Of a stretch of 60,900 bases of DNA, positions 1-60,900 are shown one piece after another. Numbering within the stretch: the first letter of the stretch is position 1; each line of letters starts with the position of its first letter. Below the pieces are notes generated by a model. The model saw only the letters and a program-made list of their open reading frames with translations. It ran no database searches and was not told the DNA's origin. Source of the stretch: Bacillales bacterium UBA6877 (GTDB lineage Bacteria > Bacillota_I > Bacilli_A > RFN20 > CAG-826); contig DKCJ01000020.1 of NCBI GenBank assembly GCA_002451465.1, positions 52,777 to 113,676 of the forward strand, given 5' to 3'. The translations under genes and the position numbers were made by a program.

Positions 1-2435
1 TTTTCATCACGTTCTTTTATTATGCTTTCTGAAACATTTGCATTAATTTTATCAATCAAATTAAAAGGCATATAAATATTATTTCCTTCAGGAACATAAT
101 AGTCTCTTGAAATATTTATATTTGGAACTTTTAAATTAATATTAGATTTTTTAAGTTCAATGATGTATTTTGATAATTTTTCATCATTTTTAGTTATTTG
201 AGAATTTAAAATTGCCGTATAAAATTCCATTGGATAATAAGATTTTAAATATAAAGTTTGGGCGGTAATCATTGCATAAGCTACAGCATGCGATTTATTA
301 AAACCATATTCAGCAAATTTAGAAATGGTCTCAAAAACCTTATTAATTACATCAACTTTATGACCTTTTTTAAGAGCGCCAGAAATAAATTTTGCTTTCA
401 TAGCTTCCATTTTCGTCTTATCTTTTTTAGAACAAGCTTTCCTTAAATTATCAGCTTCAGCAAAAGTAAATCCAGCAAAATCTTGCGATGCAATCATAAT
501 TTGTTCTTGATAAATAAAGATACCATAAGTATCTTTTAAAGAATGGATTAAAGAATTATCGATATATGTAACTTCTTCTTTTCCATTTAAGCGATTTGCA
601 AAAACACCTAAATTAACACGTGGACCAGGTCTATCAAGTGAAATAAATGCCGTTAATTCACTAAAATTTCTAGGCTTAAAATAATTTAATGCGCTACTTG
701 CTGCGCTTGTATCCATTTGGAATACACCCATCAAAAGTTCTTTTTGAATCGGTTCATAAATTTTTGGATTATCTAAATCAATATTTTTTAAGTCTACATC
801 AATATTTTTATAAAACTTAATTAATTTTAAAGTATTATCAATTGTAGTAAGGTTTATTAAACCTAAAATATCCATTTTTAAAAAACCTTCTTCTTCAAGG
901 TAGTCTTTTTCGTATTGAGTAATATAACCAATATTATCTTTAAATAATGGTATTGAATTTATTAATGGGGTGTTATTTAAAATAACACCAGCCGCATGCA
1001 TACCTCTTTGTCTTGCTAATCCTTCAATTAAGTGTGCTCGCTTAACAAGTGTTTTTATTTTTTCATCATCATCAACGATATTTTTAAACTTTGAGTTGTT
1101 TTTATAAGTTTCTACAAGATTTACTTGTTTATTGTTTTTATCAATTATTAATTTTGTTAATTCAGAAACATCCTTATCTTCAAAACTATAAATTCTTCCA
1201 ATATCTCTTAAAGCTTGTTTTGCAAGAATTGTTTGAATAGTAGCAATATTTGCAACTCTATCTAAACCATATTTTTCTTTTAAATAGATAACAACAAGGT
1301 CACGTTTAGTGTCACCAAAATCAATATCGATATCAGGCATTGATTGTCGGCTAGGATTTAAAAATCTCTCAAATAATAAATTATATTTTATTGGATCTAC
1401 TTCCGTTATATTTAAGACATAAGATATTAAACAACCAGCAGCCGAACCTCTTCCAGGTCCAACAGGAATATTGTGTGTTTTAGCATAATTTACATAATCT
1501 TGAACAATCAAAAAATAATCACAATAACCCATTTGTTTAATAATTTTAAATTCATAATTTAATCTATTTCGATAGATTTTTTGGGTATTTAAATTTATTT
1601 TTCGATTTATTAAACCTTCTTTTATTTTTTTAATTAATTCATTTTCTGAATTATTTTCACCATCGTCAATAGGATAATGTAACATTTCTCCACGTTTTTT
1701 ATTTAATTCAAAATTTATTTTATTAACAATTTCATTAATAGAATCAAGTTCAGCAGTAGTGTAAAATTTTTTAAGTTCTTCATCAGTTTTTAAATGATAA
1801 AAACTTTTATTTGGCTTATAGCTGATATCTAATTTTGTATTGTTTTTTATGGCATTTAAAATATCTAAAACAATTGCATCATCTTTTTTAATGTATTTCG
1901 TTAAAGAGTGGGCAATTGTTTTATAACAAAACTTATTTGCAAAATTACGTATTAGTTCATAGTGAGAAATTAAAGATTCATCAAAAAACTCTAAACCAAT
2001 ATAAAAATCATCAGGATTAATAGTACGAGCAATACTTGAAACTTTATTTTTAAATTCATCATTAATATTATTAAATAATGGAGAACTAGAACATAAAATT
2101 ACAACTAAACCATCAATATTTTCTTTAAAATTTAATAAAGTTAATTCATTAGAGCTAAAAAGTAATGATAGTTTTGAAAGATTCTTATAACCATCTTCGT
2201 TTTTTATAAGGAAGGTAAATAGTACATTTTCTATAATTAAATCCATTCCAAAAATAGGCTTTATATTATATTTTTTTGAAAGTTTATCAAATTCTGGAAG
2301 GCCCATCAAAATATTTTTATCAGTTAAAGCAATACATTTAACATTATTTTTATAAACAATTGATAAAAACTTTTCGAGTAAAATTCCACTTTCTAAAAAT
2401 GAATATTGACTATATAAATGGAGTGGAAAATACAT
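1..2435 (-). CDS. dnaE: DNA polymerase III alpha subunit DnaE, first ~811 codons. The ORF runs off the left window edge, so it has no stop here and is absent from the supplied track.
   Basis: Manual minus-strand translation from ATG 2435..2433 gives MYFPLHLYSQYSFLESGILLEKF (PHP-domain start). The same frame is still open at 59..1 (LIDKINANVSESIIKERDE). The DnaE motif NIPVGPGRGSAAGCLISYV lies at about 1400..1475. The start overlaps the nrnA stop (TAATG). Confidence 0.9.
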   Translation of the reverse strand, partial: MYFPLHLYSQYSFLESGILLEKFLSIVYKNNVKCIALTDKNILMGLPEFDKLSKKYNIKPIFGMDLIIENVLFTFLIKNEDGYKNLSKLSLLFSSNELTLLNFKENIDGLVVILCSSSPLFNNINDEFKNKVSSIARTINPDDFYIGLEFFDESLISHYELIRNFANKFCYKTIAHSLTKYIKKDDAIVLDILNAIKNNTKLDISYKPNKSFYHLKTDEELKKFYTTAELDSINEIVNKINFELNKKRGEMLHYPIDDGENNSENELIKKIKEGLINRKINLNTQKIYRNRLNYEFKIIKQMGYCDYFLIVQDYVNYAKTHNIPVGPGRGSAAGCLISYVLNITEVDPIKYNLLFERFLNPSRQSMPDIDIDFGDTKRDLVVIYLKEKYGLDRVANIATIQTILAKQALRDIGRIYSFEDKDVSELTKLIIDKNNKQVNLVETYKNNSKFKNIVDDDEKIKTLVKRAHLIEGLARQRGMHAAGVILNNTPLINSIPLFKDNIGYITQYEKDYLEEEGFLKMDILGLINLTTIDNTLKLIKFYKNIDVDLKNIDLDNPKIYEPIQKELLMGVFQMDTSAASSALNYFKPRNFSELTAFISLDRPGPRVNLGVFANRLNGKEEVTYIDNSLIHSLKDTYGIFIYQEQIMIASQDFAGFTFAEADNLRKACSKKDKTKMEAMKAKFISGALKKGHKVDVINKVFETISKFAEYGFNKSHAVAYAMITAQTLYLKSYYPMEFYTAILNSQITKNDEKLSKYIIELKKSNINLKVPNINISRDYYVPEGNNIYMPFNLIDKINANVSESIIKERDE

Positions 2436-3436
2436 TATTTTTCTCCTTTAATAACGACCTCATCCAATCTTTTTAATAATTTTGGTAATTCAGTTAAATC
2501 TTTAATTTGTGCACCGGCAGCTTGATTATGTCCGCCACCTTTAAACTCTTTAGCAACTTGATTAACTCGATAATTTCGACTTCTTAAAGATACTCTAAAA
2601 CATGGTTCAGTAATATCTTCCGTAACTGAAATCCATATATTAATACCTTTATAATTTGAAAAGAAATTCACATATTCTTTTCCTTGATCACAAGTTATTC
2701 CAAGATTTGTTAAGTCTTTTTGTGTTAAAACATAGTAACAAACGCCATGTTTAGTAATTTTAAAATTTGAAATTACAAATTTTATGAAATCAAGAGATTT
2801 CATATCTTTTGTATACATATCTTCATAAAGTTTTGTAAGATTAAAACCTTTATTTAATAACTCTGCACCAATTTCAAGCGTAAAAGGAGAAGTGGAACCA
2901 AAAAGAAATCTTCCATTATCACCAACCATTCCAATATAAAGATAATGTGCAGCTTTTTTACTTAATGTATAACCTTTTTTTTCAAAATATAAGAGCATTG
3001 CCGCGACTATTTCAGAACATGATGATTTCTCAGTTTGAACAAGACAATCATTGTAAACAACTTCTTCACATGGATGGTGATCAATTTTAAAAATATAATC
3101 AGCTTTTTCAAATCGTGGATCAGCAATACGTTTTTTATCACCAACATCGCATATTATTGCTAAAAAAGGTTCACAAGAAATATAATTATCACTAAGTTTA
3201 TTAACTTCAGGAAATAAATTTCCTGAAAAAACCACATGATTATCACCAGCAGTTCTAATTTCTTTATCCTTAAAATTTTCTTTCAACCAAGTTTCAAGAC
3301 CAAATTGGCAACCTAAAGCATCAAAATCAGGCATAATATGTCTAAAAATGATAATTCTTTTATATTTTTTAATCTTTTTTAAAATTTCATTGTAAAACTT
3401 TTTATTCTTTTTAAACTCTTCTTTTATAAAATTCAT
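2435..3436 (-). CDS. nrnA: DHH/DHHA1 phosphoesterase, NrnA-type oligoribonuclease/pAp phosphatase
   Basis: Motifs HIMPDFDALGC, KIDHHP and the DHHA1 signature GGGHNQAAGA. Adjacent to dnaE as in Bacillus. Confidence 0.8.
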   Translation of the reverse strand: MNFIKEEFKKNKKFYNEILKKIKKYKRIIIFRHIMPDFDALGCQFGLETWLKENFKDKEIRTAGDNHVVFSGNLFPEVNKLSDNYISCEPFLAIICDVGDKKRIADPRFEKADYIFKIDHHPCEEVVYNDCLVQTEKSSCSEIVAAMLLYFEKKGYTLSKKAAHYLYIGMVGDNGRFLFGSTSPFTLEIGAELLNKGFNLTKLYEDMYTKDMKSLDFIKFVISNFKITKHGVCYYVLTQKDLTNLGITCDQGKEYVNFFSNYKGINIWISVTEDITEPCFRVSLRSRNYRVNQVAKEFKGGGHNQAAGAQIKDLTELPKLLKRLDEVVIKGEK

Positions 3437-3446
3437 CTTTGATTCC

Positions 3447-4643
3447 TTATTTTAAAAGCATATTATAAGCATCACGAGCAATCATTACTTCTTCATTTGT
3501 TGGAATAACAGCAACTTTTATCTTTGAATCTTCATTTGATAACAAGCCTTCTTTTCCGCCAAATAATGACTTATTTTTTTCATCACTATAGGTAATACCA
3601 AGAGCTTCTTTTACATTATCTAATACAAGTTTACGATAGAAGGCGCTATTTTCACCAATACCAGCAGAGAAAATGATTAAATCACATCCTCCGAGTCTAA
3701 CATAATATTGACCAATGAAATCAGCTACTCTTCTTGCCCATAAAGCATTTGTTAATTTAGCTTGCTTACTTCCTTTATCAGCAGCACTTTCTAAGTCTCT
3801 TGTATCATCACTAATTCCAGAAACACCCTTTAATCCTGATTTTTTACTAAATTCTTGGAATACAGTTTCAACGTCTTTTCCAGTTTGTTTACAAACATAA
3901 TAGAAAACGGATGGATCAAGATCACCTGTTCTTGTTCCCATCATAATTCCACCAGTTGGAGTTAAGCCCATTGAAGTTGCAAGACTTTTACCATCTTTAA
4001 CGGCAGTAATAGAGGCGCCACTTCCTAAATGACAAATAATAATTCTTGAATGAATATCGTTATTTACGTATTTAAGACCTTTTTCGCTTAAATATTTATG
4101 GCTTGTACCATGTGCACCATAACGATAAATTAAATATTTCTCGGTATATTCGTAAGGAATAGGGAATGTTTTATCAACTTCATCCATAGTCTGATGGAAA
4201 GCAGTATCAAATGAACAAATTCCTGGAGTATTTGGTAAAACTTTTTGGAATGCTCTAATTCCAGTCAATTCAGCCGCATTATGATTAGGTGATAGTGGAA
4301 TTAAAGATTCAATTTTTGCTAAGACTTCATCACTAATTATTGCTGATGAAGAAAAATAAGGACCACCTTGAACTATACGATGTCCAGTTGCCTTAATTTC
4401 ATCATATGATTTAATAATTCCATCCTTAATTAAAGCATCCATAACTAATTTAACAGCTACTGAATGATCTTTAACTGGTAAAACTTCCTTATTAACTTTT
4501 GAATTAAATTTAACGGTAAAAATACCATCATCATGACCAATTCTTTCGACAATACCAGAACAAATAACTTTTTCTTCGGGCATTTCATATAATTTAAATT
4601 TTAAACTGCTGCTACCAGCATTGACTGCCATTACTTTTGACAT
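3447..4643 (-). CDS. ackA: acetate kinase
   Basis: N-terminus VMAVNAGSSSLKFKLY, plus HRIVQGG, GAHGTSH and EEVMIARD, which are typical AckA motifs across the full length. Confidence 0.95.
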   Translation of the reverse strand: MSKVMAVNAGSSSLKFKLYEMPEEKVICSGIVERIGHDDGIFTVKFNSKVNKEVLPVKDHSVAVKLVMDALIKDGIIKSYDEIKATGHRIVQGGPYFSSSAIISDEVLAKIESLIPLSPNHNAAELTGIRAFQKVLPNTPGICSFDTAFHQTMDEVDKTFPIPYEYTEKYLIYRYGAHGTSHKYLSEKGLKYVNNDIHSRIIICHLGSGASITAVKDGKSLATSMGLTPTGGIMMGTRTGDLDPSVFYYVCKQTGKDVETVFQEFSKKSGLKGVSGISDDTRDLESAADKGSKQAKLTNALWARRVADFIGQYYVRLGGCDLIIFSAGIGENSAFYRKLVLDNVKEALGITYSDEKNKSLFGGKEGLLSNEDSKIKVAVIPTNEEVMIARDAYNMLLK

Positions 4644-4746
4644 AAATAATCTCCTTAAAGTTCTTCTTTATTATATTATCTAAAAAGGCTATTTCATACT
4701 AAAAACTAATGAAAATTATTATAAATTATAAAGAAATGTAAGAATA

Positions 4747-6198
4747 CTATCTAATTCTTTTAGTTAATTTATATCTAGGATTAAAATAAATATATTTTGC
4801 TAAACCAATAAATAATGTAATAGTTGACGCAATCCACGCACCAATATCAGCACCCATTAAAACAAGATAAGATAAATCACTTGTTGGATTAGTTGGATTA
4901 ACAAGACTTGGTAAAAATAAAGAAATTAAAACTCTTGAAACAAGCTCAAAACAGCCAGCTAAGAACGGAAATAGAGGTTTTTCAATTCCTTGAAGAACAT
5001 TTCTTCCAAGACATAACCAACCCAAAAAGAAATACAAAGGAAGATTAACGTACATATAATACGTACCATATTTAATAGTATTTGCGTTTATATTATTTGG
5101 ATTTAAGAAAATATATAAAAACGCACCTTTAATACATAATAAGAATCCTAAAATACTAGTCATAACGCAAACAACCGTTGTAATTAATATACCTCTTGTA
5201 CATCCTTTTCTCACTCTTTCATATTCTCCAGCACCTAAATTTTGTCCAGAAAATGAAAGCATTGCCGTTCCAATACCATTTGGAATACATATAAATGATG
5301 TAATTAATTTATTTGCAGCACCATAACCTAGTTGTGCTGGTTGAGTAGGATCATTATTTGCTAAATCAAATTTTACGACAGCACCTTGCATAATAATAAT
5401 TCCAATTGCTAAAACACTAAATTGTAAGCCAAGAGGAATACCATTTTTAAGGTGTTGGAAAGCATATTTCCAATCAATCTTTAAATCACTAAATTTTATT
5501 CTTAAATAATCATATTTTTTATATGAATAAATAAAACATAAAACTCCTGATATAAATTGCGAAATAATTGTGGCAAATGCAGCTCCAAAAACACCCCAAT
5601 CAAAAGTAACAATAAATAATAAATCAAGGAAAATGTTTAAAATAACACTTAAAAATAAAAATACTAAAGGAGTAATTGAGTCGCCAACTGCACGTAATAC
5701 ACTACTAAATAAGTTAAAAAATAAAAGAGCAATTGTTCCTAAAAAATAAACAAAAATATATGTATAAGCATATTGATAAACGGAACTATCTTTTGTTATA
5801 TTTATTGACTCAAGCATGAAATCAATCGATAATATCGCAACAATTGTTAATATAACACCAATAATAAAAGTTAAAACAACTTGAATAGCATATGATTGTC
5901 TTATCTTATCTTTATCATAAGCACCAAATGCTTTGGCAGTAATAGCACTAAAACCAGCCGAACATCCAAATCCAAATTGTAAAATAATGAAAGTTAAACA
6001 ACTAACATCATTAATTCCAGCAATTTCATCTGGACCTAAATTTTGTCCTGCGATTGCCGCATCAGTAATTGTATAAATTTGTTGTAATAAAAGTGATAAT
6101 AAAATAGGAATACTGAATACAATAATACTTTCAGTAATATTTCCTTTAGTTAAATCAATAGGTTTAAAAATGTTTTTAATTCTCTCTAAAATACGCAT
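4747..6198 (-). CDS. MATE family efflux transporter
   Basis: A ~12-TM hydrophobic protein with a MATE-like N-terminus (IPILLSLLLQQIYTITDAAIAG). The track ORF begins at TTG 6216. The in-frame ATG at 6198 (MRILERIK) has an AAAGG SD-like sequence upstream and is preferred. Confidence 0.8.
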   Translation of the reverse strand: MRILERIKNIFKPIDLTKGNITESIIVFSIPILLSLLLQQIYTITDAAIAGQNLGPDEIAGINDVSCLTFIILQFGFGCSAGFSAITAKAFGAYDKDKIRQSYAIQVVLTFIIGVILTIVAILSIDFMLESINITKDSSVYQYAYTYIFVYFLGTIALLFFNLFSSVLRAVGDSITPLVFLFLSVILNIFLDLLFIVTFDWGVFGAAFATIISQFISGVLCFIYSYKKYDYLRIKFSDLKIDWKYAFQHLKNGIPLGLQFSVLAIGIIIMQGAVVKFDLANNDPTQPAQLGYGAANKLITSFICIPNGIGTAMLSFSGQNLGAGEYERVRKGCTRGILITTVVCVMTSILGFLLCIKGAFLYIFLNPNNINANTIKYGTYYMYVNLPLYFFLGWLCLGRNVLQGIEKPLFPFLAGCFELVSRVLISLFLPSLVNPTNPTSDLSYLVLMGADIGAWIASTITLFIGLAKYIYFNPRYKLTKRIR

Positions 6199-6302
6199 GA
6201 CCTTTATTCTAGTCAAAAAAATTAATGTTTCAAGAAAAATGAATTATATTTTTTTAAAAATAATATTTGGATTTTAAGCCTATTTACTAGATAATTATTT
6301 AT

Positions 6303-7796
6303 ATGAAAGAAAGCGGAATTCTTTTACATATATCTTCTTTACCAAATAAATATGGAATAGGATCAATTGGTAAAGGTGCTTATAAATTTGTTGATTGGCT
6401 AAAGGAATGCGGTTTTAGTAGATGGGAAATTTTACCTTTAAATCCAGCTGGACCTGCAAATTCTCCATACCAAACAAATAGTGCTTTTGGATTCAATATT
6501 TCATTTATTGATTTAGATTTATTGATTGATGAAGGATTACTAAAAAAAATAGATTTACGTGGTTTATTTTTTGGTAAAAACCCTGAATTTGTTGATTATA
6601 AGGCTATATGGAACACAAGAAAACAAATTTTATACAAAGCATATAAAAGATTTGATAAAACATCTCGTGAATTTAAAAATTTTAAAGAAGACCATGATTA
6701 TCAAGAATTTGCTTTATATATGACAATAAAAGACATTAATAATAATAAACCTTGGTATGATTGGTCTATAGAATATCGTATTTTTACTCCTTTAGTTAGG
6801 GACTATATTTTAAAAAAATATTATAAAAAATATGAATTTTATGTTTTTACACAATATATTTTTTTAAAGCAATGGAGAACCTTAAAAAAATACGCTAATA
6901 ATAAAGGGATCAAAATTGTTGGATGCGTTCCTTATTATTTATCATATGATAGTGTTGAATTTTATTTTCATCCAGATTTATTTTTGGTTGGAAAAAATAA
7001 CGCTTTAGAATACATTAGCGGTTATCCAAGTGATGCTTATAATAAAGTTGGGCAGCGTTGGGGAAATCCACTTTACGATTGGTCTTATATGAAAGCTAAT
7101 AATTATAAATGGTGGAATGAAAGAATAAGTAAAGCTCTTAAACTTTATGACTATGTAGTCCTTAATCATTTCCGAGGTTTTTATCAATTTTATGCTATGC
7201 CATTTTCCTTTATGGATAGTAGCAAAGGATTTTTTATGGAAGGTCCAAGACTCGATTTCTTTAAAGATAAAAAGAATTTACCACTTATAGCATCTGGTGT
7301 TGGTTTAAAAGACGAACACGTCGCACGTTTCATCAAAGAATGTGGTTATCCAGATATTAGAATGTTATTATTTGGCTTAAATAATATTCCTGAAAATATT
7401 CATAATCCAATTAACTACAACGAAAAAACAATTGCGTATTCTACAAATCACGACTCCATGCCATTAAAAGGCTTCATTAAAGACAATTTTAATGAAAATT
7501 TATTTAATCAAATAGAAACATTAGCAAATAATTTTGATATTCAATTTGAAAAAGAAAAAATTTCTATTAAATATCTTTTTGATGTCTTAATAAAGATATT
7601 ATATAAATCTAATGCAGGTTGCATTATGCTACAACTTCAAGATATTTTAATGCAAGATAAAGGTTCTAGAATGAATACCCCTGGTGTTGTTAATAAAACA
7701 AACTGGTGTTATAGGATAACTTCAATTGACCTTGAAGATGATTATACAATTAAAAAATTTAAAGAATTAAATAAAAAATACGAACGATCAATCTAA
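6303..7796 (+). CDS. GH77 4-alpha-glucanotransferase (MalQ) family paralogue with degenerate catalytic motifs
   Basis: Alignable to the second MalQ over its full length (GILLHISSLPNKYGIGS, SPYQ, GQRWGNPLY, NHFRGF, STNHDS). The catalytic positions read LNHFRGF and IASGVG instead of IDHFRGF and AEDLG. Confidence 0.85.
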   Translation: MKESGILLHISSLPNKYGIGSIGKGAYKFVDWLKECGFSRWEILPLNPAGPANSPYQTNSAFGFNISFIDLDLLIDEGLLKKIDLRGLFFGKNPEFVDYKAIWNTRKQILYKAYKRFDKTSREFKNFKEDHDYQEFALYMTIKDINNNKPWYDWSIEYRIFTPLVRDYILKKYYKKYEFYVFTQYIFLKQWRTLKKYANNKGIKIVGCVPYYLSYDSVEFYFHPDLFLVGKNNALEYISGYPSDAYNKVGQRWGNPLYDWSYMKANNYKWWNERISKALKLYDYVVLNHFRGFYQFYAMPFSFMDSSKGFFMEGPRLDFFKDKKNLPLIASGVGLKDEHVARFIKECGYPDIRMLLFGLNNIPENIHNPINYNEKTIAYSTNHDSMPLKGFIKDNFNENLFNQIETLANNFDIQFEKEKISIKYLFDVLIKILYKSNAGCIMLQLQDILMQDKGSRMNTPGVVNKTNWCYRITSIDLEDDYTIKKFKELNKKYERSI

Positions 7797-9083
7797 TTTA
7801 TCAAGATATAATGGATAATTGAATTTTATCGTATGATTTCGAATTATAATTTTTTCATTGTTTAAAAGGTTAATATAATTCCCATCTTCTAGTAGATTTG
7901 AATTAATAGTAATTGGGTTCTCAGTTAAATTAAATAAACCAATTATTGGTTGTTGATTTTTATAAATATTTTTGAAAGCTAGAACTTTTTCATGTACATC
8001 TAAACAATCGCTTTGGATTAACTCTTCATTTATAGGATCTTTTTTTAGTTCAACTAACTTTTTTATAAAATTAAAATAGTTTAAATCAACAACATTTGTT
8101 GAAATTAAATCTTTTTCAAATAAATTAGGTAGTTTGTATTCTTTCGTTTCTTGACCACCATAAATAAAGCCACTTCCTTTAATAAAAAAGATAAAGGCAT
8201 TTAAGTTCATTCTTAATGGATCATAATTTGTAAAAGACGCTATACGAGCAATATCATGATTTTCTAAAGTCCCAATTTTTAAAGCATTAGTTGGAAGACT
8301 GATATTCTCATAAAGAAACGATTTTTTATAAAAATCTAAATTAATATCACCTTTTTTAAGTAAAAAATCACGTAATAAATAGTAATTAGAATATCTATAA
8401 AGCAAATCAAAGCCATCTTTAAAAAGCTCAGAATCTGAGCAACAATTTCCCCCTTTTCCACGAACATAATTTGCAAATTCAGGTTCAACAGCTTCAGCAA
8501 GAAGAATAATATTTTTATTTATTTTTCTTAATTTTGGAAATGCATATTTATAAAATTCATTAGTTAAAAAACTTGCAACATCAAAACGATAACCATCAAT
8601 ACCAAGATTCAAATAATATTCCAATACATTTGTAACATAGTTAATTAATGGTAGATTATTAGTATAGTTTAAGTCATAAACATCGGACCAATCACCAAAA
8701 TGATTCGCAAAATCCCCATTTTCATCATGATAATAAAATTCTGGATGCTCTTTTAATAAATTGTTATCACGAGAAGTGTGATTAAAAACGACATCCATAA
8801 TTACTAGCATGTCTCTATTATGAATTTCTTTAATTAAATCTTTAAAATCATCTAAGGTTCCAAGTTCAGGATTTATTTTATAGTAATCTTTAATTGCATA
8901 TGGAGAGCCTAAAGTACCTTTTCTTCCTAATTTTCCAATTTCATTAATTGGAAGAAGTTGTATTACTTTTACGCCAATGCTTTTTATATAGTCTAACTTA
9001 TTTATTAAAGCCTTAAATGTTCCTTCTTTGGTATAATTTCTTACATAAATTTGATAAAAAGTATATGTTTTAAGTTTGTTCAT
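7788..9083 (-). CDS. cytoplasmic GH13 alpha-amylase family enzyme (no signal peptide)
   Basis: GH13 regions I-IV are present: DVVFNHTS, GYRFDVASF, LLAEAVEP, LENHD. The track start GTG 9095 is replaced by ATG 9083 (MNKLKTY), which follows AAAGGTGAT. The 3' end overlaps the convergent GH77 gene by 9 nt, and its stop is TGA. Confidence 0.85.
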   Translation of the reverse strand: MNKLKTYTFYQIYVRNYTKEGTFKALINKLDYIKSIGVKVIQLLPINEIGKLGRKGTLGSPYAIKDYYKINPELGTLDDFKDLIKEIHNRDMLVIMDVVFNHTSRDNNLLKEHPEFYYHDENGDFANHFGDWSDVYDLNYTNNLPLINYVTNVLEYYLNLGIDGYRFDVASFLTNEFYKYAFPKLRKINKNIILLAEAVEPEFANYVRGKGGNCCSDSELFKDGFDLLYRYSNYYLLRDFLLKKGDINLDFYKKSFLYENISLPTNALKIGTLENHDIARIASFTNYDPLRMNLNAFIFFIKGSGFIYGGQETKEYKLPNLFEKDLISTNVVDLNYFNFIKKLVELKKDPINEELIQSDCLDVHEKVLAFKNIYKNQQPIIGLFNLTENPITINSNLLEDGNYINLLNNEKIIIRNHTIKFNYPLYLDKLD

Positions 9084-9391
9084 AATTTTAATCACCTTTT
9101 TTAGTTCTTATTAATTTTACTGAAAAATAAAAAATAAGCATTAAGAAATAATTTTTTTATTAAAAAAAGTTAAAAAATCAAATAATATTTGACATATTTT
9201 TTAAATAAATATGATTGTATCGTTATAAATTGATTTAAAAAGATTTATTATAAATATAATGGGCAATGACTATTTAATTTTAAAATTATGTAATTTTTTG
9301 ATAATTTATATTGTAAAAATATTTATTTTTTAAAATTATCGCGACACTATCAAACTAATTATATTTTTTATTTTTTTATATATGATTTTAA

Positions 9392-9421
9392 TTGCAAATA
9401 ATCTATATATATGAATATAAT
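9392..9421 (+). promoter_or_regulatory. candidate sigma-A promoter of the malQ/maltodextrin ABC operon (TTGCAA-18 nt-TATAAT)
   Basis: TTGCAA at 9392..9397 and TATAAT at 9416..9421, read directly from the sequence. Confidence 0.5.
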
Positions 9422-9434
9422 GGTAGCGCTTACA
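9421..9434 (+). promoter_or_regulatory. cre / LacI-GalR-type operator TGGTAGCGCTTACA overlapping the -10/+1 region
   Basis: Close to the cre consensus TGWAANCGNTNWCA, with a perfect right half-site. It lies 12 nt upstream of the likely malQ start. Confidence 0.5.
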
Positions 9435-9445
9435 AAATTAAAAAT

Positions 9446-10951
9446 ATGGTTAGAACTGCAGGGATTTTATTTCACATAAGCTCATTACCTTCAAAATATG
9501 GTATTGGGACATTAGGAAGAGAAGCTTATAACTTCATTGATTTTATGTGCAAAGCCAAATTACATATTTGGCAAATTTTGCCATTAACAGTTACAAGTTA
9601 TGGCGATTCCCCATATCAATCCCCATCTAGTATAGCTCTTAATCCTTATTTTATAGATTTAGAATTTTTAATAGAAGATGGACTTTTAACTAAAGAAGAA
9701 TGTGATTCCATTAATTGGGGAGATAATAAATTGCGTGTAAACTACGATTTATTATTTAAAAATAGAAATAATCTTTTATTTAAAGCTTTTGAAAGATTTA
9801 ATAAAAACGATGATAAATATCAAAGTTTCTTAAATAAAAAAGAATATTTTGATTATGCATTATTTATGACACTTAAAGAACTGCATAATTATAAACCTTG
9901 GAGTGAGTGGGAAGAAAAGTCACGTATATATAAAATAGGATTATCAAATGAAATAGCTGATAAATATAAAGAAAAAATTGAGTTTTATCAATGGACTCAA
10001 TATATATTTTTAAAACAATTTAACAATCTAAAAGAATATGCCCATAAACATGATGTCAAATTAATGGGTGACATGCCAATTTATGTTGCATATGATTCTC
10101 TTGAAGTTTGGAAATATCCAGAACTTTTCCAACTTGATAAAAATCATTACCCAACAAGAGTTGCTGGATGTCCGCCAGATTGTTTTAGTGAAGATGGTCA
10201 ACTTTGGGGTAATCCTTTATATAATTATGATTATATGAAAAAAAATAATTATGAATGGTGGAATCAAAGAATTTTATACAATTTAAAATTGTATGATATA
10301 ATAAGGATAGATCATTTTAGAGGTTTCAGTGGTTATTATTCAATTCCGTTTGGCGATAAAACAGCAAGAAATGGTAAATGGGTAAAAGGACCAGGAGCTG
10401 AATTATTTAAAGACAAATTGAATTTACCAATTGTCGCTGAAGACTTAGGTATGATGGATGATGATTTTTATAAAATGATGGATGTTGTTAAATATCCTGG
10501 CATGAAAATTATAACTCAATGTTTTGACGATCCTAATACAAACAATATATGGAGACCATCAAATTACACCGAAAACTTCTTTTCGTATAGTGGAACTCAC
10601 GATAGTCAAACAACAAGACAATTCATTGATGAATTATCAAAAGAACGAAAAGCATTGATGGAATCCATATTAGATGATGAATGCAATCGTTTAAATGTTG
10701 AAAAACTCGAAAACAAAACAAATGAATTGATGACCTTAAAAATTTGTGAATTAAATTTTGCTAGTAAAGCAGAAGCTGCAATTACCCCACTTCAAGATTT
10801 CTTAACAATTGGAAAAGAAGGAAGAATGAATTTCCCATCAACACTTTCAACTAACAATTGGTCATGGAGAGTTGATAAAGATGAATTCACTAAAAAAGAA
10901 GATGAATTAATCAATAAAATTAATTCATGGGTTAATAAATACAAACGTTAG
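9446..10951 (+). CDS. malQ: 4-alpha-glucanotransferase (amylomaltase, GH77), catalytic motifs intact
   Basis: RIDHFRGF, PIVAEDLG and SGTHDS are all present. The track start TTG 9392 lies inside the promoter. ATG 9446 (MVRTAGILFHISSLPSKYGIGT) aligns with the N-terminus of the paralogue. Confidence 0.9.
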   Translation: MVRTAGILFHISSLPSKYGIGTLGREAYNFIDFMCKAKLHIWQILPLTVTSYGDSPYQSPSSIALNPYFIDLEFLIEDGLLTKEECDSINWGDNKLRVNYDLLFKNRNNLLFKAFERFNKNDDKYQSFLNKKEYFDYALFMTLKELHNYKPWSEWEEKSRIYKIGLSNEIADKYKEKIEFYQWTQYIFLKQFNNLKEYAHKHDVKLMGDMPIYVAYDSLEVWKYPELFQLDKNHYPTRVAGCPPDCFSEDGQLWGNPLYNYDYMKKNNYEWWNQRILYNLKLYDIIRIDHFRGFSGYYSIPFGDKTARNGKWVKGPGAELFKDKLNLPIVAEDLGMMDDDFYKMMDVVKYPGMKIITQCFDDPNTNNIWRPSNYTENFFSYSGTHDSQTTRQFIDELSKERKALMESILDDECNRLNVEKLENKTNELMTLKICELNFASKAEAAITPLQDFLTIGKEGRMNFPSTLSTNNWSWRVDKDEFTKKEDELINKINSWVNKYKR

Positions 10952-10993
10952 TTATAAACTCTAAAAAAGTTTTTATAAAAAGAAAGGAAAAAC

Positions 10994-12178
10994 ATGGAAA
11001 AAGTTAAGACTGTTACCAAAAAAGGTAGTGGAGCTAGTGAAGAGCTTCAATATAAGACTAATGAGTCTTCAAAAGTCAAAGAATCTTCGCGAAATGTTGA
11101 TGATGTTTTTGTATCTTTAAGACATATCGACAAAATTTATGATAATAATGTTCAAGCTGTTTTCGATTTCAATTTAGATATCAAAAAACATGAATTTATT
11201 GTCTTTGTCGGACCTTCTGGTTGTGGTAAATCAACCACATTACGAATGATTGCAGGTCTTGAAGATATTACAAAAGGTGAACTTTACATTGACCATGTTT
11301 ATTGTAACGATAAAACACCTAAAAATAGAGATATTGCAATGGTTTTCCAAAGCTATGCACTTTATCCACACATGTCAGTTTATGAAAATATGGCATTTGG
11401 TTTAAAAATTAGAAGAATGCCAAAATTTGAAATTGATAAACGTGTTCATGAAGCAGCAAGAATTCTTCAAATTGAACAATATCTTGATCGTAAGCCAAAA
11501 GCTTTGTCTGGAGGACAAAGACAAAGAGTTGCTCTTGGTAGAGCAATTGTAAGAAACGCAAAAGTATTCTTAATGGATGAACCATTAAGTAACCTTGATG
11601 CTAAACTTCGTGTTCAAATGAGAAGTGAAATTATTAAATTGCATGAAGCTCTTGGAGCTACAACAATTTATGTTACTCACGACCAAACAGAAGCTATGAC
11701 AATGGCAACAAGAATTGTTGTTATGAAATTAGGTAGAATTCAACAAATTGGTACGCCAATAGAAATCTATAATCATCCAGCAAATTTATTTGTTGCAGGC
11801 TTTATAGGTTCTCCAGCAATGAATTTCTTAAAAGTTAAATTTGATGCAATGAATGGCGTAGCTTTATTATCTGATGGACATAAAATTGAAATTCCAAAAG
11901 AATATTATAAGGATAAAAAACTTCCTGAAGATGTTATTCTTGGAATCCGTCCAGAAGATATTAGCTTAACAAGTGATAAAACAAAAGGTTATGAAATTAC
12001 TGTAAATGTCGCTGAATTATTAGGTAATGAATATTATGTACACTGTGATTTTGGTGGCACTGACTTAATTTCTAAAATACCAGCTGAAAAGTTAATTAAG
12101 ATTGGTGATAAGTTAAATGTTGAATTTAAATTAAATAAATTGCATTTCTTCGATCCAAAGACAGAAAATGCTATTTAA
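10994..12178 (+). CDS. sugar ABC transporter ATP-binding protein (MalK/MsmX/UgpC type) with a ~40-residue Lys/Ser/Glu-rich N-terminal extension
   Basis: Walker A GPSGCGKST, signature LSGGQRQR, Walker B FLMDEPLSNLD, H-loop VTHDQ and a C-terminal regulatory TOBE-like domain. Confidence 0.9.
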   Translation: MEKVKTVTKKGSGASEELQYKTNESSKVKESSRNVDDVFVSLRHIDKIYDNNVQAVFDFNLDIKKHEFIVFVGPSGCGKSTTLRMIAGLEDITKGELYIDHVYCNDKTPKNRDIAMVFQSYALYPHMSVYENMAFGLKIRRMPKFEIDKRVHEAARILQIEQYLDRKPKALSGGQRQRVALGRAIVRNAKVFLMDEPLSNLDAKLRVQMRSEIIKLHEALGATTIYVTHDQTEAMTMATRIVVMKLGRIQQIGTPIEIYNHPANLFVAGFIGSPAMNFLKVKFDAMNGVALLSDGHKIEIPKEYYKDKKLPEDVILGIRPEDISLTSDKTKGYEITVNVAELLGNEYYVHCDFGGTDLISKIPAEKLIKIGDKLNVEFKLNKLHFFDPKTENAI

Positions 12179-12281
12179 ATAGGTATTAATAATAAGTTTG
12201 TTTCTTATTATGAAATATATAAAACATATAGAAATATTCATAAAGAAATTTCTAATTAAAGCAAAGGAGGAATAAGTATAT

Positions 12282-12827
12282 ATGTTTAAAAAAACAAAAA
12301 CCTTATTTTGTGGATTAGCAGCTTTGTTATTATTGGCAGGCTGCGGCAATGATAATGATGATGATTTTAATCAAAATAAAGATCCACATGGTCAAGGATT
12401 TACAATGTATGTTGTTGGTTCTGATTGGAACAAATGGGACCCAGCCACAATTACTGAAGCTGAAGGTTGTGCATTCAAAAAGGATGAAGCAACAGGACTT
12501 TATACCATCGATTTAGTCATTACTGAAGAAATGGCTGCTGTCGAAAGACTCTGTGGTTTTAAATTTATTAGTTCAAATTCCTGGTCAAGTCAATATGGTA
12601 TGGAAGATTTAAATTGGGAAAAATGTGATGATACATTCAAAAACCAATATAAAGAAAAAAATCCTGATTTAAAGAAAACATATTGGCATGAAGGAACGAG
12701 CAATAGAAGCAATATTGAAGCTTATGTTGCTGGTACCTGGCATATCGAATATAACCCAGCAAACTTCACTAGTGAAGAAGTTGATGGCGTTCCATACACA
12801 AATAAATTTACAATTACTATTAAGTAG
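12282..12827 (+). CDS. small lipoprotein of unknown function, possible carbohydrate-binding beta-sandwich
   Basis: Lipobox LLAGC (Cys21) and a strong SD (AAAGGAGGA) upstream. The Trp/Tyr-rich mature part is YVVGSDWNKWDP...SSNSWSSQYG. It is the gene immediately upstream of the binding-protein gene. Confidence 0.6.
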   Translation: MFKKTKTLFCGLAALLLLAGCGNDNDDDFNQNKDPHGQGFTMYVVGSDWNKWDPATITEAEGCAFKKDEATGLYTIDLVITEEMAAVERLCGFKFISSNSWSSQYGMEDLNWEKCDDTFKNQYKEKNPDLKKTYWHEGTSNRSNIEAYVAGTWHIEYNPANFTSEEVDGVPYTNKFTITIK

Positions 12828-12848
12828 TTTAAAAGGAGTAAATATATT

Positions 12849-14129
12849 ATGAAAATTAAAAAAGGTTTATTATTAACAATTGCTGCTACTGCTGTTTTAG
12901 GTCTTGCTTCTTGTGGAGGAGAAGGTGGCCAAACTAGTTATGGTGATGTTTCAACCAAAATTGGTATTTGGGCAACTGCAGCTGAAGAAGCTGTCATTAA
13001 AGAAGTTGTTGATGCATATAATGCAAAACAAACTGATGAAAAGAGCAAATTCTCTTATGAATTTACTGCTGTTAGTGAAGCTGATTGTGGTACAACATTA
13101 GCAAAAGATCCTACTGTTAGTGGTGCTCCAGCATTATTTTTATGCGCTGATGATCATATTAATAACTTAGTTAGTCTTGATATCATTGCTGAATTAAAAG
13201 GTAAACGTGCTGAAACAATCAAAGCTAACAACTCTGAAGCCGCTGTTTTAGGTGTTACTAATAGTGATAAAATTTATGGATATCCTGTTACAAGTGATAA
13301 CGGATACTTCTTATGGTATAACAAGGCTGAATTAAGTGATGTTAGCTCCTTAGAAAGTATCTTAAAAACCGCTAAAGAAAAAGGAAAACATGTCTTAATG
13401 GATGTACCAAATGGTTGGTATGCTAACTCATTTATTATGTCTCCTGAAGCTTGTGGAACTACATCTCTTTCTTGGAAGAAAAATAGTGAAGGTAAAGTAG
13501 TTTATGATACAACTTGGGACAGTGATACAGGCGTCAAAGTTAGTGAATATATTGCTGGTTTATTAACTCCATATTACGCCGATGGCACATTACAAATTGG
13601 TAGTAATGATGTTATTTCTTCAGGATTCAATGATGGATCATTAATTGCTGCAGTTAGTGGTACATGGATGGAAAAAGATATCCAAAACGCAATTGGCGAT
13701 AATATGGCCGCTTCTAAACTTCCAGAATACCATATTGATGGCAAAGCTTATCAAATGGCTTCATTCACTGGTACAAAAGTTTATGGAATTAACAAAACAA
13801 GACCAGCTGCTGAACAAAAAGTCGCTGCTGCTCTTGCAGATCTTTTAACCACAAAAGAATCACAATTAACAAGATTCAAAGTTAGAGCTTCATTACCATG
13901 TAACTTAGAAGCACAAAAAGATGAATCATACACCAAAAAAGTTTCAGTTGGTGGTAAAGCCTTAAATGCACAAAACCAATTCGCTTGTGTTCAAGCTCAA
14001 ACTGCTGAAGATAGATATTGGGATATTGGTAAGGCTATTGGTCAAGCTTATATTGATAGTAATTTAGGTGGTAAAACTTGGACTCAATTCTTAAAAGATC
14101 AAATGGATACTTTAAGAAAATCCGCTTAA
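12849..14129 (+). CDS. maltodextrin/sugar ABC substrate-binding lipoprotein (MalE/MdxE-like)
   Basis: Lipobox LGLASC (Cys22). The length and composition fit a family-1 solute-binding protein. It sits between the ATPase and permease genes. SD AAAGGAG. Confidence 0.8.
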   Translation: MKIKKGLLLTIAATAVLGLASCGGEGGQTSYGDVSTKIGIWATAAEEAVIKEVVDAYNAKQTDEKSKFSYEFTAVSEADCGTTLAKDPTVSGAPALFLCADDHINNLVSLDIIAELKGKRAETIKANNSEAAVLGVTNSDKIYGYPVTSDNGYFLWYNKAELSDVSSLESILKTAKEKGKHVLMDVPNGWYANSFIMSPEACGTTSLSWKKNSEGKVVYDTTWDSDTGVKVSEYIAGLLTPYYADGTLQIGSNDVISSGFNDGSLIAAVSGTWMEKDIQNAIGDNMAASKLPEYHIDGKAYQMASFTGTKVYGINKTRPAAEQKVAAALADLLTTKESQLTRFKVRASLPCNLEAQKDESYTKKVSVGGKALNAQNQFACVQAQTAEDRYWDIGKAIGQAYIDSNLGGKTWTQFLKDQMDTLRKSA

Positions 14130-14151
14130 TTAAATTGTTGTATTAATTTTT

Positions 14152-14182
14152 ATAGGAACAGTTCTAAAAGAGCTGTTCCTAT
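14152..14182 (+). promoter_or_regulatory. intra-operon stem-loop between the binding-protein and permease genes (13 bp stem, 5 nt loop)
   Basis: ATAGGAACAGTTC / GAGCTGTTCCTAT pair with a single G-U wobble. There is no strong T-tract after the stem. Confidence 0.6.
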
Positions 14183-14208
14183 ATTGTATTTTAGATAGGA
14201 GTAAAAAT

Positions 14209-17010
14209 ATGGAAGAAAAGGCAAATCCTAAAACAAACAATGTTTTTACTGAAAAAGCCCACCAGATGGGAATTTTTAAGAATTTTTTCATTAACTTCGG
14301 AAATAGTTTACTTAAATTATTACTTTGGTTATTTGATTTAATTTTATCAATGTTCACATCTTTGTGGCACTTTATTAAATTGTTTGGACTTGGCATTGTT
14401 GGTGCTTTTAAAAAATTTTATTTATTTATAAAAAGAAAATGCCATCAATTTAAATATAATGACTGGTCAGGTAGATTATCATTTATTATTTTTGGAACTT
14501 CATCATTTAAACATAAACAAATTGTAAATGGTATTGGTTATGTTCTTTTTGAAATAGCTTATATTACAATGTTTATTTTTAATGGAATTGGTTCCATTAA
14601 AATGTTAAAAACTTTAGGAACAAAAACACCAGGACCAGATCCTGATTGTATGGATGATTTTTGCGATTGGGTAAATGGTGATAACTCTATTTTACTTTTA
14701 ATTTTTGGTTTAGTTTGGATTCTTTCAATCATTGTCTTTATTTATATTTGGAATAGAAGTATAAATGCTGGCTATAACAATTTCCGTATTGATAATTTTG
14801 TTAAATTTGATGATTTAACAAAGAAGAGTATGGATTTTTCAAAAAAATTAGATGAAGAAGCAACTAAAGCTTTAAATAATGGTGTTTCTAAAACTAAATT
14901 TAAAGAAGAAAAAATACTAGAGATTAATGATTTTATCCAAGTTTTTAGTAATAAGTATGAACACGATTATACAAAATATTTATTAGTAGAAACTATTAAT
15001 CACTCCTATCAAGAAAATAAAAAATTAAATAAATTAACTTCAAAATTTAAAAAGAATGAAGAAAAAACTGCTTTAAAAATTAAATCAATTAATGAGAAAT
15101 TAGATAAAAATATTATATTGCTCGAAAGTAAGAAAGTATTAGTTTCTGATAATGAGGAAGCTATTGATAAATTAAATTTAAAAATTGAATCACTTAAAGG
15201 AAATGCACAATCAAAGATTCGTAATCTTTCTAGAAAAGGCGAAGTTTTAGAAAGAAAAATATATGAATTTAAAAAGACATATGCTTTCTTTGGATTACTT
15301 CAAAATGTAAGAAATAATAAACTTTATGGTAAATTTAACGATTATTTCAATGTAGTTGGTAGATTAAATAGTGATATTACTTTTTATGCAAATTATGATG
15401 AATTTAAATATTGCTATGTTAAAAATTTAGCTAAAAACGAAGAAGCCAACACTTCTAATAAACACGCTTTAGAAGAACTTGAAAAAACAAAAGTTCAAAA
15501 AATTAATGATATTCATAAAAAATATGATGATTTTAGAGCAAAACGTTTAGAAATCGAAAATAAAACTGAATTAGCTAAAAAAGAATATGAAGCAACTCTT
15601 AAAGCAATAAAAAGTCTTCCACAAAATGAAAAAGAACATGCTCAATTAGAAGCTAAAGCTCTTTTAGTTCAAAAGTCTAGTGAATATTTTAGAGAACTTC
15701 ATTATCTTCCAAGCAAAAAAGCTATTGTTGCTTTAGAAAAAGAAGAAATTAAAGAAGTTAATAATGCTTATTTAAGAGATAAAAAATATTTAAAAACTAA
15801 CTTTACTCCTGAAGGTTATGCAACTGAGCAAACAATTAATCGTATGATTGTTGATTATAAAATTGAATATGCAGTTGCAAGAGAATATTTTAAAAAAATA
15901 TTCAAGAAAAATAAGGAATTTTTAAGTGACGCTGAAGTTAAAGAAAAATTAAGCGAAACAAAAGAAGAACTTAAAAAATATGAAAATGATCATCAAGATA
16001 AATTCGTTGGAAGACCACGTTCATTTAAAGAATCTTTTGATGGATTATTCAATGAAAATTTCCATATAACAATTCTTGCTCTTCCTGTCTTAGGAATTGC
16101 CTTTATGACGGTTATTCCATTATTATTCTCAATTTTGGTCGCATTTACTAACTATAGTGTAGGACATATTCCTCCAACTCAATTATTTACTTGGACAGGA
16201 TTTGATAATTTTAAAAATTTATTCTTCCCAGATGCAAATAGTATTTATACAGTACTTCCAGAAGCTTTAATGCGTACTCTTGGATGGACACTTATTTGGG
16301 CGATTATCGCTACTTTCTCAAACTATATTTTAGGTATTATTGTCGCATTACTCATCAATAAAGATGGTATTAAATTAAAGAAATTATGGCGTACAGTATT
16401 TATTTTAACTATTGCTATTCCACAATTTATATCACTTTTATCAATTGGTACTTTATTAAAAGACACTGGTGCAATTGGAAGTTTAGTTTTCCAAATGACT
16501 GGGAATCGTCTTGGTTTTGGTACTGATAGTAGTGCAAATGGTGTATTATTTGCAAAAATTATTATTATATTAGTTAATATTTGGGTTGGTATTCCTTATA
16601 CAATTTTATCAACAACCGGTATCTTACTTAATATTCCAAAAGATTTATATGAATCTGCTCGTGTTGATGGAGCTGGTACATTTACTCAATTTACAAAAAT
16701 TACCATGCCATACATTCTTTTTGTTACAGGTCCATATTTAATCACTCAATTTGTAGGCAATATCAATAACTTTAACGTTATTTACTTCCTAACTGGTGGA
16801 GGTCCTGCAATTGCTGGTAGTGCTCTTTTAGGTTTAGGACAAACTGACTTATTAATCACATTCCTTTATAAGATTATTACCTCAACTAACAATCCTCAAT
16901 TTGGTATTGCAAGTTCTGTAGGTATATTTATCTTCGTTGTATGCTCATTTATTTCAATTGTTATGTATAATAAATCTGGAGCAATTAAAGAGGAGGATCA
17001 ATTCCAATAA
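14209..17010 (+). CDS. MalF-type ABC permease with a very long N-terminal extension (933 aa)
   Basis: C-terminal residues ~618-933 form a standard 6-TM sugar permease core with the EAA loop YESARVDGAGTFTQF. Residues 1-181 carry 3-4 extra TM segments. Residues ~182-617 are Lys/Glu-rich. Confidence 0.85.
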   Translation: MEEKANPKTNNVFTEKAHQMGIFKNFFINFGNSLLKLLLWLFDLILSMFTSLWHFIKLFGLGIVGAFKKFYLFIKRKCHQFKYNDWSGRLSFIIFGTSSFKHKQIVNGIGYVLFEIAYITMFIFNGIGSIKMLKTLGTKTPGPDPDCMDDFCDWVNGDNSILLLIFGLVWILSIIVFIYIWNRSINAGYNNFRIDNFVKFDDLTKKSMDFSKKLDEEATKALNNGVSKTKFKEEKILEINDFIQVFSNKYEHDYTKYLLVETINHSYQENKKLNKLTSKFKKNEEKTALKIKSINEKLDKNIILLESKKVLVSDNEEAIDKLNLKIESLKGNAQSKIRNLSRKGEVLERKIYEFKKTYAFFGLLQNVRNNKLYGKFNDYFNVVGRLNSDITFYANYDEFKYCYVKNLAKNEEANTSNKHALEELEKTKVQKINDIHKKYDDFRAKRLEIENKTELAKKEYEATLKAIKSLPQNEKEHAQLEAKALLVQKSSEYFRELHYLPSKKAIVALEKEEIKEVNNAYLRDKKYLKTNFTPEGYATEQTINRMIVDYKIEYAVAREYFKKIFKKNKEFLSDAEVKEKLSETKEELKKYENDHQDKFVGRPRSFKESFDGLFNENFHITILALPVLGIAFMTVIPLLFSILVAFTNYSVGHIPPTQLFTWTGFDNFKNLFFPDANSIYTVLPEALMRTLGWTLIWAIIATFSNYILGIIVALLINKDGIKLKKLWRTVFILTIAIPQFISLLSIGTLLKDTGAIGSLVFQMTGNRLGFGTDSSANGVLFAKIIIILVNIWVGIPYTILSTTGILLNIPKDLYESARVDGAGTFTQFTKITMPYILFVTGPYLITQFVGNINNFNVIYFLTGGGPAIAGSALLGLGQTDLLITFLYKIITSTNNPQFGIASSVGIFIFVVCSFISIVMYNKSGAIKEEDQFQ

Positions 17011-17011
17011 T

Positions 17012-17908
17012 ATGAAAAGCGCAAAATTAAGAAAAATTTTAGGAAATACTTTCATTTACCTCATTTTAATTGTTTTATCGATTATTTGGGTTGCACCAAT
17101 TGTTTGGCTCATCTTACAATCTTTTGGTGAAGGTGGTATTAGTGTTAGAGCACAACTTATTCCTAAGAATTTCACATTTGATAATTATTTATATTTATTC
17201 TCAAATTTCACTGGAAAAATAAATCCATTAGCAACCAATCATACTTTAGATGGGAAGTTCTTTACTTGGTTGCTTAATACTTTAATCGTAAGTATATTAA
17301 GTTGTGTTATTTCAACAATATTTGTTCTTGGAACAGCTTATGGTTTATCAAGATTTAGATTTAAAGGAAGAACTTTCTTAATGAAATTAAATCTTGTTAT
17401 TGGTATGTTCCCTGGCTTCTTAAGCATGATTATCTTATATTGGGTTATGAGAGATATTATCCATTTGCAAGGTAATTATATGTCACTTGTTATTATTTAT
17501 AGTGCTGGTGCAGGTGGCGGATATTATATTTCAAAAGGTTTCTTTGATACAATTTCAAAAAACATTGATGAAGCTGCAATGATTGATGGAGCTACTCGTA
17601 GTCAAATATTCTGGCAAATTATTTTGCCACTTGCAAAACCAATTATTGTCTATACAATATTAACTTCCTTTATGGCACCATGGGGTGAATACGTTACCTC
17701 ATCTTACATTATAGGTTTACAAAACATTGATAATTGGACTGTTGCAATTGGTCTTTATCAATTTACAGTTGGGCAAGATGTTGCAACTTCATACTATACA
17801 CAATTTGCAGCAGGTGCTGTTGTTATTGCCGTTCCAATTACATTATTATTTATGTTCTTACAAAAATATTATGTCAGTGGAGTTACTGGAGGAGCAGTTA
17901 AAGGTTAA
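17012..17908 (+). CDS. MalG-type ABC permease
   Basis: 6-TM permease with EAA loop DEAAMIDGATRSQIF. ATG 17012 (MKSAKLRK) follows the malF-like stop and GAGGAGG. The track start at 16937 overlaps the upstream gene. Confidence 0.85.
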   Translation: MKSAKLRKILGNTFIYLILIVLSIIWVAPIVWLILQSFGEGGISVRAQLIPKNFTFDNYLYLFSNFTGKINPLATNHTLDGKFFTWLLNTLIVSILSCVISTIFVLGTAYGLSRFRFKGRTFLMKLNLVIGMFPGFLSMIILYWVMRDIIHLQGNYMSLVIIYSAGAGGGYYISKGFFDTISKNIDEAAMIDGATRSQIFWQIILPLAKPIIVYTILTSFMAPWGEYVTSSYIIGLQNIDNWTVAIGLYQFTVGQDVATSYYTQFAAGAVVIAVPITLLFMFLQKYYVSGVTGGAVKG

Positions 17909-19590
17909 TGAAAAATTTAAAGAAAGTATTAAAATCATTTATTATTTTCTTAGGAGTTATACCCGCAATAAGTGGGTGTAACTCTTTTAATAAAAATAAT
18001 AACAACAATAATCAAGATGATTGTGATCCAGATTTTGAGGATTGCGATAAAGAAACCATTAAATTAGAAACTTATAAAGAGAATAATTATGTTTTCGATA
18101 AAAATTCAACAAATAAATATGGGTCAATGAGTTATGAAATATTTGTTAGAAGTTTTTATGACTCAAATGGTGATGGTATTGGTGATTTAAATGGCGTAAA
18201 TCAAAAATTAGATTACTTAAAAGACTTAGGTATTAAAACAATTTGGCTTATGCCAATATTTCCTTCTCCAAGTTATCATGGCTATGATGTTACAAATTAT
18301 TACGACATAAATAAAGATTATGGAACTTTAGCTGATTTTGATAATTTAGTTAAAAACGCCAAAGAATATAATATTGACGTTATGCTTGATATTGTTTTTA
18401 ACCATTCAAGTATTAAACATGAATGGTTTAAAAAGTCTTATAATGATAAAATTAATAACAATCAAAGTGAAGATTCTAAAGCTGATTGGTATGTTTGGAG
18501 TGATTCTTATAAAACTGGGTTCCATAAATATTTAAATAGTAATCTTTATTATGAAGGTAATTTTAGTACAGATATGCCTGAATTTAACTTTGAAAATACA
18601 AAAGTTAAGGAAGAATTTATCAAAATATTAAATTATTGGATTGATAGAGGTGTTAAAGGATTTAGATTTGATGCTGTAAAATATTTTGACTATAACAATA
18701 CTCAAAAAAATGTCGAATATTTAAATTATTTTAAAGAAAACGTTAAAGATCCTTTGGTATATTTTGTAGGCGAAATGTGGGACAACATCAATTTAATTAA
18801 TGATTATTATAAATCTAAATGTGATTCTTTCTTTAAATTTAATGCTTCACTTGATAGTTCAAAACCCGAATCTTTTCTTGGTCAAGTTAAGGGTATAAGA
18901 CCAAGTAGAGATTTTGCATCAACTATAGAAAATCAAGAAAAAACATTAAAAGAAAATAATCCAAATGGTTATTCTTCATATTTTTATGCAAATCATGATA
19001 TGGATAGAGCTAGTGAATCATTTTCTAACATATCATATGCCAAAATGGCTGCTAATTTATTATGCTTAATGCCTGGAACACCTTTTATTTATTATGGTGA
19101 TGAAATTAATTTGAAGGGTAAAAGAGGTAGTGAAGGAACTGATGTTATGCGACGTTTACCTCTTATTTGGTCACAAAAAGATAAAACAGGGCAAACTAAA
19201 TTCCCTCAAGAAGAATTTAAATATCTTGAAAAAAATGTAAATCAAGTTTCACTTGGGATTGATGATTTATTAAATACAAACTATTCTTTATTAAATCACT
19301 ATAAAAAAGCCATAAATATCCGAAATAAATACCCATTCATAAAAAATTCTCAATTTATTAATAAAACAAAATTAATTGATGAAAAATATAAACATGTTTT
19401 GGCTTATGAATTAAAAAATAACGACGATTCTATCGTAGTTATTCATAATTTTGAAAATGACAATGTAGAAATAGATGTTTCTTCACTTGGAACAAAAATA
19501 GTTGATGAATTATCTGCCAAAAAATTAATTCCAGTTCTTGAGAACAATAAACTTAAAATTGGATCTTTATCTACGGTTATTCTTAAATAG
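17908..19590 (+). CDS. surface-anchored GH13 alpha-amylase family lipoprotein
   Basis: Lipobox AISGC (Cys24) followed by a poly-Asn linker. GH13 regions DIVFNHSS, GFRFDAVKY, VGEMWD and YANHDMDR are present. The start overlaps the malG-like stop (TAATG). Confidence 0.85.
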   Translation: MKNLKKVLKSFIIFLGVIPAISGCNSFNKNNNNNNQDDCDPDFEDCDKETIKLETYKENNYVFDKNSTNKYGSMSYEIFVRSFYDSNGDGIGDLNGVNQKLDYLKDLGIKTIWLMPIFPSPSYHGYDVTNYYDINKDYGTLADFDNLVKNAKEYNIDVMLDIVFNHSSIKHEWFKKSYNDKINNNQSEDSKADWYVWSDSYKTGFHKYLNSNLYYEGNFSTDMPEFNFENTKVKEEFIKILNYWIDRGVKGFRFDAVKYFDYNNTQKNVEYLNYFKENVKDPLVYFVGEMWDNINLINDYYKSKCDSFFKFNASLDSSKPESFLGQVKGIRPSRDFASTIENQEKTLKENNPNGYSSYFYANHDMDRASESFSNISYAKMAANLLCLMPGTPFIYYGDEINLKGKRGSEGTDVMRRLPLIWSQKDKTGQTKFPQEEFKYLEKNVNQVSLGIDDLLNTNYSLLNHYKKAINIRNKYPFIKNSQFINKTKLIDEKYKHVLAYELKNNDDSIVVIHNFENDNVEIDVSSLGTKIVDELSAKKLIPVLENNKLKIGSLSTVILK

Positions 19591-19614
19591 CAATTGAAAA
19601 ATTGCTATTTTTTT
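19588..19614 (+). terminator. rho-independent terminator of the mal operon
   Basis: TAGCAAT-tgaaaa-ATTGCTA stem followed by 7 T. Confidence 0.7.
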
Positions 19615-19615
19615 A

Positions 19616-19650
19616 TGTAACCGTTTTCATAAAAAATGTAAACGCTTACT
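19616..19650 (+). promoter_or_regulatory. two tandem cre / LacI-type operator-like sites (TGTAACCGTTTTCA and TGTAAACGCTTACT), centres 21 bp apart
   Basis: Site 1 (19616..19629) matches TGWAANCGNTNWCA at every position. Site 2 (19637..19650) has one mismatch. A possible promoter follows: TTTACA 19654..19659, 16 nt spacer, TAGAAT 19676..19681. Confidence 0.5.
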
Positions 19651-19723
19651 AACTTTACATAACATTTTCCTAGATTAGAATAATGTTGCTTTCAAAGAGA
19701 AAGCTATAAACAAGGAGGATATT

Positions 19724-19891
19724 ATGTATAACAATATGTTTAAACAAATAGATGAATACGAAAAAGAATATATTGGTGATGTATCTTCAGAAAAAAATGA
19801 AGGTAGAAAGTTATTTGTTCCATCAAATGACAATGCTGCTAGTGATATCGCATTCATCTGTGCGGTTAACCTTTTTTCAAAAAGGTTCTAA
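19724..19891 (+). CDS. unannotated 55-codon ORF (MYNNMFKQIDEYEKEYIGDVSSEKNEGRKLFVPSNDNAASDIAFICAVNLFSKRF)
   Basis: AAGGAGGA lies 5-6 nt upstream of the ATG. The ORF is below the 60-aa cutoff of the track. It is flanked by terminators, and a hairpin at 19865..19892 covers the stop codon. Confidence 0.45.
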   Translation: MYNNMFKQIDEYEKEYIGDVSSEKNEGRKLFVPSNDNAASDIAFICAVNLFSKRF

Positions 19892-19913
19892 CCGACACTT
19901 AATTTTGTTTATG

Positions 19914-19947
19914 AAATTCTGCTAAAAGCAGAATTTTTTATTTTTTA
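19914..19947. terminator. hairpin terminator shared by the convergent small ORF and the membrane-protein gene
   Basis: AAATTCTGC-taaaa-GCAGAATTT followed by TTTATTTTTT on the plus strand. Confidence 0.65.
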
Positions 19948-20423
19948 CTAATATTTTTAACGTCACTTTTCTTAACAAATTTAAATAAATAAATTAATAA
20001 AAAATTGATTATAAATGTTGATAAAAAAGAAAAAATAACGTAATTTTGTAAATTATTGAATGGAAGAGTTAAATACAAAGGAAATAAAGTTCCAATAAAA
20101 ATAAATACATAAAATATGAATAATAAAATTGAAGTAATTAAAGATAAATTGCTAAGTCTATAATTTAAATTATCATTTTCATCATATAAAATTGTTTTTA
20201 AAAAAGAACTATTAGTTTTAATAGAATTTACGGTATTTATTAATTGAATTACATTAAATATAATCATTAAAGTGATACATAAAAACGACACAAATATATC
20301 TATATTTGATTCGATTTGGTTATTTAAAATAAAAATTATCGATAAAATTACATAAACAATATTTAAAATTATAGAGAACGAAATTAATAAAATAAGCGTT
20401 AAATTAAACTTTTTAATATCCAT
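19938..20423 (-). CDS. hypothetical 4-TM membrane protein
   Basis: Four long hydrophobic segments. No recognisable family. Confidence 0.5.
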   Translation of the reverse strand: MDIKKFNLTLILLISFSIILNIVYVILSIIFILNNQIESNIDIFVSFLCITLMIIFNVIQLINTVNSIKTNSSFLKTILYDENDNLNYRLSNLSLITSILLFIFYVFIFIGTLFPLYLTLPFNNLQNYVIFSFLSTFIINFLLIYLFKFVKKSDVKNISKK

Positions 20424-20490
20424 AAAAATTACCTTTCTAATATTAACATTTTTTTATAATTTTTTACTAACAAAAGAGTATAATTATTTC

Positions 20491-21462
20491 ATGAAACAAA
20501 TATTTTTAGCAAAAAAAGGAAAGAGAATTTTAGCAAGATTAATTGATCTTATAATTTTATTTTTTTCAACATTTTTGTTATTTTTTACATTAATTTATCC
20601 TAATACTTTTAATAAAGAACAATTTAATAAAAATAGCATTGAAATTATTGAATATTTTAAGGATAGTGAGTTATTTATAGTTGATGATAATGGAAATTAT
20701 AGCGCTAAATCAACTTTAGCTTCTTTTAAAAAAATAGATGATTTATATAATAATGACTTAAGTTTCAACAATAAAGAATATAAAAACGTTTCATTAACAA
20801 AATCTCTTTATGATTTTTATACTATTAAATATAAGGAGTATGGTGGCGTAGCAAATTTAAATAATTCACAATATGAAAATGAAGTACTTTTAATTAATAA
20901 TAGTGAATCAAATATAAAATCGTATGATTTTAATAGCCACACCCTTAAAATGATTGATTCTTCAAAAGAAGATGTTACATTAACGTATTTTCTTAATAAA
21001 TATGAAAGTACATGTAAAAATATGATAAAAAGTTCGAAAATAAACGATTTAACAAATGAAAATCAAAAATTAATATTTACTGCACTTTCTGGTTTATTAC
21101 CAACTTTATTTGTTTTTGCATTTATTTATGAATTTATTATTCCTTGTTTTGGTAAATATGGAGAAACTATCGGTAAACATATTTTTAAAATTGGTTTAGT
21201 AAATAAAGATGGATATGAAATTAAAAAATATCAATTATTTATAAGATTTTTAGCGTATTATTTTATGGATATTTTACTTAGTGCTATTACTTTTGGTGGA
21301 GTATTTATAATAACTTATACAATGATGCTTTTTACTAAAAAAAGAAGATGTATTCATGACTTTATTAGCGGAACAGTCGTAATAAATACTGTAAATTCAA
21401 TTATTTTTAAAAACAAAAATGAAGAATTATATTATTTAAATAAGATAAACAAGGTAATTTAA
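20491..21462 (+). CDS. RDD family membrane protein with a large central non-membrane domain
   Basis: N-terminal RDD-type motif KRILARLIDLIILFF, and a C-terminal TM pair around GETIGKHIFKIGLV. TATAAT at 20479..20484 ends 7 nt before the ATG and there is no SD, so the mRNA may be leaderless. Confidence 0.6.
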   Translation: MKQIFLAKKGKRILARLIDLIILFFSTFLLFFTLIYPNTFNKEQFNKNSIEIIEYFKDSELFIVDDNGNYSAKSTLASFKKIDDLYNNDLSFNNKEYKNVSLTKSLYDFYTIKYKEYGGVANLNNSQYENEVLLINNSESNIKSYDFNSHTLKMIDSSKEDVTLTYFLNKYESTCKNMIKSSKINDLTNENQKLIFTALSGLLPTLFVFAFIYEFIIPCFGKYGETIGKHIFKIGLVNKDGYEIKKYQLFIRFLAYYFMDILLSAITFGGVFIITYTMMLFTKKRRCIHDFISGTVVINTVNSIIFKNKNEELYYLNKINKVI

Positions 21463-21463
21463 A

Positions 21464-22432
21464 ATGGATAAAAGAGTTAGAATTGAAAAAGGATTTATTT
21501 TGCATCGTATTTTTTCATATTTGCTAGATATATTGTTAACTTCGCTTTTTACAATTAGCCTTTATTTCATTGTATTATTTGGGGTTTTTGGGACATGTTT
21601 TAATTATGTAGGCAATGAATTTTATATAAATGAAACCTTAAAAGAAAATGATTTAACTTTAAGTGATAATTTAAGCTATGAAAAATATGAAGAAGTCATT
21701 CAACATTTTTATTTTGATAAATATAGCAATGAAATAATTAAAGATTATGAAGATTTATACAAGGAAAAATACACAATTTATCATATTTATAATGTTGTTG
21801 TTTTAGGTTTACCATCTAAAGTAACGGACGTAACAAAAAGTGATTATTTTGAATATGTTTTAAATAATGATTCAACTGTAAATTATGACGTTGTTGCAAA
21901 AACTATTCCTGGTAGTGGAAAAAATTATGAAAAAAATATGCATGATATTTTTTATAATCAATATAAAAAACTAAATAACTTATTAGAAAGATATGATTAT
22001 GACTATTTTAATATATTATCAAAAAATAACTTATATAAATTTATTTCAAGAACAGTTGCTATTTATACATCTTTTATTATCTTATTTGTCATAATTCCTC
22101 TTCAAAACAAGAATTCTTCAACTTTTGGTGAAAAGAAATTTAAATTAGGATATGTTGATGGTAAAAATGGCTATGTTTTAAAAAAATATAAAGTTATTTT
22201 AAAGAATTTAATTACATACTTCATACCAAGCCTAGGAGTGGTATTTTTCTCGCTTTATTCTTTTATAATTTTAACGATCGGTTGGTTATTTTTAAATTTT
22301 ATAATTATGGTTTTTTCTAGTGATAATAAAGATATATCAGAAAAAATTTTAAATATTGAAAGCATAGATGTTGAGCAATCTTTAGTTTTTAAAAACAAGA
22401 AAGAAGAAGAGGAATTTGAAAAAAATCTTTAA
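21464..22432 (+). CDS. RDD family membrane protein, tandem paralogue of the preceding gene
   Basis: HRIFSYLLDILLTSLF. STFGEKKFKLGYVDGKNGYVLKKYK parallels ETIGKHIFKIGLVNKDGYEIKKYQ in the neighbour, and both end in an (I/V)FKNK(N/K)EE motif. Confidence 0.6.
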   Translation: MDKRVRIEKGFILHRIFSYLLDILLTSLFTISLYFIVLFGVFGTCFNYVGNEFYINETLKENDLTLSDNLSYEKYEEVIQHFYFDKYSNEIIKDYEDLYKEKYTIYHIYNVVVLGLPSKVTDVTKSDYFEYVLNNDSTVNYDVVAKTIPGSGKNYEKNMHDIFYNQYKKLNNLLERYDYDYFNILSKNNLYKFISRTVAIYTSFIILFVIIPLQNKNSSTFGEKKFKLGYVDGKNGYVLKKYKVILKNLITYFIPSLGVVFFSLYSFIILTIGWLFLNFIIMVFSSDNKDISEKILNIESIDVEQSLVFKNKKEEEEFEKNL

Positions 22433-22475
22433 TATTTTAGAAAGAATCCATTGACAAACATGCTATAATTAGAAT

Positions 22476-23288
22476 ATGGATACTAATTTTAATTTACACA
22501 CACATACATCAAGATGTGAACACGCGGTTGGTCTTGATGAAGATTACGTAAAAAGCGCGATAAAAGCTGGTTTTAAAACCTTAGGTTTTAGTGATCATGC
22601 TTTCTTTCCTAATATTGTTCATAAAGGAATGAGAGGAGACTATAAGGAATTAGATAACTATATTTCTTCAATTAATGATTTAAAAAAGAAATATAAAGAT
22701 CAAATTGATATTAAATTAGGTTTTGAAACCGAATATCAAGAAAATTTCTATAGTTTTTATAGATTTTTAATAAAAGAAAAAGGTTTTGATTTTTTAATAC
22801 TTGGTCAACACGTTACATATAATGCACAAGGAGATCCAATTTATTATTTTAAAAATAATGACGATATCGAAGGAATCAAAAGATATAAAGACGATCTAAT
22901 TAAAGGAATGAAAACCGGATTATTTTTATATGTTTGTCACCCAGATTTATTTATGTGTAATATCACAAAAATTACTCCTGAAATAGAAGAAGTTTGTAGA
23001 GAAATATGTAAAGCAAGTGTCGAATACAATCTACCTCTTGAAATTAATCTTGGTGGATTAAGAAGAGAAAAGAAGACAAAAAATAGTTTGAATCATCATT
23101 ACCCTGATCCATTTTTCTGGAAAATAGCTAGTGAGTATGGTGTTTCATGTATTATTGGTATTGATGCTCATTCACCAAATGATTTAGAAAACAACAATTA
23201 CTTACAAATTGCATTCAATTTAATTAAAGAAAATAACTTAAAATTACTAAATGATGTGAAAATGATTAACTTAAATTATCTTGATTAA
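22476..23288 (+). CDS. PHP-domain phosphoesterase (HisJ/histidinol-phosphatase family)
   Basis: NLHTHTSRCEHA, GFSDHA, CHPD and GIDAHS metal-ligand motifs. Confidence 0.75.
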   Translation: MDTNFNLHTHTSRCEHAVGLDEDYVKSAIKAGFKTLGFSDHAFFPNIVHKGMRGDYKELDNYISSINDLKKKYKDQIDIKLGFETEYQENFYSFYRFLIKEKGFDFLILGQHVTYNAQGDPIYYFKNNDDIEGIKRYKDDLIKGMKTGLFLYVCHPDLFMCNITKITPEIEEVCREICKASVEYNLPLEINLGGLRREKKTKNSLNHHYPDPFFWKIASEYGVSCIIGIDAHSPNDLENNNYLQIAFNLIKENNLKLLNDVKMINLNYLD

Positions 23289-23315
23289 ATGCTAGAAATT
23301 CCTCTAGCATTTTTA
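23289..23315 (+). terminator. rho-independent terminator
   Basis: ATGCTAGA-aattcc-TCTAGCAT followed by TTTT. Confidence 0.6.
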
Positions 23316-23424
23316 ATTTAATGAAAATTTACAGAAAATTTTTTTCAATATTCAAAAAAAGTTATTTTGAGTATTAAATATTACATTGGTTTTTAGTAAA
23401 ATATATGAGAATAGAGGTAACAAT

Positions 23425-25329
23425 ATGGCATATGGAATTTTAGCTGATTATCTTAATGGTCAATCAATTGAAGGCTATACATATTTTGGAGCACATTTCA
23501 CAAAAAAAGAAATGGAAGTCAAGATAGAAATACCTTTAAAAAAAGATCCAACTAAGACAAAGAAAGCTACTGTAATAAAACTTGTTAATGGTGTAACTTT
23601 CAGATTATATGCCCCATTAGCTAGTGATGTTTCTGTTATAGGTGACTTTAATAACTGGGATCCAACAGTTCATAAAATGGAAAAAATTGATGATAGTGGG
23701 GTTTTTGAAATATTTATTCCTGGACTTCATAATTATTCTTTTTATAAATATCATTTCAAAAATTGTAAAGGCGAATATGTAGATAAAGCCGATCCATTTG
23801 CATTTTTTAGTGAATATAGACCAGGAAGTTGTTCAAGACTTTTTAATATCGAAGGTTTTATTTGGCATGATAGACCATATTTAAATAATAGAGATCGTAA
23901 TTTTGATAAACCAATGTCAATTTATGAAATGCACTTGGGAAGCTGGAAAGGTAAAGTTGATAATCGTTTTTTATCATATGAAGAAATTGCTGATTATTTA
24001 ATTCCTTATTTAAAGGGTCTTGGTTTTACACACATTGAAATTATGCCAATAACTCAATATCCATTCCCTGGAAGTTGGGGTTATCAAGCAACTGGTTTTT
24101 ATAGTGTTGACTCAACTTATGGTAATCCAATGCAACTTATGTCATTTGTTGATAGAATGCATCAAGCTGGGATTGGCGTTATATTAGATTTTGCTCCTGT
24201 TCACTTTGCTGTAGATTTATATTCTTTGAATCATTTTGATGGTAGTTGCCAATATGAATACGATAATGAACATATGTATTCACCATGGGGTTCTTTACAA
24301 TTTGATTTAGGAAAAGATCCGGTTCGCAGTTTTTTAATGTCTGCAATGGATTATTTCTTAACTTATTTCCATTTTGATGGAATAAGAGTTGATGCTGTTA
24401 GCAATATTATTTATTGGGAAGGTAATAAAGATAGAGGAGAAAATAACGGCGGTACCGAATTTATTCGTAGATTAAATGGAAAAATACATTATAAGCATAA
24501 TGGCGTAATGATGATTGCTGAAGATTCTACAGATTTTAATGGAACAACAAGATCTCTTGAACATGGTGGTTTAGGTTTTGATTATAAATGGGATTTAGGC
24601 TGGATGAATGATACATTAAAGTACTATTCTAAAGATCCAATCTACAAAAAATGGGAACACAATAAACTTACATTTTCAATGATGTATTTCTATAGTGAAA
24701 ACTTCTTATTACCTTTAAGTCATGATGAAGTTGTTCATGGTAAAGGTACCATAATTAATAAAATGTATGGCGATTACGATACAAAATTTGCCCTGATACG
24801 TAATTTATATACTTATCAATTTGCTCATCCAGGCAAAAAACTTAACTTTATGGGAAATGAACTTGCTTCATTTGATGAATGGAATGAAAATAGGTCTCTC
24901 CCTTGGGAACTTAAAAGATTTCCAAAACACGATAGTATTTCGCGTTTAATTAGAGATTTAAATTTAATTTATGCTTATGAAGAAGCTATGCATAAAGAAG
25001 AATATAACCCAGTTCATTTTAATTGGTTAATGGTTGATAATTCTGAACAAAGCGTCTTTGCTTTTGAAAGAAGAGTTGGTGATAGTCATTTAGTTTTTGT
25101 TTTCAATATGACTCCAAATTATTACGAATCGTATGATATTGGTTTAACTCGAGAGGGTAGTTATAAAGAAATCTTCAATAGTGATAAAGATGTTTATGGC
25201 GGAACAAATGCCTATAATGGTGATGAATTAAAATCTCAACAATATGGACCTGAAAACAAACCATTTAAATTAACGATTAAATTAGCAGGCTACGCTGCTA
25301 TGATATTCAAATATACACATAAAAATTAA
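23425..25329 (+). CDS. glgB: 1,4-alpha-glucan branching enzyme (GH13)
   Basis: CBM48-like N-terminus (FRLYAPLASDVSVIGDFNNWD). GH13 regions DFAPVHF, GIRVDAVSN, MIAEDST and LPLSHDEVVHGK. ATG 23425 follows GAGGT, and the track start TTG 23386 is probably an over-extension. Confidence 0.9.
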   Translation: MAYGILADYLNGQSIEGYTYFGAHFTKKEMEVKIEIPLKKDPTKTKKATVIKLVNGVTFRLYAPLASDVSVIGDFNNWDPTVHKMEKIDDSGVFEIFIPGLHNYSFYKYHFKNCKGEYVDKADPFAFFSEYRPGSCSRLFNIEGFIWHDRPYLNNRDRNFDKPMSIYEMHLGSWKGKVDNRFLSYEEIADYLIPYLKGLGFTHIEIMPITQYPFPGSWGYQATGFYSVDSTYGNPMQLMSFVDRMHQAGIGVILDFAPVHFAVDLYSLNHFDGSCQYEYDNEHMYSPWGSLQFDLGKDPVRSFLMSAMDYFLTYFHFDGIRVDAVSNIIYWEGNKDRGENNGGTEFIRRLNGKIHYKHNGVMMIAEDSTDFNGTTRSLEHGGLGFDYKWDLGWMNDTLKYYSKDPIYKKWEHNKLTFSMMYFYSENFLLPLSHDEVVHGKGTIINKMYGDYDTKFALIRNLYTYQFAHPGKKLNFMGNELASFDEWNENRSLPWELKRFPKHDSISRLIRDLNLIYAYEEAMHKEEYNPVHFNWLMVDNSEQSVFAFERRVGDSHLVFVFNMTPNYYESYDIGLTREGSYKEIFNSDKDVYGGTNAYNGDELKSQQYGPENKPFKLTIKLAGYAAMIFKYTHKN

Positions 25330-25349
25330 TTTATTAGAAAGGATTTTGT

Positions 25350-27797
25350 ATGTTTAAAAATAAAGAAGAATTTAAAAAGGAATTTAGCGAGCGCTTAAGC
25401 GAAAAATATGGCAAAACTCCAAATGAAGCACACATTCTCGAACAATACGATATTTTAGGAGAAATGGTTAGAGATTACGCTGGAAGTGATTGGCGTAATT
25501 CTCGTGAATTTGTCTTAAAAAATGATGAAAAACAATTAATATATTTTTCAATGGAATTTTTAATTGGCAGACTCATGACTTCAAACTTAATGAATCTTGG
25601 GATTTATGGAATTTGTCGAGATGGCCTTGAAGAATTAGGCATCGATATTTCAAAACTTGAAGATGTTGAAAGTGATGCTGGTCTCGGAAATGGTGGACTT
25701 GGTAGACTTGCTGCATGCTTTTTAGATTCTATTGCAAGTTTAGGATATGTTGGCCATGGAAACTGTATTCGTTATGAATATGGATTCTTTAAACAAAAAA
25801 TCGTTAACGAAAAACAAATTGAAACTCCAGATCAATGGTTAACTAATGGTTATGTTTGGGAAGTAAGAAAACCAAAACACGCTGTCGAAGTTTCATTTTA
25901 TGGTACTGCTGAAACTTACCTTAAACCAAATGGTGGATATGGAATACGTACAGTTGGCGCTACTAAAGTACTTGCTATGCCATATGATGTTTCAATTGTA
26001 GGATATCGTAACAACCTTGCTAATACTTTAAGATTATGGAGTGCTCAACCAAGTGAAGCAAATCTCCCAAATAATATAAGTTTTGAAGATTATTTAACTA
26101 CTCTTAAAGAACTTTGTCATGGTCTTTATCCAGATGATTCAACTGAACATGGTAAATTATTAAGATTACGTCAACAATATTTCTTTGTTAGTGCTGGTCT
26201 TCAAAGTTTAATGCGTGGTTTTTTAAGAAGACATGGAAGTTTAGATGATTTCTATAAGAAAACTGTCTTCCAATTAAATGATACCCATCCAATACTTGCT
26301 ATTCCTGAAATGATGAGACTTTTAATGGATGAATATGGATATGGTTGGGATGAAGCTTATAATCAAGTAAGTCATGCCTTTGCCTATACAAACCATACAA
26401 TTATGCCAGAAGCATTAGAAAAATGGCCTGTTCAATATATTCAAAGACTTGTTCCACGTTGCTACATGATTATTGAAGAAATTCAACGTAGAATGCTTAT
26501 TTGGATGAGTAGTGTTGGTGTTAGTGAAGAAGAAAAAAATAACATGCTAATCATTAAAGATGGTTTTGTTAGAATGACAAACCTTGCTATTTATTGCGCA
26601 TATAGTGTTAATGGTGTTGCAGCAATTCATACTGAAATTTTAAAGAAAGTTACATTTAAAGAATTCTATAAATACTTCCCAGAAAAATTCCATAATGAAA
26701 CAAATGGCGTCACGCATCGTAGATGGTTAATGTATGCAAATGAAGAATTAAGTCAATTAATAACTGAAAAAATTGGCGATAAATGGATTAAAAATCCTGA
26801 AAATTATCTTGAAGATTTTGCTAAATTTAAAGATGATAAAGTCGTTCTCCAACGTCTTGAAGAAATAAAGTTCAAAAATAAACAAAAACTTGCTAAGTTT
26901 ATTTTTGATAATTATGGTATTGAAGTTGATCCTAATTCAATCTTTGATGTACAAATTAAGAGATTACATGCTTATAAACGTCAATTAATGAATGTTTTAA
27001 GAATTATGATTTTATATCATGAAATTAAAACAAACCCTAATTTTAAAATGTATCCACACACATTTATATTTGGCGCGAAAGCAGCTCCAAGTTATGTTTT
27101 TGCAAAAGAAATTATTGAACTTATAAATGCAGTTGCAAATGTTGTAAACAACGATCCTGAGGTTAGTAAATACATGAAAGTTGTTTTCATGGTAAACTAT
27201 GGCGTTTCTTTAGCTGAAAAAATAATCCCAGCAGCAGATATTAGTGAACAAATTTCAACCGCTGGAAAAGAAGCTAGCGGAACAAGTAATATGAAATTTA
27301 TGATGAATGGTGCTTTAACATTAGGAACATTAGATGGTGCAAATGTTGAAATTCTTGAAAGAGTCGGAAATGACAATGCCTTTATATTTGGTTTAAAAGT
27401 TGAAGACATTGAAAAACTTACCAAAACAGGCGTCTATAATGCCTGGGAGGAATACAATAATAATATGAAATTAAGATGGGCTCTTGACTCATTATTCAAT
27501 GGTCCATGGTGTGAAAATATCCCAGAAAGATTTAAAGGTATCTTTAATGAACTTATGAATCATAACGATGAATACTTTATATTTAAAGATTTACCAGCTT
27601 TTCTTGAAGCTTCTAAAAATATTGAAGATTATTATCAAAATAAAACTGCTTGGTATAAATCTTGCTTAATTAATATCGCAAAATCTGGTTATTTCTCAAG
27701 TGATAGAACTATTGAATCTTATAATAAAGACATATGGCATTTAAACAAAATCGATCCTGTAATGCTTGATGAACAAATAAAGAAAAATAGTTTATAA
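25350..27797 (+). CDS. glgP: glycogen/maltodextrin phosphorylase (GT35)
   Basis: Full-length GT35 with PLP-lysine region EASGTSNMKFMMNGALTLGTLDGANVE. Confidence 0.95.
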   Translation: MFKNKEEFKKEFSERLSEKYGKTPNEAHILEQYDILGEMVRDYAGSDWRNSREFVLKNDEKQLIYFSMEFLIGRLMTSNLMNLGIYGICRDGLEELGIDISKLEDVESDAGLGNGGLGRLAACFLDSIASLGYVGHGNCIRYEYGFFKQKIVNEKQIETPDQWLTNGYVWEVRKPKHAVEVSFYGTAETYLKPNGGYGIRTVGATKVLAMPYDVSIVGYRNNLANTLRLWSAQPSEANLPNNISFEDYLTTLKELCHGLYPDDSTEHGKLLRLRQQYFFVSAGLQSLMRGFLRRHGSLDDFYKKTVFQLNDTHPILAIPEMMRLLMDEYGYGWDEAYNQVSHAFAYTNHTIMPEALEKWPVQYIQRLVPRCYMIIEEIQRRMLIWMSSVGVSEEEKNNMLIIKDGFVRMTNLAIYCAYSVNGVAAIHTEILKKVTFKEFYKYFPEKFHNETNGVTHRRWLMYANEELSQLITEKIGDKWIKNPENYLEDFAKFKDDKVVLQRLEEIKFKNKQKLAKFIFDNYGIEVDPNSIFDVQIKRLHAYKRQLMNVLRIMILYHEIKTNPNFKMYPHTFIFGAKAAPSYVFAKEIIELINAVANVVNNDPEVSKYMKVVFMVNYGVSLAEKIIPAADISEQISTAGKEASGTSNMKFMMNGALTLGTLDGANVEILERVGNDNAFIFGLKVEDIEKLTKTGVYNAWEEYNNNMKLRWALDSLFNGPWCENIPERFKGIFNELMNHNDEYFIFKDLPAFLEASKNIEDYYQNKTAWYKSCLINIAKSGYFSSDRTIESYNKDIWHLNKIDPVMLDEQIKKNSL

Positions 27798-27804
27798 AAA
27801 ACAA

Positions 27805-27838
27805 AATGCTTTCAACAGAAAATTGAGAGCATTTTTTT
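27805..27838. terminator. hairpin terminator between convergent glgP and the S-component gene
   Basis: AATGCTTTCAA-cagaaaa-TTGAGAGCATT followed by TTTTTT. Confidence 0.7.
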
Positions 27839-27857
27839 ATTAAAAAATAAATATTTA

Positions 27858-28382
27858 TTAGTTATTAAGAGAACTATTTTTAAATTTGTCTAAACTTAAT
27901 TTCTCAAAAACTTTTAATAAAACAATTGATATAATTGTCCCGGCAATACCTTGTATTAAGTCAAATAATGAATTAACAAGATACGAAGAACCATACATTA
28001 TTAAATAAGCAACCATGTAAGTTAAAACCATAAAAAGTGGTGCAATAATACATGAAATGTATTTTAAATACTTATGTTTATTAAGTATTTTATAAATTAA
28101 ATAACAACTAATAGACTCAAGTGCTTTAGCACATATTGTAAAAGGAATAAAATTCGCAGCACCAGCAGTTAAATCAGCCATAGCACAAGCAAAAATAGCT
28201 GAAAAAACACCTTCAATTGGACCAACAAAGATAGTTGTAAACATTATTAAGCCATCACTAAAATTCAAATAACCAGAACCACCTGCATAAACTATTGGTA
28301 AAAAAGCTGTCACAACATAAATAAGAGCCGTCATTAAAGCAGCTAATGTTATCTTTAAAATAATAAATCTTGATTTAGACAT
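27858..28382 (-). CDS. small 5-6 TM protein, probable ECF-transporter S component (substrate unknown)
   Basis: Size of 174 aa and the pattern VGPIEGVFSAIFACAMADL...FIPFTICAKALES, which resembles S components. No ECF A/T genes are in the window. Confidence 0.5.
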   Translation of the reverse strand: MSKSRFIILKITLAALMTALIYVVTAFLPIVYAGGSGYLNFSDGLIMFTTIFVGPIEGVFSAIFACAMADLTAGAANFIPFTICAKALESISCYLIYKILNKHKYLKYISCIIAPLFMVLTYMVAYLIMYGSSYLVNSLFDLIQGIAGTIISIVLLKVFEKLSLDKFKNSSLNN

Positions 28383-28384
28383 AA

Positions 28385-28972
28385 TTATTTACTCTTTGTT
28401 TTTTTAAAGAGCTTCTTTTTAGTTGGTTTTTTATTGTTTAACTTAGAGTATTCAGTATTTTTTTCAATTTTCTTAAGCTCTAATTCTTTCTTTTCTTCTT
28501 TTTCCTTAAAATAGGCATCAACTAATTCTTTATTAGTTGGATCAATTAATTTATCAATCTCATCAATTGTATAGCAGTTTACACCATTTTCTATTAAAAG
28601 TTGAGTGGTGTAACCAGGTTCATCAACTAATCCACCATTAAAATTACCATTATGAATTTGATGAACACCACAAGAAGGAGATTTATCGACTAATACCGCC
28701 TTCTTAATATGAAGATATCTAACAACATTTAAAACCGATTCAGCACCTTTTTCGAAATATTTAGTTACATTTCGACCATTTTGATTTATTACTATTCCGT
28801 TTTTTATTTCACTTGGTAATCTAGGAGTGCCCATTCCACCAAGAACCTCAGGACAAACAGGAACAATATTAAAATGCTCTCTTAAAAATTTAACTTTTGC
28901 ATTGTAGTTATCTTTGCCATCGTAACGGCATTTATCGCCTAATAAACATGCACTTACAATAATAGTTTCCAT
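28385..28972 (-). CDS. DUF523 family protein (TudS-like [4Fe-4S] thio-nucleobase desulfidase family) with a Lys-rich C-terminal tail
   Basis: SACLLGDKCRYDG, VPVCPEVLGGMGTPRLPSE and SPSCG cysteine motifs. The last ~55 residues are Lys/Glu-rich. Confidence 0.7.
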   Translation of the reverse strand: METIIVSACLLGDKCRYDGKDNYNAKVKFLREHFNIVPVCPEVLGGMGTPRLPSEIKNGIVINQNGRNVTKYFEKGAESVLNVVRYLHIKKAVLVDKSPSCGVHQIHNGNFNGGLVDEPGYTTQLLIENGVNCYTIDEIDKLIDPTNKELVDAYFKEKEEKKELELKKIEKNTEYSKLNNKKPTKKKLFKKTKSK

Positions 28973-29027
28973 TTTAATTCCTTTCGTCGCTTTAAATATT
29001 ATATTGATTTATTTATAATAATTCCAT

Positions 29028-29657
29028 ATGAAAAAAGAAACCTTTTTAAATATAAATGGTAAAAGTTTTAAAGCAATCATTGAATATAAAAGAATGAAAT
29101 ATATTAGATGGAATATAAGAGATAATGTTTTTTATATTCGTTGTCCTTATGGTACATCAAAAACATATTTAGAAAACGCACTTTCAAATTATAAATATAA
29201 AACTAGACCTAAGCTTCCTGAACCATTTACCAACGAATATTGCTATATATTTGGCGAAAAACAATATTTTAACGCATGTTTTGTCAAAATAAATGGTCAC
29301 TATATTTTATTTAATAAGGAAACTTTTTATGAAGATATTAAACCAATATTTAAAGATTATATTGAAACAAGATTAAGATATTTTGAAAATGTTATGGGGA
29401 TAAAAACCCATTACTTGTTGTCAATTAAAAAAGTAAAATCAATATATGGTAGCAATAGTAAGAGTAGTCATAAAATAACAATCAATTCTTTTTTAATACA
29501 TTTTTCAAAAGATATTATTGATTCAATAATTATTCATGAATTAGCCCATGATTTTCAAAGAAATCATTCAAGTATGTTCTATGAGATTGTATATAAGTAT
29601 TGTCCCAACTATGACTACTTGCAACATAAATTGAAAAAAATATATTTTAGGAGTTAA
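29028..29657 (+). CDS. YgjP-like (DUF45) predicted metal-dependent hydrolase
   Basis: C-terminal IIHELAHDFQRNHSSMFYEIV zinc-binding motif. Confidence 0.7.
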   Translation: MKKETFLNINGKSFKAIIEYKRMKYIRWNIRDNVFYIRCPYGTSKTYLENALSNYKYKTRPKLPEPFTNEYCYIFGEKQYFNACFVKINGHYILFNKETFYEDIKPIFKDYIETRLRYFENVMGIKTHYLLSIKKVKSIYGSNSKSSHKITINSFLIHFSKDIIDSIIIHELAHDFQRNHSSMFYEIVYKYCPNYDYLQHKLKKIYFRS

Positions 29658-29666
29658 ATAGTAGTA

Positions 29667-30407
29667 ATGATTAAGTATATAACTAGTAGAAAAAATGAAA
29701 TCGTTAAAAAAACTATCGATTTAAAAAATAGCAAAACACAAAATAATGAGAAAAAATTTATTATCGAAGGCGAACATCTTTTAGAAATGGCTAATAAAGC
29801 TAATAATATTTGCTATGTAATTACTTCAAAACATATTAATTATATTAACCAAGATATCGATCAATATATTGTTACTGAAGATATCTTAAATAAAATAAGT
29901 AGCCAAAAATCAGCACCTAGTGTTATTGCAATTTGTAGTTTCGTTAACGAAAACGTTGATGAAGAAAAAAATCTAATTTATCTAGATAAAGTTCAAGATC
30001 CAGGAAACGTAGGAACAATTTTAAGAACTGCTCTTGCTTTTTCCTTTTTTAATGTATTAATAAGTAATGATTCAGCTAATAAATATAATGAAAAAACAAT
30101 TCAAGCTTCTCAAGGCGCAATCTTTAATTTAAATATAAAAACAATAGATTATTCATATATCAAAAAACTTAAGACAGTGGGCTATAAAATTGTCGTAACA
30201 ACATTGAATAAAGATTCGATAAAATTGAATGATTTTAAATTAAAAAATGATGAAAAATATGTTTTTGTCTTTGGAAGTGAAGGCAAAGGTGTGAGACAAG
30301 AAATTATTGATTTAGCCGATATTAAAGTTTTTATCGAAATTAATAATATAGATTCTTTAAATGTTGGTATCGCTGCAGGAATTTTTTTATATAATTTTAA
30401 AAACTAA
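29667..30407 (+). CDS. TrmH/SpoU family RNA 2'-O-methyltransferase (YsgA-like position upstream of pheS)
   Basis: SpoU motifs VQDPGNVGTILRTA, VFGSEGKGV and SLNVGIAAGIFLY. Confidence 0.8.
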   Translation: MIKYITSRKNEIVKKTIDLKNSKTQNNEKKFIIEGEHLLEMANKANNICYVITSKHINYINQDIDQYIVTEDILNKISSQKSAPSVIAICSFVNENVDEEKNLIYLDKVQDPGNVGTILRTALAFSFFNVLISNDSANKYNEKTIQASQGAIFNLNIKTIDYSYIKKLKTVGYKIVVTTLNKDSIKLNDFKLKNDEKYVFVFGSEGKGVRQEIIDLADIKVFIEINNIDSLNVGIAAGIFLYNFKN

Positions 30408-30453
30408 TTTTACAAGATACTTTGATAAAATTATTCTTTAAAAAAATTAATAA

Positions 30454-30462
30454 TGTTATAAT
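30454..30462 (+). promoter_or_regulatory. extended -10 promoter element (TGtTATAAT) for the Phe T-box leader
   Basis: Read directly. There is no good -35. Confidence 0.45.
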
Positions 30463-30471
30463 AAAAAAGCG

Positions 30472-30662
30472 TTGATAAGGAGTAGTACTAAGTTAGATTG
30501 TTTTATAGAGAGAAATAGATGGTGGAACTATTTCAAACAAAACTTACGAATTCGCCTTTGAGCTGGTTTATAAACCCGCACATATGCGTTAAATATGCAA
30601 TTAAGTATTAAAGAATTAGGATGGTACCGCGATAAATTCGCTCCTAACTAGTTCTTTTTTTA
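30472..30662 (+). promoter_or_regulatory. T-box riboswitch leader, Phe specifier (UUC at 30551..30553)
   Basis: Stem I elements TTGATAAG...AGTA, AGAGA and GGTGGAA. Specifier context GAA-TTC-G. T-box sequence AATTAGGATGGTACCGCG at 30614..30631, followed by a TTAGGA/TCCTAA helix and a T-tract at 30654..30661. Confidence 0.85.
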
Positions 30663-30679
30663 TTAAGAAGGAGAATTTT

Positions 30680-30940
30680 ATGGCAGAAAAATTAGAATTT
30701 AAATTTGATACTCAGTTATTAATTAATGGACATGATCTTGATGAAAATAAGATTAATGATTACATTACAAAACACTTTAAAGGTGATTGTTTAATTGCTG
30801 TTGGTGATGATACTTTAATAAAAATACATTTTCATACAAATGAGCCTTGGAAAATTTTAGAGTATGCTCAATCTATAGGTGATATTAGTGATGTTGTTGT
30901 TGAAAATATGCAACGTCAAGCCGAAGGTTTAAAAGGTTAA
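30680..30940 (+). CDS. 86-aa protein resembling an internal segment of FakA/YloV (DAK2-fusion) proteins
   Basis: GDCLIAVGDDTLIKIHFHTNEPWKILEYAQSIGDISDVVVENMQRQ resembles, from memory, the GDSL-VVG-D-IKVHVHTN-PG...NM--Q segment of FakA-type proteins. Strong SD AAGGAG. Confidence 0.6.
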   Translation: MAEKLEFKFDTQLLINGHDLDENKINDYITKHFKGDCLIAVGDDTLIKIHFHTNEPWKILEYAQSIGDISDVVVENMQRQAEGLKG

Positions 30941-30949
30941 TTTATATAT

Positions 30950-31993
30950 ATGGAAGATAATAATATTGAGTCAATCGTTAATGATGCAATAGAAAAAGTT
31001 AAAAATGCTGATTCTATCGAAAAAATTAACGAAATCAGAAATAAATTTCTTTCTAAAAAAGGTATTATTTCAAGTTTAATGCTCAAAATGAAAGAATTAG
31101 CAGTAGAAGAAAAGAAAAAATACGGTCAAATTGTTAATTCCGCAAAGAAAACAGTTGAAGATGCATTAAATAATAAATTAGAAGAAGTAAAAAGTTTAGA
31201 AATTAAAAAACAACTCGAAAAAGAATCAATCGATATAACTTTACCTGGAAAAAATTATGAATCCGGAAAAGAAAATCCATTTTATAAAGTTCTTCGTGAA
31301 ATTGAAGATATTTTTATTAGTATGGGGTATGAAGTTCATGATGGTCCAGAAATTGTTACTGATGAATACAACTTTGAATTGGTAAATATTCCAAAAGACC
31401 ATCCAGCTAGAGATATGCAAGATTCTTTTTATATTAATGATAATTTACTATTAAGGACACAAACCAGTTCGATGCAACCCGAAATTATGCGTTTAGCGAA
31501 AGGTAAACCTATCAAGGTTATTTGCCCTGGTAAATGCTATCGTCGTGACGATGATGATATGACGCATAGTCATCAATTCGCCCAAGTAGAAGGACTTGTT
31601 ATTGATAAAAATATTAATATGGCAAGTTTAAAGGGTACTTTAGAATTATTTGCTAAACAAATGTTTTCAAAGGACTCAAAAGTTAGGTTTAGATCATCAT
31701 ATTTTCCATTTACAGAACCATCTGTAGAAGTTGATATATCTTGTTTTAAATGTCATGGAAAAGGTTGTCCAACATGCAAAGGTAGTGGATGGATTGAGAT
31801 TTTAGGTGCTGGGATGGTTCATCCTAATGTTTTAAAAATGTCAGGATACGATCCAGAGGTTTATAGCGGTTTTGCTTTTGGCGTTGGTATTGATAGAGTT
31901 GCTATGTTACGTTATGGGATAGATGACATTCGTAGAATCTATTCTAACGACGTAAGATTTATTAAGCAATTTAACAAGAAAATCGAGGATTAA
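30950..31993 (+). CDS. pheS: phenylalanine--tRNA ligase alpha subunit
   Basis: Class II motifs FYINDNLLLRTQTS, FRSSYFPFTEPS and GFAFGVGIDR. Confidence 0.95.
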   Translation: MEDNNIESIVNDAIEKVKNADSIEKINEIRNKFLSKKGIISSLMLKMKELAVEEKKKYGQIVNSAKKTVEDALNNKLEEVKSLEIKKQLEKESIDITLPGKNYESGKENPFYKVLREIEDIFISMGYEVHDGPEIVTDEYNFELVNIPKDHPARDMQDSFYINDNLLLRTQTSSMQPEIMRLAKGKPIKVICPGKCYRRDDDDMTHSHQFAQVEGLVIDKNINMASLKGTLELFAKQMFSKDSKVRFRSSYFPFTEPSVEVDISCFKCHGKGCPTCKGSGWIEILGAGMVHPNVLKMSGYDPEVYSGFAFGVGIDRVAMLRYGIDDIRRIYSNDVRFIKQFNKKIED

Positions 31994-31996
31994 TTT

Positions 31997-34387
31997 ATGT
32001 TAGTATCATTAAAAGAAATAAGTAAATATGTAGATATTAGCGATTTAACTCCAGAACAAATTGCTGCAAAGTTAACATCCGCCGGCATAGAAGTTGAAGG
32101 TATAAAACATCTTTCAAATGCAACAAATTTAGTAATTGGACATATTTTAAAATGCGATAAACACCCAGATAGCGATCATTTACATGTTAACCAAATTGAT
32201 ATTGGAAGCGAAATTATACAAGTAGTGTGTGGCGCTCCTAATTGTCGTGAAGGATTAAACGTAATTGTAGCTAGACCTGGCGCTATTCTTCCAGGGAACA
32301 AAAAAATTGAAAAAGGTGTCATTCGCGGCATTGAAAGTGATGGGATGTGCTGTGCATTAAATGAAATAGGTGTTGATCCAAAAAATTTAAGACCTGAGCA
32401 AATAAGCGGAATTGAAGAACTATCAAAAGACGCTCCTATTGGAGAAACTAACGTTCTAAAATATCTTGGCTTAGATGATTCAATACTTGATCTTTCATTA
32501 CTTGCTAACAGAAGTGATGCCTATTCTTTATATAATGTTGCAAGAGAAATCGGGGCTTTATTCAATAAAAAAGTTTCAATACCAGTATATAGTAGTAATA
32601 ATTTAGTAGATAATGAGTATTTTGTTAGTTCAACAACTGCAAATTGTAAACAATTCGCAATTCGATATTTTGAAAATGTTTCTACACATGAATCAAAAAA
32701 AGAATTATCTGACATTTTAAGAAATGAAGATATTCGCTCGATTGATAATATAGTTGATATTGGAAATTATGCAATGCTTCTTACAGGTCAACCTATAAAC
32801 ATGTATGATGCAGACAAACTTCCAAAAAAAGAATTAATTGTCAAAGATGATTATGAAGGCGAAGTCGTTGCAATGGATGGGAAAACATATTCTATCAAAA
32901 AAGGCGATTTAGTTGTAACAAGTGGTGGTGAAGTCATGTGCATTGCCGGAATAATGACCACAAAAGCTTGTGAAGTCACTAATGAAACTAAAAATATACT
33001 TGTTGAGGTTGCCAATTTTTATGGTCCACAAATTAGAAAAACAAGCATAAGACTCGGATTATCAAGCGATTCTTCACAAAGATTTATAAAAGGCATTAAT
33101 CCAAATCAAGTTGAAAAAGTAATGAATCTTATTACTCATTTAATGAGTGAATATTCTTCTTTTTCATCAGTTTCAAAAACTAACAATTATGATGTTTTAA
33201 ATTATAAGCAAAAGGAAATTTCTTGTACTTTTGAATATATTAATAAAAGATTAGGAACTAAATTTGATAAAGAAAACATCATAAATACCTTAAATAAGCT
33301 TTATATTGAGACAAAAAATATTGATGACAATAGTTTTATTGCTGTTATTCCGGACTTTAGGATTGATATAGAAGGTAAAGCCGATCTAAGTGAAGAAATT
33401 ATACGTTATAATGGCTTTGAAAATATCAAATCTGTTCTTCCTGAAATGGAAACAACAGTAGGAGGAATGGTTGGTTTTGGTAAAAAAGAAAAAGTTGTTG
33501 CCGATTATCTTTTAGATCGTGGTCTTTATAGAATTATAAGTTATACTTTGATAAACAAAACTGACAGCGAAACATTTAACATTCTTAACAAAAACGAAGG
33601 ATATCAAGTATTACATCCTTTAACAGAGGATCATAAATATATTCGTACAAATTTATTAAGTTCAATGCTTAGAACTGTTCAATATAATTATAATCATCAA
33701 AATAAAAACTTTGGTTTATTTGAAATTTCTCAAGTAAATGATACAAAGGGCTTAACAAATCACTTAGCAATTTGTCTTTGTGGTAAAAAATTTATTCAAG
33801 ATGAACTTGGTCAAGTATCATATGATTTCTATGATATTAAAGGATACTTCGAAGGAATTGTTGAATTATTTAATATTCAATCAAGTCGTATTAGTTATGA
33901 ACGTTTAACACAATCTAATGAATTACATCCTAATAGAAGCGCCATAATTAAATTAGATAACAAACCATTTGCAGTTATTGGAGAATTATATCCAACTCTT
34001 AAAAATAAATATGACTTAAATAAAGAAGAAGTGGTGTTATTAGAAATGGATTTAAATACTTTATTCAAAACTAAGTCTGCAAATAATAAATTCACTGAAT
34101 TTAATAAGTTCCCTTCAGTTATGAGAGATTACGCATTTGTTGTTGATAATTCCATCAAGTATAGTGATATTAAAAACTTAATTAAGAAGTCTAGTTCGCT
34201 AATAAGCGATATTCATGTTTTTGATATTTATAAAGGCGAGCACCTTGAAAACAACAAAGTATCACTAGCTATAAGCGTTACGTTAGATGGCAAAGATCAT
34301 ACTTTAAAAGAAGATGAAATTAGTGCTGCTGATTTAAAAATTAGAGACACAATCTCGAATAAACTAAATGGAAGTTTGAGATCCTAA
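31997..34387 (+). CDS. pheT: phenylalanine--tRNA ligase beta subunit
   Basis: N-terminal tRNA-binding domain (HPDSDHLHVNQIDIG), B3/4 and B5 domains and a C-terminal FDX-ACB domain. Follows pheS. Confidence 0.95.
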   Translation: MLVSLKEISKYVDISDLTPEQIAAKLTSAGIEVEGIKHLSNATNLVIGHILKCDKHPDSDHLHVNQIDIGSEIIQVVCGAPNCREGLNVIVARPGAILPGNKKIEKGVIRGIESDGMCCALNEIGVDPKNLRPEQISGIEELSKDAPIGETNVLKYLGLDDSILDLSLLANRSDAYSLYNVAREIGALFNKKVSIPVYSSNNLVDNEYFVSSTTANCKQFAIRYFENVSTHESKKELSDILRNEDIRSIDNIVDIGNYAMLLTGQPINMYDADKLPKKELIVKDDYEGEVVAMDGKTYSIKKGDLVVTSGGEVMCIAGIMTTKACEVTNETKNILVEVANFYGPQIRKTSIRLGLSSDSSQRFIKGINPNQVEKVMNLITHLMSEYSSFSSVSKTNNYDVLNYKQKEISCTFEYINKRLGTKFDKENIINTLNKLYIETKNIDDNSFIAVIPDFRIDIEGKADLSEEIIRYNGFENIKSVLPEMETTVGGMVGFGKKEKVVADYLLDRGLYRIISYTLINKTDSETFNILNKNEGYQVLHPLTEDHKYIRTNLLSSMLRTVQYNYNHQNKNFGLFEISQVNDTKGLTNHLAICLCGKKFIQDELGQVSYDFYDIKGYFEGIVELFNIQSSRISYERLTQSNELHPNRSAIIKLDNKPFAVIGELYPTLKNKYDLNKEEVVLLEMDLNTLFKTKSANNKFTEFNKFPSVMRDYAFVVDNSIKYSDIKNLIKKSSSLISDIHVFDIYKGEHLENNKVSLAISVTLDGKDHTLKEDEISAADLKIRDTISNKLNGSLRS

Positions 34388-34389
34388 TT

Positions 34390-34875
34390 ATGAATATTTA
34401 TTTCAATCAAGTTAAAGATCATGATGAAGTTTCTTTTGAATCTTCCTTAGACAAATTTTTCAAGGAAGATACATTATTAAAAAAAATTAACAATTGTAAA
34501 GGAACAATAACACTTGATAAGGCTGAAAATACACTAATTATTAACTTCAATATTTTGTGCAATATTAATATTACTTCAAGTTATACAGGTGTTCCTTTTA
34601 ATAAAGAAATTAAAATTGATGATACTTTATATTTTACAAATACAAAATCTCTTGATTCAGACGACATAATTTTTGTTAAAGATTTAATAGACCTTGATTA
34701 TTATGTTTATTCATTATTAATAACTTCAATTCCAGTTGATGCTCATAAAGATGGCGAAAAACTACCAAAAGGAAAAGATTACAGAGTATTAACAGAAGAT
34801 GAATACTTAAAAGAAAAAGCTTCTAGTGGGAGTAATGCCTTCAGTGCTTTAAACGACATTGATTTTGGGGATTAA
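34390..34875 (+). CDS. DUF177 (YceD-like) protein, cysteine-less variant
   Basis: Acidic protein with DLIDLDYYVYSLLITSIP and a C-terminal NAFSALNDI motif, both typical of DUF177. Confidence 0.55.
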   Translation: MNIYFNQVKDHDEVSFESSLDKFFKEDTLLKKINNCKGTITLDKAENTLIINFNILCNINITSSYTGVPFNKEIKIDDTLYFTNTKSLDSDDIIFVKDLIDLDYYVYSLLITSIPVDAHKDGEKLPKGKDYRVLTEDEYLKEKASSGSNAFSALNDIDFGD

Positions 34876-34931
34876 ATATAATTTTAAAATTACTTAAATA
34901 AAATATCGATGTAGTCGCTTAAATTTTATAT

Positions 34932-34971
34932 AGGAATTTTTGCAAAAAGTATTGCAAAAATTCCTTTTTTT
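34932..34971 (+). terminator. rho-independent terminator after the pheST-DUF177 unit
   Basis: AGGAATTTTTGCA-aaaagtat-TGCAAAAATTCCT followed by 6 T. Confidence 0.8.
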
Positions 34972-34980
34972 ATTTACAAT
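34952..34980 (+). promoter_or_regulatory. mraZ promoter TTGCAA-17 nt-TACAAT, with its -35 embedded in the terminator hairpin
   Basis: TTGCAA at 34952..34957 and TACAAT at 34975..34980. Confidence 0.55.
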
Positions 34981-34985
34981 ATAGC

Positions 34986-35013
34986 CAAGTGGATGGAAGT
35001 GGGAGAAAGTGTG
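34986..35013 (+). promoter_or_regulatory. three direct repeats with 10-nt period (CAAGTGG atg GAAGTGG gag AAAGTGT), candidate MraZ operator
   Basis: Matches the AAAGTG[T/G] + 3-nt-spacer repeat architecture reported for Mollicute MraZ. It sits between the promoter and the mraZ ATG. Confidence 0.6.
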
Positions 35014-35015
35014 TA

Positions 35016-35447
35016 ATGTTTATTGGAAGTTTTGACTATTCATTAGATGAAAAAGGTCGTCTTGTTATCCCAAGTAAATTTAGAAATGAAATAGGTGAAA
35101 AACTCTATCTCATGAAAGGATATGACGGCTGTATTTCCATTTATAAAGAATCTGACTTTAATAACGCACTTAATAAGCTTCAAACACTACAATTTGAAAA
35201 GGAGAAAGCTAGACTCCATTTGAGAGTTCTTCTCGAAACAGTTGTGGAACTTACAATTGACAAAGCCGGAAGAATTCAAATTCCAATTAAAACTCTTCAA
35301 AAATACTCAATTGGTAAAGCTGTAAAAATTATTGGACTACTTGATCATTTTGAAATCTGGGACAAAGCATCATGGGAAAAATATCGTGATGAACACGAAA
35401 AAGATTTCGAAAAAGATGCAGAGGATTTATTAAAAGATGAAAAGTAA
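35016..35447 (+). CDS. mraZ: transcriptional regulator MraZ
   Basis: MFIGSFDYSLDEKGRLVIPSKFR and a second DKAGRIQIP repeat (two SpoVT/AbrB-like halves). The track GTG start at 34989 lies in the operator. Confidence 0.9.
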   Translation: MFIGSFDYSLDEKGRLVIPSKFRNEIGEKLYLMKGYDGCISIYKESDFNNALNKLQTLQFEKEKARLHLRVLLETVVELTIDKAGRIQIPIKTLQKYSIGKAVKIIGLLDHFEIWDKASWEKYRDEHEKDFEKDAEDLLKDEK

Positions 35448-36381
35448 TGTCCATAAACCAGTTTTAAAAAATGAAGTAATTGAAGGTCTTAATATTAAAA
35501 AAGATGGCATTTATCTTGATTTAACATTAGGGAGAGCCGGACATAGTAGTGAAATACTTAAAAGACTTGGTCCTAATGGTTTATTAATAGGTATAGATCA
35601 GGATGAAGAAGCAATTGAGGCTAGCCGTGAAAAATTAAGTAAAATCGGAAGTAATTTCAAAATCTTTAAAACAAATTTTGTAAATATTAAAGAAGTATTA
35701 CAAGAACTTGGAATTAAAGAAATTGATGGAGCTTTATTCGATTTAGGAGTTAGTTCACCTCAATTTGATGAAGATTATCGTGGTTTCTCTTATCGGTTTG
35801 ATGCACCTTTAGATATGAGAATGGACCAGAATCGTTCTTTGACAGCAAAAGATATTATTAATACATATTCTTTAAAAGATTTAACTCGTGTTTTTAGAGA
35901 ATATGGTGAGGATAGATATTCTTATCAAATTGCGAAGAATATCGTAAAAAAGAGAGAGATTAAACCAATTGAAACAACCTTTGAATTGGTAGATATTATT
36001 AAATCTTCAAAACCTAAAAAAGAATTATCAATAATTGGACATCCTGCAAAACAAATATTCCAAGCATTGCGTATAGAAGTTAATGATGAATTAAATGTTT
36101 TGAATAAAGCTCTTGAAGATGTTATTCAATCATTGAAAGTTGGTGGTAGAGTTTGCGTAATATCATTTCAATCACTCGAAGACAAAATAGTAAAAAATTT
36201 ATTTAGAAAATATTCATTTATTGAGGGTAATCGTTTAAATGATTATATAGATCCAAAAAATATCAAAACACCAGATTATCGAGAAGTAAATAAGAAAGTA
36301 ATAGTGGCGAATGATGAAGAATTATTAGAAAACCATCGCGCAAAAAGTGCAAAATTAAGAATTTTAGAAAAAATTAAGTAA
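35437..36381 (+). CDS. rsmH: 16S rRNA (cytosine1402-N4)-methyltransferase
   Basis: HKPVL, DLTLGRAGHS, FDLGVSSPQFD and ISFQSLEDKIVK motifs. Confidence 0.95.
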   Translation: MKSNVHKPVLKNEVIEGLNIKKDGIYLDLTLGRAGHSSEILKRLGPNGLLIGIDQDEEAIEASREKLSKIGSNFKIFKTNFVNIKEVLQELGIKEIDGALFDLGVSSPQFDEDYRGFSYRFDAPLDMRMDQNRSLTAKDIINTYSLKDLTRVFREYGEDRYSYQIAKNIVKKREIKPIETTFELVDIIKSSKPKKELSIIGHPAKQIFQALRIEVNDELNVLNKALEDVIQSLKVGGRVCVISFQSLEDKIVKNLFRKYSFIEGNRLNDYIDPKNIKTPDYREVNKKVIVANDEELLENHRAKSAKLRILEKIK

Positions 36382-36394
36382 GGAGAATATATTT

Positions 36395-36598
36395 ATGAAA
36401 GACAAATTAGTAAGATACAATCATAAAGCTATTTATTATACATTTAAAAAAGTATTTATTTGCTGTTCAGCAATTGTTGCTACATCAATTTTAATAGCTT
36501 TACCAATAAGTTTAGGTTTAAACCTTGTTAAAGCTAACGAAAATACCAATAATATAAAAACGAATGTTAATACTAATGTTGAATTATTACGTTTTTAG
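36395..36598 (+). CDS. 67-aa single-pass membrane protein at the ftsL position of the dcw cluster
   Basis: SD AAGGAG and one TM segment (VFICCSAIVATSILIALPISLGL). Assigned by position only. Confidence 0.45.
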   Translation: MKDKLVRYNHKAIYYTFKKVFICCSAIVATSILIALPISLGLNLVKANENTNNIKTNVNTNVELLRF

Positions 36599-36625
36599 TT
36601 TTTGTTCCATTTTTTCCTCCTTTCT

Positions 36626-36653
36626 AAAAGACGGTTTAACCGTCTTTTATTTT
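36626..36653 (+). terminator. rho-independent terminator between the mraZ-rsmH unit and ftsA
   Basis: AAAAGACGG-tttaa-CCGTCTTTT followed by ATTTT. Confidence 0.65.
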
Positions 36654-36761
36654 ACTCATTTTTAACTATTTTTTTACTGAATATCTACTATTTTATCTAG
36701 CGAGCAAAATTAAATTTTTAATTGTAAATAGCATATTTTAATAATATAATTATTAATAGTT

Positions 36762-37991
36762 ATGGAAAAAGAAATTGCAGCATTAGAAATAAGAAGTAAA
36801 ACAATCTTACTCGTATTAGGTAATGTTCAAGATAACAAAGTGAATATTACAAATAAAGTCGTTAGACCACTTTCTGTCGCTTTAAAAGATGGCGAAGTAT
36901 TAGATAGTAGTAGTTTAACAAATGATATTAAAAATATCCTTACAATCGAAGATAAAGAGCATAACCTAAAGATTAATGTTAATGAAGTAGCTCTTGTTTT
37001 ACCACCTTATAGTTTAGAAGTTTATAGTAGTAGAAAACAAACAACAGTTATCTCGAGATCATATAAAATTGAAAAAATAGATATTTCAAATGATCTTATG
37101 ATGCTTAAAAAAGAAAGAATACCAAATCGAAATAACTCAATAATCGATATTATTCCAAATTTTTTTGTTATTGATGGAAATAAAAAATTTACTGAGCCAC
37201 CACTTGGTGAAACAAGTACCCAAATTTTAGTTGATGCTAATATTTATTCTTTAAATACTAATTTAGTTCAAGATTTAATGGATGCAGTTGCTCATGCTGG
37301 TATAAAAATTAGAAGAAATGTTATCGCACCTATTGCAGCATCTCAATTATTTGCAAACTATAAATATTCAGTTTCAACGTATATTTTGGTTGATAGTGGT
37401 AGAAAAACAACTAGTTTATCTTTTGTTGGTAATAATGTTGTTTATTCTTCGAAATATTTCTCATTTGGATTTGAAAATTTAATCGATAAAGTAGTTAAAG
37501 GCTTTAATTTATTAAGAGTTGATGCTGAAGAATTAATAAATTTATATGGTTATGATGATAGAAAATCAACTTTAAATCCAGCTATTTGTAAATCAACAAT
37601 TAATGGTAGAGAAGTTAAATTTTATCAAGATGATTTAAATGTTATTGTTGTTGAATATTTCCAAGAATATTTAACTAAATTAATGAGTTCACTTGAGGAT
37701 ATTGCAAATAGTTATAGCAAAAAATTAGACCCATTAAACTTAGTTTTTATCGGAGAAAACTTTAAAATAAATGGTATCAAAAACTATTTAAATAAATTTA
37801 TTAAAGGTTATATTTGTAATTTCCCAATCTTACCAAATGTAGAAATTCAAGATTCAAGTTTGGTAAATTGTGCTGGTGCAATCTTCCTTTCTTCAGTATA
37901 TAAAGGAAGTTTAGAAGATGACATGAAGGGTCGTATTGGAGAAATTAATAGAGAAAAAGAATCCTATAGCGAAACTAGAGATGAATTATAA
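36762..37991 (+). CDS. ftsA: divergent cell division protein FtsA
   Basis: IDIIPNFFVIDGNKKFTEPPLGE...AHAGIKIRRNVIAPIAASQLF...ILVDSGRKTTSLSF aligns with the B. subtilis FtsA segments DVIPKQFIVDG...AGIEI...QPLAAG...IDIGGGSTT. Directly upstream of ftsZ. Confidence 0.75.
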   Translation: MEKEIAALEIRSKTILLVLGNVQDNKVNITNKVVRPLSVALKDGEVLDSSSLTNDIKNILTIEDKEHNLKINVNEVALVLPPYSLEVYSSRKQTTVISRSYKIEKIDISNDLMMLKKERIPNRNNSIIDIIPNFFVIDGNKKFTEPPLGETSTQILVDANIYSLNTNLVQDLMDAVAHAGIKIRRNVIAPIAASQLFANYKYSVSTYILVDSGRKTTSLSFVGNNVVYSSKYFSFGFENLIDKVVKGFNLLRVDAEELINLYGYDDRKSTLNPAICKSTINGREVKFYQDDLNVIVVEYFQEYLTKLMSSLEDIANSYSKKLDPLNLVFIGENFKINGIKNYLNKFIKGYICNFPILPNVEIQDSSLVNCAGAIFLSSVYKGSLEDDMKGRIGEINREKESYSETRDEL

Positions 37992-38002
37992 GGAGCATTA
38001 AT

Positions 38003-39166
38003 ATGAACGAAGATTTAGATAATTTTGAACCGGTCGCAAAGATTTCGGTTATTGGTGTTGGTGGTGCCGGTAATAACGCAGTTAATAGAATGATTGATGA
38101 TGACATTGCTAATGTTTCATTTTATGTTGCAAATACCGATAAACAAGCATTATCTCTTAGCAAAGCTCCAAATAGATTAATTTTAGGTGAAAATCTTACA
38201 AATGGTTTAGGTGCTGGTGGTGATCCAAGTGTTGGTGCAAAAGCTGCTGAATCATCTATTGATGAAATTAAGCAAATTGTTGAAGGTCGTAATATGGTCT
38301 TCATCGCTGCTGGTATGGGTGGTGGAACAGGTACTGGTGCTGCTCCAATTATTGCTAAAGCAGCTAGAGATGCTGGTGCTTTAACAATTGGTATTGTTAC
38401 TAGACCATTTACATTTGAAGGAACTAAAAAACTTGCTTTAAGTGTTGAAGGCTTAAATAATTTAAAAGAAAATTGTGACGCTTTAATTGTTGTTAGCAAC
38501 GATAAATTATTGATGGATGCAGGTAATTTACCTGTTGGTCAAGCTTTTAGTGAATCAGATAAGGTTTTAGCTCAATCTGTCAAAACTGTAACTGATTTAA
38601 TTTTAACTCCTGCTCTTATGAATTTGGATTTTGCTGATGTTAAAGCAACATTACAAAATTCTGGAATTGCATTAATTGGTTTTGGTACTGGTGAAGGTGA
38701 TAATAGAGCAGAAGATGCAGCTTTAAATGCTTTAAATTGTCCATTAATTGAACAATCAATAAAAGGAGCTAGGAAAGCTATTTGTCACATCACTTGTGGT
38801 CCTCAAGTTAGTTTATTTGAGTGTAACGCAACTGTTCAAACAATTGTCGAACAAAGTGGTGGTAAAATCGATTTAAAATTTGGTGTTGCAGTAAATGATC
38901 AATTAACTGACCAAATTATGTTATCTATTATCGCAGGCGATTTTGATACTGAAATCGATTTCAATAAGACTGAAAAACTTGATCCATCAGCATTACTTAA
39001 AAAGGAAAAACCATCGACTGAAACTCCATTATTTAACGAAAATAATGAAGACAATAAAGATGAAGAAAATGTTGATGTTAAAGAAGATACTGAATCAGAA
39101 GAAAATAAAGAACAAAGTGAAGATCAATTGGAAGATATCATTCCAAATTTCTTAAATGGTAAATAA
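38003..39166 (+). CDS. ftsZ: cell division protein FtsZ
   Basis: GVGGAGNNAVNRM, GGGTGTGAAPIIA, NLDFADV and the C-terminal FtsA-binding peptide DIIPNFL. Confidence 0.97.
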   Translation: MNEDLDNFEPVAKISVIGVGGAGNNAVNRMIDDDIANVSFYVANTDKQALSLSKAPNRLILGENLTNGLGAGGDPSVGAKAAESSIDEIKQIVEGRNMVFIAAGMGGGTGTGAAPIIAKAARDAGALTIGIVTRPFTFEGTKKLALSVEGLNNLKENCDALIVVSNDKLLMDAGNLPVGQAFSESDKVLAQSVKTVTDLILTPALMNLDFADVKATLQNSGIALIGFGTGEGDNRAEDAALNALNCPLIEQSIKGARKAICHITCGPQVSLFECNATVQTIVEQSGGKIDLKFGVAVNDQLTDQIMLSIIAGDFDTEIDFNKTEKLDPSALLKKEKPSTETPLFNENNEDNKDEENVDVKEDTESEENKEQSEDQLEDIIPNFLNGK

Positions 39167-39184
39167 TTGATTAATTTTGTTATT

Positions 39185-39388
39185 TTGATAAGATATTAAA
39201 GTAAAAGACAAGTCTTATTTAATTTCTACTTTAGAGAAAGATTGATGTGGTGCAAAATCGAGTAATTTAAATAAGATATCACTTTGAAAAAAACATTTAA
39301 ACAAGTGATAGAAAAGTTATTTTTCTATAACTAAGGTGGTACCGCGTTTATAACGTCCTTAGATATACTAAGGACGTTTATTATTTTT
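39185..39388 (+). promoter_or_regulatory. T-box riboswitch leader, Ile specifier (AUC at 39278..39280)
   Basis: TTGATAAG...AGTA, AGAGA, GGTGCAA, specifier ATC-A and T-box AACTAAGGTGGTACCGCG at 39329..39346. The terminator AACGTCCTTAG-atata-CTAAGGACGTT (39352..39378) is followed by a T-tract. CTAAGG/CCTTAG offers an alternative antiterminator pairing. Confidence 0.9.
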
Positions 39389-39399
39389 AGGAGAATTTT

Positions 39400-42162
39400 A
39401 TGGAATTAAAAGAATCATTACTCATGTTTAAAAGTAATTTTGAAATGAGAGGTAACTTGAATCAAAAAGAACCATTATTAGTAAAAAAATGGCAAGATGA
39501 CGACATTTATAACAAAATGAATGCCGAACGAACATTAGGAGAGTATGCCCTCCATGATGGTCCACCATATGCTAATGGTGCTATGCATTGCGGACATATG
39601 TTAAATAGAGTCTTAAAAGATTTTGTTGTTAGATTCAAAAATATGCAAGGTTATAAGACACCTTTTGTTTTTGGTTGGGATACTCATGGTTTACCAATTG
39701 AAAACCAAGTTACCAAAAGTGGTGTCAATCGTAAAACAACTCCTCTCCCAGAATTTAGAGAAAAATGTAAAGAATATGCTTTAAAACAAGTTGAAAATCA
39801 AAAACAAGGAATTTTACGACTTGGTGTTTTAGGTGATTATAAACACCCATATTTAACATTAAATAAAGAATTTGAGGCTGATGAAATTCATTGTTTCGCT
39901 AAAATGGCTCTTAAAGGCTTAATTTACAAAGGACTTAAACCTGTTTATTGGTCACCATCAAGCGAATCTGCTCTTGCTGAGGCTGAAATTGAATATCATG
40001 ATGTAAAAGCCTATACAATATATGTTGCTTTTAATGTAAAAGATGGAAAAGGCATTGTACCAAATGATGCTAAGTTCATTATTTGGACAACAACACCATG
40101 GACACTTCCTGCAAATCTTGCAATTTGTGCACACCCAAACTTTGAATATGGCCTTTTTGAAACAAATTTAGGAAAATTTGTTTTCTTAATTTCATTAAAA
40201 GATAAAATATCTGAAAAATTAGGCTTTACTTCTTGTAAATTATTAAAAGAATTTAAGGGCAAAAAGCTTGAAGGCATTATATGTAAACATCCATTTTATG
40301 ATCGTGATAGTGTATTAATCAATGCTGATTATGTTACGGATTCCGATGGTACTGGTCTTGTCCATATTGCTCCTGGCCATGGTGAAGATGACTATTTAGC
40401 TTGCTTAAAATATGGTATTAAACCATATTGCCCTGTTGATAGTCATGGTAAATTAACTGAAGATTGTGGACCTCGTCTTGCAGGTTTATTTTATGAAGAC
40501 GCAAATAAAGTTGTTTTAGACATATTAAGAGAAAATGGATCTTTACTAAAAGAAGAAGACATTGTCCATAGTTATCCTCACGATTGGAGAACACATAAGC
40601 CAGTCATTTTTAGAGCAACTCCACAATGGTTCTGCTCAATTGATCCTATAAGAGAAGAATTACTTAAAGCAATAGATGATGTTCATTGGACACCTGAATG
40701 GGGATGCCAAAGAATGAAAAATATGATTAAGGACCGTAATGATTGGTGTATTTCAAGACAACGTATTTGGGGTGTTCCTCTTCCTATTATATATTGTGAA
40801 GATGAAACACCAATTATCGAAAAAGAAGTTTTTGATCATATCGAAGAAATATTTAGAAAAGAAGGCAGTAATGCTTGGTATACTAAAACCGAAAAAGAAT
40901 TATTGCCTGAAGGTTATAAAAATCCACATTCACCAAATGGTGTTTTTAGAAAAGAAAAAGATATCATGGATGTTTGGTTTGATAGTGGTTCTAGTTTTGA
41001 TGGAGTTTTAATCGAAAGAGGAACAAAATACCCTTGCGATTTATATCTTGAAGGTAGTGACCAATATCGTGGTTGGTTCAATTCTTCACTTATAATTTCA
41101 GTTGCTTGTAATGGGGTAGCTCCATACAAAAATGTTGTTTCACACGGTTATGTTTTAGATGAACATTGGGAAAAAATGTCTAAATCTGCTGGAAATGGCA
41201 TTGATCCAATAAAAATTGCTAATGTTTTTGGAGCTGATATTTTACGTTTATGGGTTGCAACAACCGATTATCAACAAGATGTTAGAATTAGTGAAAATTT
41301 AGTAAAGCAAAATGTAGAAGGTTATAGAAAAATAAGAAATACATTTAAATTTATGCTTTCTAATTTAATAAATGATAAAAATAATGAAACTTTCACCGAA
41401 AATGAAAAAGTTCCCTACGAGAACTTATCATTAGTTGATAAATATATCATTCAAAGATTACATGAAGTTACAAATAATTTTATTGATAATTTTGAAAAAT
41501 TTAGTTTCAATGGTGCAATGAATGTTTTATTCAAGTTCATTAGTGATGATTTATCATCATTTTACTTAGATATTACAAAAGATTCGTTATATTGTGATTC
41601 AAAATTAGATTTAAGAAGAAAACAAATACAAACAGTTTTTGCCGAATGTGTCTCTATTTTAATGCGTTTATTGAATCCAGTTTTACCATTTACTATGGAT
41701 GAAGTTAATAAAAACTTCTGTTTAAAAACAAAAGATAACGTTCAATTATATGATTATCCAAGTAAATATACTGATATTGATTTAAATTTAATCAAAGAAT
41801 TTCAAAATAACGTTTTATCGTTAAGAAATGACGTTTTAAAAGCTATTGAAGAAAAACGTAATGCAAATATTATTCACTCTTCACAAGAGGCTTTAGTTAA
41901 AATTAAATTAACAAACAAAGATTTATCAGAATATTTTAAAAATATTAATACTAAAGTTTTAGATGAAATATTCATTGTTAGTAATGTTGAATTTGTTAAT
42001 GATTTAACGAATGCTTATTCCGGTAAAAATGCTGAAATTTCAGTTTTACATCATCCTGGAGTAAAATGTGATAGATGTTGGAATTATTTTGATGAAAACG
42101 ATATTCATGAAGTAGAAGGTGTTCACTTATGCTCGAGATGCCAAAAAGTTCTAAAGAAATAA
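39400..42162 (+). CDS. ileS: isoleucine--tRNA ligase
   Basis: HCGH (HIGH-type) motif, KMSKS and a C-terminal Zn-finger CDRCW...CSRC. Confidence 0.97.
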   Translation: MELKESLLMFKSNFEMRGNLNQKEPLLVKKWQDDDIYNKMNAERTLGEYALHDGPPYANGAMHCGHMLNRVLKDFVVRFKNMQGYKTPFVFGWDTHGLPIENQVTKSGVNRKTTPLPEFREKCKEYALKQVENQKQGILRLGVLGDYKHPYLTLNKEFEADEIHCFAKMALKGLIYKGLKPVYWSPSSESALAEAEIEYHDVKAYTIYVAFNVKDGKGIVPNDAKFIIWTTTPWTLPANLAICAHPNFEYGLFETNLGKFVFLISLKDKISEKLGFTSCKLLKEFKGKKLEGIICKHPFYDRDSVLINADYVTDSDGTGLVHIAPGHGEDDYLACLKYGIKPYCPVDSHGKLTEDCGPRLAGLFYEDANKVVLDILRENGSLLKEEDIVHSYPHDWRTHKPVIFRATPQWFCSIDPIREELLKAIDDVHWTPEWGCQRMKNMIKDRNDWCISRQRIWGVPLPIIYCEDETPIIEKEVFDHIEEIFRKEGSNAWYTKTEKELLPEGYKNPHSPNGVFRKEKDIMDVWFDSGSSFDGVLIERGTKYPCDLYLEGSDQYRGWFNSSLIISVACNGVAPYKNVVSHGYVLDEHWEKMSKSAGNGIDPIKIANVFGADILRLWVATTDYQQDVRISENLVKQNVEGYRKIRNTFKFMLSNLINDKNNETFTENEKVPYENLSLVDKYIIQRLHEVTNNFIDNFEKFSFNGAMNVLFKFISDDLSSFYLDITKDSLYCDSKLDLRRKQIQTVFAECVSILMRLLNPVLPFTMDEVNKNFCLKTKDNVQLYDYPSKYTDIDLNLIKEFQNNVLSLRNDVLKAIEEKRNANIIHSSQEALVKIKLTNKDLSEYFKNINTKVLDEIFIVSNVEFVNDLTNAYSGKNAEISVLHHPGVKCDRCWNYFDENDIHEVEGVHLCSRCQKVLKK

Positions 42163-42746
42163 ATAATACTAATAAAAAACCATTTAAAGATTATTTTAAA
42201 TGGTTTTTGAAATCATTTATATGGCTTGCAATCTTACTTTTTGTTTTAGATATAATAACTAAATTTGTTGCTTTCTATAATTTACCAAAAAATGAATCAT
42301 TAAAAATTAATGGTTTTGAGTGGTTATTCCAATTAACTTTAACATTCAATACTGGTGCAGCTTGGGGAATGGGTGGCAATAATTTAGTTTCAAGAATTAT
42401 ATTATGCTTTATAAGTTACGCTGCAGCAGGTTTTATAATTTATTATTATATTAAAAACTTTAAAAAACTTACTAGTTTTTTAAAAGCAATTTTAATGGTG
42501 GTTTTGGCCGGAGATTTAGGCAATTTAATTGATCGTACATTCTCTTTTTTCCCACTTGATACAATCTACAAAAATGGCGTAGTAGATTTTATTGATATCA
42601 CGCCATTAATTCCAAGATTTGGAATTTTTAATTTTGCTGATAGTTGTTTATGCGTTGGTATTTTCTTATTATTAATTTATGAAATCATACTCATCATAAA
42701 AGATAAAGATAAAAAGGAAGAAAATAAAGAGGCTGACAATAAATAA
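42129..42746 (+). CDS. lspA: lipoprotein signal peptidase II
   Basis: NTGAAWG, GNLIDR and FNFADS catalytic-Asp motifs. The start is ambiguous (ATG 42129 or 42138), and both overlap the ileS 3' end. Confidence 0.9.
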   Translation: MLEMPKSSKEINNTNKKPFKDYFKWFLKSFIWLAILLFVLDIITKFVAFYNLPKNESLKINGFEWLFQLTLTFNTGAAWGMGGNNLVSRIILCFISYAAAGFIIYYYIKNFKKLTSFLKAILMVVLAGDLGNLIDRTFSFFPLDTIYKNGVVDFIDITPLIPRFGIFNFADSCLCVGIFLLLIYEIILIIKDKDKKEENKEADNK

Positions 42747-43657
42747 TGATTAAAACTTACAATGTAGAAGAAAATAACGTCAACATTAGGTTAGATAAGT
42801 ATTTGACCACGAAAGAACCTAAATATTCACGTGTTTTTTTATCAAATTTAATAAAAAATGATAAGGTTTCAGTTAATGGAAAAATAGTTTCTCCTTCATA
42901 TAAAGTAAAAAATGATGACAAAATAGTAGTAGACTTTATTGTAGAAGAATATGATCCTAAAAACTTAAAACCATATAATTTTAAGTTGGATATTATTTAT
43001 GAAGATAATGATGTTATTGTCATTAATAAACCAAAAGGTCTTGTTGTGCATCCTGGTGATGGCCATCATGATGATACGCTTGTTAATGCCTTAATATATG
43101 CCCATAAGGAACTCTCTAATTTAAATGGATTAGAAAGAGTAGGAATAGTTCATAGAATTGATAAAGATACAAGTGGACTTTTACTTGTGTGCAAAAACAA
43201 TTATTCTCATGCATTTATTGCTGAACAATTAGCAAATCATACGATGCATCGTGAGTATTATGCGTTAGTTTTAGGAAGAATTGATGAAGATAGTGGTAAA
43301 ATAATTGCTCCAATTGCAAGAGATAAAACAAATCGTATGAAGATGTGTGTAGATCCTATTAATGGTAGGCCAGCCATAACACATTTTAATGTAGTAAAAA
43401 GATACGAAAAATATACATTAGTTGACTGTAAATTAGAAACTGGCAGAACTCATCAAATAAGAGTCCACATGGATTATATAAAGCATCCTGTGATTGGGGA
43501 CCATTTATATGGAAAAAATAATTGTTTAATTTACAACAATGGACAAATGTTACACGCCTATAGATTAACTTTTATTCATCCAACAACTAAAAAAGAGATG
43601 ACATTTGAGGCACCTCTTCCAGCATATTTCACAGAGGTTTTATCTAGAATTAAATGA
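42746..43657 (+). CDS. rluD: 23S rRNA pseudouridine synthase, RluD/RluA family
   Basis: S4 domain N-terminus, HRIDKDTSGLL and TGRTHQIRVH. The start overlaps the lspA stop (TAATG). Confidence 0.9.
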   Translation: MIKTYNVEENNVNIRLDKYLTTKEPKYSRVFLSNLIKNDKVSVNGKIVSPSYKVKNDDKIVVDFIVEEYDPKNLKPYNFKLDIIYEDNDVIVINKPKGLVVHPGDGHHDDTLVNALIYAHKELSNLNGLERVGIVHRIDKDTSGLLLVCKNNYSHAFIAEQLANHTMHREYYALVLGRIDEDSGKIIAPIARDKTNRMKMCVDPINGRPAITHFNVVKRYEKYTLVDCKLETGRTHQIRVHMDYIKHPVIGDHLYGKNNCLIYNNGQMLHAYRLTFIHPTTKKEMTFEAPLPAYFTEVLSRIK

Positions 43658-44569
43658 ATTAGACCTAGTAACTTCTTTATAGTTTTTAAAATTTTGTTTG
43701 CAAATTTTCGAAAGTTTTTCTAAACCAAACTTTTCTATGTATTTTTTTGCAAAAATATCGACCTGTTCACCAGCCCCAAAAGGAATCGTCATTCCTATTT
43801 TTTTAGATTGATATTCCATTTCTTTTAAGAAAAAATATCGAGCTAAACAACTAGCAAGTGCAACACTTGGGAAGTAGGATTCACCTTTTTCTTTAAAAAC
43901 AAGACCATCTTCAATATGTTTAATATCATTTAAATATGCAAAATACTTATCTTTTGGAACAAATTGATCAATATATAAATTTTTTACATAAGGAAATCTT
44001 GCATGTAAATTAGATAACACATAATTATGTAAGATACATTTAATTTTCACCATGTTAAAACCAGATTTAACAGCTGCATTATATCTTTCATTACTTAAAA
44101 TTTTATATTCAAAGTAAACTTTTTTTATTAATAGTGGAACAATTTGCAAAATTTTATCATCAGTTAGCTTTTTACTATCCTTAATATTATATTCATCAAT
44201 TAATTTCATTGTTTCTTTGTCACAATAAGCTGCACAAACAACTATAGGGCAAAGAAAATCTCCTGTTCCAACTTCATCACTTCCAATTTGTTGATCAATA
44301 TCAATAAAAAATAATGATTCTTTACGATTTTTAATTTTTTTTGATGTTATAATTGGTTGATTTGAGTATTTTTCAGCAATTTTTAAAGCGTCATCACCTT
44401 GGATAGTAACTTTAAAATCAATACCTTTCTTATTAGAAAATACGGTTATAATATTTTTATCGGTTTTTATAGCAAAAATAATATAACCAATGTCTCTTTG
44501 GACGATATATTTTTCATAATCATGTTCAATTTGCTTTAAAGCATTCGCATCTATTTTTATTGTTATCAT
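43640..44569 (-). CDS. rnhC: ribonuclease HIII
   Basis: N-terminal TBP-like domain followed by the RNase HII/HIII core with GSDEVGTGDF. The 3' end overlaps rluD by 18 nt. Confidence 0.85.
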   Translation of the reverse strand: MITIKIDANALKQIEHDYEKYIVQRDIGYIIFAIKTDKNIITVFSNKKGIDFKVTIQGDDALKIAEKYSNQPIITSKKIKNRKESLFFIDIDQQIGSDEVGTGDFLCPIVVCAAYCDKETMKLIDEYNIKDSKKLTDDKILQIVPLLIKKVYFEYKILSNERYNAAVKSGFNMVKIKCILHNYVLSNLHARFPYVKNLYIDQFVPKDKYFAYLNDIKHIEDGLVFKEKGESYFPSVALASCLARYFFLKEMEYQSKKIGMTIPFGAGEQVDIFAKKYIEKFGLEKLSKICKQNFKNYKEVTRSNSFNSR

Positions 44570-44615
44570 CGCTTAAATTATACCATTGTATCAAGTTTTA
44601 TGCTAATATTTGATT

Positions 44616-46907
44616 ATGAATTCTGTTAGACAAATTTTGGAAATAGATAAAATTATAGAATCTGTTAAGAAATATATTAAAACTCCTCGTGGTGCTTTTA
44701 TCCTAGATAATTTAGATGTTTTTGATGATAAAGAAGCATGCAAAACTGAATTATCAAAACTTAATGAAATGATTTCTATCATAAACAAATATAATGAGTT
44801 GCCTATAAATAATCACATAGATATTGAAAATGAAATAAAAAAAGCAAAAAAAGGCGATATTCTCGATGAAAAGAAATTAAATGATATAAAGGAATTTCTT
44901 TTATCAACGAAGGAAATTATAAAATATTTTGGAAAAATTAAAGATACATATTCTTTATCAAATGAATATTCAATTTTAAAGTTTGATGAAATCTTATATA
45001 ACAAAATTATTAGTGTAGTAACTATTGAAAATACTATACAAGATAATGCAAGTGCTAAATTAAGCCAAATAAGGAAAGATTTATATAAAAGTGAAAGAGA
45101 AATTAAATCAACAATAAATAAATTATTAATTAAATACAAAGATCAATTATCAGGAGATAATTATGTGTTACGTGATGGAACATTTGTATTACCAATTTCG
45201 TCTTCATATAAAAATAATATTAATGGTTTAGTTCTTGACATGAGTGCTAGTGGTCAAACAACATTTATTGAACCATTAGAAATTGTTAATCTTGAAAATT
45301 CAAAGCATATTTTGGAAATTCAAGAAAAGGAAGAAGTTAATAGAATTTTAAAAGAATTAACGAATTTTGTTATAAAAGAAGAAGATTTGCTAATTAAAAA
45401 CGATAAAATCATAGGATATTTAGACTTTTTATCTGCAAAAGTACATTATGCTAAAGAAATAGATGGTATAGTTCCTATTTTATCCGACAAACAAGAAATA
45501 AAATTATATCTTGCAAGACATCCATTATTAGATAAAAAAACAGTTGTGGCTAATGATTTTATTTTAGGAAATGAAAAAACATTGATGGTAATTAGTGGTC
45601 CTAATGCTGGTGGTAAAACTGTTGCATTAAAAACTGTTTCAATTCTTGCATATATGACTAAGCTTGGTTTACCTATTTCGGCAGAATCTAATAGTGTAGT
45701 AGGATTTTTTAGAAAAATTTATATTGATATAGGTGATAGTCAATCTATAGAAAATAATTTATCTACATTTAGTGCGCATATTTCAATACTTTCAGTATTA
45801 TTAAAGTATATATCAAGTAAAGATTTAGTAGTTATTGATGAATTGGGCAATGGAACAGATCCAAAAGAAGGTGAAGCTTTAAGCATGGCTGTCGCAGAAT
45901 TTTTATTAGACAAAAAATGCTTAACATTGATATCTTCTCATTATAATTTATTAAAACAATTTGGCTTAGCGAATCCAAAAGTATTAAGTGCATCTTTTAT
46001 ATTTGATGAAAAGTTAATCGAACCAACTTTTAAAATCATCTATGATGTAACGGGAAAAAGTTATGGTTTTAAAATTGCTAGAAAATATGGCTTAAATAAT
46101 TCTATAGTTAACCGAGCAGAAAAAATTTACGAGAAAAACTTTATAGATAATGAAGATCGAAAATTACAAATTTTAGAAGACAAAGAACGAAATATTCATG
46201 AGAAAATTGAAGATTTAAAACAAAAACAAAAAGAATTAGATAAATTCCAAAACGAATTATCTAAAAAGAGTGCAGCTTTAAATCTCAAAGAAGAAAAATT
46301 AAAAGAAAGAAAAATCGAAGATTTTGATGATTACATGGATTCAAAAATTGATGAAATAAACAATATTGTTGAAGAATTTAAAGCTTCAAACAAGACAAAA
46401 TCCAATGATTATATCGACAAAATTAATTCATTGAGTTTAACAAAAAAGAAAAATGAAAAATTGAGTGTCGGCGATTATGTTGAAATAAAATCAATTGGCA
46501 TGACGGGACAAATTATACGATTAAATGGGAAAAAAGTAACAATTACGACTGGCGATGGTTTAAATTTAAATACAGATATTGATAAATGCGAAAAAATCAA
46601 CAAACCAGCAACTTATAAGCCAAAACCATCAAATTTAGATCAATTAATTTATGGCAAAAAACCAATATCATCATCACTTAATCTTGTTGGTTATCATATT
46701 GATGAAGGAATCGATGCACTTGATACATATTTGAGCGAGTGTTTTGCTCGTGGGATTAAAAGTGTAAAAATTATACATGGATTCGGCACTGGTCAACTTA
46801 GAAACGCCATTCATGAACATTTAAAAACATTAAAATATGTAAAATCTTTTAAGTTAGGTGACGAAACCAACGGAGGATCAGGAGCAACAATAGTTACATT
46901 AAAATGA
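44616..46907 (+). CDS. mutS2: endonuclease MutS2
   Basis: Walker A GPNAGGKT, DELGNGTDP and a C-terminal Smr domain (LNLVGYHIDEG...IIHGFGTGQLR). ATG 44616 is preferred over TTG 44610. Confidence 0.93.
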   Translation: MNSVRQILEIDKIIESVKKYIKTPRGAFILDNLDVFDDKEACKTELSKLNEMISIINKYNELPINNHIDIENEIKKAKKGDILDEKKLNDIKEFLLSTKEIIKYFGKIKDTYSLSNEYSILKFDEILYNKIISVVTIENTIQDNASAKLSQIRKDLYKSEREIKSTINKLLIKYKDQLSGDNYVLRDGTFVLPISSSYKNNINGLVLDMSASGQTTFIEPLEIVNLENSKHILEIQEKEEVNRILKELTNFVIKEEDLLIKNDKIIGYLDFLSAKVHYAKEIDGIVPILSDKQEIKLYLARHPLLDKKTVVANDFILGNEKTLMVISGPNAGGKTVALKTVSILAYMTKLGLPISAESNSVVGFFRKIYIDIGDSQSIENNLSTFSAHISILSVLLKYISSKDLVVIDELGNGTDPKEGEALSMAVAEFLLDKKCLTLISSHYNLLKQFGLANPKVLSASFIFDEKLIEPTFKIIYDVTGKSYGFKIARKYGLNNSIVNRAEKIYEKNFIDNEDRKLQILEDKERNIHEKIEDLKQKQKELDKFQNELSKKSAALNLKEEKLKERKIEDFDDYMDSKIDEINNIVEEFKASNKTKSNDYIDKINSLSLTKKKNEKLSVGDYVEIKSIGMTGQIIRLNGKKVTITTGDGLNLNTDIDKCEKINKPATYKPKPSNLDQLIYGKKPISSSLNLVGYHIDEGIDALDTYLSECFARGIKSVKIIHGFGTGQLRNAIHEHLKTLKYVKSFKLGDETNGGSGATIVTLK

Positions 46908-48664
46908 ACAAAAGACTTATTAACGAAATCAAATTATTACCAAACAACCCAGGTTGTTATTTAATGCATGATGAAAATGATGAAATTATTTATATTGGAA
47001 AAGCAAAAAACCTAAAAAATAGAGTTTCTCAATATTTCAATCGACCTCATACAGGAAAAACCGCAGCAATGGTTTCGCATGTTGATCATTTTGAAACAAT
47101 TGTTACAAGAACTGAAAAAGAAGCTTTCATATTGGAAATGAATCTTATTCAGAAACATTTGCCAAGATATAATATTTTATTAAAAGATGATAAACATTAT
47201 CCATATATTGCTATTCATAAAATAAAGGATCCTTATATTTCTATTGCAAGACATATTAATGACAAAAGATGCGATTATTTCGGTCCTTTTCCAGAATCAT
47301 CGAACGCATACGAAATGATTGATTTATTAAACAAATTTTTTCCTTTACGTAAATGCAAAAACATCCCCAAAACCCCATGTCTTTATTATCATTTAGGACA
47401 ATGCTTAGCGCCTTGTATAAACAAAATTAATCCAGATGAATATAAAGCTATCATTGATAAAATTGAACAATTTTTGCGAGGCGATAATAAAGAAATTATT
47501 CAAGACGTCAAATCAAAAATTAAATATTACAGCGATACTTTAGATTTTGAAACAGCTGAAGAATATAAAAAAATACTAGATAGTTTAAATCACATTAATG
47601 ATAAACAAGATGTTGAATTAATTAATGAAGGCGATATCGATGTTTTTGGATACAATATTCGTGAGGGATATATATCTTTAACTATATTAATTATTAGAAA
47701 AGGTATTTTAATTACAAAACGCAATTACGTATATGAGTTAGTTGGAGAAATTGAAGATTTTATAACTAATTTAATTTATCAATATTATGAGAACAATACT
47801 TTACCTAAAGAAGTGGTAGTTGGAAATGACGAAATAAAAGAAACATTGGAAAAAATATTGAATTGTAAGGTTTTGAACCCTTCTAGAGGCAAACTTTTTG
47901 AATTGATAACAATTGCATATACTAATGCAAAAGATGGTTTAGATGAACATTTTATGAGTGCTAGATTAGATGATAATAAACTCGAAATTCTCGATGAATT
48001 GGGTAAAATTTTAAAAATAAAAACACCATATAGAATTGAATTATTTGATAATTCTCATTTACAAGGAAGTAATGCTATAGGCGCAATGGTTTGTTTTATT
48101 AATGGTGAACCGGCTCCTAAATTGTATAGAAGATTTAATATTGAATCATTAAATAAGAAAAATGATTTATCAAGTATGGAAGAAGTTTTAACAAGAAGAT
48201 ATTCGAGACTTAAAAAAGAACATCAAACAATGCCAGATCTTGTATTACTTGATGGTGGTATCGAACAAATAGAAATAGCTAAAAAGGTTTTTAGTAAACT
48301 TGATATTAAAATAAACCTAGCAGGTTTAGTAAAAAACGATAAACATAGAACCAATTCATTAATTAATAGTAGTGGGGAAATAATTGATTTAAGCGATAAA
48401 AAACGATTATTTTTTATGTTGACTAGAATGCAAGATGAGGTCCATAGATTTGCCATCACTTCTCATAGAAATAAAAGAAATAAATATATGTTTAAAAGTA
48501 TATTTGATGATATCCCAGGACTTGGAGAAAAACGCATTGAATTAATTTACAAAAACTATCCAACACTCAGTTTATTGAAAAATGCAAATTTAATTGAACT
48601 AGAACAAATAATTCCTAAAAAAACGGCTGATATTTTATATAAGAAAATAAGGAGTATAAAATGA
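46904..48664 (+). CDS. uvrC: excinuclease ABC subunit C
   Basis: GIY-YIG domain (GCYLMHDENDEIIYIGKAKNLKNRVSQY), UVR domain, Endo V-like domain and a C-terminal HhH. ATGA overlap with mutS2. Confidence 0.95.
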   Translation: MNKRLINEIKLLPNNPGCYLMHDENDEIIYIGKAKNLKNRVSQYFNRPHTGKTAAMVSHVDHFETIVTRTEKEAFILEMNLIQKHLPRYNILLKDDKHYPYIAIHKIKDPYISIARHINDKRCDYFGPFPESSNAYEMIDLLNKFFPLRKCKNIPKTPCLYYHLGQCLAPCINKINPDEYKAIIDKIEQFLRGDNKEIIQDVKSKIKYYSDTLDFETAEEYKKILDSLNHINDKQDVELINEGDIDVFGYNIREGYISLTILIIRKGILITKRNYVYELVGEIEDFITNLIYQYYENNTLPKEVVVGNDEIKETLEKILNCKVLNPSRGKLFELITIAYTNAKDGLDEHFMSARLDDNKLEILDELGKILKIKTPYRIELFDNSHLQGSNAIGAMVCFINGEPAPKLYRRFNIESLNKKNDLSSMEEVLTRRYSRLKKEHQTMPDLVLLDGGIEQIEIAKKVFSKLDIKINLAGLVKNDKHRTNSLINSSGEIIDLSDKKRLFFMLTRMQDEVHRFAITSHRNKRNKYMFKSIFDDIPGLGEKRIELIYKNYPTLSLLKNANLIELEQIIPKKTADILYKKIRSIK

Positions 48665-49614
48665 GTAAAAATATTAGAGATTTATTTTTTAATGGTTGTT
48701 ATGAAACTATTTTGAATTCAAAAATTAATTACTATGACGGTGAAGATATTTATTATCTAATTATGAGCCATCAATCCTTACATAATACCAAAAAAGCATT
48801 GGAAACTTACTATAAATATAGAAAAATAGTAGAAAATTGGGATTTAATTAGTAGTATAAAAGAACTTTTAACCCTGCTTGCTAAAACTCGTAATTATCGA
48901 CAAATTGAAATAGAAAAAGAATATTTTATAAATTTACCATACAAAAACCAACAAACAGAAGAATTTCTTAATTCTTTAGATAACACAATTAAAAAGCTTA
49001 TCGATGAAATAGAAAATTCCAAAAATAATTTGGATTTTAGTGATTCCATTTCTATTTCTGACATTAAAAATAAACTTTTTAGTAATAATCAAATTGACAA
49101 ATATAATGCGCTTCATAAAATTTTTGCAATGCGTATCGAAAATGTCATACTAGATGACCTTGTTATAGAATATTTAAATAGTCCGCAACCATTTGATGTT
49201 GTTTACGTTTTATTGCTTGAATATGTTATTCTAGATAAAGTCGATCGTAACATTACTTTTAGAAAAGAAAATAACTATTTTATTATCAAACCTGTTGATT
49301 ATTTTGATTATATTGAAGAAAGTGAAATTTATATAAAAAATAAACTAGATTATTTATCTCGTACTCTAAAGAATTTGAGTATTTATTTTTATATAAAACG
49401 TTTAATGATTCCATCTTTTTTAAACATGTTTCCTAAAAAATTAGATAAAAAAATGATTGATGATTTGTTTTATGCTTGTTACCTTGTTGGGTGCAAAATT
49501 TATGGAACAGATGAGTCTGATGAAGAATATTTTCAAAATATAAAAGTTGATGATAAGTCATCAAAAAAATATGTCGAATTAATATTAGAAATTGAAAATA
49601 GTTTAAAATTTTAA
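48661..49614 (+). CDS. hypothetical protein, helical repeat-like, no recognised family
   Basis: Long ORF translationally coupled to uvrC (ATGA overlap). No motifs recognised. Confidence 0.5.
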   Translation: MSKNIRDLFFNGCYETILNSKINYYDGEDIYYLIMSHQSLHNTKKALETYYKYRKIVENWDLISSIKELLTLLAKTRNYRQIEIEKEYFINLPYKNQQTEEFLNSLDNTIKKLIDEIENSKNNLDFSDSISISDIKNKLFSNNQIDKYNALHKIFAMRIENVILDDLVIEYLNSPQPFDVVYVLLLEYVILDKVDRNITFRKENNYFIIKPVDYFDYIEESEIYIKNKLDYLSRTLKNLSIYFYIKRLMIPSFLNMFPKKLDKKMIDDLFYACYLVGCKIYGTDESDEEYFQNIKVDDKSSKKYVELILEIENSLKF

Positions 49615-49706
49615 AACTTCTAAATCTAAAAGTATTTTTGTTGTATTAGATTATAATCTAATATATAATTCTTTTCGTACGCATAAAAGCATAAGGAGAT
49701 GTTAAA

Positions 49707-51065
49707 ATGGCTACAAAATTAATTGATAAAGGAAATGGCGTTTTTGAAGTAACCACTTCAGTTACCGGTAAAGTATGGAGTGATGCTCAAGATAAAGCTG
49801 TTAAAAAATTAGCAGAAAATGTTCAAGTTAAAGGTTTTAGAAAAGGAAAAGCCCCTTTAGCTTTAGCGAAAGAAAGATTAACTGCTGGACAAGTATTTGA
49901 AGAAGCTATGAATATCGTTCTTCCAAAAATGTTTAGTGATGTCGTAAATGAACATAAATTAAATGTATTCTATAGACCTGATGTTAGACCAACAAAAGTA
50001 AGTCAAGCCGAATTAGAGGTCACATTTACAATTGTTACATACCCAGAAGTCACACTTGGTCAATATAAAGGAATCAATATTCCTCTTGAAAAAGTAAGTG
50101 TTTCAGATGAAGAAGTAAAAGTTGCAATCGATCATTTAAGAGAACAAAATGCTGAATGGGTTTTAAAAGAAAATGAGCCAGCCGCTAAAGGCGATACCGT
50201 TGTTATGGACTTCAAAGGATATATTGATGGTAAAGAATTCAATGGTGGTAGTGCTGATAACTATTCACTCGTTTTAGGAAGTAATTCATTTATTCCTGGT
50301 TTTGAAGATCAACTTGTTGGTGCAAAACCAGAAAGCAAAGTAGAAGTTAATGTTACTTTCCCAGAAAAATATGTTAAAGAATTAGCTGGTAAACAAGCAA
50401 AATTCGTCTGTATGGTTCATGAAGTTAAGACCAAAAAATATCCAGAAATTACTGATGACTTTGCTAAGAGCTTAAGCCTTGAAGGTGTTAGTGATGTTAA
50501 AACTCTTGAAACATATGAAAAGAATGAACTTTTACATCAAAAAGAACATCAAGCAAAAGATAAACAATTTAATGAAATTTTAGAAACAATTGTTAAAAAT
50601 GCAAAAGTCACAATTGCTCCTCAAGTTATTGCTAGTGAAACTGAAGCTGTTAAGAACGAAACAGTCAATCAAATCACACAAAATGGCTTAACTTTCGAAC
50701 AATATAAAGAAATTACTGGTTTAAGCGATAAAGAATTAGAAGAACAATTCAAAACACAAGCTACAACAAGATTAACACAATATTTAGTTTTAAATAAAAT
50801 TGGTGAAGTTGAAAAATTAGTTATTGCACCAAACGAAATTGAAGAATATTATGAAAATCTTGCTAGTACCTATGGAATGAAAGTTGAAGAAGTTAAAAAG
50901 GCTTTAGCAGCAAACGAAGGTAGAATTAGGCAACAATTAATTCAAGGCAAAATTGAAAGATTTATTATTGCAAACAATACTTCCGAAGTAAAAGCTGAAA
51001 ATAAAGAAAAAGTAGCAGCCGATGAACACACTTCTTCAGAAAATAAAGTAGAAGAACAAAAATAA
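49707..51065 (+). CDS. tig: trigger factor
   Basis: GFRKGKAP ribosome-binding motif and a central FKBP-type PPIase (GDTVVMDFKGYIDGKEFNGG). SD AAGGAG. Confidence 0.95.
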   Translation: MATKLIDKGNGVFEVTTSVTGKVWSDAQDKAVKKLAENVQVKGFRKGKAPLALAKERLTAGQVFEEAMNIVLPKMFSDVVNEHKLNVFYRPDVRPTKVSQAELEVTFTIVTYPEVTLGQYKGINIPLEKVSVSDEEVKVAIDHLREQNAEWVLKENEPAAKGDTVVMDFKGYIDGKEFNGGSADNYSLVLGSNSFIPGFEDQLVGAKPESKVEVNVTFPEKYVKELAGKQAKFVCMVHEVKTKKYPEITDDFAKSLSLEGVSDVKTLETYEKNELLHQKEHQAKDKQFNEILETIVKNAKVTIAPQVIASETEAVKNETVNQITQNGLTFEQYKEITGLSDKELEEQFKTQATTRLTQYLVLNKIGEVEKLVIAPNEIEEYYENLASTYGMKVEEVKKALAANEGRIRQQLIQGKIERFIIANNTSEVKAENKEKVAADEHTSSENKVEEQK

Positions 51066-51101
51066 TAGTGATTTTGTCACTTATATAAGGAGGTAATTTA
51101 T

Positions 51102-53456
51102 ATGGATTTCAATTCTAATACTCCTTTTAATCTACCTGTTTTAATTACTGAAGGATTTATTTTATTCCCAAGTGAAACTGAGACGATTTATATCGAAACA
51201 AAACTAGGTGTTAAAACAATTAACACCTCATTGGATAATTTTGAATCATATGTTATTGTTGTATCTTTAAAAGATATAAGCACGAATATAGATTCAATAG
51301 ATGCTAAAAATTTATATGACAAAGTGTACCATATTGGTACTCTTTGTTGTGTTAAAAAGACTCAATCATCACCTAGAAAATGCAAAATTACTTTTAATGC
51401 AATTGAAAGAATTTCATTGCTAGATGTATCTAGCAATGATGGTATTTACTTTGGAAACGCTATTACCTTACCTGATGAACAAGGCGATCCTGTACATGAA
51501 GAAATACTTATTAGAAATTTGTTCGATCAATTGCGAATTCTTCAAAATTCAGCTGGTGATAATTATATTGAACGTAATTTAAAAGTTATATTTAATAAAC
51601 TAAATTCTGGTATTAATGCAAAGGATATTTCCTATCTTTTAAGCATAAATTTGCCAACCACTACTGAAGAAAGACAAGAATTATTAGAAGCTAAAGATGC
51701 TAATATTAGATTAAAGAAACTCATTTCATTATGCACATCATTGACTAGTATGTTGCAAATTGAAAAGAAATTACAAGATGATGTTAGAGATAGTGCAGAA
51801 AAAAATCAACGTGATTACTTTTTAAGGGAAAAATTAAAAGCAATCAAAAAAGAATTAGGGGAAGATGGAAGGGATGATGATCCTGATAATATTATAGATA
51901 AAGTAGAAAAGGGAGATTATCCAGACCATGTTAAAAATAAAGTAAAAGAAGAGATGAAGAAGTTTGAAATGCTTCCACCAGGTTCGCTTGAAGGAAGTCT
52001 TATCAAAACTTATGTCGATTTACTTTTGAGTTTACCATGGAATATTTCAACAAAAGATAACAACGATCTTAAAGATGTTGAAAAAATTTTAAATGATGAT
52101 CATTATGGGTTAGAAAAACCTAAAAAAAGAGTTCTAGAATATCTTGCCGTAAAACAAATGACAGGAAATTTAAAAGCTCCAATATTGTGTTTTTACGGAC
52201 CACCAGGAACTGGTAAAACAAGTTTAGCTAAGTCTATCGCTCATGCATTAAATAGACGTTTTGTAAAGGCAAGTTTAGGTGGAATTAGCGATGAAGCCGA
52301 AATTAGAGGTTTTAAGAGAACATATGTTGGTAGTGCTCCAGGAAGAATTATTCAAGGTTTAAAAAAGGCAAAAACCAATAACCCAGTATTCTTGTTGGAT
52401 GAAATTGATAAACTTGATAAGTCATATCACGGTAATCCTGCAAGTGCCTTACTTGAAGTTTTAGATCCAGAACAAAATAAAGAATTCCAAGATAATTATG
52501 TAGAAGAACCATTTGATTTATCAAACGTACTTTTTATATGTACAGCAAACTATATTGAGAATATACCTGCTCCATTACTTGATCGTTTAGAATTAATCGA
52601 ATTAAATAGTTATACTGCGATTGAAAAATTACACATTGCTAAAGAACATTTAATATCAAAAGCGATTCAAAATAATGGTTTAAATGATAAACAAATTAGT
52701 TTTACAGATTCTTCAATTGATTTTATGATTGAAAGGTATACTAGAGAGTCTGGTGTCCGTCAACTTGAAAGACTTATAAATACTATTTGTCGAAAAGTTT
52801 GTGTTGATATTATTAATAAAAAATTTGACCACATCGAAATAAAACCTCATGATGTCAAAGTCTATTTAGGCATTGAAATTTTTGATAGTCTAAAGAAAGA
52901 ACAAGGAAGCCAAATCGGTGTTGTTACTGGTTTAGCTTTTACCGAGTATGGTGGTGATATTTTAGCAATTGAGGTCACTATGTTTAAAGGGAAAGGAAAC
53001 TTAGTCCTTACCGGAAAATTAGGCGATGTCATGAAAGAGTCTGCAACCATTGCATTAGATTATGTACGAAGTAATGCGAAAAAGTACGGCATTAATCCTA
53101 TATTATTTGAAACAAGTGATATTCATATTCATGTTCCTGAAGGTGCTGTTCCAAAAGATGGACCATCGGCCGGTGTTGCATTAACAATTGCAATTATTTC
53201 ATGCTTAACTAATAAACCTGTTAGTGGTGATATAGCCATGACTGGTGAAGTTACTTTAAGAGGAAATGTTCTTCCTATCGGTGGTTTAAGAGAAAAATCT
53301 CTTGCTGCTTTAAGAAGTGGAATAAGAACAATCATTGTTCCAAGTAAGAACAAAAATAATGTTAATGAGTTACCAAAAGAAGTTAAAGATAATTTAAATA
53401 TCGAATATATGTCTTATGTTGATGATGCATATAAAATAATTTTCGGAAATAATTAA
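51102..53456 (+). CDS. lon: ATP-dependent Lon protease
   Basis: Walker A GPPGTGKTS, Walker B FLLDEIDK and protease Ser-Lys dyad context PKDGPSAGVAL / IGGLREK. Confidence 0.95.
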   Translation: MDFNSNTPFNLPVLITEGFILFPSETETIYIETKLGVKTINTSLDNFESYVIVVSLKDISTNIDSIDAKNLYDKVYHIGTLCCVKKTQSSPRKCKITFNAIERISLLDVSSNDGIYFGNAITLPDEQGDPVHEEILIRNLFDQLRILQNSAGDNYIERNLKVIFNKLNSGINAKDISYLLSINLPTTTEERQELLEAKDANIRLKKLISLCTSLTSMLQIEKKLQDDVRDSAEKNQRDYFLREKLKAIKKELGEDGRDDDPDNIIDKVEKGDYPDHVKNKVKEEMKKFEMLPPGSLEGSLIKTYVDLLLSLPWNISTKDNNDLKDVEKILNDDHYGLEKPKKRVLEYLAVKQMTGNLKAPILCFYGPPGTGKTSLAKSIAHALNRRFVKASLGGISDEAEIRGFKRTYVGSAPGRIIQGLKKAKTNNPVFLLDEIDKLDKSYHGNPASALLEVLDPEQNKEFQDNYVEEPFDLSNVLFICTANYIENIPAPLLDRLELIELNSYTAIEKLHIAKEHLISKAIQNNGLNDKQISFTDSSIDFMIERYTRESGVRQLERLINTICRKVCVDIINKKFDHIEIKPHDVKVYLGIEIFDSLKKEQGSQIGVVTGLAFTEYGGDILAIEVTMFKGKGNLVLTGKLGDVMKESATIALDYVRSNAKKYGINPILFETSDIHIHVPEGAVPKDGPSAGVALTIAIISCLTNKPVSGDIAMTGEVTLRGNVLPIGGLREKSLAALRSGIRTIIVPSKNKNNVNELPKEVKDNLNIEYMSYVDDAYKIIFGNN

Positions 53457-53458
53457 TT

Positions 53459-54052
53459 ATGGAAGAATTTTGTTTTAAAAATGCAACATTTATAAAATCC
53501 TGCGATGGAGTTAAATCACTTCCTCAAAAAAGACTTGAGGAAGTGGTTTTTGTTGGAAAAAGCAATGTCGGTAAGTCTAGTCTTTTGAATGCATTAGTTA
53601 ACCAAAAAAGATTAGCTTTTACCTCATCAAATCCAGGACATACTCGTTTACTTAATTATTATTTGATTGAAAATTCATTTTATTTTGTAGATTGCCCAGG
53701 TTATGGTTATAGTCAAAAGAAAAATGTTGATTATGAGTTTTATGGTAATATGATTGAAGGATACTTTACTGATAATAAATATCTTAAATTAATTGTCTTT
53801 TTACTAGATAGTAGGCATATTCCTACAGATGACGATTTAGATTTTTATAAATACATTTGTTCTACTAAGTATAATTATGTAATTTGTATGACTAAATGCG
53901 ATAAATTAAATCAAAGTGAGAAATCAAAAATTATTAAGAATATAAGCGAAAAACTTGGACCAGATGCAACAAAAAGTGTTTTACTCGTAAGCATAAAAGA
54001 TAAAAAAAGTCTTGTTGGACTTAAAAATAAAATTATAAGTATATTAAAATAA
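53459..54052 (+). CDS. engB: ribosome biogenesis GTPase EngB/YsxC
   Basis: G1 GKSNVGKSS, G3 DCPGYG and G4 TKCDK. Conserved lon-engB synteny. Confidence 0.9.
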   Translation: MEEFCFKNATFIKSCDGVKSLPQKRLEEVVFVGKSNVGKSSLLNALVNQKRLAFTSSNPGHTRLLNYYLIENSFYFVDCPGYGYSQKKNVDYEFYGNMIEGYFTDNKYLKLIVFLLDSRHIPTDDDLDFYKYICSTKYNYVICMTKCDKLNQSEKSKIIKNISEKLGPDATKSVLLVSIKDKKSLVGLKNKIISILK

Positions 54053-54064
54053 AGGAGAATCTCT

Positions 54065-56653
54065 ATGGCTTTAGAAACGCGTTATGATTTTAAAAAAGTT
54101 GAAGAAGGTAAATATGAAAATTGGAAAAATAAAGGATATTTTACTGCTGGTGATAAATCAAAAGCGAAATTTTCTATGGTCATTCCTCCTCCTAATGTTA
54201 CTGGAAAACTTCATATTGGTCATACATTAGATACAACAATACAAGACATTACATGCCGATATAAAAAAGCTAAAGGCTTTGACGTTTTATATCTTCCAGG
54301 TTGTGATCATGCTGGTATCGCAACACAAGCAAAAGTCGATAAAAGATTACAAGAAATGGGAACTTCTAGATTTAAAATTGGTCGTGAAGCATTCTTAAAA
54401 CAAGCATACGCATGGAAAGATGAATATAGTCAAATTATTCAATCACAATGGGCTAAAACTGGCCTTATGCTTGACTATTCTAGAGAAAGATTTACTTTGG
54501 ATGATGGCTTTTCAAAGGCTGTTTATTATGTTTTTAAAGAACTTTATGATGAAGGTTTAATATATAGAGGTGAAAGGATCGTAAATTGGGATCCTAAAAT
54601 GAAAACTGCTCTAAGCAATATTGAAGTTATCTATAAAGAAGATAAAGGCTATTTTTATTATTTTAAATATCGTTTAGTTGAAGATAAATCTAAATTTTTA
54701 GTAATTGCCACAACTCGTCCAGAAACAATGTTTGGCGATACATGTATATGCGTAAATCCAAAAGATAAACGTTACAAAGAATTTGTTGGTAAAAAAGTCA
54801 TTAACCCTGCAAATAACGAAGAAATTCCAGTTATTGCCGACGATTACGTTGATATGAAATTTGGTACTGGTGCAATGAAATGTACACCAGCTCATGATCC
54901 AAACGATTGGAATATTGGTAAAAAGTATAATTTACCACACCCAATAATTATGAATGTTGATGGAACAATGGCCGAAAATACAGGTGTATATAGTGGATTA
55001 GATAGATATGTTTGTAGAGAAAAATTAGTCGAGAAAATCAAAGAAAATGGTGATCTTGTCAAAATAGAAGAACTTGTCCATCAAGTAGGACATTCAGAAA
55101 GAAGTGATGCGGTAGTAGAACCTATTTTATCTAAACAATGGTTTGTTAAAATGAAACCTTTAGCCGAGGCTGTTTTAAAACAACAAAAAAGCAAAGATAA
55201 ATTATTATTCTTTCCAAAAAGATTTGAAAAAGTATTAGATAGATGGATGTCTAACTGTGATGATTGGTGCATATCAAGACAATTATGGTGGGGACACAGA
55301 ATACCAGTATATTACAATAAAATAACTGGAAATTTACTAGTTAGCGATAAAATGCCTGAAGACAAAGAAAATTGGTACCAAGATGAAGATGTTTTGGATA
55401 CATGGTTTTCTAGTGCTTTGTGGCCATTTGCAACTCTCGGTTGGCCACAAAATACTGACGATTATAACCGTTATTATCCATTAGATTGTATGTCTACAGG
55501 TTACGATATTATTTTCTTTTGGGCCGCAAGAATGTATTTTCAAGGTCTACATTTCACAAATAAAACACCTTTTAAAAATATAGTTATCCATGGTTTAGTC
55601 CGTGATTCCCAAGGTAGAAAAATGTCAAAATCTCTTGGAAATGGAATAGATCCATTCGATATTATTGATAAATATGGCGTTGATAGTTTGCGATATTTTT
55701 TAGCCACTAGCGCAGCACCTGGTCAAGATATGCGTTTTAGCGAAGAAAAAGTTAATTCATGCCAAAATTATTTAAATAAAATATGGAATAGTGCAAGATA
55801 TATATTACTTAATATTCCAGAAAATTTTGATGAACAAAAAGTTGATTATAAAAAATTAGGAAGCATTGATAAATTTATACTTTCAAAACTTGAAGAAACT
55901 ATCAAAAAAATTACCAATAATATGGACAAATATGAGTATGGTATAGCTTCAAGCGTTTTGTATAATTTTGTTTATGATGATTTTTGTTCTTTTTATCTAG
56001 AAATGACAAAAGTAAGTTTAAAAAATGAAAATTCATATAAAGAAGGAACTTATTTTGCCCTTTTAAAGGTTTTAAAAGCAATTATAATGATGATTTATCC
56101 ATTTTCACCATTTATAACCGAGGAAATTTATCTCAATTTACCAAAACATAAAGAATCAATAATGTTAGAAGATTATCCTTCTTACGAAAAGAAATATGTT
56201 AATAAAAAATACGATAAAAAAGGCACACTTTTAAAAGATATTATCGAACAAATCAGAGTCTATAAAGTTAACAATAAACTAGCACCAAATGCAAAACTTG
56301 ATTTAAAATTAAAATCAAACGAAGATATTAATGATTTATTGCCATATATAAAAAGATTTTCTTTTGCAAATACATTAGATTTAGTTGATCAAGACGTTAA
56401 TAATTCAACAAGCATAATTTTAGATGACGTGACTATCTTTATATTAGATAACACTAATAAAGAAGATGTTTTAAATAATTTAAATAAAGAATATGAGCGT
56501 TTAAAATCCGAAATTAAAAGAAGCGAAAATATGCTTTCCAATCCAAATTTTTTAAACAAAGCACCTAAACAAAAAGTCGATTTAGAAAAAGAAAAATACG
56601 AAAAATATAAATTACAAATTCAAGAAATTGAAGAAAAATTGAAAAAAATTTAA
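54065..56653 (+). CDS. valS: valine--tRNA ligase
   Basis: HIGH (LHIGHTLD), KMSKS and a C-terminal coiled coil. There is no T-box leader; the gap to engB is only 12 nt. Confidence 0.97.
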   Translation: MALETRYDFKKVEEGKYENWKNKGYFTAGDKSKAKFSMVIPPPNVTGKLHIGHTLDTTIQDITCRYKKAKGFDVLYLPGCDHAGIATQAKVDKRLQEMGTSRFKIGREAFLKQAYAWKDEYSQIIQSQWAKTGLMLDYSRERFTLDDGFSKAVYYVFKELYDEGLIYRGERIVNWDPKMKTALSNIEVIYKEDKGYFYYFKYRLVEDKSKFLVIATTRPETMFGDTCICVNPKDKRYKEFVGKKVINPANNEEIPVIADDYVDMKFGTGAMKCTPAHDPNDWNIGKKYNLPHPIIMNVDGTMAENTGVYSGLDRYVCREKLVEKIKENGDLVKIEELVHQVGHSERSDAVVEPILSKQWFVKMKPLAEAVLKQQKSKDKLLFFPKRFEKVLDRWMSNCDDWCISRQLWWGHRIPVYYNKITGNLLVSDKMPEDKENWYQDEDVLDTWFSSALWPFATLGWPQNTDDYNRYYPLDCMSTGYDIIFFWAARMYFQGLHFTNKTPFKNIVIHGLVRDSQGRKMSKSLGNGIDPFDIIDKYGVDSLRYFLATSAAPGQDMRFSEEKVNSCQNYLNKIWNSARYILLNIPENFDEQKVDYKKLGSIDKFILSKLEETIKKITNNMDKYEYGIASSVLYNFVYDDFCSFYLEMTKVSLKNENSYKEGTYFALLKVLKAIIMMIYPFSPFITEEIYLNLPKHKESIMLEDYPSYEKKYVNKKYDKKGTLLKDIIEQIRVYKVNNKLAPNAKLDLKLKSNEDINDLLPYIKRFSFANTLDLVDQDVNNSTSIILDDVTIFILDNTNKEDVLNNLNKEYERLKSEIKRSENMLSNPNFLNKAPKQKVDLEKEKYEKYKLQIQEIEEKLKKI

Positions 56654-56698
56654 AATTTTTCTAAATTCCCCCCTTATTATTAGTGAAGGGAGGATAGT

Positions 56699-56881
56699 AT
56701 GAATAGAATATCGTTAACCGAAAATGAATTAAACGATATAAAAGTTGGTGAAGCAATAACACTAGCTGCAGTCTTAGCAGTAATGACAATTGCCATCTTA
56801 GCAGTAGTTGTATATCGTTTATTCACTTCTAAAAGTTCTTCAATTAAAATTCCGGGCGGTTGGTCATTTACTTGGAAATAA
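56699..56881 (+). CDS. 60-aa hydrophobic peptide with a double-glycine-like leader
   Basis: SD GGGAGGA upstream. One TM segment (ITLAAVLAVMTIAILAVVVY) and an aromatic C-terminus (KIPGGWSFTWK). Confidence 0.55.
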   Translation: MNRISLTENELNDIKVGEAITLAAVLAVMTIAILAVVVYRLFTSKSSSIKIPGGWSFTWK

Positions 56882-56925
56882 TATCAGTTTTTTTGAATAA
56901 TTCTCATTTTTTAATGATTTCTAGT

Positions 56926-56954
56926 TTGACACACATTTGAAAGAAATGTATAAT
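56926..56954 (+). promoter_or_regulatory. consensus sigma-A promoter TTGACA-17 nt-TATAAT for rplU-prp-rpmA
   Basis: TTGACA at 56926..56931 and TATAAT at 56949..56954, with exactly 17 nt between them. Confidence 0.8.
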
Positions 56955-56960
56955 CCTATT

Positions 56961-57050
56961 GTTGTAACTCTATTTAGCTACAACCGCATAAAAAAGGTTC
57001 AAAAAAAGATTAATTTCTTACCTTAATAGCGAGTATTTTTTAAAGAGGAG
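56961..57050 (+). ncRNA. ~100-nt 5' leader of rplU, possible L21-type ribosomal-protein leader
   Basis: Hairpin GTTGTA-N12-TACAAC at 56961..56984 directly after the predicted +1. The position is analogous to the Bacillota L21 leader. The consensus could not be checked here. Confidence 0.3.
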
Positions 57051-57059
57051 GATGCATAA

Positions 57060-57368
57060 ATGTACGCAATAATTTTAACTGGCGGAAAACAAGTCAAAGT
57101 TGAAGTTGGCCAAAAAATCTACGTTGAAAAACTCGATGCAGAAGTTGGTTCTAAATATACCTTTGATAAAGTTTTATTAATTGGTGACACATCAATTAAA
57201 ACTGGCAATCCATATGTTGAGGGTGCTAGTGTTGTTGCAAAAGTTGAAAAACAAGGCTTAAGCAAAAAGATTAAAGTTTTCAAGTATAAGGCTAAATCAA
57301 ATTATCACAGAACACTTGGTCATAGACAACCATATACTTGCTTAACAATCGAATCAATCAACTTATAA
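57060..57368 (+). CDS. rplU: 50S ribosomal protein L21
   Basis: [18 protein letters not shown] start and strong SD AGAGGAGGA. Confidence 0.97.
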
Positions 57369-57673
57369 TGATTAAAATTAATTATTATATAGATGGTGGT
57401 TTTATTAGGAATTTGTGTGTCCAAGGTCATGCTGAATATCGTAAAGTAAATAACATCGATGTTGTTTGCGCTTGTGTGTCTAGTATTGTAATTGGTGGAT
57501 TAAATGCAATAGAAGACATAAATAATTACAAAATTTCAATTAATTATGGAGATGTTAATGTCTCAATTAATAAAGCAAATAATCATGACAACGATGTTCT
57601 AAATACGATAATTGTTCAGCTAAAAACTTTGGAAACAAAATATCCCAAAAACATTAAAATTAAAGAGAATTGA
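57368..57673 (+). CDS. prp: ribosomal-processing cysteine protease Prp (YsxB)
   Basis: GHAEY and VCACVSSIV (His/Cys dyad). Located between rplU and rpmA. ATG 57368 overlaps the rplU stop (TAATG), and the track start at 57338 is an over-extension. Confidence 0.85.
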   Translation: MIKINYYIDGGFIRNLCVQGHAEYRKVNNIDVVCACVSSIVIGGLNAIEDINNYKISINYGDVNVSINKANNHDNDVLNTIIVQLKTLETKYPKNIKIKEN

Positions 57674-57693
57674 AAGAAAGGCTGGTATAAACT

Positions 57694-57987
57694 ATGAAAA
57701 TTAGATTTGAACTTAATATTCAACTCTTTGCATCACATAAAGGTGTTGGAAGTACTAAAAACGGCAGAGATAGTGCTGGTCGTAGATTAGGTTCCAAACT
57801 CGGCGATGGACAAGTTTGCAAAGCAGGTGCTATTATTTATAGACAACGTGGAACTCGTGTTTATCCTGGTATTAATACTAAAAAAGGTAGTGATGATACT
57901 ATTTTCGCTACTAAAGCAGGATATGTTAAATTCGAAAGAATTGGAAAAAATAAGAAAAGAGTTAGCGTTTACGAACTTAGAAAATAA
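57694..57987 (+). CDS. rpmA: 50S ribosomal protein L27 with N-terminal propeptide
   Basis: [27 protein letters not shown]. The mature N-terminus motif follows a Prp-type cleavage site. Confidence 0.97.
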
Positions 57988-57990
57988 ATA

Positions 57991-58019
57991 AAACCACCTG
58001 TTTAAGGTGGTTTTCTTTT
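57991..58019 (+). terminator. rho-independent terminator
   Basis: AAACCACC-tgtttaa-GGTGGTTT followed by TCTTTT. Confidence 0.75.
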
Positions 58020-58038
58020 AAAGAAACAATATTTGGTT

Positions 58039-59310
58039 ATGAATTTATTTATTGATCGAGCAGTCATAGAATTAAGAAGTGGAAAAGGTGGCGATGGAGC
58101 CATTGCTTTTATTCATGAAAAAAATCGTCCTCTTGGAGGACCATGCGGTGGTAATGGTGGTCGTGGCGGGAGTATTTATTTAAGATGCTCACAAACCGTT
58201 ACTACACTTGTTAATTTTAGACATTCAAAAACTTTTATCGCTGAAGACGGACAAAAAGGCGATATCAAAGGTATGTATGGTAGGAAAGCAAACGATATTT
58301 ATATTGATTTGCCATTAGGTACAGTTGTTTTTTTAGAAGAAAACCACAAATTCATCGTTGATATGGATGAAATTGGAAAAACTTTTTTAATTTGTAAAGG
58401 TGGCCGTGGTGGAAGGGGCAATGAAGCTTTTAAAAACTCTCGAAATAAAGCCCCAAAAATTGCCGAAAATGGTTTACCTGGGGAAACAAAAAGGGTAATT
58501 CTTGAATTAAAATTATTAGCTGATGTAGGTATTGTTGGATTTCCAAGTGTTGGAAAGTCAACATTTATACGATGCGTTACAAACTGTAAAGCCGAAATAG
58601 GCGATTATGACTTTACAACGCTTGTCCCTAACCTTGGTGTAGCAACCACAAAAGATGGTCATTCTTTCGTATTAGCCGATATGCCTGGTTTAATAAAAGG
58701 GGCTCATCTTGGAAAAGGCCTTGGGTTACTTTTTTTAAGACATATTGAACGATGTAGAGTATTGATTCATATGGTCGATATGAGTGGCGTTCGCGATCCC
58801 TTAGAAGCTTATAATGATATAAATGAAGAATTAAAAGACTATGGGATGCATCTTATTGATAGACCTCAAATTATTGTTGCAAGCAAAATGGATGAGCCAG
58901 GAGCTGAACAAAGATTAAAAATCTTCGAAAGTCAAATACATAAAAAAGTAATTCCAATATCTTGTTTAACCGACGAAAACTTAGATAAAGTTTTGTACGC
59001 ATGTTATGATGCTTTAAAAGATGCTAAAGTATTCCCAGTTTATGATGAAAAAGATAAGGAAAAAGTTTATGATGCAACAAATGATAAACCAATCTTTGAA
59101 ATTCATAAAACTGACGAACACACCTTTGTAATTACAGGTGATAGGGTAGAAAGAACTTTCGATATTATAAATATTTCAACCGATGAAGGTATGATGAGAT
59201 TAATAACTTATCTAAATAAAATTGGCGTCGATAAAGAACTTCATAAACTTGGTGCAAAAGACGGCGACACTGTAAAATTAAAAGATTTTAGTTTCGATTA
59301 TTACGAATAA
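58039..59310 (+). CDS. obg: GTPase Obg
   Basis: Obg fold with Gly-rich repeats (GGDGAIAF, GGNGGRGGS, GGRGGRGN), G domain GFPSVGKST / DMPGLIKGA and a C-terminal OCT domain. ATG 58039 is preferred over TTG 58033. Confidence 0.95.
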   Translation: MNLFIDRAVIELRSGKGGDGAIAFIHEKNRPLGGPCGGNGGRGGSIYLRCSQTVTTLVNFRHSKTFIAEDGQKGDIKGMYGRKANDIYIDLPLGTVVFLEENHKFIVDMDEIGKTFLICKGGRGGRGNEAFKNSRNKAPKIAENGLPGETKRVILELKLLADVGIVGFPSVGKSTFIRCVTNCKAEIGDYDFTTLVPNLGVATTKDGHSFVLADMPGLIKGAHLGKGLGLLFLRHIERCRVLIHMVDMSGVRDPLEAYNDINEELKDYGMHLIDRPQIIVASKMDEPGAEQRLKIFESQIHKKVIPISCLTDENLDKVLYACYDALKDAKVFPVYDEKDKEKVYDATNDKPIFEIHKTDEHTFVITGDRVERTFDIINISTDEGMMRLITYLNKIGVDKELHKLGAKDGDTVKLKDFSFDYYE

Positions 59311-59331
59311 TTCTATTTGTACTTTTTAAAA

Positions 59332-59886
59332 ATGCTAGATTTTTTAAAAGGAAATGTTGTTTACATAGATAATGAATTTATAGGTTTGGACGTTAATAAT
59401 ATAGGATTCAGAATTTATACTTCAAATACAAAAAATTATAAATTAAATAATAATTATATTTTTTATGTTAATGAAGTATTAAAAGAAGATAAAATATTGA
59501 TTTTTGGCTTTTCAAATCATAAAGAATTAAAGCTTTTTAATAAAATAATTTCAGTTAATGGAGTCGGCTATAAAACTGCATTAACTTTATTTAATAACTT
59601 ATCAATTGAACAATTAATATACTTAATTAAGTCGAAAAATAGTAAAGAATTAGTACAAATTCCAGGAATAGGTGTTCGTGCAGAGCGTATAGTTTTAGAA
59701 CTATCAAATAAGTTAGATGACTTAATAGAGTCTGATATATTCACATATGAAAACGTTTATAAAGCTTTAAAACAAATTGGGTATAAAACAAAAGAAATAT
59801 CAAATGCATTGGCTAAAATTCCTCCTAATCTATCAGATAGTGAAGCAACTAAGCTTGCTATAAAGGAAATAAATTATGGGAAATAA
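59332..59886 (+). CDS. ruvA: Holliday junction DNA helicase RuvA
   Basis: MLDFLKGNVVYI start typical of RuvA and HhH motifs (VNGVGYKTAL, IPGIGVRAERI). The track TTG 59317 is probably an over-extension. Confidence 0.85.
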   Translation: MLDFLKGNVVYIDNEFIGLDVNNIGFRIYTSNTKNYKLNNNYIFYVNEVLKEDKILIFGFSNHKELKLFNKIISVNGVGYKTALTLFNNLSIEQLIYLIKSKNSKELVQIPGIGVRAERIVLELSNKLDDLIESDIFTYENVYKALKQIGYKTKEISNALAKIPPNLSDSEATKLAIKEINYGK

Positions 59887-60826
59887 TGATAATTATCTAA
59901 GACCAACCTCACTTGAAAATTTTTTTGGTCAAATTCAAATAAAAAAAGAATTAGAGGTTTATATTTTCAGTGCGAAAAAGAGAAAAACAGTAATTGATCA
60001 TATGTTATTTTATGGACCACCAGGTTTAGGAAAAACAAGCTTAGCTTATGTTATTGCAAATGAAATGTCAGCAAAAATTATTACGATAAGTGCTTCTGCA
60101 ATAAAGGATGTTCCGGATTTAATATCAATATTAGGTACATTAGATCCTGGCACAATATTATTTATTGATGAAATACATAATTTAGATAGAGAAATTGAGG
60201 AAATTCTCTATAATGCAATGGAGGATTTTAAATTAAATATTACTTATAAAAGTGAGGAGAGCAGCAAAGCAATTACAATTGATTTATCACCATTTACATT
60301 AATTGGTGCAACAACACTTGCCGGTAATATTTCAACCCCTTTAAGAGATCGTTTTGGAATCGTTTTTAAATTTTCATATTATTCAGATAAAGATCTTAAA
60401 GAAATTATAAAATACAATGCAAAAAAAATACGATTGCATCTATTAGTCCCAGCAATTAACGAAATAACAACTAGATGCAGAAAAACACCAAGAATTGCTA
60501 ATAATATTTTAAAAAGATTGTTGGATTATTCTATTTTTTATAATATCAAAAAATTTGATGATAAAAATATTCAAGAAGCATTTAAGTTTTTGAACATCAA
60601 AAAGTATGGCTTAACTAATGAAGATATTCAGGTTTTAAAATGTTTATATATTAATTTTAAAAGCAAGCCTGTATCATTAGAAGCGATTGCTAGTATATTG
60701 AATGAGAATGTAATCAATTTACGCGATATCAACGAACCTTTTCTCGTAAGTCAAAATTTTATCGAGAGAACAAAACAAGGAAGACAAATTACAAAAAAAG
60801 GTATAGAAATTTATAAAGAAATATAG
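59876..60826 (+). CDS. ruvB: Holliday junction DNA helicase RuvB
   Basis: LRPTSLENFFGQ, Walker A GPPGLGKTS, Walker B LFIDEIH and sensor GATTLAG. Overlaps ruvA by 11 nt. Confidence 0.95.
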   Translation: MGNNDNYLRPTSLENFFGQIQIKKELEVYIFSAKKRKTVIDHMLFYGPPGLGKTSLAYVIANEMSAKIITISASAIKDVPDLISILGTLDPGTILFIDEIHNLDREIEEILYNAMEDFKLNITYKSEESSKAITIDLSPFTLIGATTLAGNISTPLRDRFGIVFKFSYYSDKDLKEIIKYNAKKIRLHLLVPAINEITTRCRKTPRIANNILKRLLDYSIFYNIKKFDDKNIQEAFKFLNIKKYGLTNEDIQVLKCLYINFKSKPVSLEAIASILNENVINLRDINEPFLVSQNFIERTKQGRQITKKGIEIYKEI

Positions 60827-60900
60827 TTAAATGCACTATAAATATTCAATTGTTTTTTTACTTGATTTAATGTATATTTCCTGAGTTTTGCGTATTCACT

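Follow-up and report, generated by a model that had tools for sequence, protein, structure and literature searches.

Positions 6303..7796 on the forward strand of the window (here the whole 60,900-nucleotide stretch of DNA that was analysed) carry an intact open reading frame of 497 codons for an N-type GH77 paralogue, a candidate pseudo-amylomaltase in which both the catalytic nucleophile and the acid/base are absent. N-type GH77 proteins are a small conserved family of low-GC gut Bacilli that are uncultured; a normal amylomaltase is usually encoded next to them, and they probably constitute the first recognised "pseudo-enzyme" branch of GH77. On balance, we favour the explanation that they are maintained, non-catalytic and putatively maltodextrin-binding pseudo-amylomaltases of cytoplasmic maltodextrin metabolism.

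Family Assignment and Fold

The preliminary description of this DNA had reported an uninterrupted frame of 497 codons in AT-rich sequence, and this was borne out, with a chance of approximately 5e-21 for such a stretch without a stop codon at the composition of the window (27.7% GC). The product matched Pfam PF02446 (GH77, clan GH-H) over residues 8-473 with an E-value of 1.3e-114 and 384 bits, covering profile positions 1-460 of 465, which represents a full-length family match. The AF2 model (pLDDT 91, pTM 0.91) had its best Foldseek match in the Streptococcus agalactiae amylomaltase 6m6t (TM 0.93), and the top 33 PDB hits were all GH77 proteins; at the level of the overall fold, the model and these matches indicate the (beta/alpha)8 barrel with subdomains B1-B3 and without a C domain that is expected of GH77. 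The rice ISA1-ISA2 heterocomplex (9j6x) was among the distant Foldseek hits. The product scored under every NCBIfam malQ cutoff (414.6 vs. 477 for NF011080 and 203 vs. 205.65 for TIGR00217). The canonical paralogue at 9446..10951 (forward strand), which has the complete Asp/Glu/Asp triad and a Pfam match to the family, scored above both cutoffs, and direct BLASTP showed 38% identity between the two GH77 paralogues of the window.

Loss of Catalytic Residues and Retention of Sugar Contacts

The catalytic columns were assigned from phmmer alignments against solved amylomaltases (6m6t, 1tz7, 1x1n, and 2x1i), from a MAFFT/HMM alignment anchored on Thermus brockianus 2x1i, in which the numbering corresponds exactly to D213, D293, E340, and D395, and from direct BLASTP between the two window paralogues. 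All alignments agree that Asn288 (codon AAT, 7164..7166, forward strand as for all codons below) occupies the nucleophile column at the end of beta4 (Thermus Asp293, S. agalactiae Asp295) and Ser331 the acid/base column at the end of beta5 (Thermus Glu340, S. agalactiae Glu342), while the codons TCT GGT at 7293..7298 encode Ser331-Gly332 in the columns of Glu340 and Asp341. Misalignment of the catalytic columns is ruled out by the agreement of four independent alignments obtained in these three ways. The replacement of the nucleophile Asp by Asn and of the acid/base Glu by Ser, which the preliminary description had proposed from the codons AAT and TCT (7293..7295, followed by Gly332), was found in every alignment. 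The motifs it had read are all present in the translations, namely YVVLNHFRGF, PLIASGVG, STNHDS, GCVPYYL, and DSVEFY in the 6303..7796 product and RIDHFRGF, VAEDLG, and GTHDS in the canonical paralogue. Its third catalytic motif indeed survives: Asp384 corresponds to the transition-state stabiliser after beta7 (Thermus Asp395, S. agalactiae Asp396) and is preceded by His383 in the His394 column, with Asn in place of Thr393 (Asn382-His383-Asp384, 7446..7454). In the S. agalactiae enzyme, Asp295 is covalently bound to the sugar and Glu342 and Asp396 are named as catalytic (PMC7990933), and the roles of the Asp and Glu rest on covalent intermediates of this enzyme and of its Arabidopsis counterpart (PMC7990933; PMC4705983).

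Besides the nucleophile and the acid/base, two further residues characteristic of amylomaltases (EC 2.4.1.25) are missing from the product: the invariant Arg291, two residues before the nucleophile, is replaced by Val286 (GTC, 7158..7160), and the invariant Asp213 of beta3 by Cys208 (TGC, 6924..6926; GDMP to GCVP). A clade-specific gain, Glu42 (GAA, 6426..6428), stands where canonical proteins have Gln45. Given Asn at the nucleophile, Ser at the acid/base, and the replacement of Arg291, Asp213, and Asp341, the double-displacement transferase reaction is not expected on sequence grounds.

The sugar-binding residues present a different picture when the 13 ligand-contact residues of the S. agalactiae acarbose complex are mapped onto the clade. 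The eight non-catalytic contacts that never vary in canonical proteins (Ser56, Asn460, Pro462, His395, Asp396, His296, Gly345, and Asp251) are also constant in the N-type clusters (all 59, or 58 at the Asp396 column), and among the canonical-invariant acarbose contacts the replacements are limited to Asp295 and Glu342. Residues that stack on the sugar or gate the cleft (Tyr/Phe59, Gln256, Trp258, and Phe251) are likewise retained. Judged from these alignments, the loss is selective, since the catalytic carboxylates are gone and the mapped contact residues of subsites -2, -1, and +1 are kept.

Composition and Conservation of the N-Type Clade

Including the window protein, the N-type proteins fall into 59 protein clusters that are monophyletic. 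The clade is cleanly bounded by scores of 720-806 bits vs. at most 573 bits for canonical proteins, and its clusters are only approximately 40% identical to each other. The nucleophile column holds Asn in 56 of the 59 clusters and Ser in three, and the acid/base column holds Ser (31), Asn (19), Ala (7), or Asp (2) and never Glu. The His394 column is kept in all 59 clusters and the Asp395 column in 58, and Asn occupies the Thr393 column in 56. Among other loci the Asn of the nucleophile column is encoded by both AAT and AAC, and a one-step reversion to Asp was not seen in the loci whose codons were read. A near-invariant Asn at this column is compatible with binding and with new chemistry alike.

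Several further positions distinguish the clade or parts of it. Position 45 is Glu in 58 of 59 N-type sequences vs. Gln in 62 of 63 canonical ones, and position 216, an Ile in canonical proteins, is His in 48 and Tyr in 11 of 60 sequences, with Tyr and not His in the window's own subclade. Lys prevails at position 291 in the clade as a whole (42 members), and the residues found there in the window's subclade are Val, Leu, Met, or Arg, the change of Arg291 to Val being peculiar to the window's species or subclade. The altered GCVPYYL motif had also been noted earlier; the change of Asp213 to Cys is real, but it does not stand as a trait of the clade, because Cys is confined to the window's species, with Asp, Glu, or Gln at position 213 in the remaining members. 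Columns conserved at 90% or more number 99 in the N-type vs. 104 in the canonical group, and the clade has a conserved patch of its own in subdomain B2 (Asp..LeuGlu.Arg, Thermus positions 158-164), a stretch that is variable among canonical sequences.

The conserved pocket gains (Glu45, His/Tyr216, Asn393, and Lys291) could mean a rebuilt rather than a dead active site. The clade would then be catalytic through other groups, for example Glu42 (Thermus position 45), His/Tyr216, or the retained Asp384, or would use another donor or leaving group (a sugar phosphate) or phosphate as nucleophile, and the loss of Asp293 and Glu340 would reflect a changed mechanism or substrate while catalysis persisted. 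We consider such a re-tooled enzyme, the main rival of the favoured explanation, unlikely, though worth weighing. The gains in or near the pocket and a constraint as high as that of true enzymes speak in its favour, as does the warning in the pseudoenzyme literature that catalytic residues can migrate (PMC10211241), but two of the three triad residues were lost together and the putative replacements are unstable within the clade, as the Tyr216 and the varied residue 291 of the window's subclade illustrate. The near fixation of Asn at the nucleophile column beside a variable acid/base column would suit new chemistry at the former, yet the tolerance of the latter for four different residues is unlike that of a catalytic position, and Glu45 and Lys291 may simply compensate for the charge that disappeared with Asp293. 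Moreover, we know of no clan GH-H enzyme that works without the beta4 Asp.

The clade is narrow, because an HMM search of a representative library at 50% identity returned a single N-type protein among the best 150 matches, 146 of which had Asp/Glu/Asp; a wide and deep N-type family is ruled out by the same result. A scan of a genome collection identified at least four N-type loci (L008-L011), the window's own species being absent among the matches listed.

Selection and Authenticity

Against the 73%-identical orthologue of locus L001, the N-type gene showed a dN/dS of approximately 0.14, compared with 0.10-0.23 for neighbouring genes, a value that is approximate because dS (approximately 1.4) is close to saturation. 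The frame was intact in all loci read, three other assemblies (L091-L093) carried the gene with 100% nucleotide identity, and 13 near-identical variants were found, of which one appears in 79 blocks of the collection. In 35 of 36 locus pairs the canonical neighbour was better conserved than the N-type protein (mean identity 61% vs. 50%), and the proposition that it is the more conserved of the two was rejected, as the N-type protein is ahead for the pair of the window and L001 only.

Each key substitution lies 1-2 nucleotides from the catalytic residue, as might be expected of a decaying pseudogene or of an assembly or sequencing artefact. This reading is already refuted, however, by the length of the open frame at such a low GC content, by the identical sequence in independent assemblies, by the occurrence of the same substitutions in 59 clusters of low mutual identity, and by the low dN/dS against L001; a strain-specific mutation or sequencing error is rejected on the identical DNA, the near-identical variants, and the agreement of the 59 clusters. 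The preliminary description had argued for a maintained protein and had proposed a search for the substitutions and for purifying selection in orthologues. Both were found, and the mapped contacts and the confident fold prediction further support maintenance. The protein corresponds to the sequence definition of a pseudoenzyme (PMC10211241), being a family homologue that lacks two of three triad residues and is maintained by selection, as judged from the 59 clusters, the low dN/dS, and the intact frames.

Genomic Context

The N-type gene of the window lies at a maltodextrin locus. A cytoplasmic alpha-amylase-like GH13 protein of 435 aa is encoded convergently at 7788..9095 (reverse strand), its gene overlapping the N-type gene by 9 bp at the 3' end; it was assigned by Pfam, retains the catalytic motifs (DVVFNH, GYRFDVA, LLAEA, and LENHD), and has its best PDB match in 3dhu (E-value 1.6e-69). 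The canonical GH77 gene is followed on the forward strand by genes for a MalK-type ATPase of a maltodextrin importer (10994..12178; Pfam ABC_tran, OB_MalK, and TOBE_2), a sugar ABC solute-binding protein (12849..14129; SBP_bac_8), two ABC permeases of 933 and 323 aa (14209..17908; BPD_transp_1), and, at the end of the locus, a second and larger GH13 protein of 560 aa (17908..19590; Alpha-amylase, E-value 1.8e-80), which is syntenic in L001, L003, L006, and L010. A promoter and terminator scan of the AT-rich window DNA found no excess of sites over shuffled controls.

Of 16 lineages, 12 have a canonical GH77 gene that adjoins the N-type gene or lies one gene away within a maltodextrin ABC-importer locus; commonly the two share a strand and open a single operon, with the canonical gene directly downstream in most lineages. 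The GH13 gene of approximately 435 aa adjoins the N-type gene in eight of 15 loci with readable flanks, the window included (L007 begins at the gene), and is usually divergent and upstream. The convergent GH13 had been put forward as a partner; its adjacency recurs, but the usual neighbour is the canonical GH77, and the convergent placement is confined to the window's own subclade.

This arrangement suggests an analogy with obligate non-catalytic subunits, whereby the N-type protein would act mainly through protein-protein contact, assembling with the canonical GH77 encoded nearby, or with the GH13 protein, into a hetero-oligomer, and would tune the stability, chain-length preference, or hydrolysis/transfer ratio of its partner, as ISA2 does for ISA1. 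The recurrent proximity to both genes, the clade-specific B2 patch, and the homodimer formed by the plant GH77 DPE1 (PMC4705983) are consistent with this role, which we nevertheless regard as improbable. A role strictly tied to the canonical GH77 is not universal, since four of the 16 lineages (L009, L088, L089, and L096) have no adjacent canonical gene: the N-type gene follows ecfA1A2T-truA in L009 and L088 and precedes an unknown protein of 1100-1300 aa in L089 and L096. In the window itself, the N-type and canonical genes are not co-transcribed because the convergent GH13 gene lies between them, and no evidence is known to us for a requirement of oligomerisation among small bacterial amylomaltases.

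Proposed Role and Implications

The favoured explanation, a non-catalytic maltodextrin binder, would begin with duplication of an amylomaltase gene in the ancestor of an uncultured low-GC gut Bacilli lineage and retention of the copy since then, usually as the first gene of a maltodextrin ABC-importer/MalQ operon. The product would be a cytoplasmic protein with a complete GH77 fold, whose cleft would still recognise alpha-1,4-glucan at subsites -2, -1, and +1 and which, with Asn and Ser in place of the nucleophile and the acid/base, would be unable to run the double displacement. Imported maltodextrins may then be bound without turnover, as in a natural form of the laboratory Asp-to-Asn substrate-trap mutants, and such binding would modulate what the canonical GH77, GH13, GT35 phosphorylase, or the transporter see.

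More tentatively, and as a minority expectation, N-type proteins may not be inert, representing either the first GH77 with relocated or rebuilt catalysis or the first bacterial pseudoenzyme subunit of alpha-glucan metabolism, acting with MalQ, GH13, or the importer. If so, the former would imply a new activity towards alpha-glucans or sugar phosphates, and the latter would give prokaryotes an equivalent of the plant proteins ISA2 and BAM9.

GH77, with its four recognised groups (PMC8465469), is treated as a one-activity family in which the catalytic triad is always conserved and only surrounding residues differ (PMC11046441), a rule that the selected N-type clade breaks; our literature search found no description of GH77 members without catalytic residues. 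N-type proteins carry the database label "4-alpha-glucanotransferase," so that metabolic reconstructions of these gut Bacilli include two amylomaltases although probably only one exists. The clade also supplies naturally occurring variants, similar to substrate traps, of an enzyme with industrial uses. In the starch metabolism of plants, paralogues without catalytic function hold a central place, and to our knowledge none has been described for alpha-glucan metabolism in bacteria; an active gene in tandem with a presumably inactive one offers a simple system for asking what such a protein does.

Comparison With Known Systems

Compared with canonical MalQ (Thermus aquaticus 1CWY/1ESW, Aquifex 1TZ7, and S. 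agalactiae 6M6T), the N-type protein has the same length, domain layout, and fold (TM 0.91-0.93), with an identity of 28-34% by Foldseek that is exceeded by that to the canonical paralogue of the window. Like canonical MalQ, it is a cytoplasmic protein of a maltodextrin-uptake locus that keeps the sugar contacts of the central subsites; unlike it, the window protein lacks the nucleophile Asp, the acid/base Glu, Arg291, Asp213, and Asp341 and falls below the malQ cutoffs.

Among natural deviations of the active site, the GH77 reviews that were compared name Borrelia GH77 alone, and it resembles the N-type clade both in the substitution of invariant active-site positions and in being a GH77 lineage of a reduced, AT-rich genome. 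It reportedly carries Lys instead of Arg two residues before the nucleophile, a change shared with the 42 N-type members that have Lys at this position. Borrelia GH77 keeps the catalytic triad and is active, whereas the N-type clade has lost two of the three triad residues.

The N-type clade also resembles the plant proteins ISA2 (the partner of ISA1), BAM4/BAM9, and LSF1, alpha-glucan paralogues that have lost catalysis, keep their fold under selection, and act with catalytic relatives. These occur in eukaryotes and come from other families (GH13_11, GH14, and phosphatases), and an N-type heteromer is putative; we know of no bacterial or GH77 counterpart of such non-catalytic starch paralogues.

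Laboratory mutants of clan GH-H enzymes with Asn for the nucleophile Asp or Gln for the acid/base Glu are substrate traps that bind intact oligosaccharide across the cleavage site. N-type proteins share the isosteric substitution of the nucleophile and the retention of the rest of the pocket, but they are natural, ancient, and selected and show the further pocket changes Glu45, His/Tyr216, and Asn393. Finally, the SLC3 heavy chains rBAT and 4F2hc are clan GH-H barrels of the GH13 fold that have lost their catalytic residues and serve a non-catalytic role; they are eukaryotic membrane-anchored transporter subunits in which the sugar pocket is not conserved, whereas the pocket of the N-type clade is conserved.

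Catalytic residues and family assignment

The open reading frame at 6303..7796 (+) comprises 497 uninterrupted codons in a window of 27.7% GC, where the probability of such a frame by chance is about 5e-21, and its product matches the Pfam family Glyco_hydro_77 end to end (E 1.3e-114). The AF2 model obtained with the clade alignment as input (pLDDT 91, pTM 0.91) retrieved exclusively GH77 enzymes as top Foldseek matches, the best being 6m6t (TM 0.93, rmsd 2.2 Å), and the protein is a GH77 member by fold and sequence. The motifs and codons given for it in the preliminary description were all found as quoted on re-reading the sequence, including AAT for Asn288, TCT for Ser331 and GGT for Gly332, as were RIDHFRGF, VAEDLG and GTHDS in the canonical paralogue at 9446..10951 (+). 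Columns were mapped using phmmer against five solved amylomaltases, a 123-sequence MAFFT alignment and BLASTP against the window's own paralogue (38% identity), and Thermus numbering was derived by aligning T. brockianus 2x1i with phmmer, which recovered D213, D293, E340 and D395 exactly. Alignment to the characterised amylomaltases bears out the proposed loss of both catalytic residues, placing Asn288 at the nucleophile (Asp293) and Ser331 at the acid/base (Glu340); Gly332, Cys208 and Val286 correspond to Asp341, Asp213 and Arg291, and His289 and His383-Asp384 to His294 and His394-Asp395. In the structure of S. agalactiae amylomaltase the equivalent nucleophile Asp295 carries a covalent sugar, with Glu342 acting as the acid/base and Asp396 stabilising the transition state (PMC7990933), and Asp373 of Arabidopsis DPE1 is likewise covalently bound to sugar (PMC4705983). 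Judged from its sequence, the protein lacks the catalytic features that define an amylomaltase. Moreover, it falls below the score cutoff of the curated NCBIfam malQ models, which accept its canonical neighbour, and despite this rejection the source annotations name members of its clade "4-alpha-glucanotransferase".

Extent and conservation of the clade

Among the best 120 database homologues, 59 clusters were without the Asp/Glu pair (hereafter N-type), and all of them formed one clade apart from the canonical sequences in a midpoint-rooted NJ tree, the window's own subclade being clusters P0001-P0008 (62-100% identity). The clade profile scored its 59 members at 720-806 bits and canonical GH77 at no more than 573 bits, leaving a gap between them, and the best 150 matches in a 50%-identity representative library included one N-type sequence and 146 with Asp/Glu/Asp; both results mark the clade as small, with sharp limits. 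Judging by the names of the sources and the titles of the genomes, its hosts are uncultured low-GC Bacilli of gut samples, given as Candidatus Onthovivens, "uncultured Mollicutes bacterium UMGS238" and uncultured Bacilli or Bacillales. Three GH77 representatives outside the clade (P0145, P0174 and P0276) have the triads Ser/Glu/Asn, Asn/Glu/Asp and Thr/Glu/Asp, respectively, and could be errors or inactive copies that arose sporadically.

The substitutions are shared by the relatives throughout the clade: the nucleophile column holds Asn in 56 and Ser in 3 of the 59 members, and the acid/base column Ser (31), Asn (19), Ala (7) or Asp (2), never Glu. The nucleophile-column Asn is encoded by AAT in some lineages and AAC in others, and Asp was never seen there, though one transition from the Asn codon. 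The 90% cluster of the window protein comprises 13 near-identical variants (one of them listed for 79 collection blocks), all with VLNHFRGF, IASGVG, GCVPYYL and STNHDS. The gene is also 100% identical at the nucleotide level in three other assemblies, whose flanking genes show few, mostly synonymous, differences, which rules out a strain-specific sequencing error.

Purifying selection, which the preliminary description had proposed to look for, is indicated by a dN/dS of about 0.14 against the 73%-identical orthologue of locus L001 (NG86), compared with 0.21 for the canonical GH77, 0.20 for GH13 and 0.10 for AckA, all values being approximate because dS, at about 1.4, is near saturation. Columns conserved in at least 90% of sequences number 99 in the N-type clade versus 104 in the canonical set, and on these alignments overall constraint is about equal. 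In 35 of 36 locus pairs, N-type identity was below that of the canonical neighbour (means 50% vs 61%), so the protein is clearly constrained, yet somewhat faster-evolving than the true enzyme. A pseudogene or artefact is excluded by the open frame, the identical assemblies, the clade-wide substitutions and this constraint, and the view of a maintained non-catalytic or mechanistically altered GH77, rather than a decaying pseudogene, is supported and extends to the whole clade.

Proposed glucan recognition and the altered active site

Thirteen acarbose-contact residues are listed for S. agalactiae amylomaltase (PMC7990933), and the eight non-catalytic contacts invariant in canonical enzymes (Ser56, Asn460, Pro462, His395, Asp396, His296, Gly345 and Asp251) are likewise invariant in 59/59 N-type members; the two catalytic carboxylates are the only invariant contacts to have changed. 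Residues described as platform and gate in DPE1 (Tyr136, Gln336, Trp338 and Phe331; PMC4705983) also have retained equivalents (Tyr/Phe59, Gln256, Trp258 and Phe/Tyr251). This pattern suggests that chemistry was removed and glucan recognition kept. A rebuilt active site, the main rival reading, which we regard as rather unlikely, would account for the conserved gains of Glu45 (replacing Gln in 58 members), His or Tyr at position 216 (replacing Ile, 48/60 and 11/60), Asn393 (replacing Thr in 56) and Lys291 (replacing Arg in 42), and apparent pseudoenzymes can have migrated catalytic residues (PMC10211241); however, these gains are unstable within the subclade of the window, the acid/base column varies between members and, from barrel geometry, Glu45 and Lys291 may merely offset the charge lost with Asp293. 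On balance, we consider it somewhat probable that the N-type protein is a maintained pseudo-amylomaltase, which would hold, but not turn over, alpha-1,4-glucan spanning the former cleavage site and would act inside cytoplasmic maltodextrin metabolism.

Genomic context

The N-type gene follows a MATE gene (4747..6216, -) and converges with a 435-aa GH13 gene with intact catalytic motifs (7788..9095, -); the two stop-proximal ends share 9 bp (7788..7796), and a search between them revealed no terminator-like hairpin. Over 4750..6198, comparison of the MATE gene with assemblies L091-L093 gives 10 synonymous and no non-synonymous differences. In all three assemblies the adjacent N-type gene is identical, and ackA matches fully in L091 but has one or two differing sites in L092 and in L093; such uneven divergence is suggestive of within-species recombination. 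Beyond the canonical GH77 lie genes for a 394-aa MalK (10994..12178, +), a 181-aa lipoprotein (12282..12827, +), a solute-binding protein (12849..14129, +), two permeases (14209..17908, +), a 560-aa GH13 that closes the maltodextrin locus (17908..19590, +) and, further on, two tandem RDD-family membrane proteins of about 322 aa each (20491..22432, +). Just downstream of this maltodextrin locus are genes for the glycogen branching enzyme GlgB (23386..25329, +) and a GT35 glucan phosphorylase (25350..27797, +); if GlgA and GlgC are absent, glycogen might form from imported maltodextrin via MalQ and GlgB.

The 181-aa protein has a lipoprotein-type N-terminus (LLLLAGCGND) and no Pfam or NCBIfam match, and shares 30% identity (E 7e-15) with a 162-aa protein, bearing Pfam X25_BaPul_like, that L094 encodes in the corresponding place. 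The 181-aa protein is probably a small starch-binding lipoprotein of the cell surface. The first permease (14209..17010, +) has 933 aa (862 aa in L094, about 500 aa in other lineages), with BPD_transp_1 confined to residues ~707-920 and no significant Pfam match in its N-terminal extension of about 600 aa; the second is listed from a TTG codon at 16937, within the 3' end of the first. Most other N-type lineages (L003, L005, L006, L007, L011 and L095) have as transporter ATPase an ABC_tran protein of about 845 aa (e.g., L005 17226..19772), about double the window's MalK, with faint OB_MalK and TOBE matches.

Across 16 distinct N-type lineages, window included, the canonical GH77 adjoins the N-type gene or sits one gene away in 12 (window, L001, L003, L005, L006, L007, L008, L010, L011, L090, L094 and L095), most commonly in the order divergent GH13, N-type GH77, canonical GH77, solute-binding protein, two permeases, an optional second GH13 and MalK. 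This tandem arrangement, together with a patch conserved specifically in the clade (Thermus positions 158-164), would agree with protein-protein action of the N-type protein, serving the canonical GH77 or the GH13 as a subunit, a reading that we find quite improbable and that the four remaining lineages, in which no canonical gene is adjacent, do not fit. Two of these (L009 and L088) carry the gene after ecfA1A2T-truA, beside pyk and pfk; in L089 and L096 it precedes a gene for a 1142-aa protein (10097..13525) or a 1294-aa protein (1811..5695), respectively, neither with a Pfam match.

Comparison with known systems

According to a review on alpha-glucan enzymes of prokaryotes, reported bacterial GH77 crystal structures are of EC 2.4.1.25 only, with the catalytic triad conserved and variation confined to surrounding residues (PMC11046441), and four GH77 groups are recognised, namely the Thermus type, borreliae, plant D-enzymes and the E. 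coli type (PMC8465469). Full-text literature searches found no description of GH77 members without catalytic residues. The feature at 6303..7796 is real, and glucan binding without turnover is the candidate biochemical role of its product. Non-catalytic paralogues of starch enzymes are known in plants, among them ISA2, BAM4 and BAM9, and by analogy these, together with laboratory Asp-to-Asn trap mutants, are the nearest counterparts of the N-type GH77.
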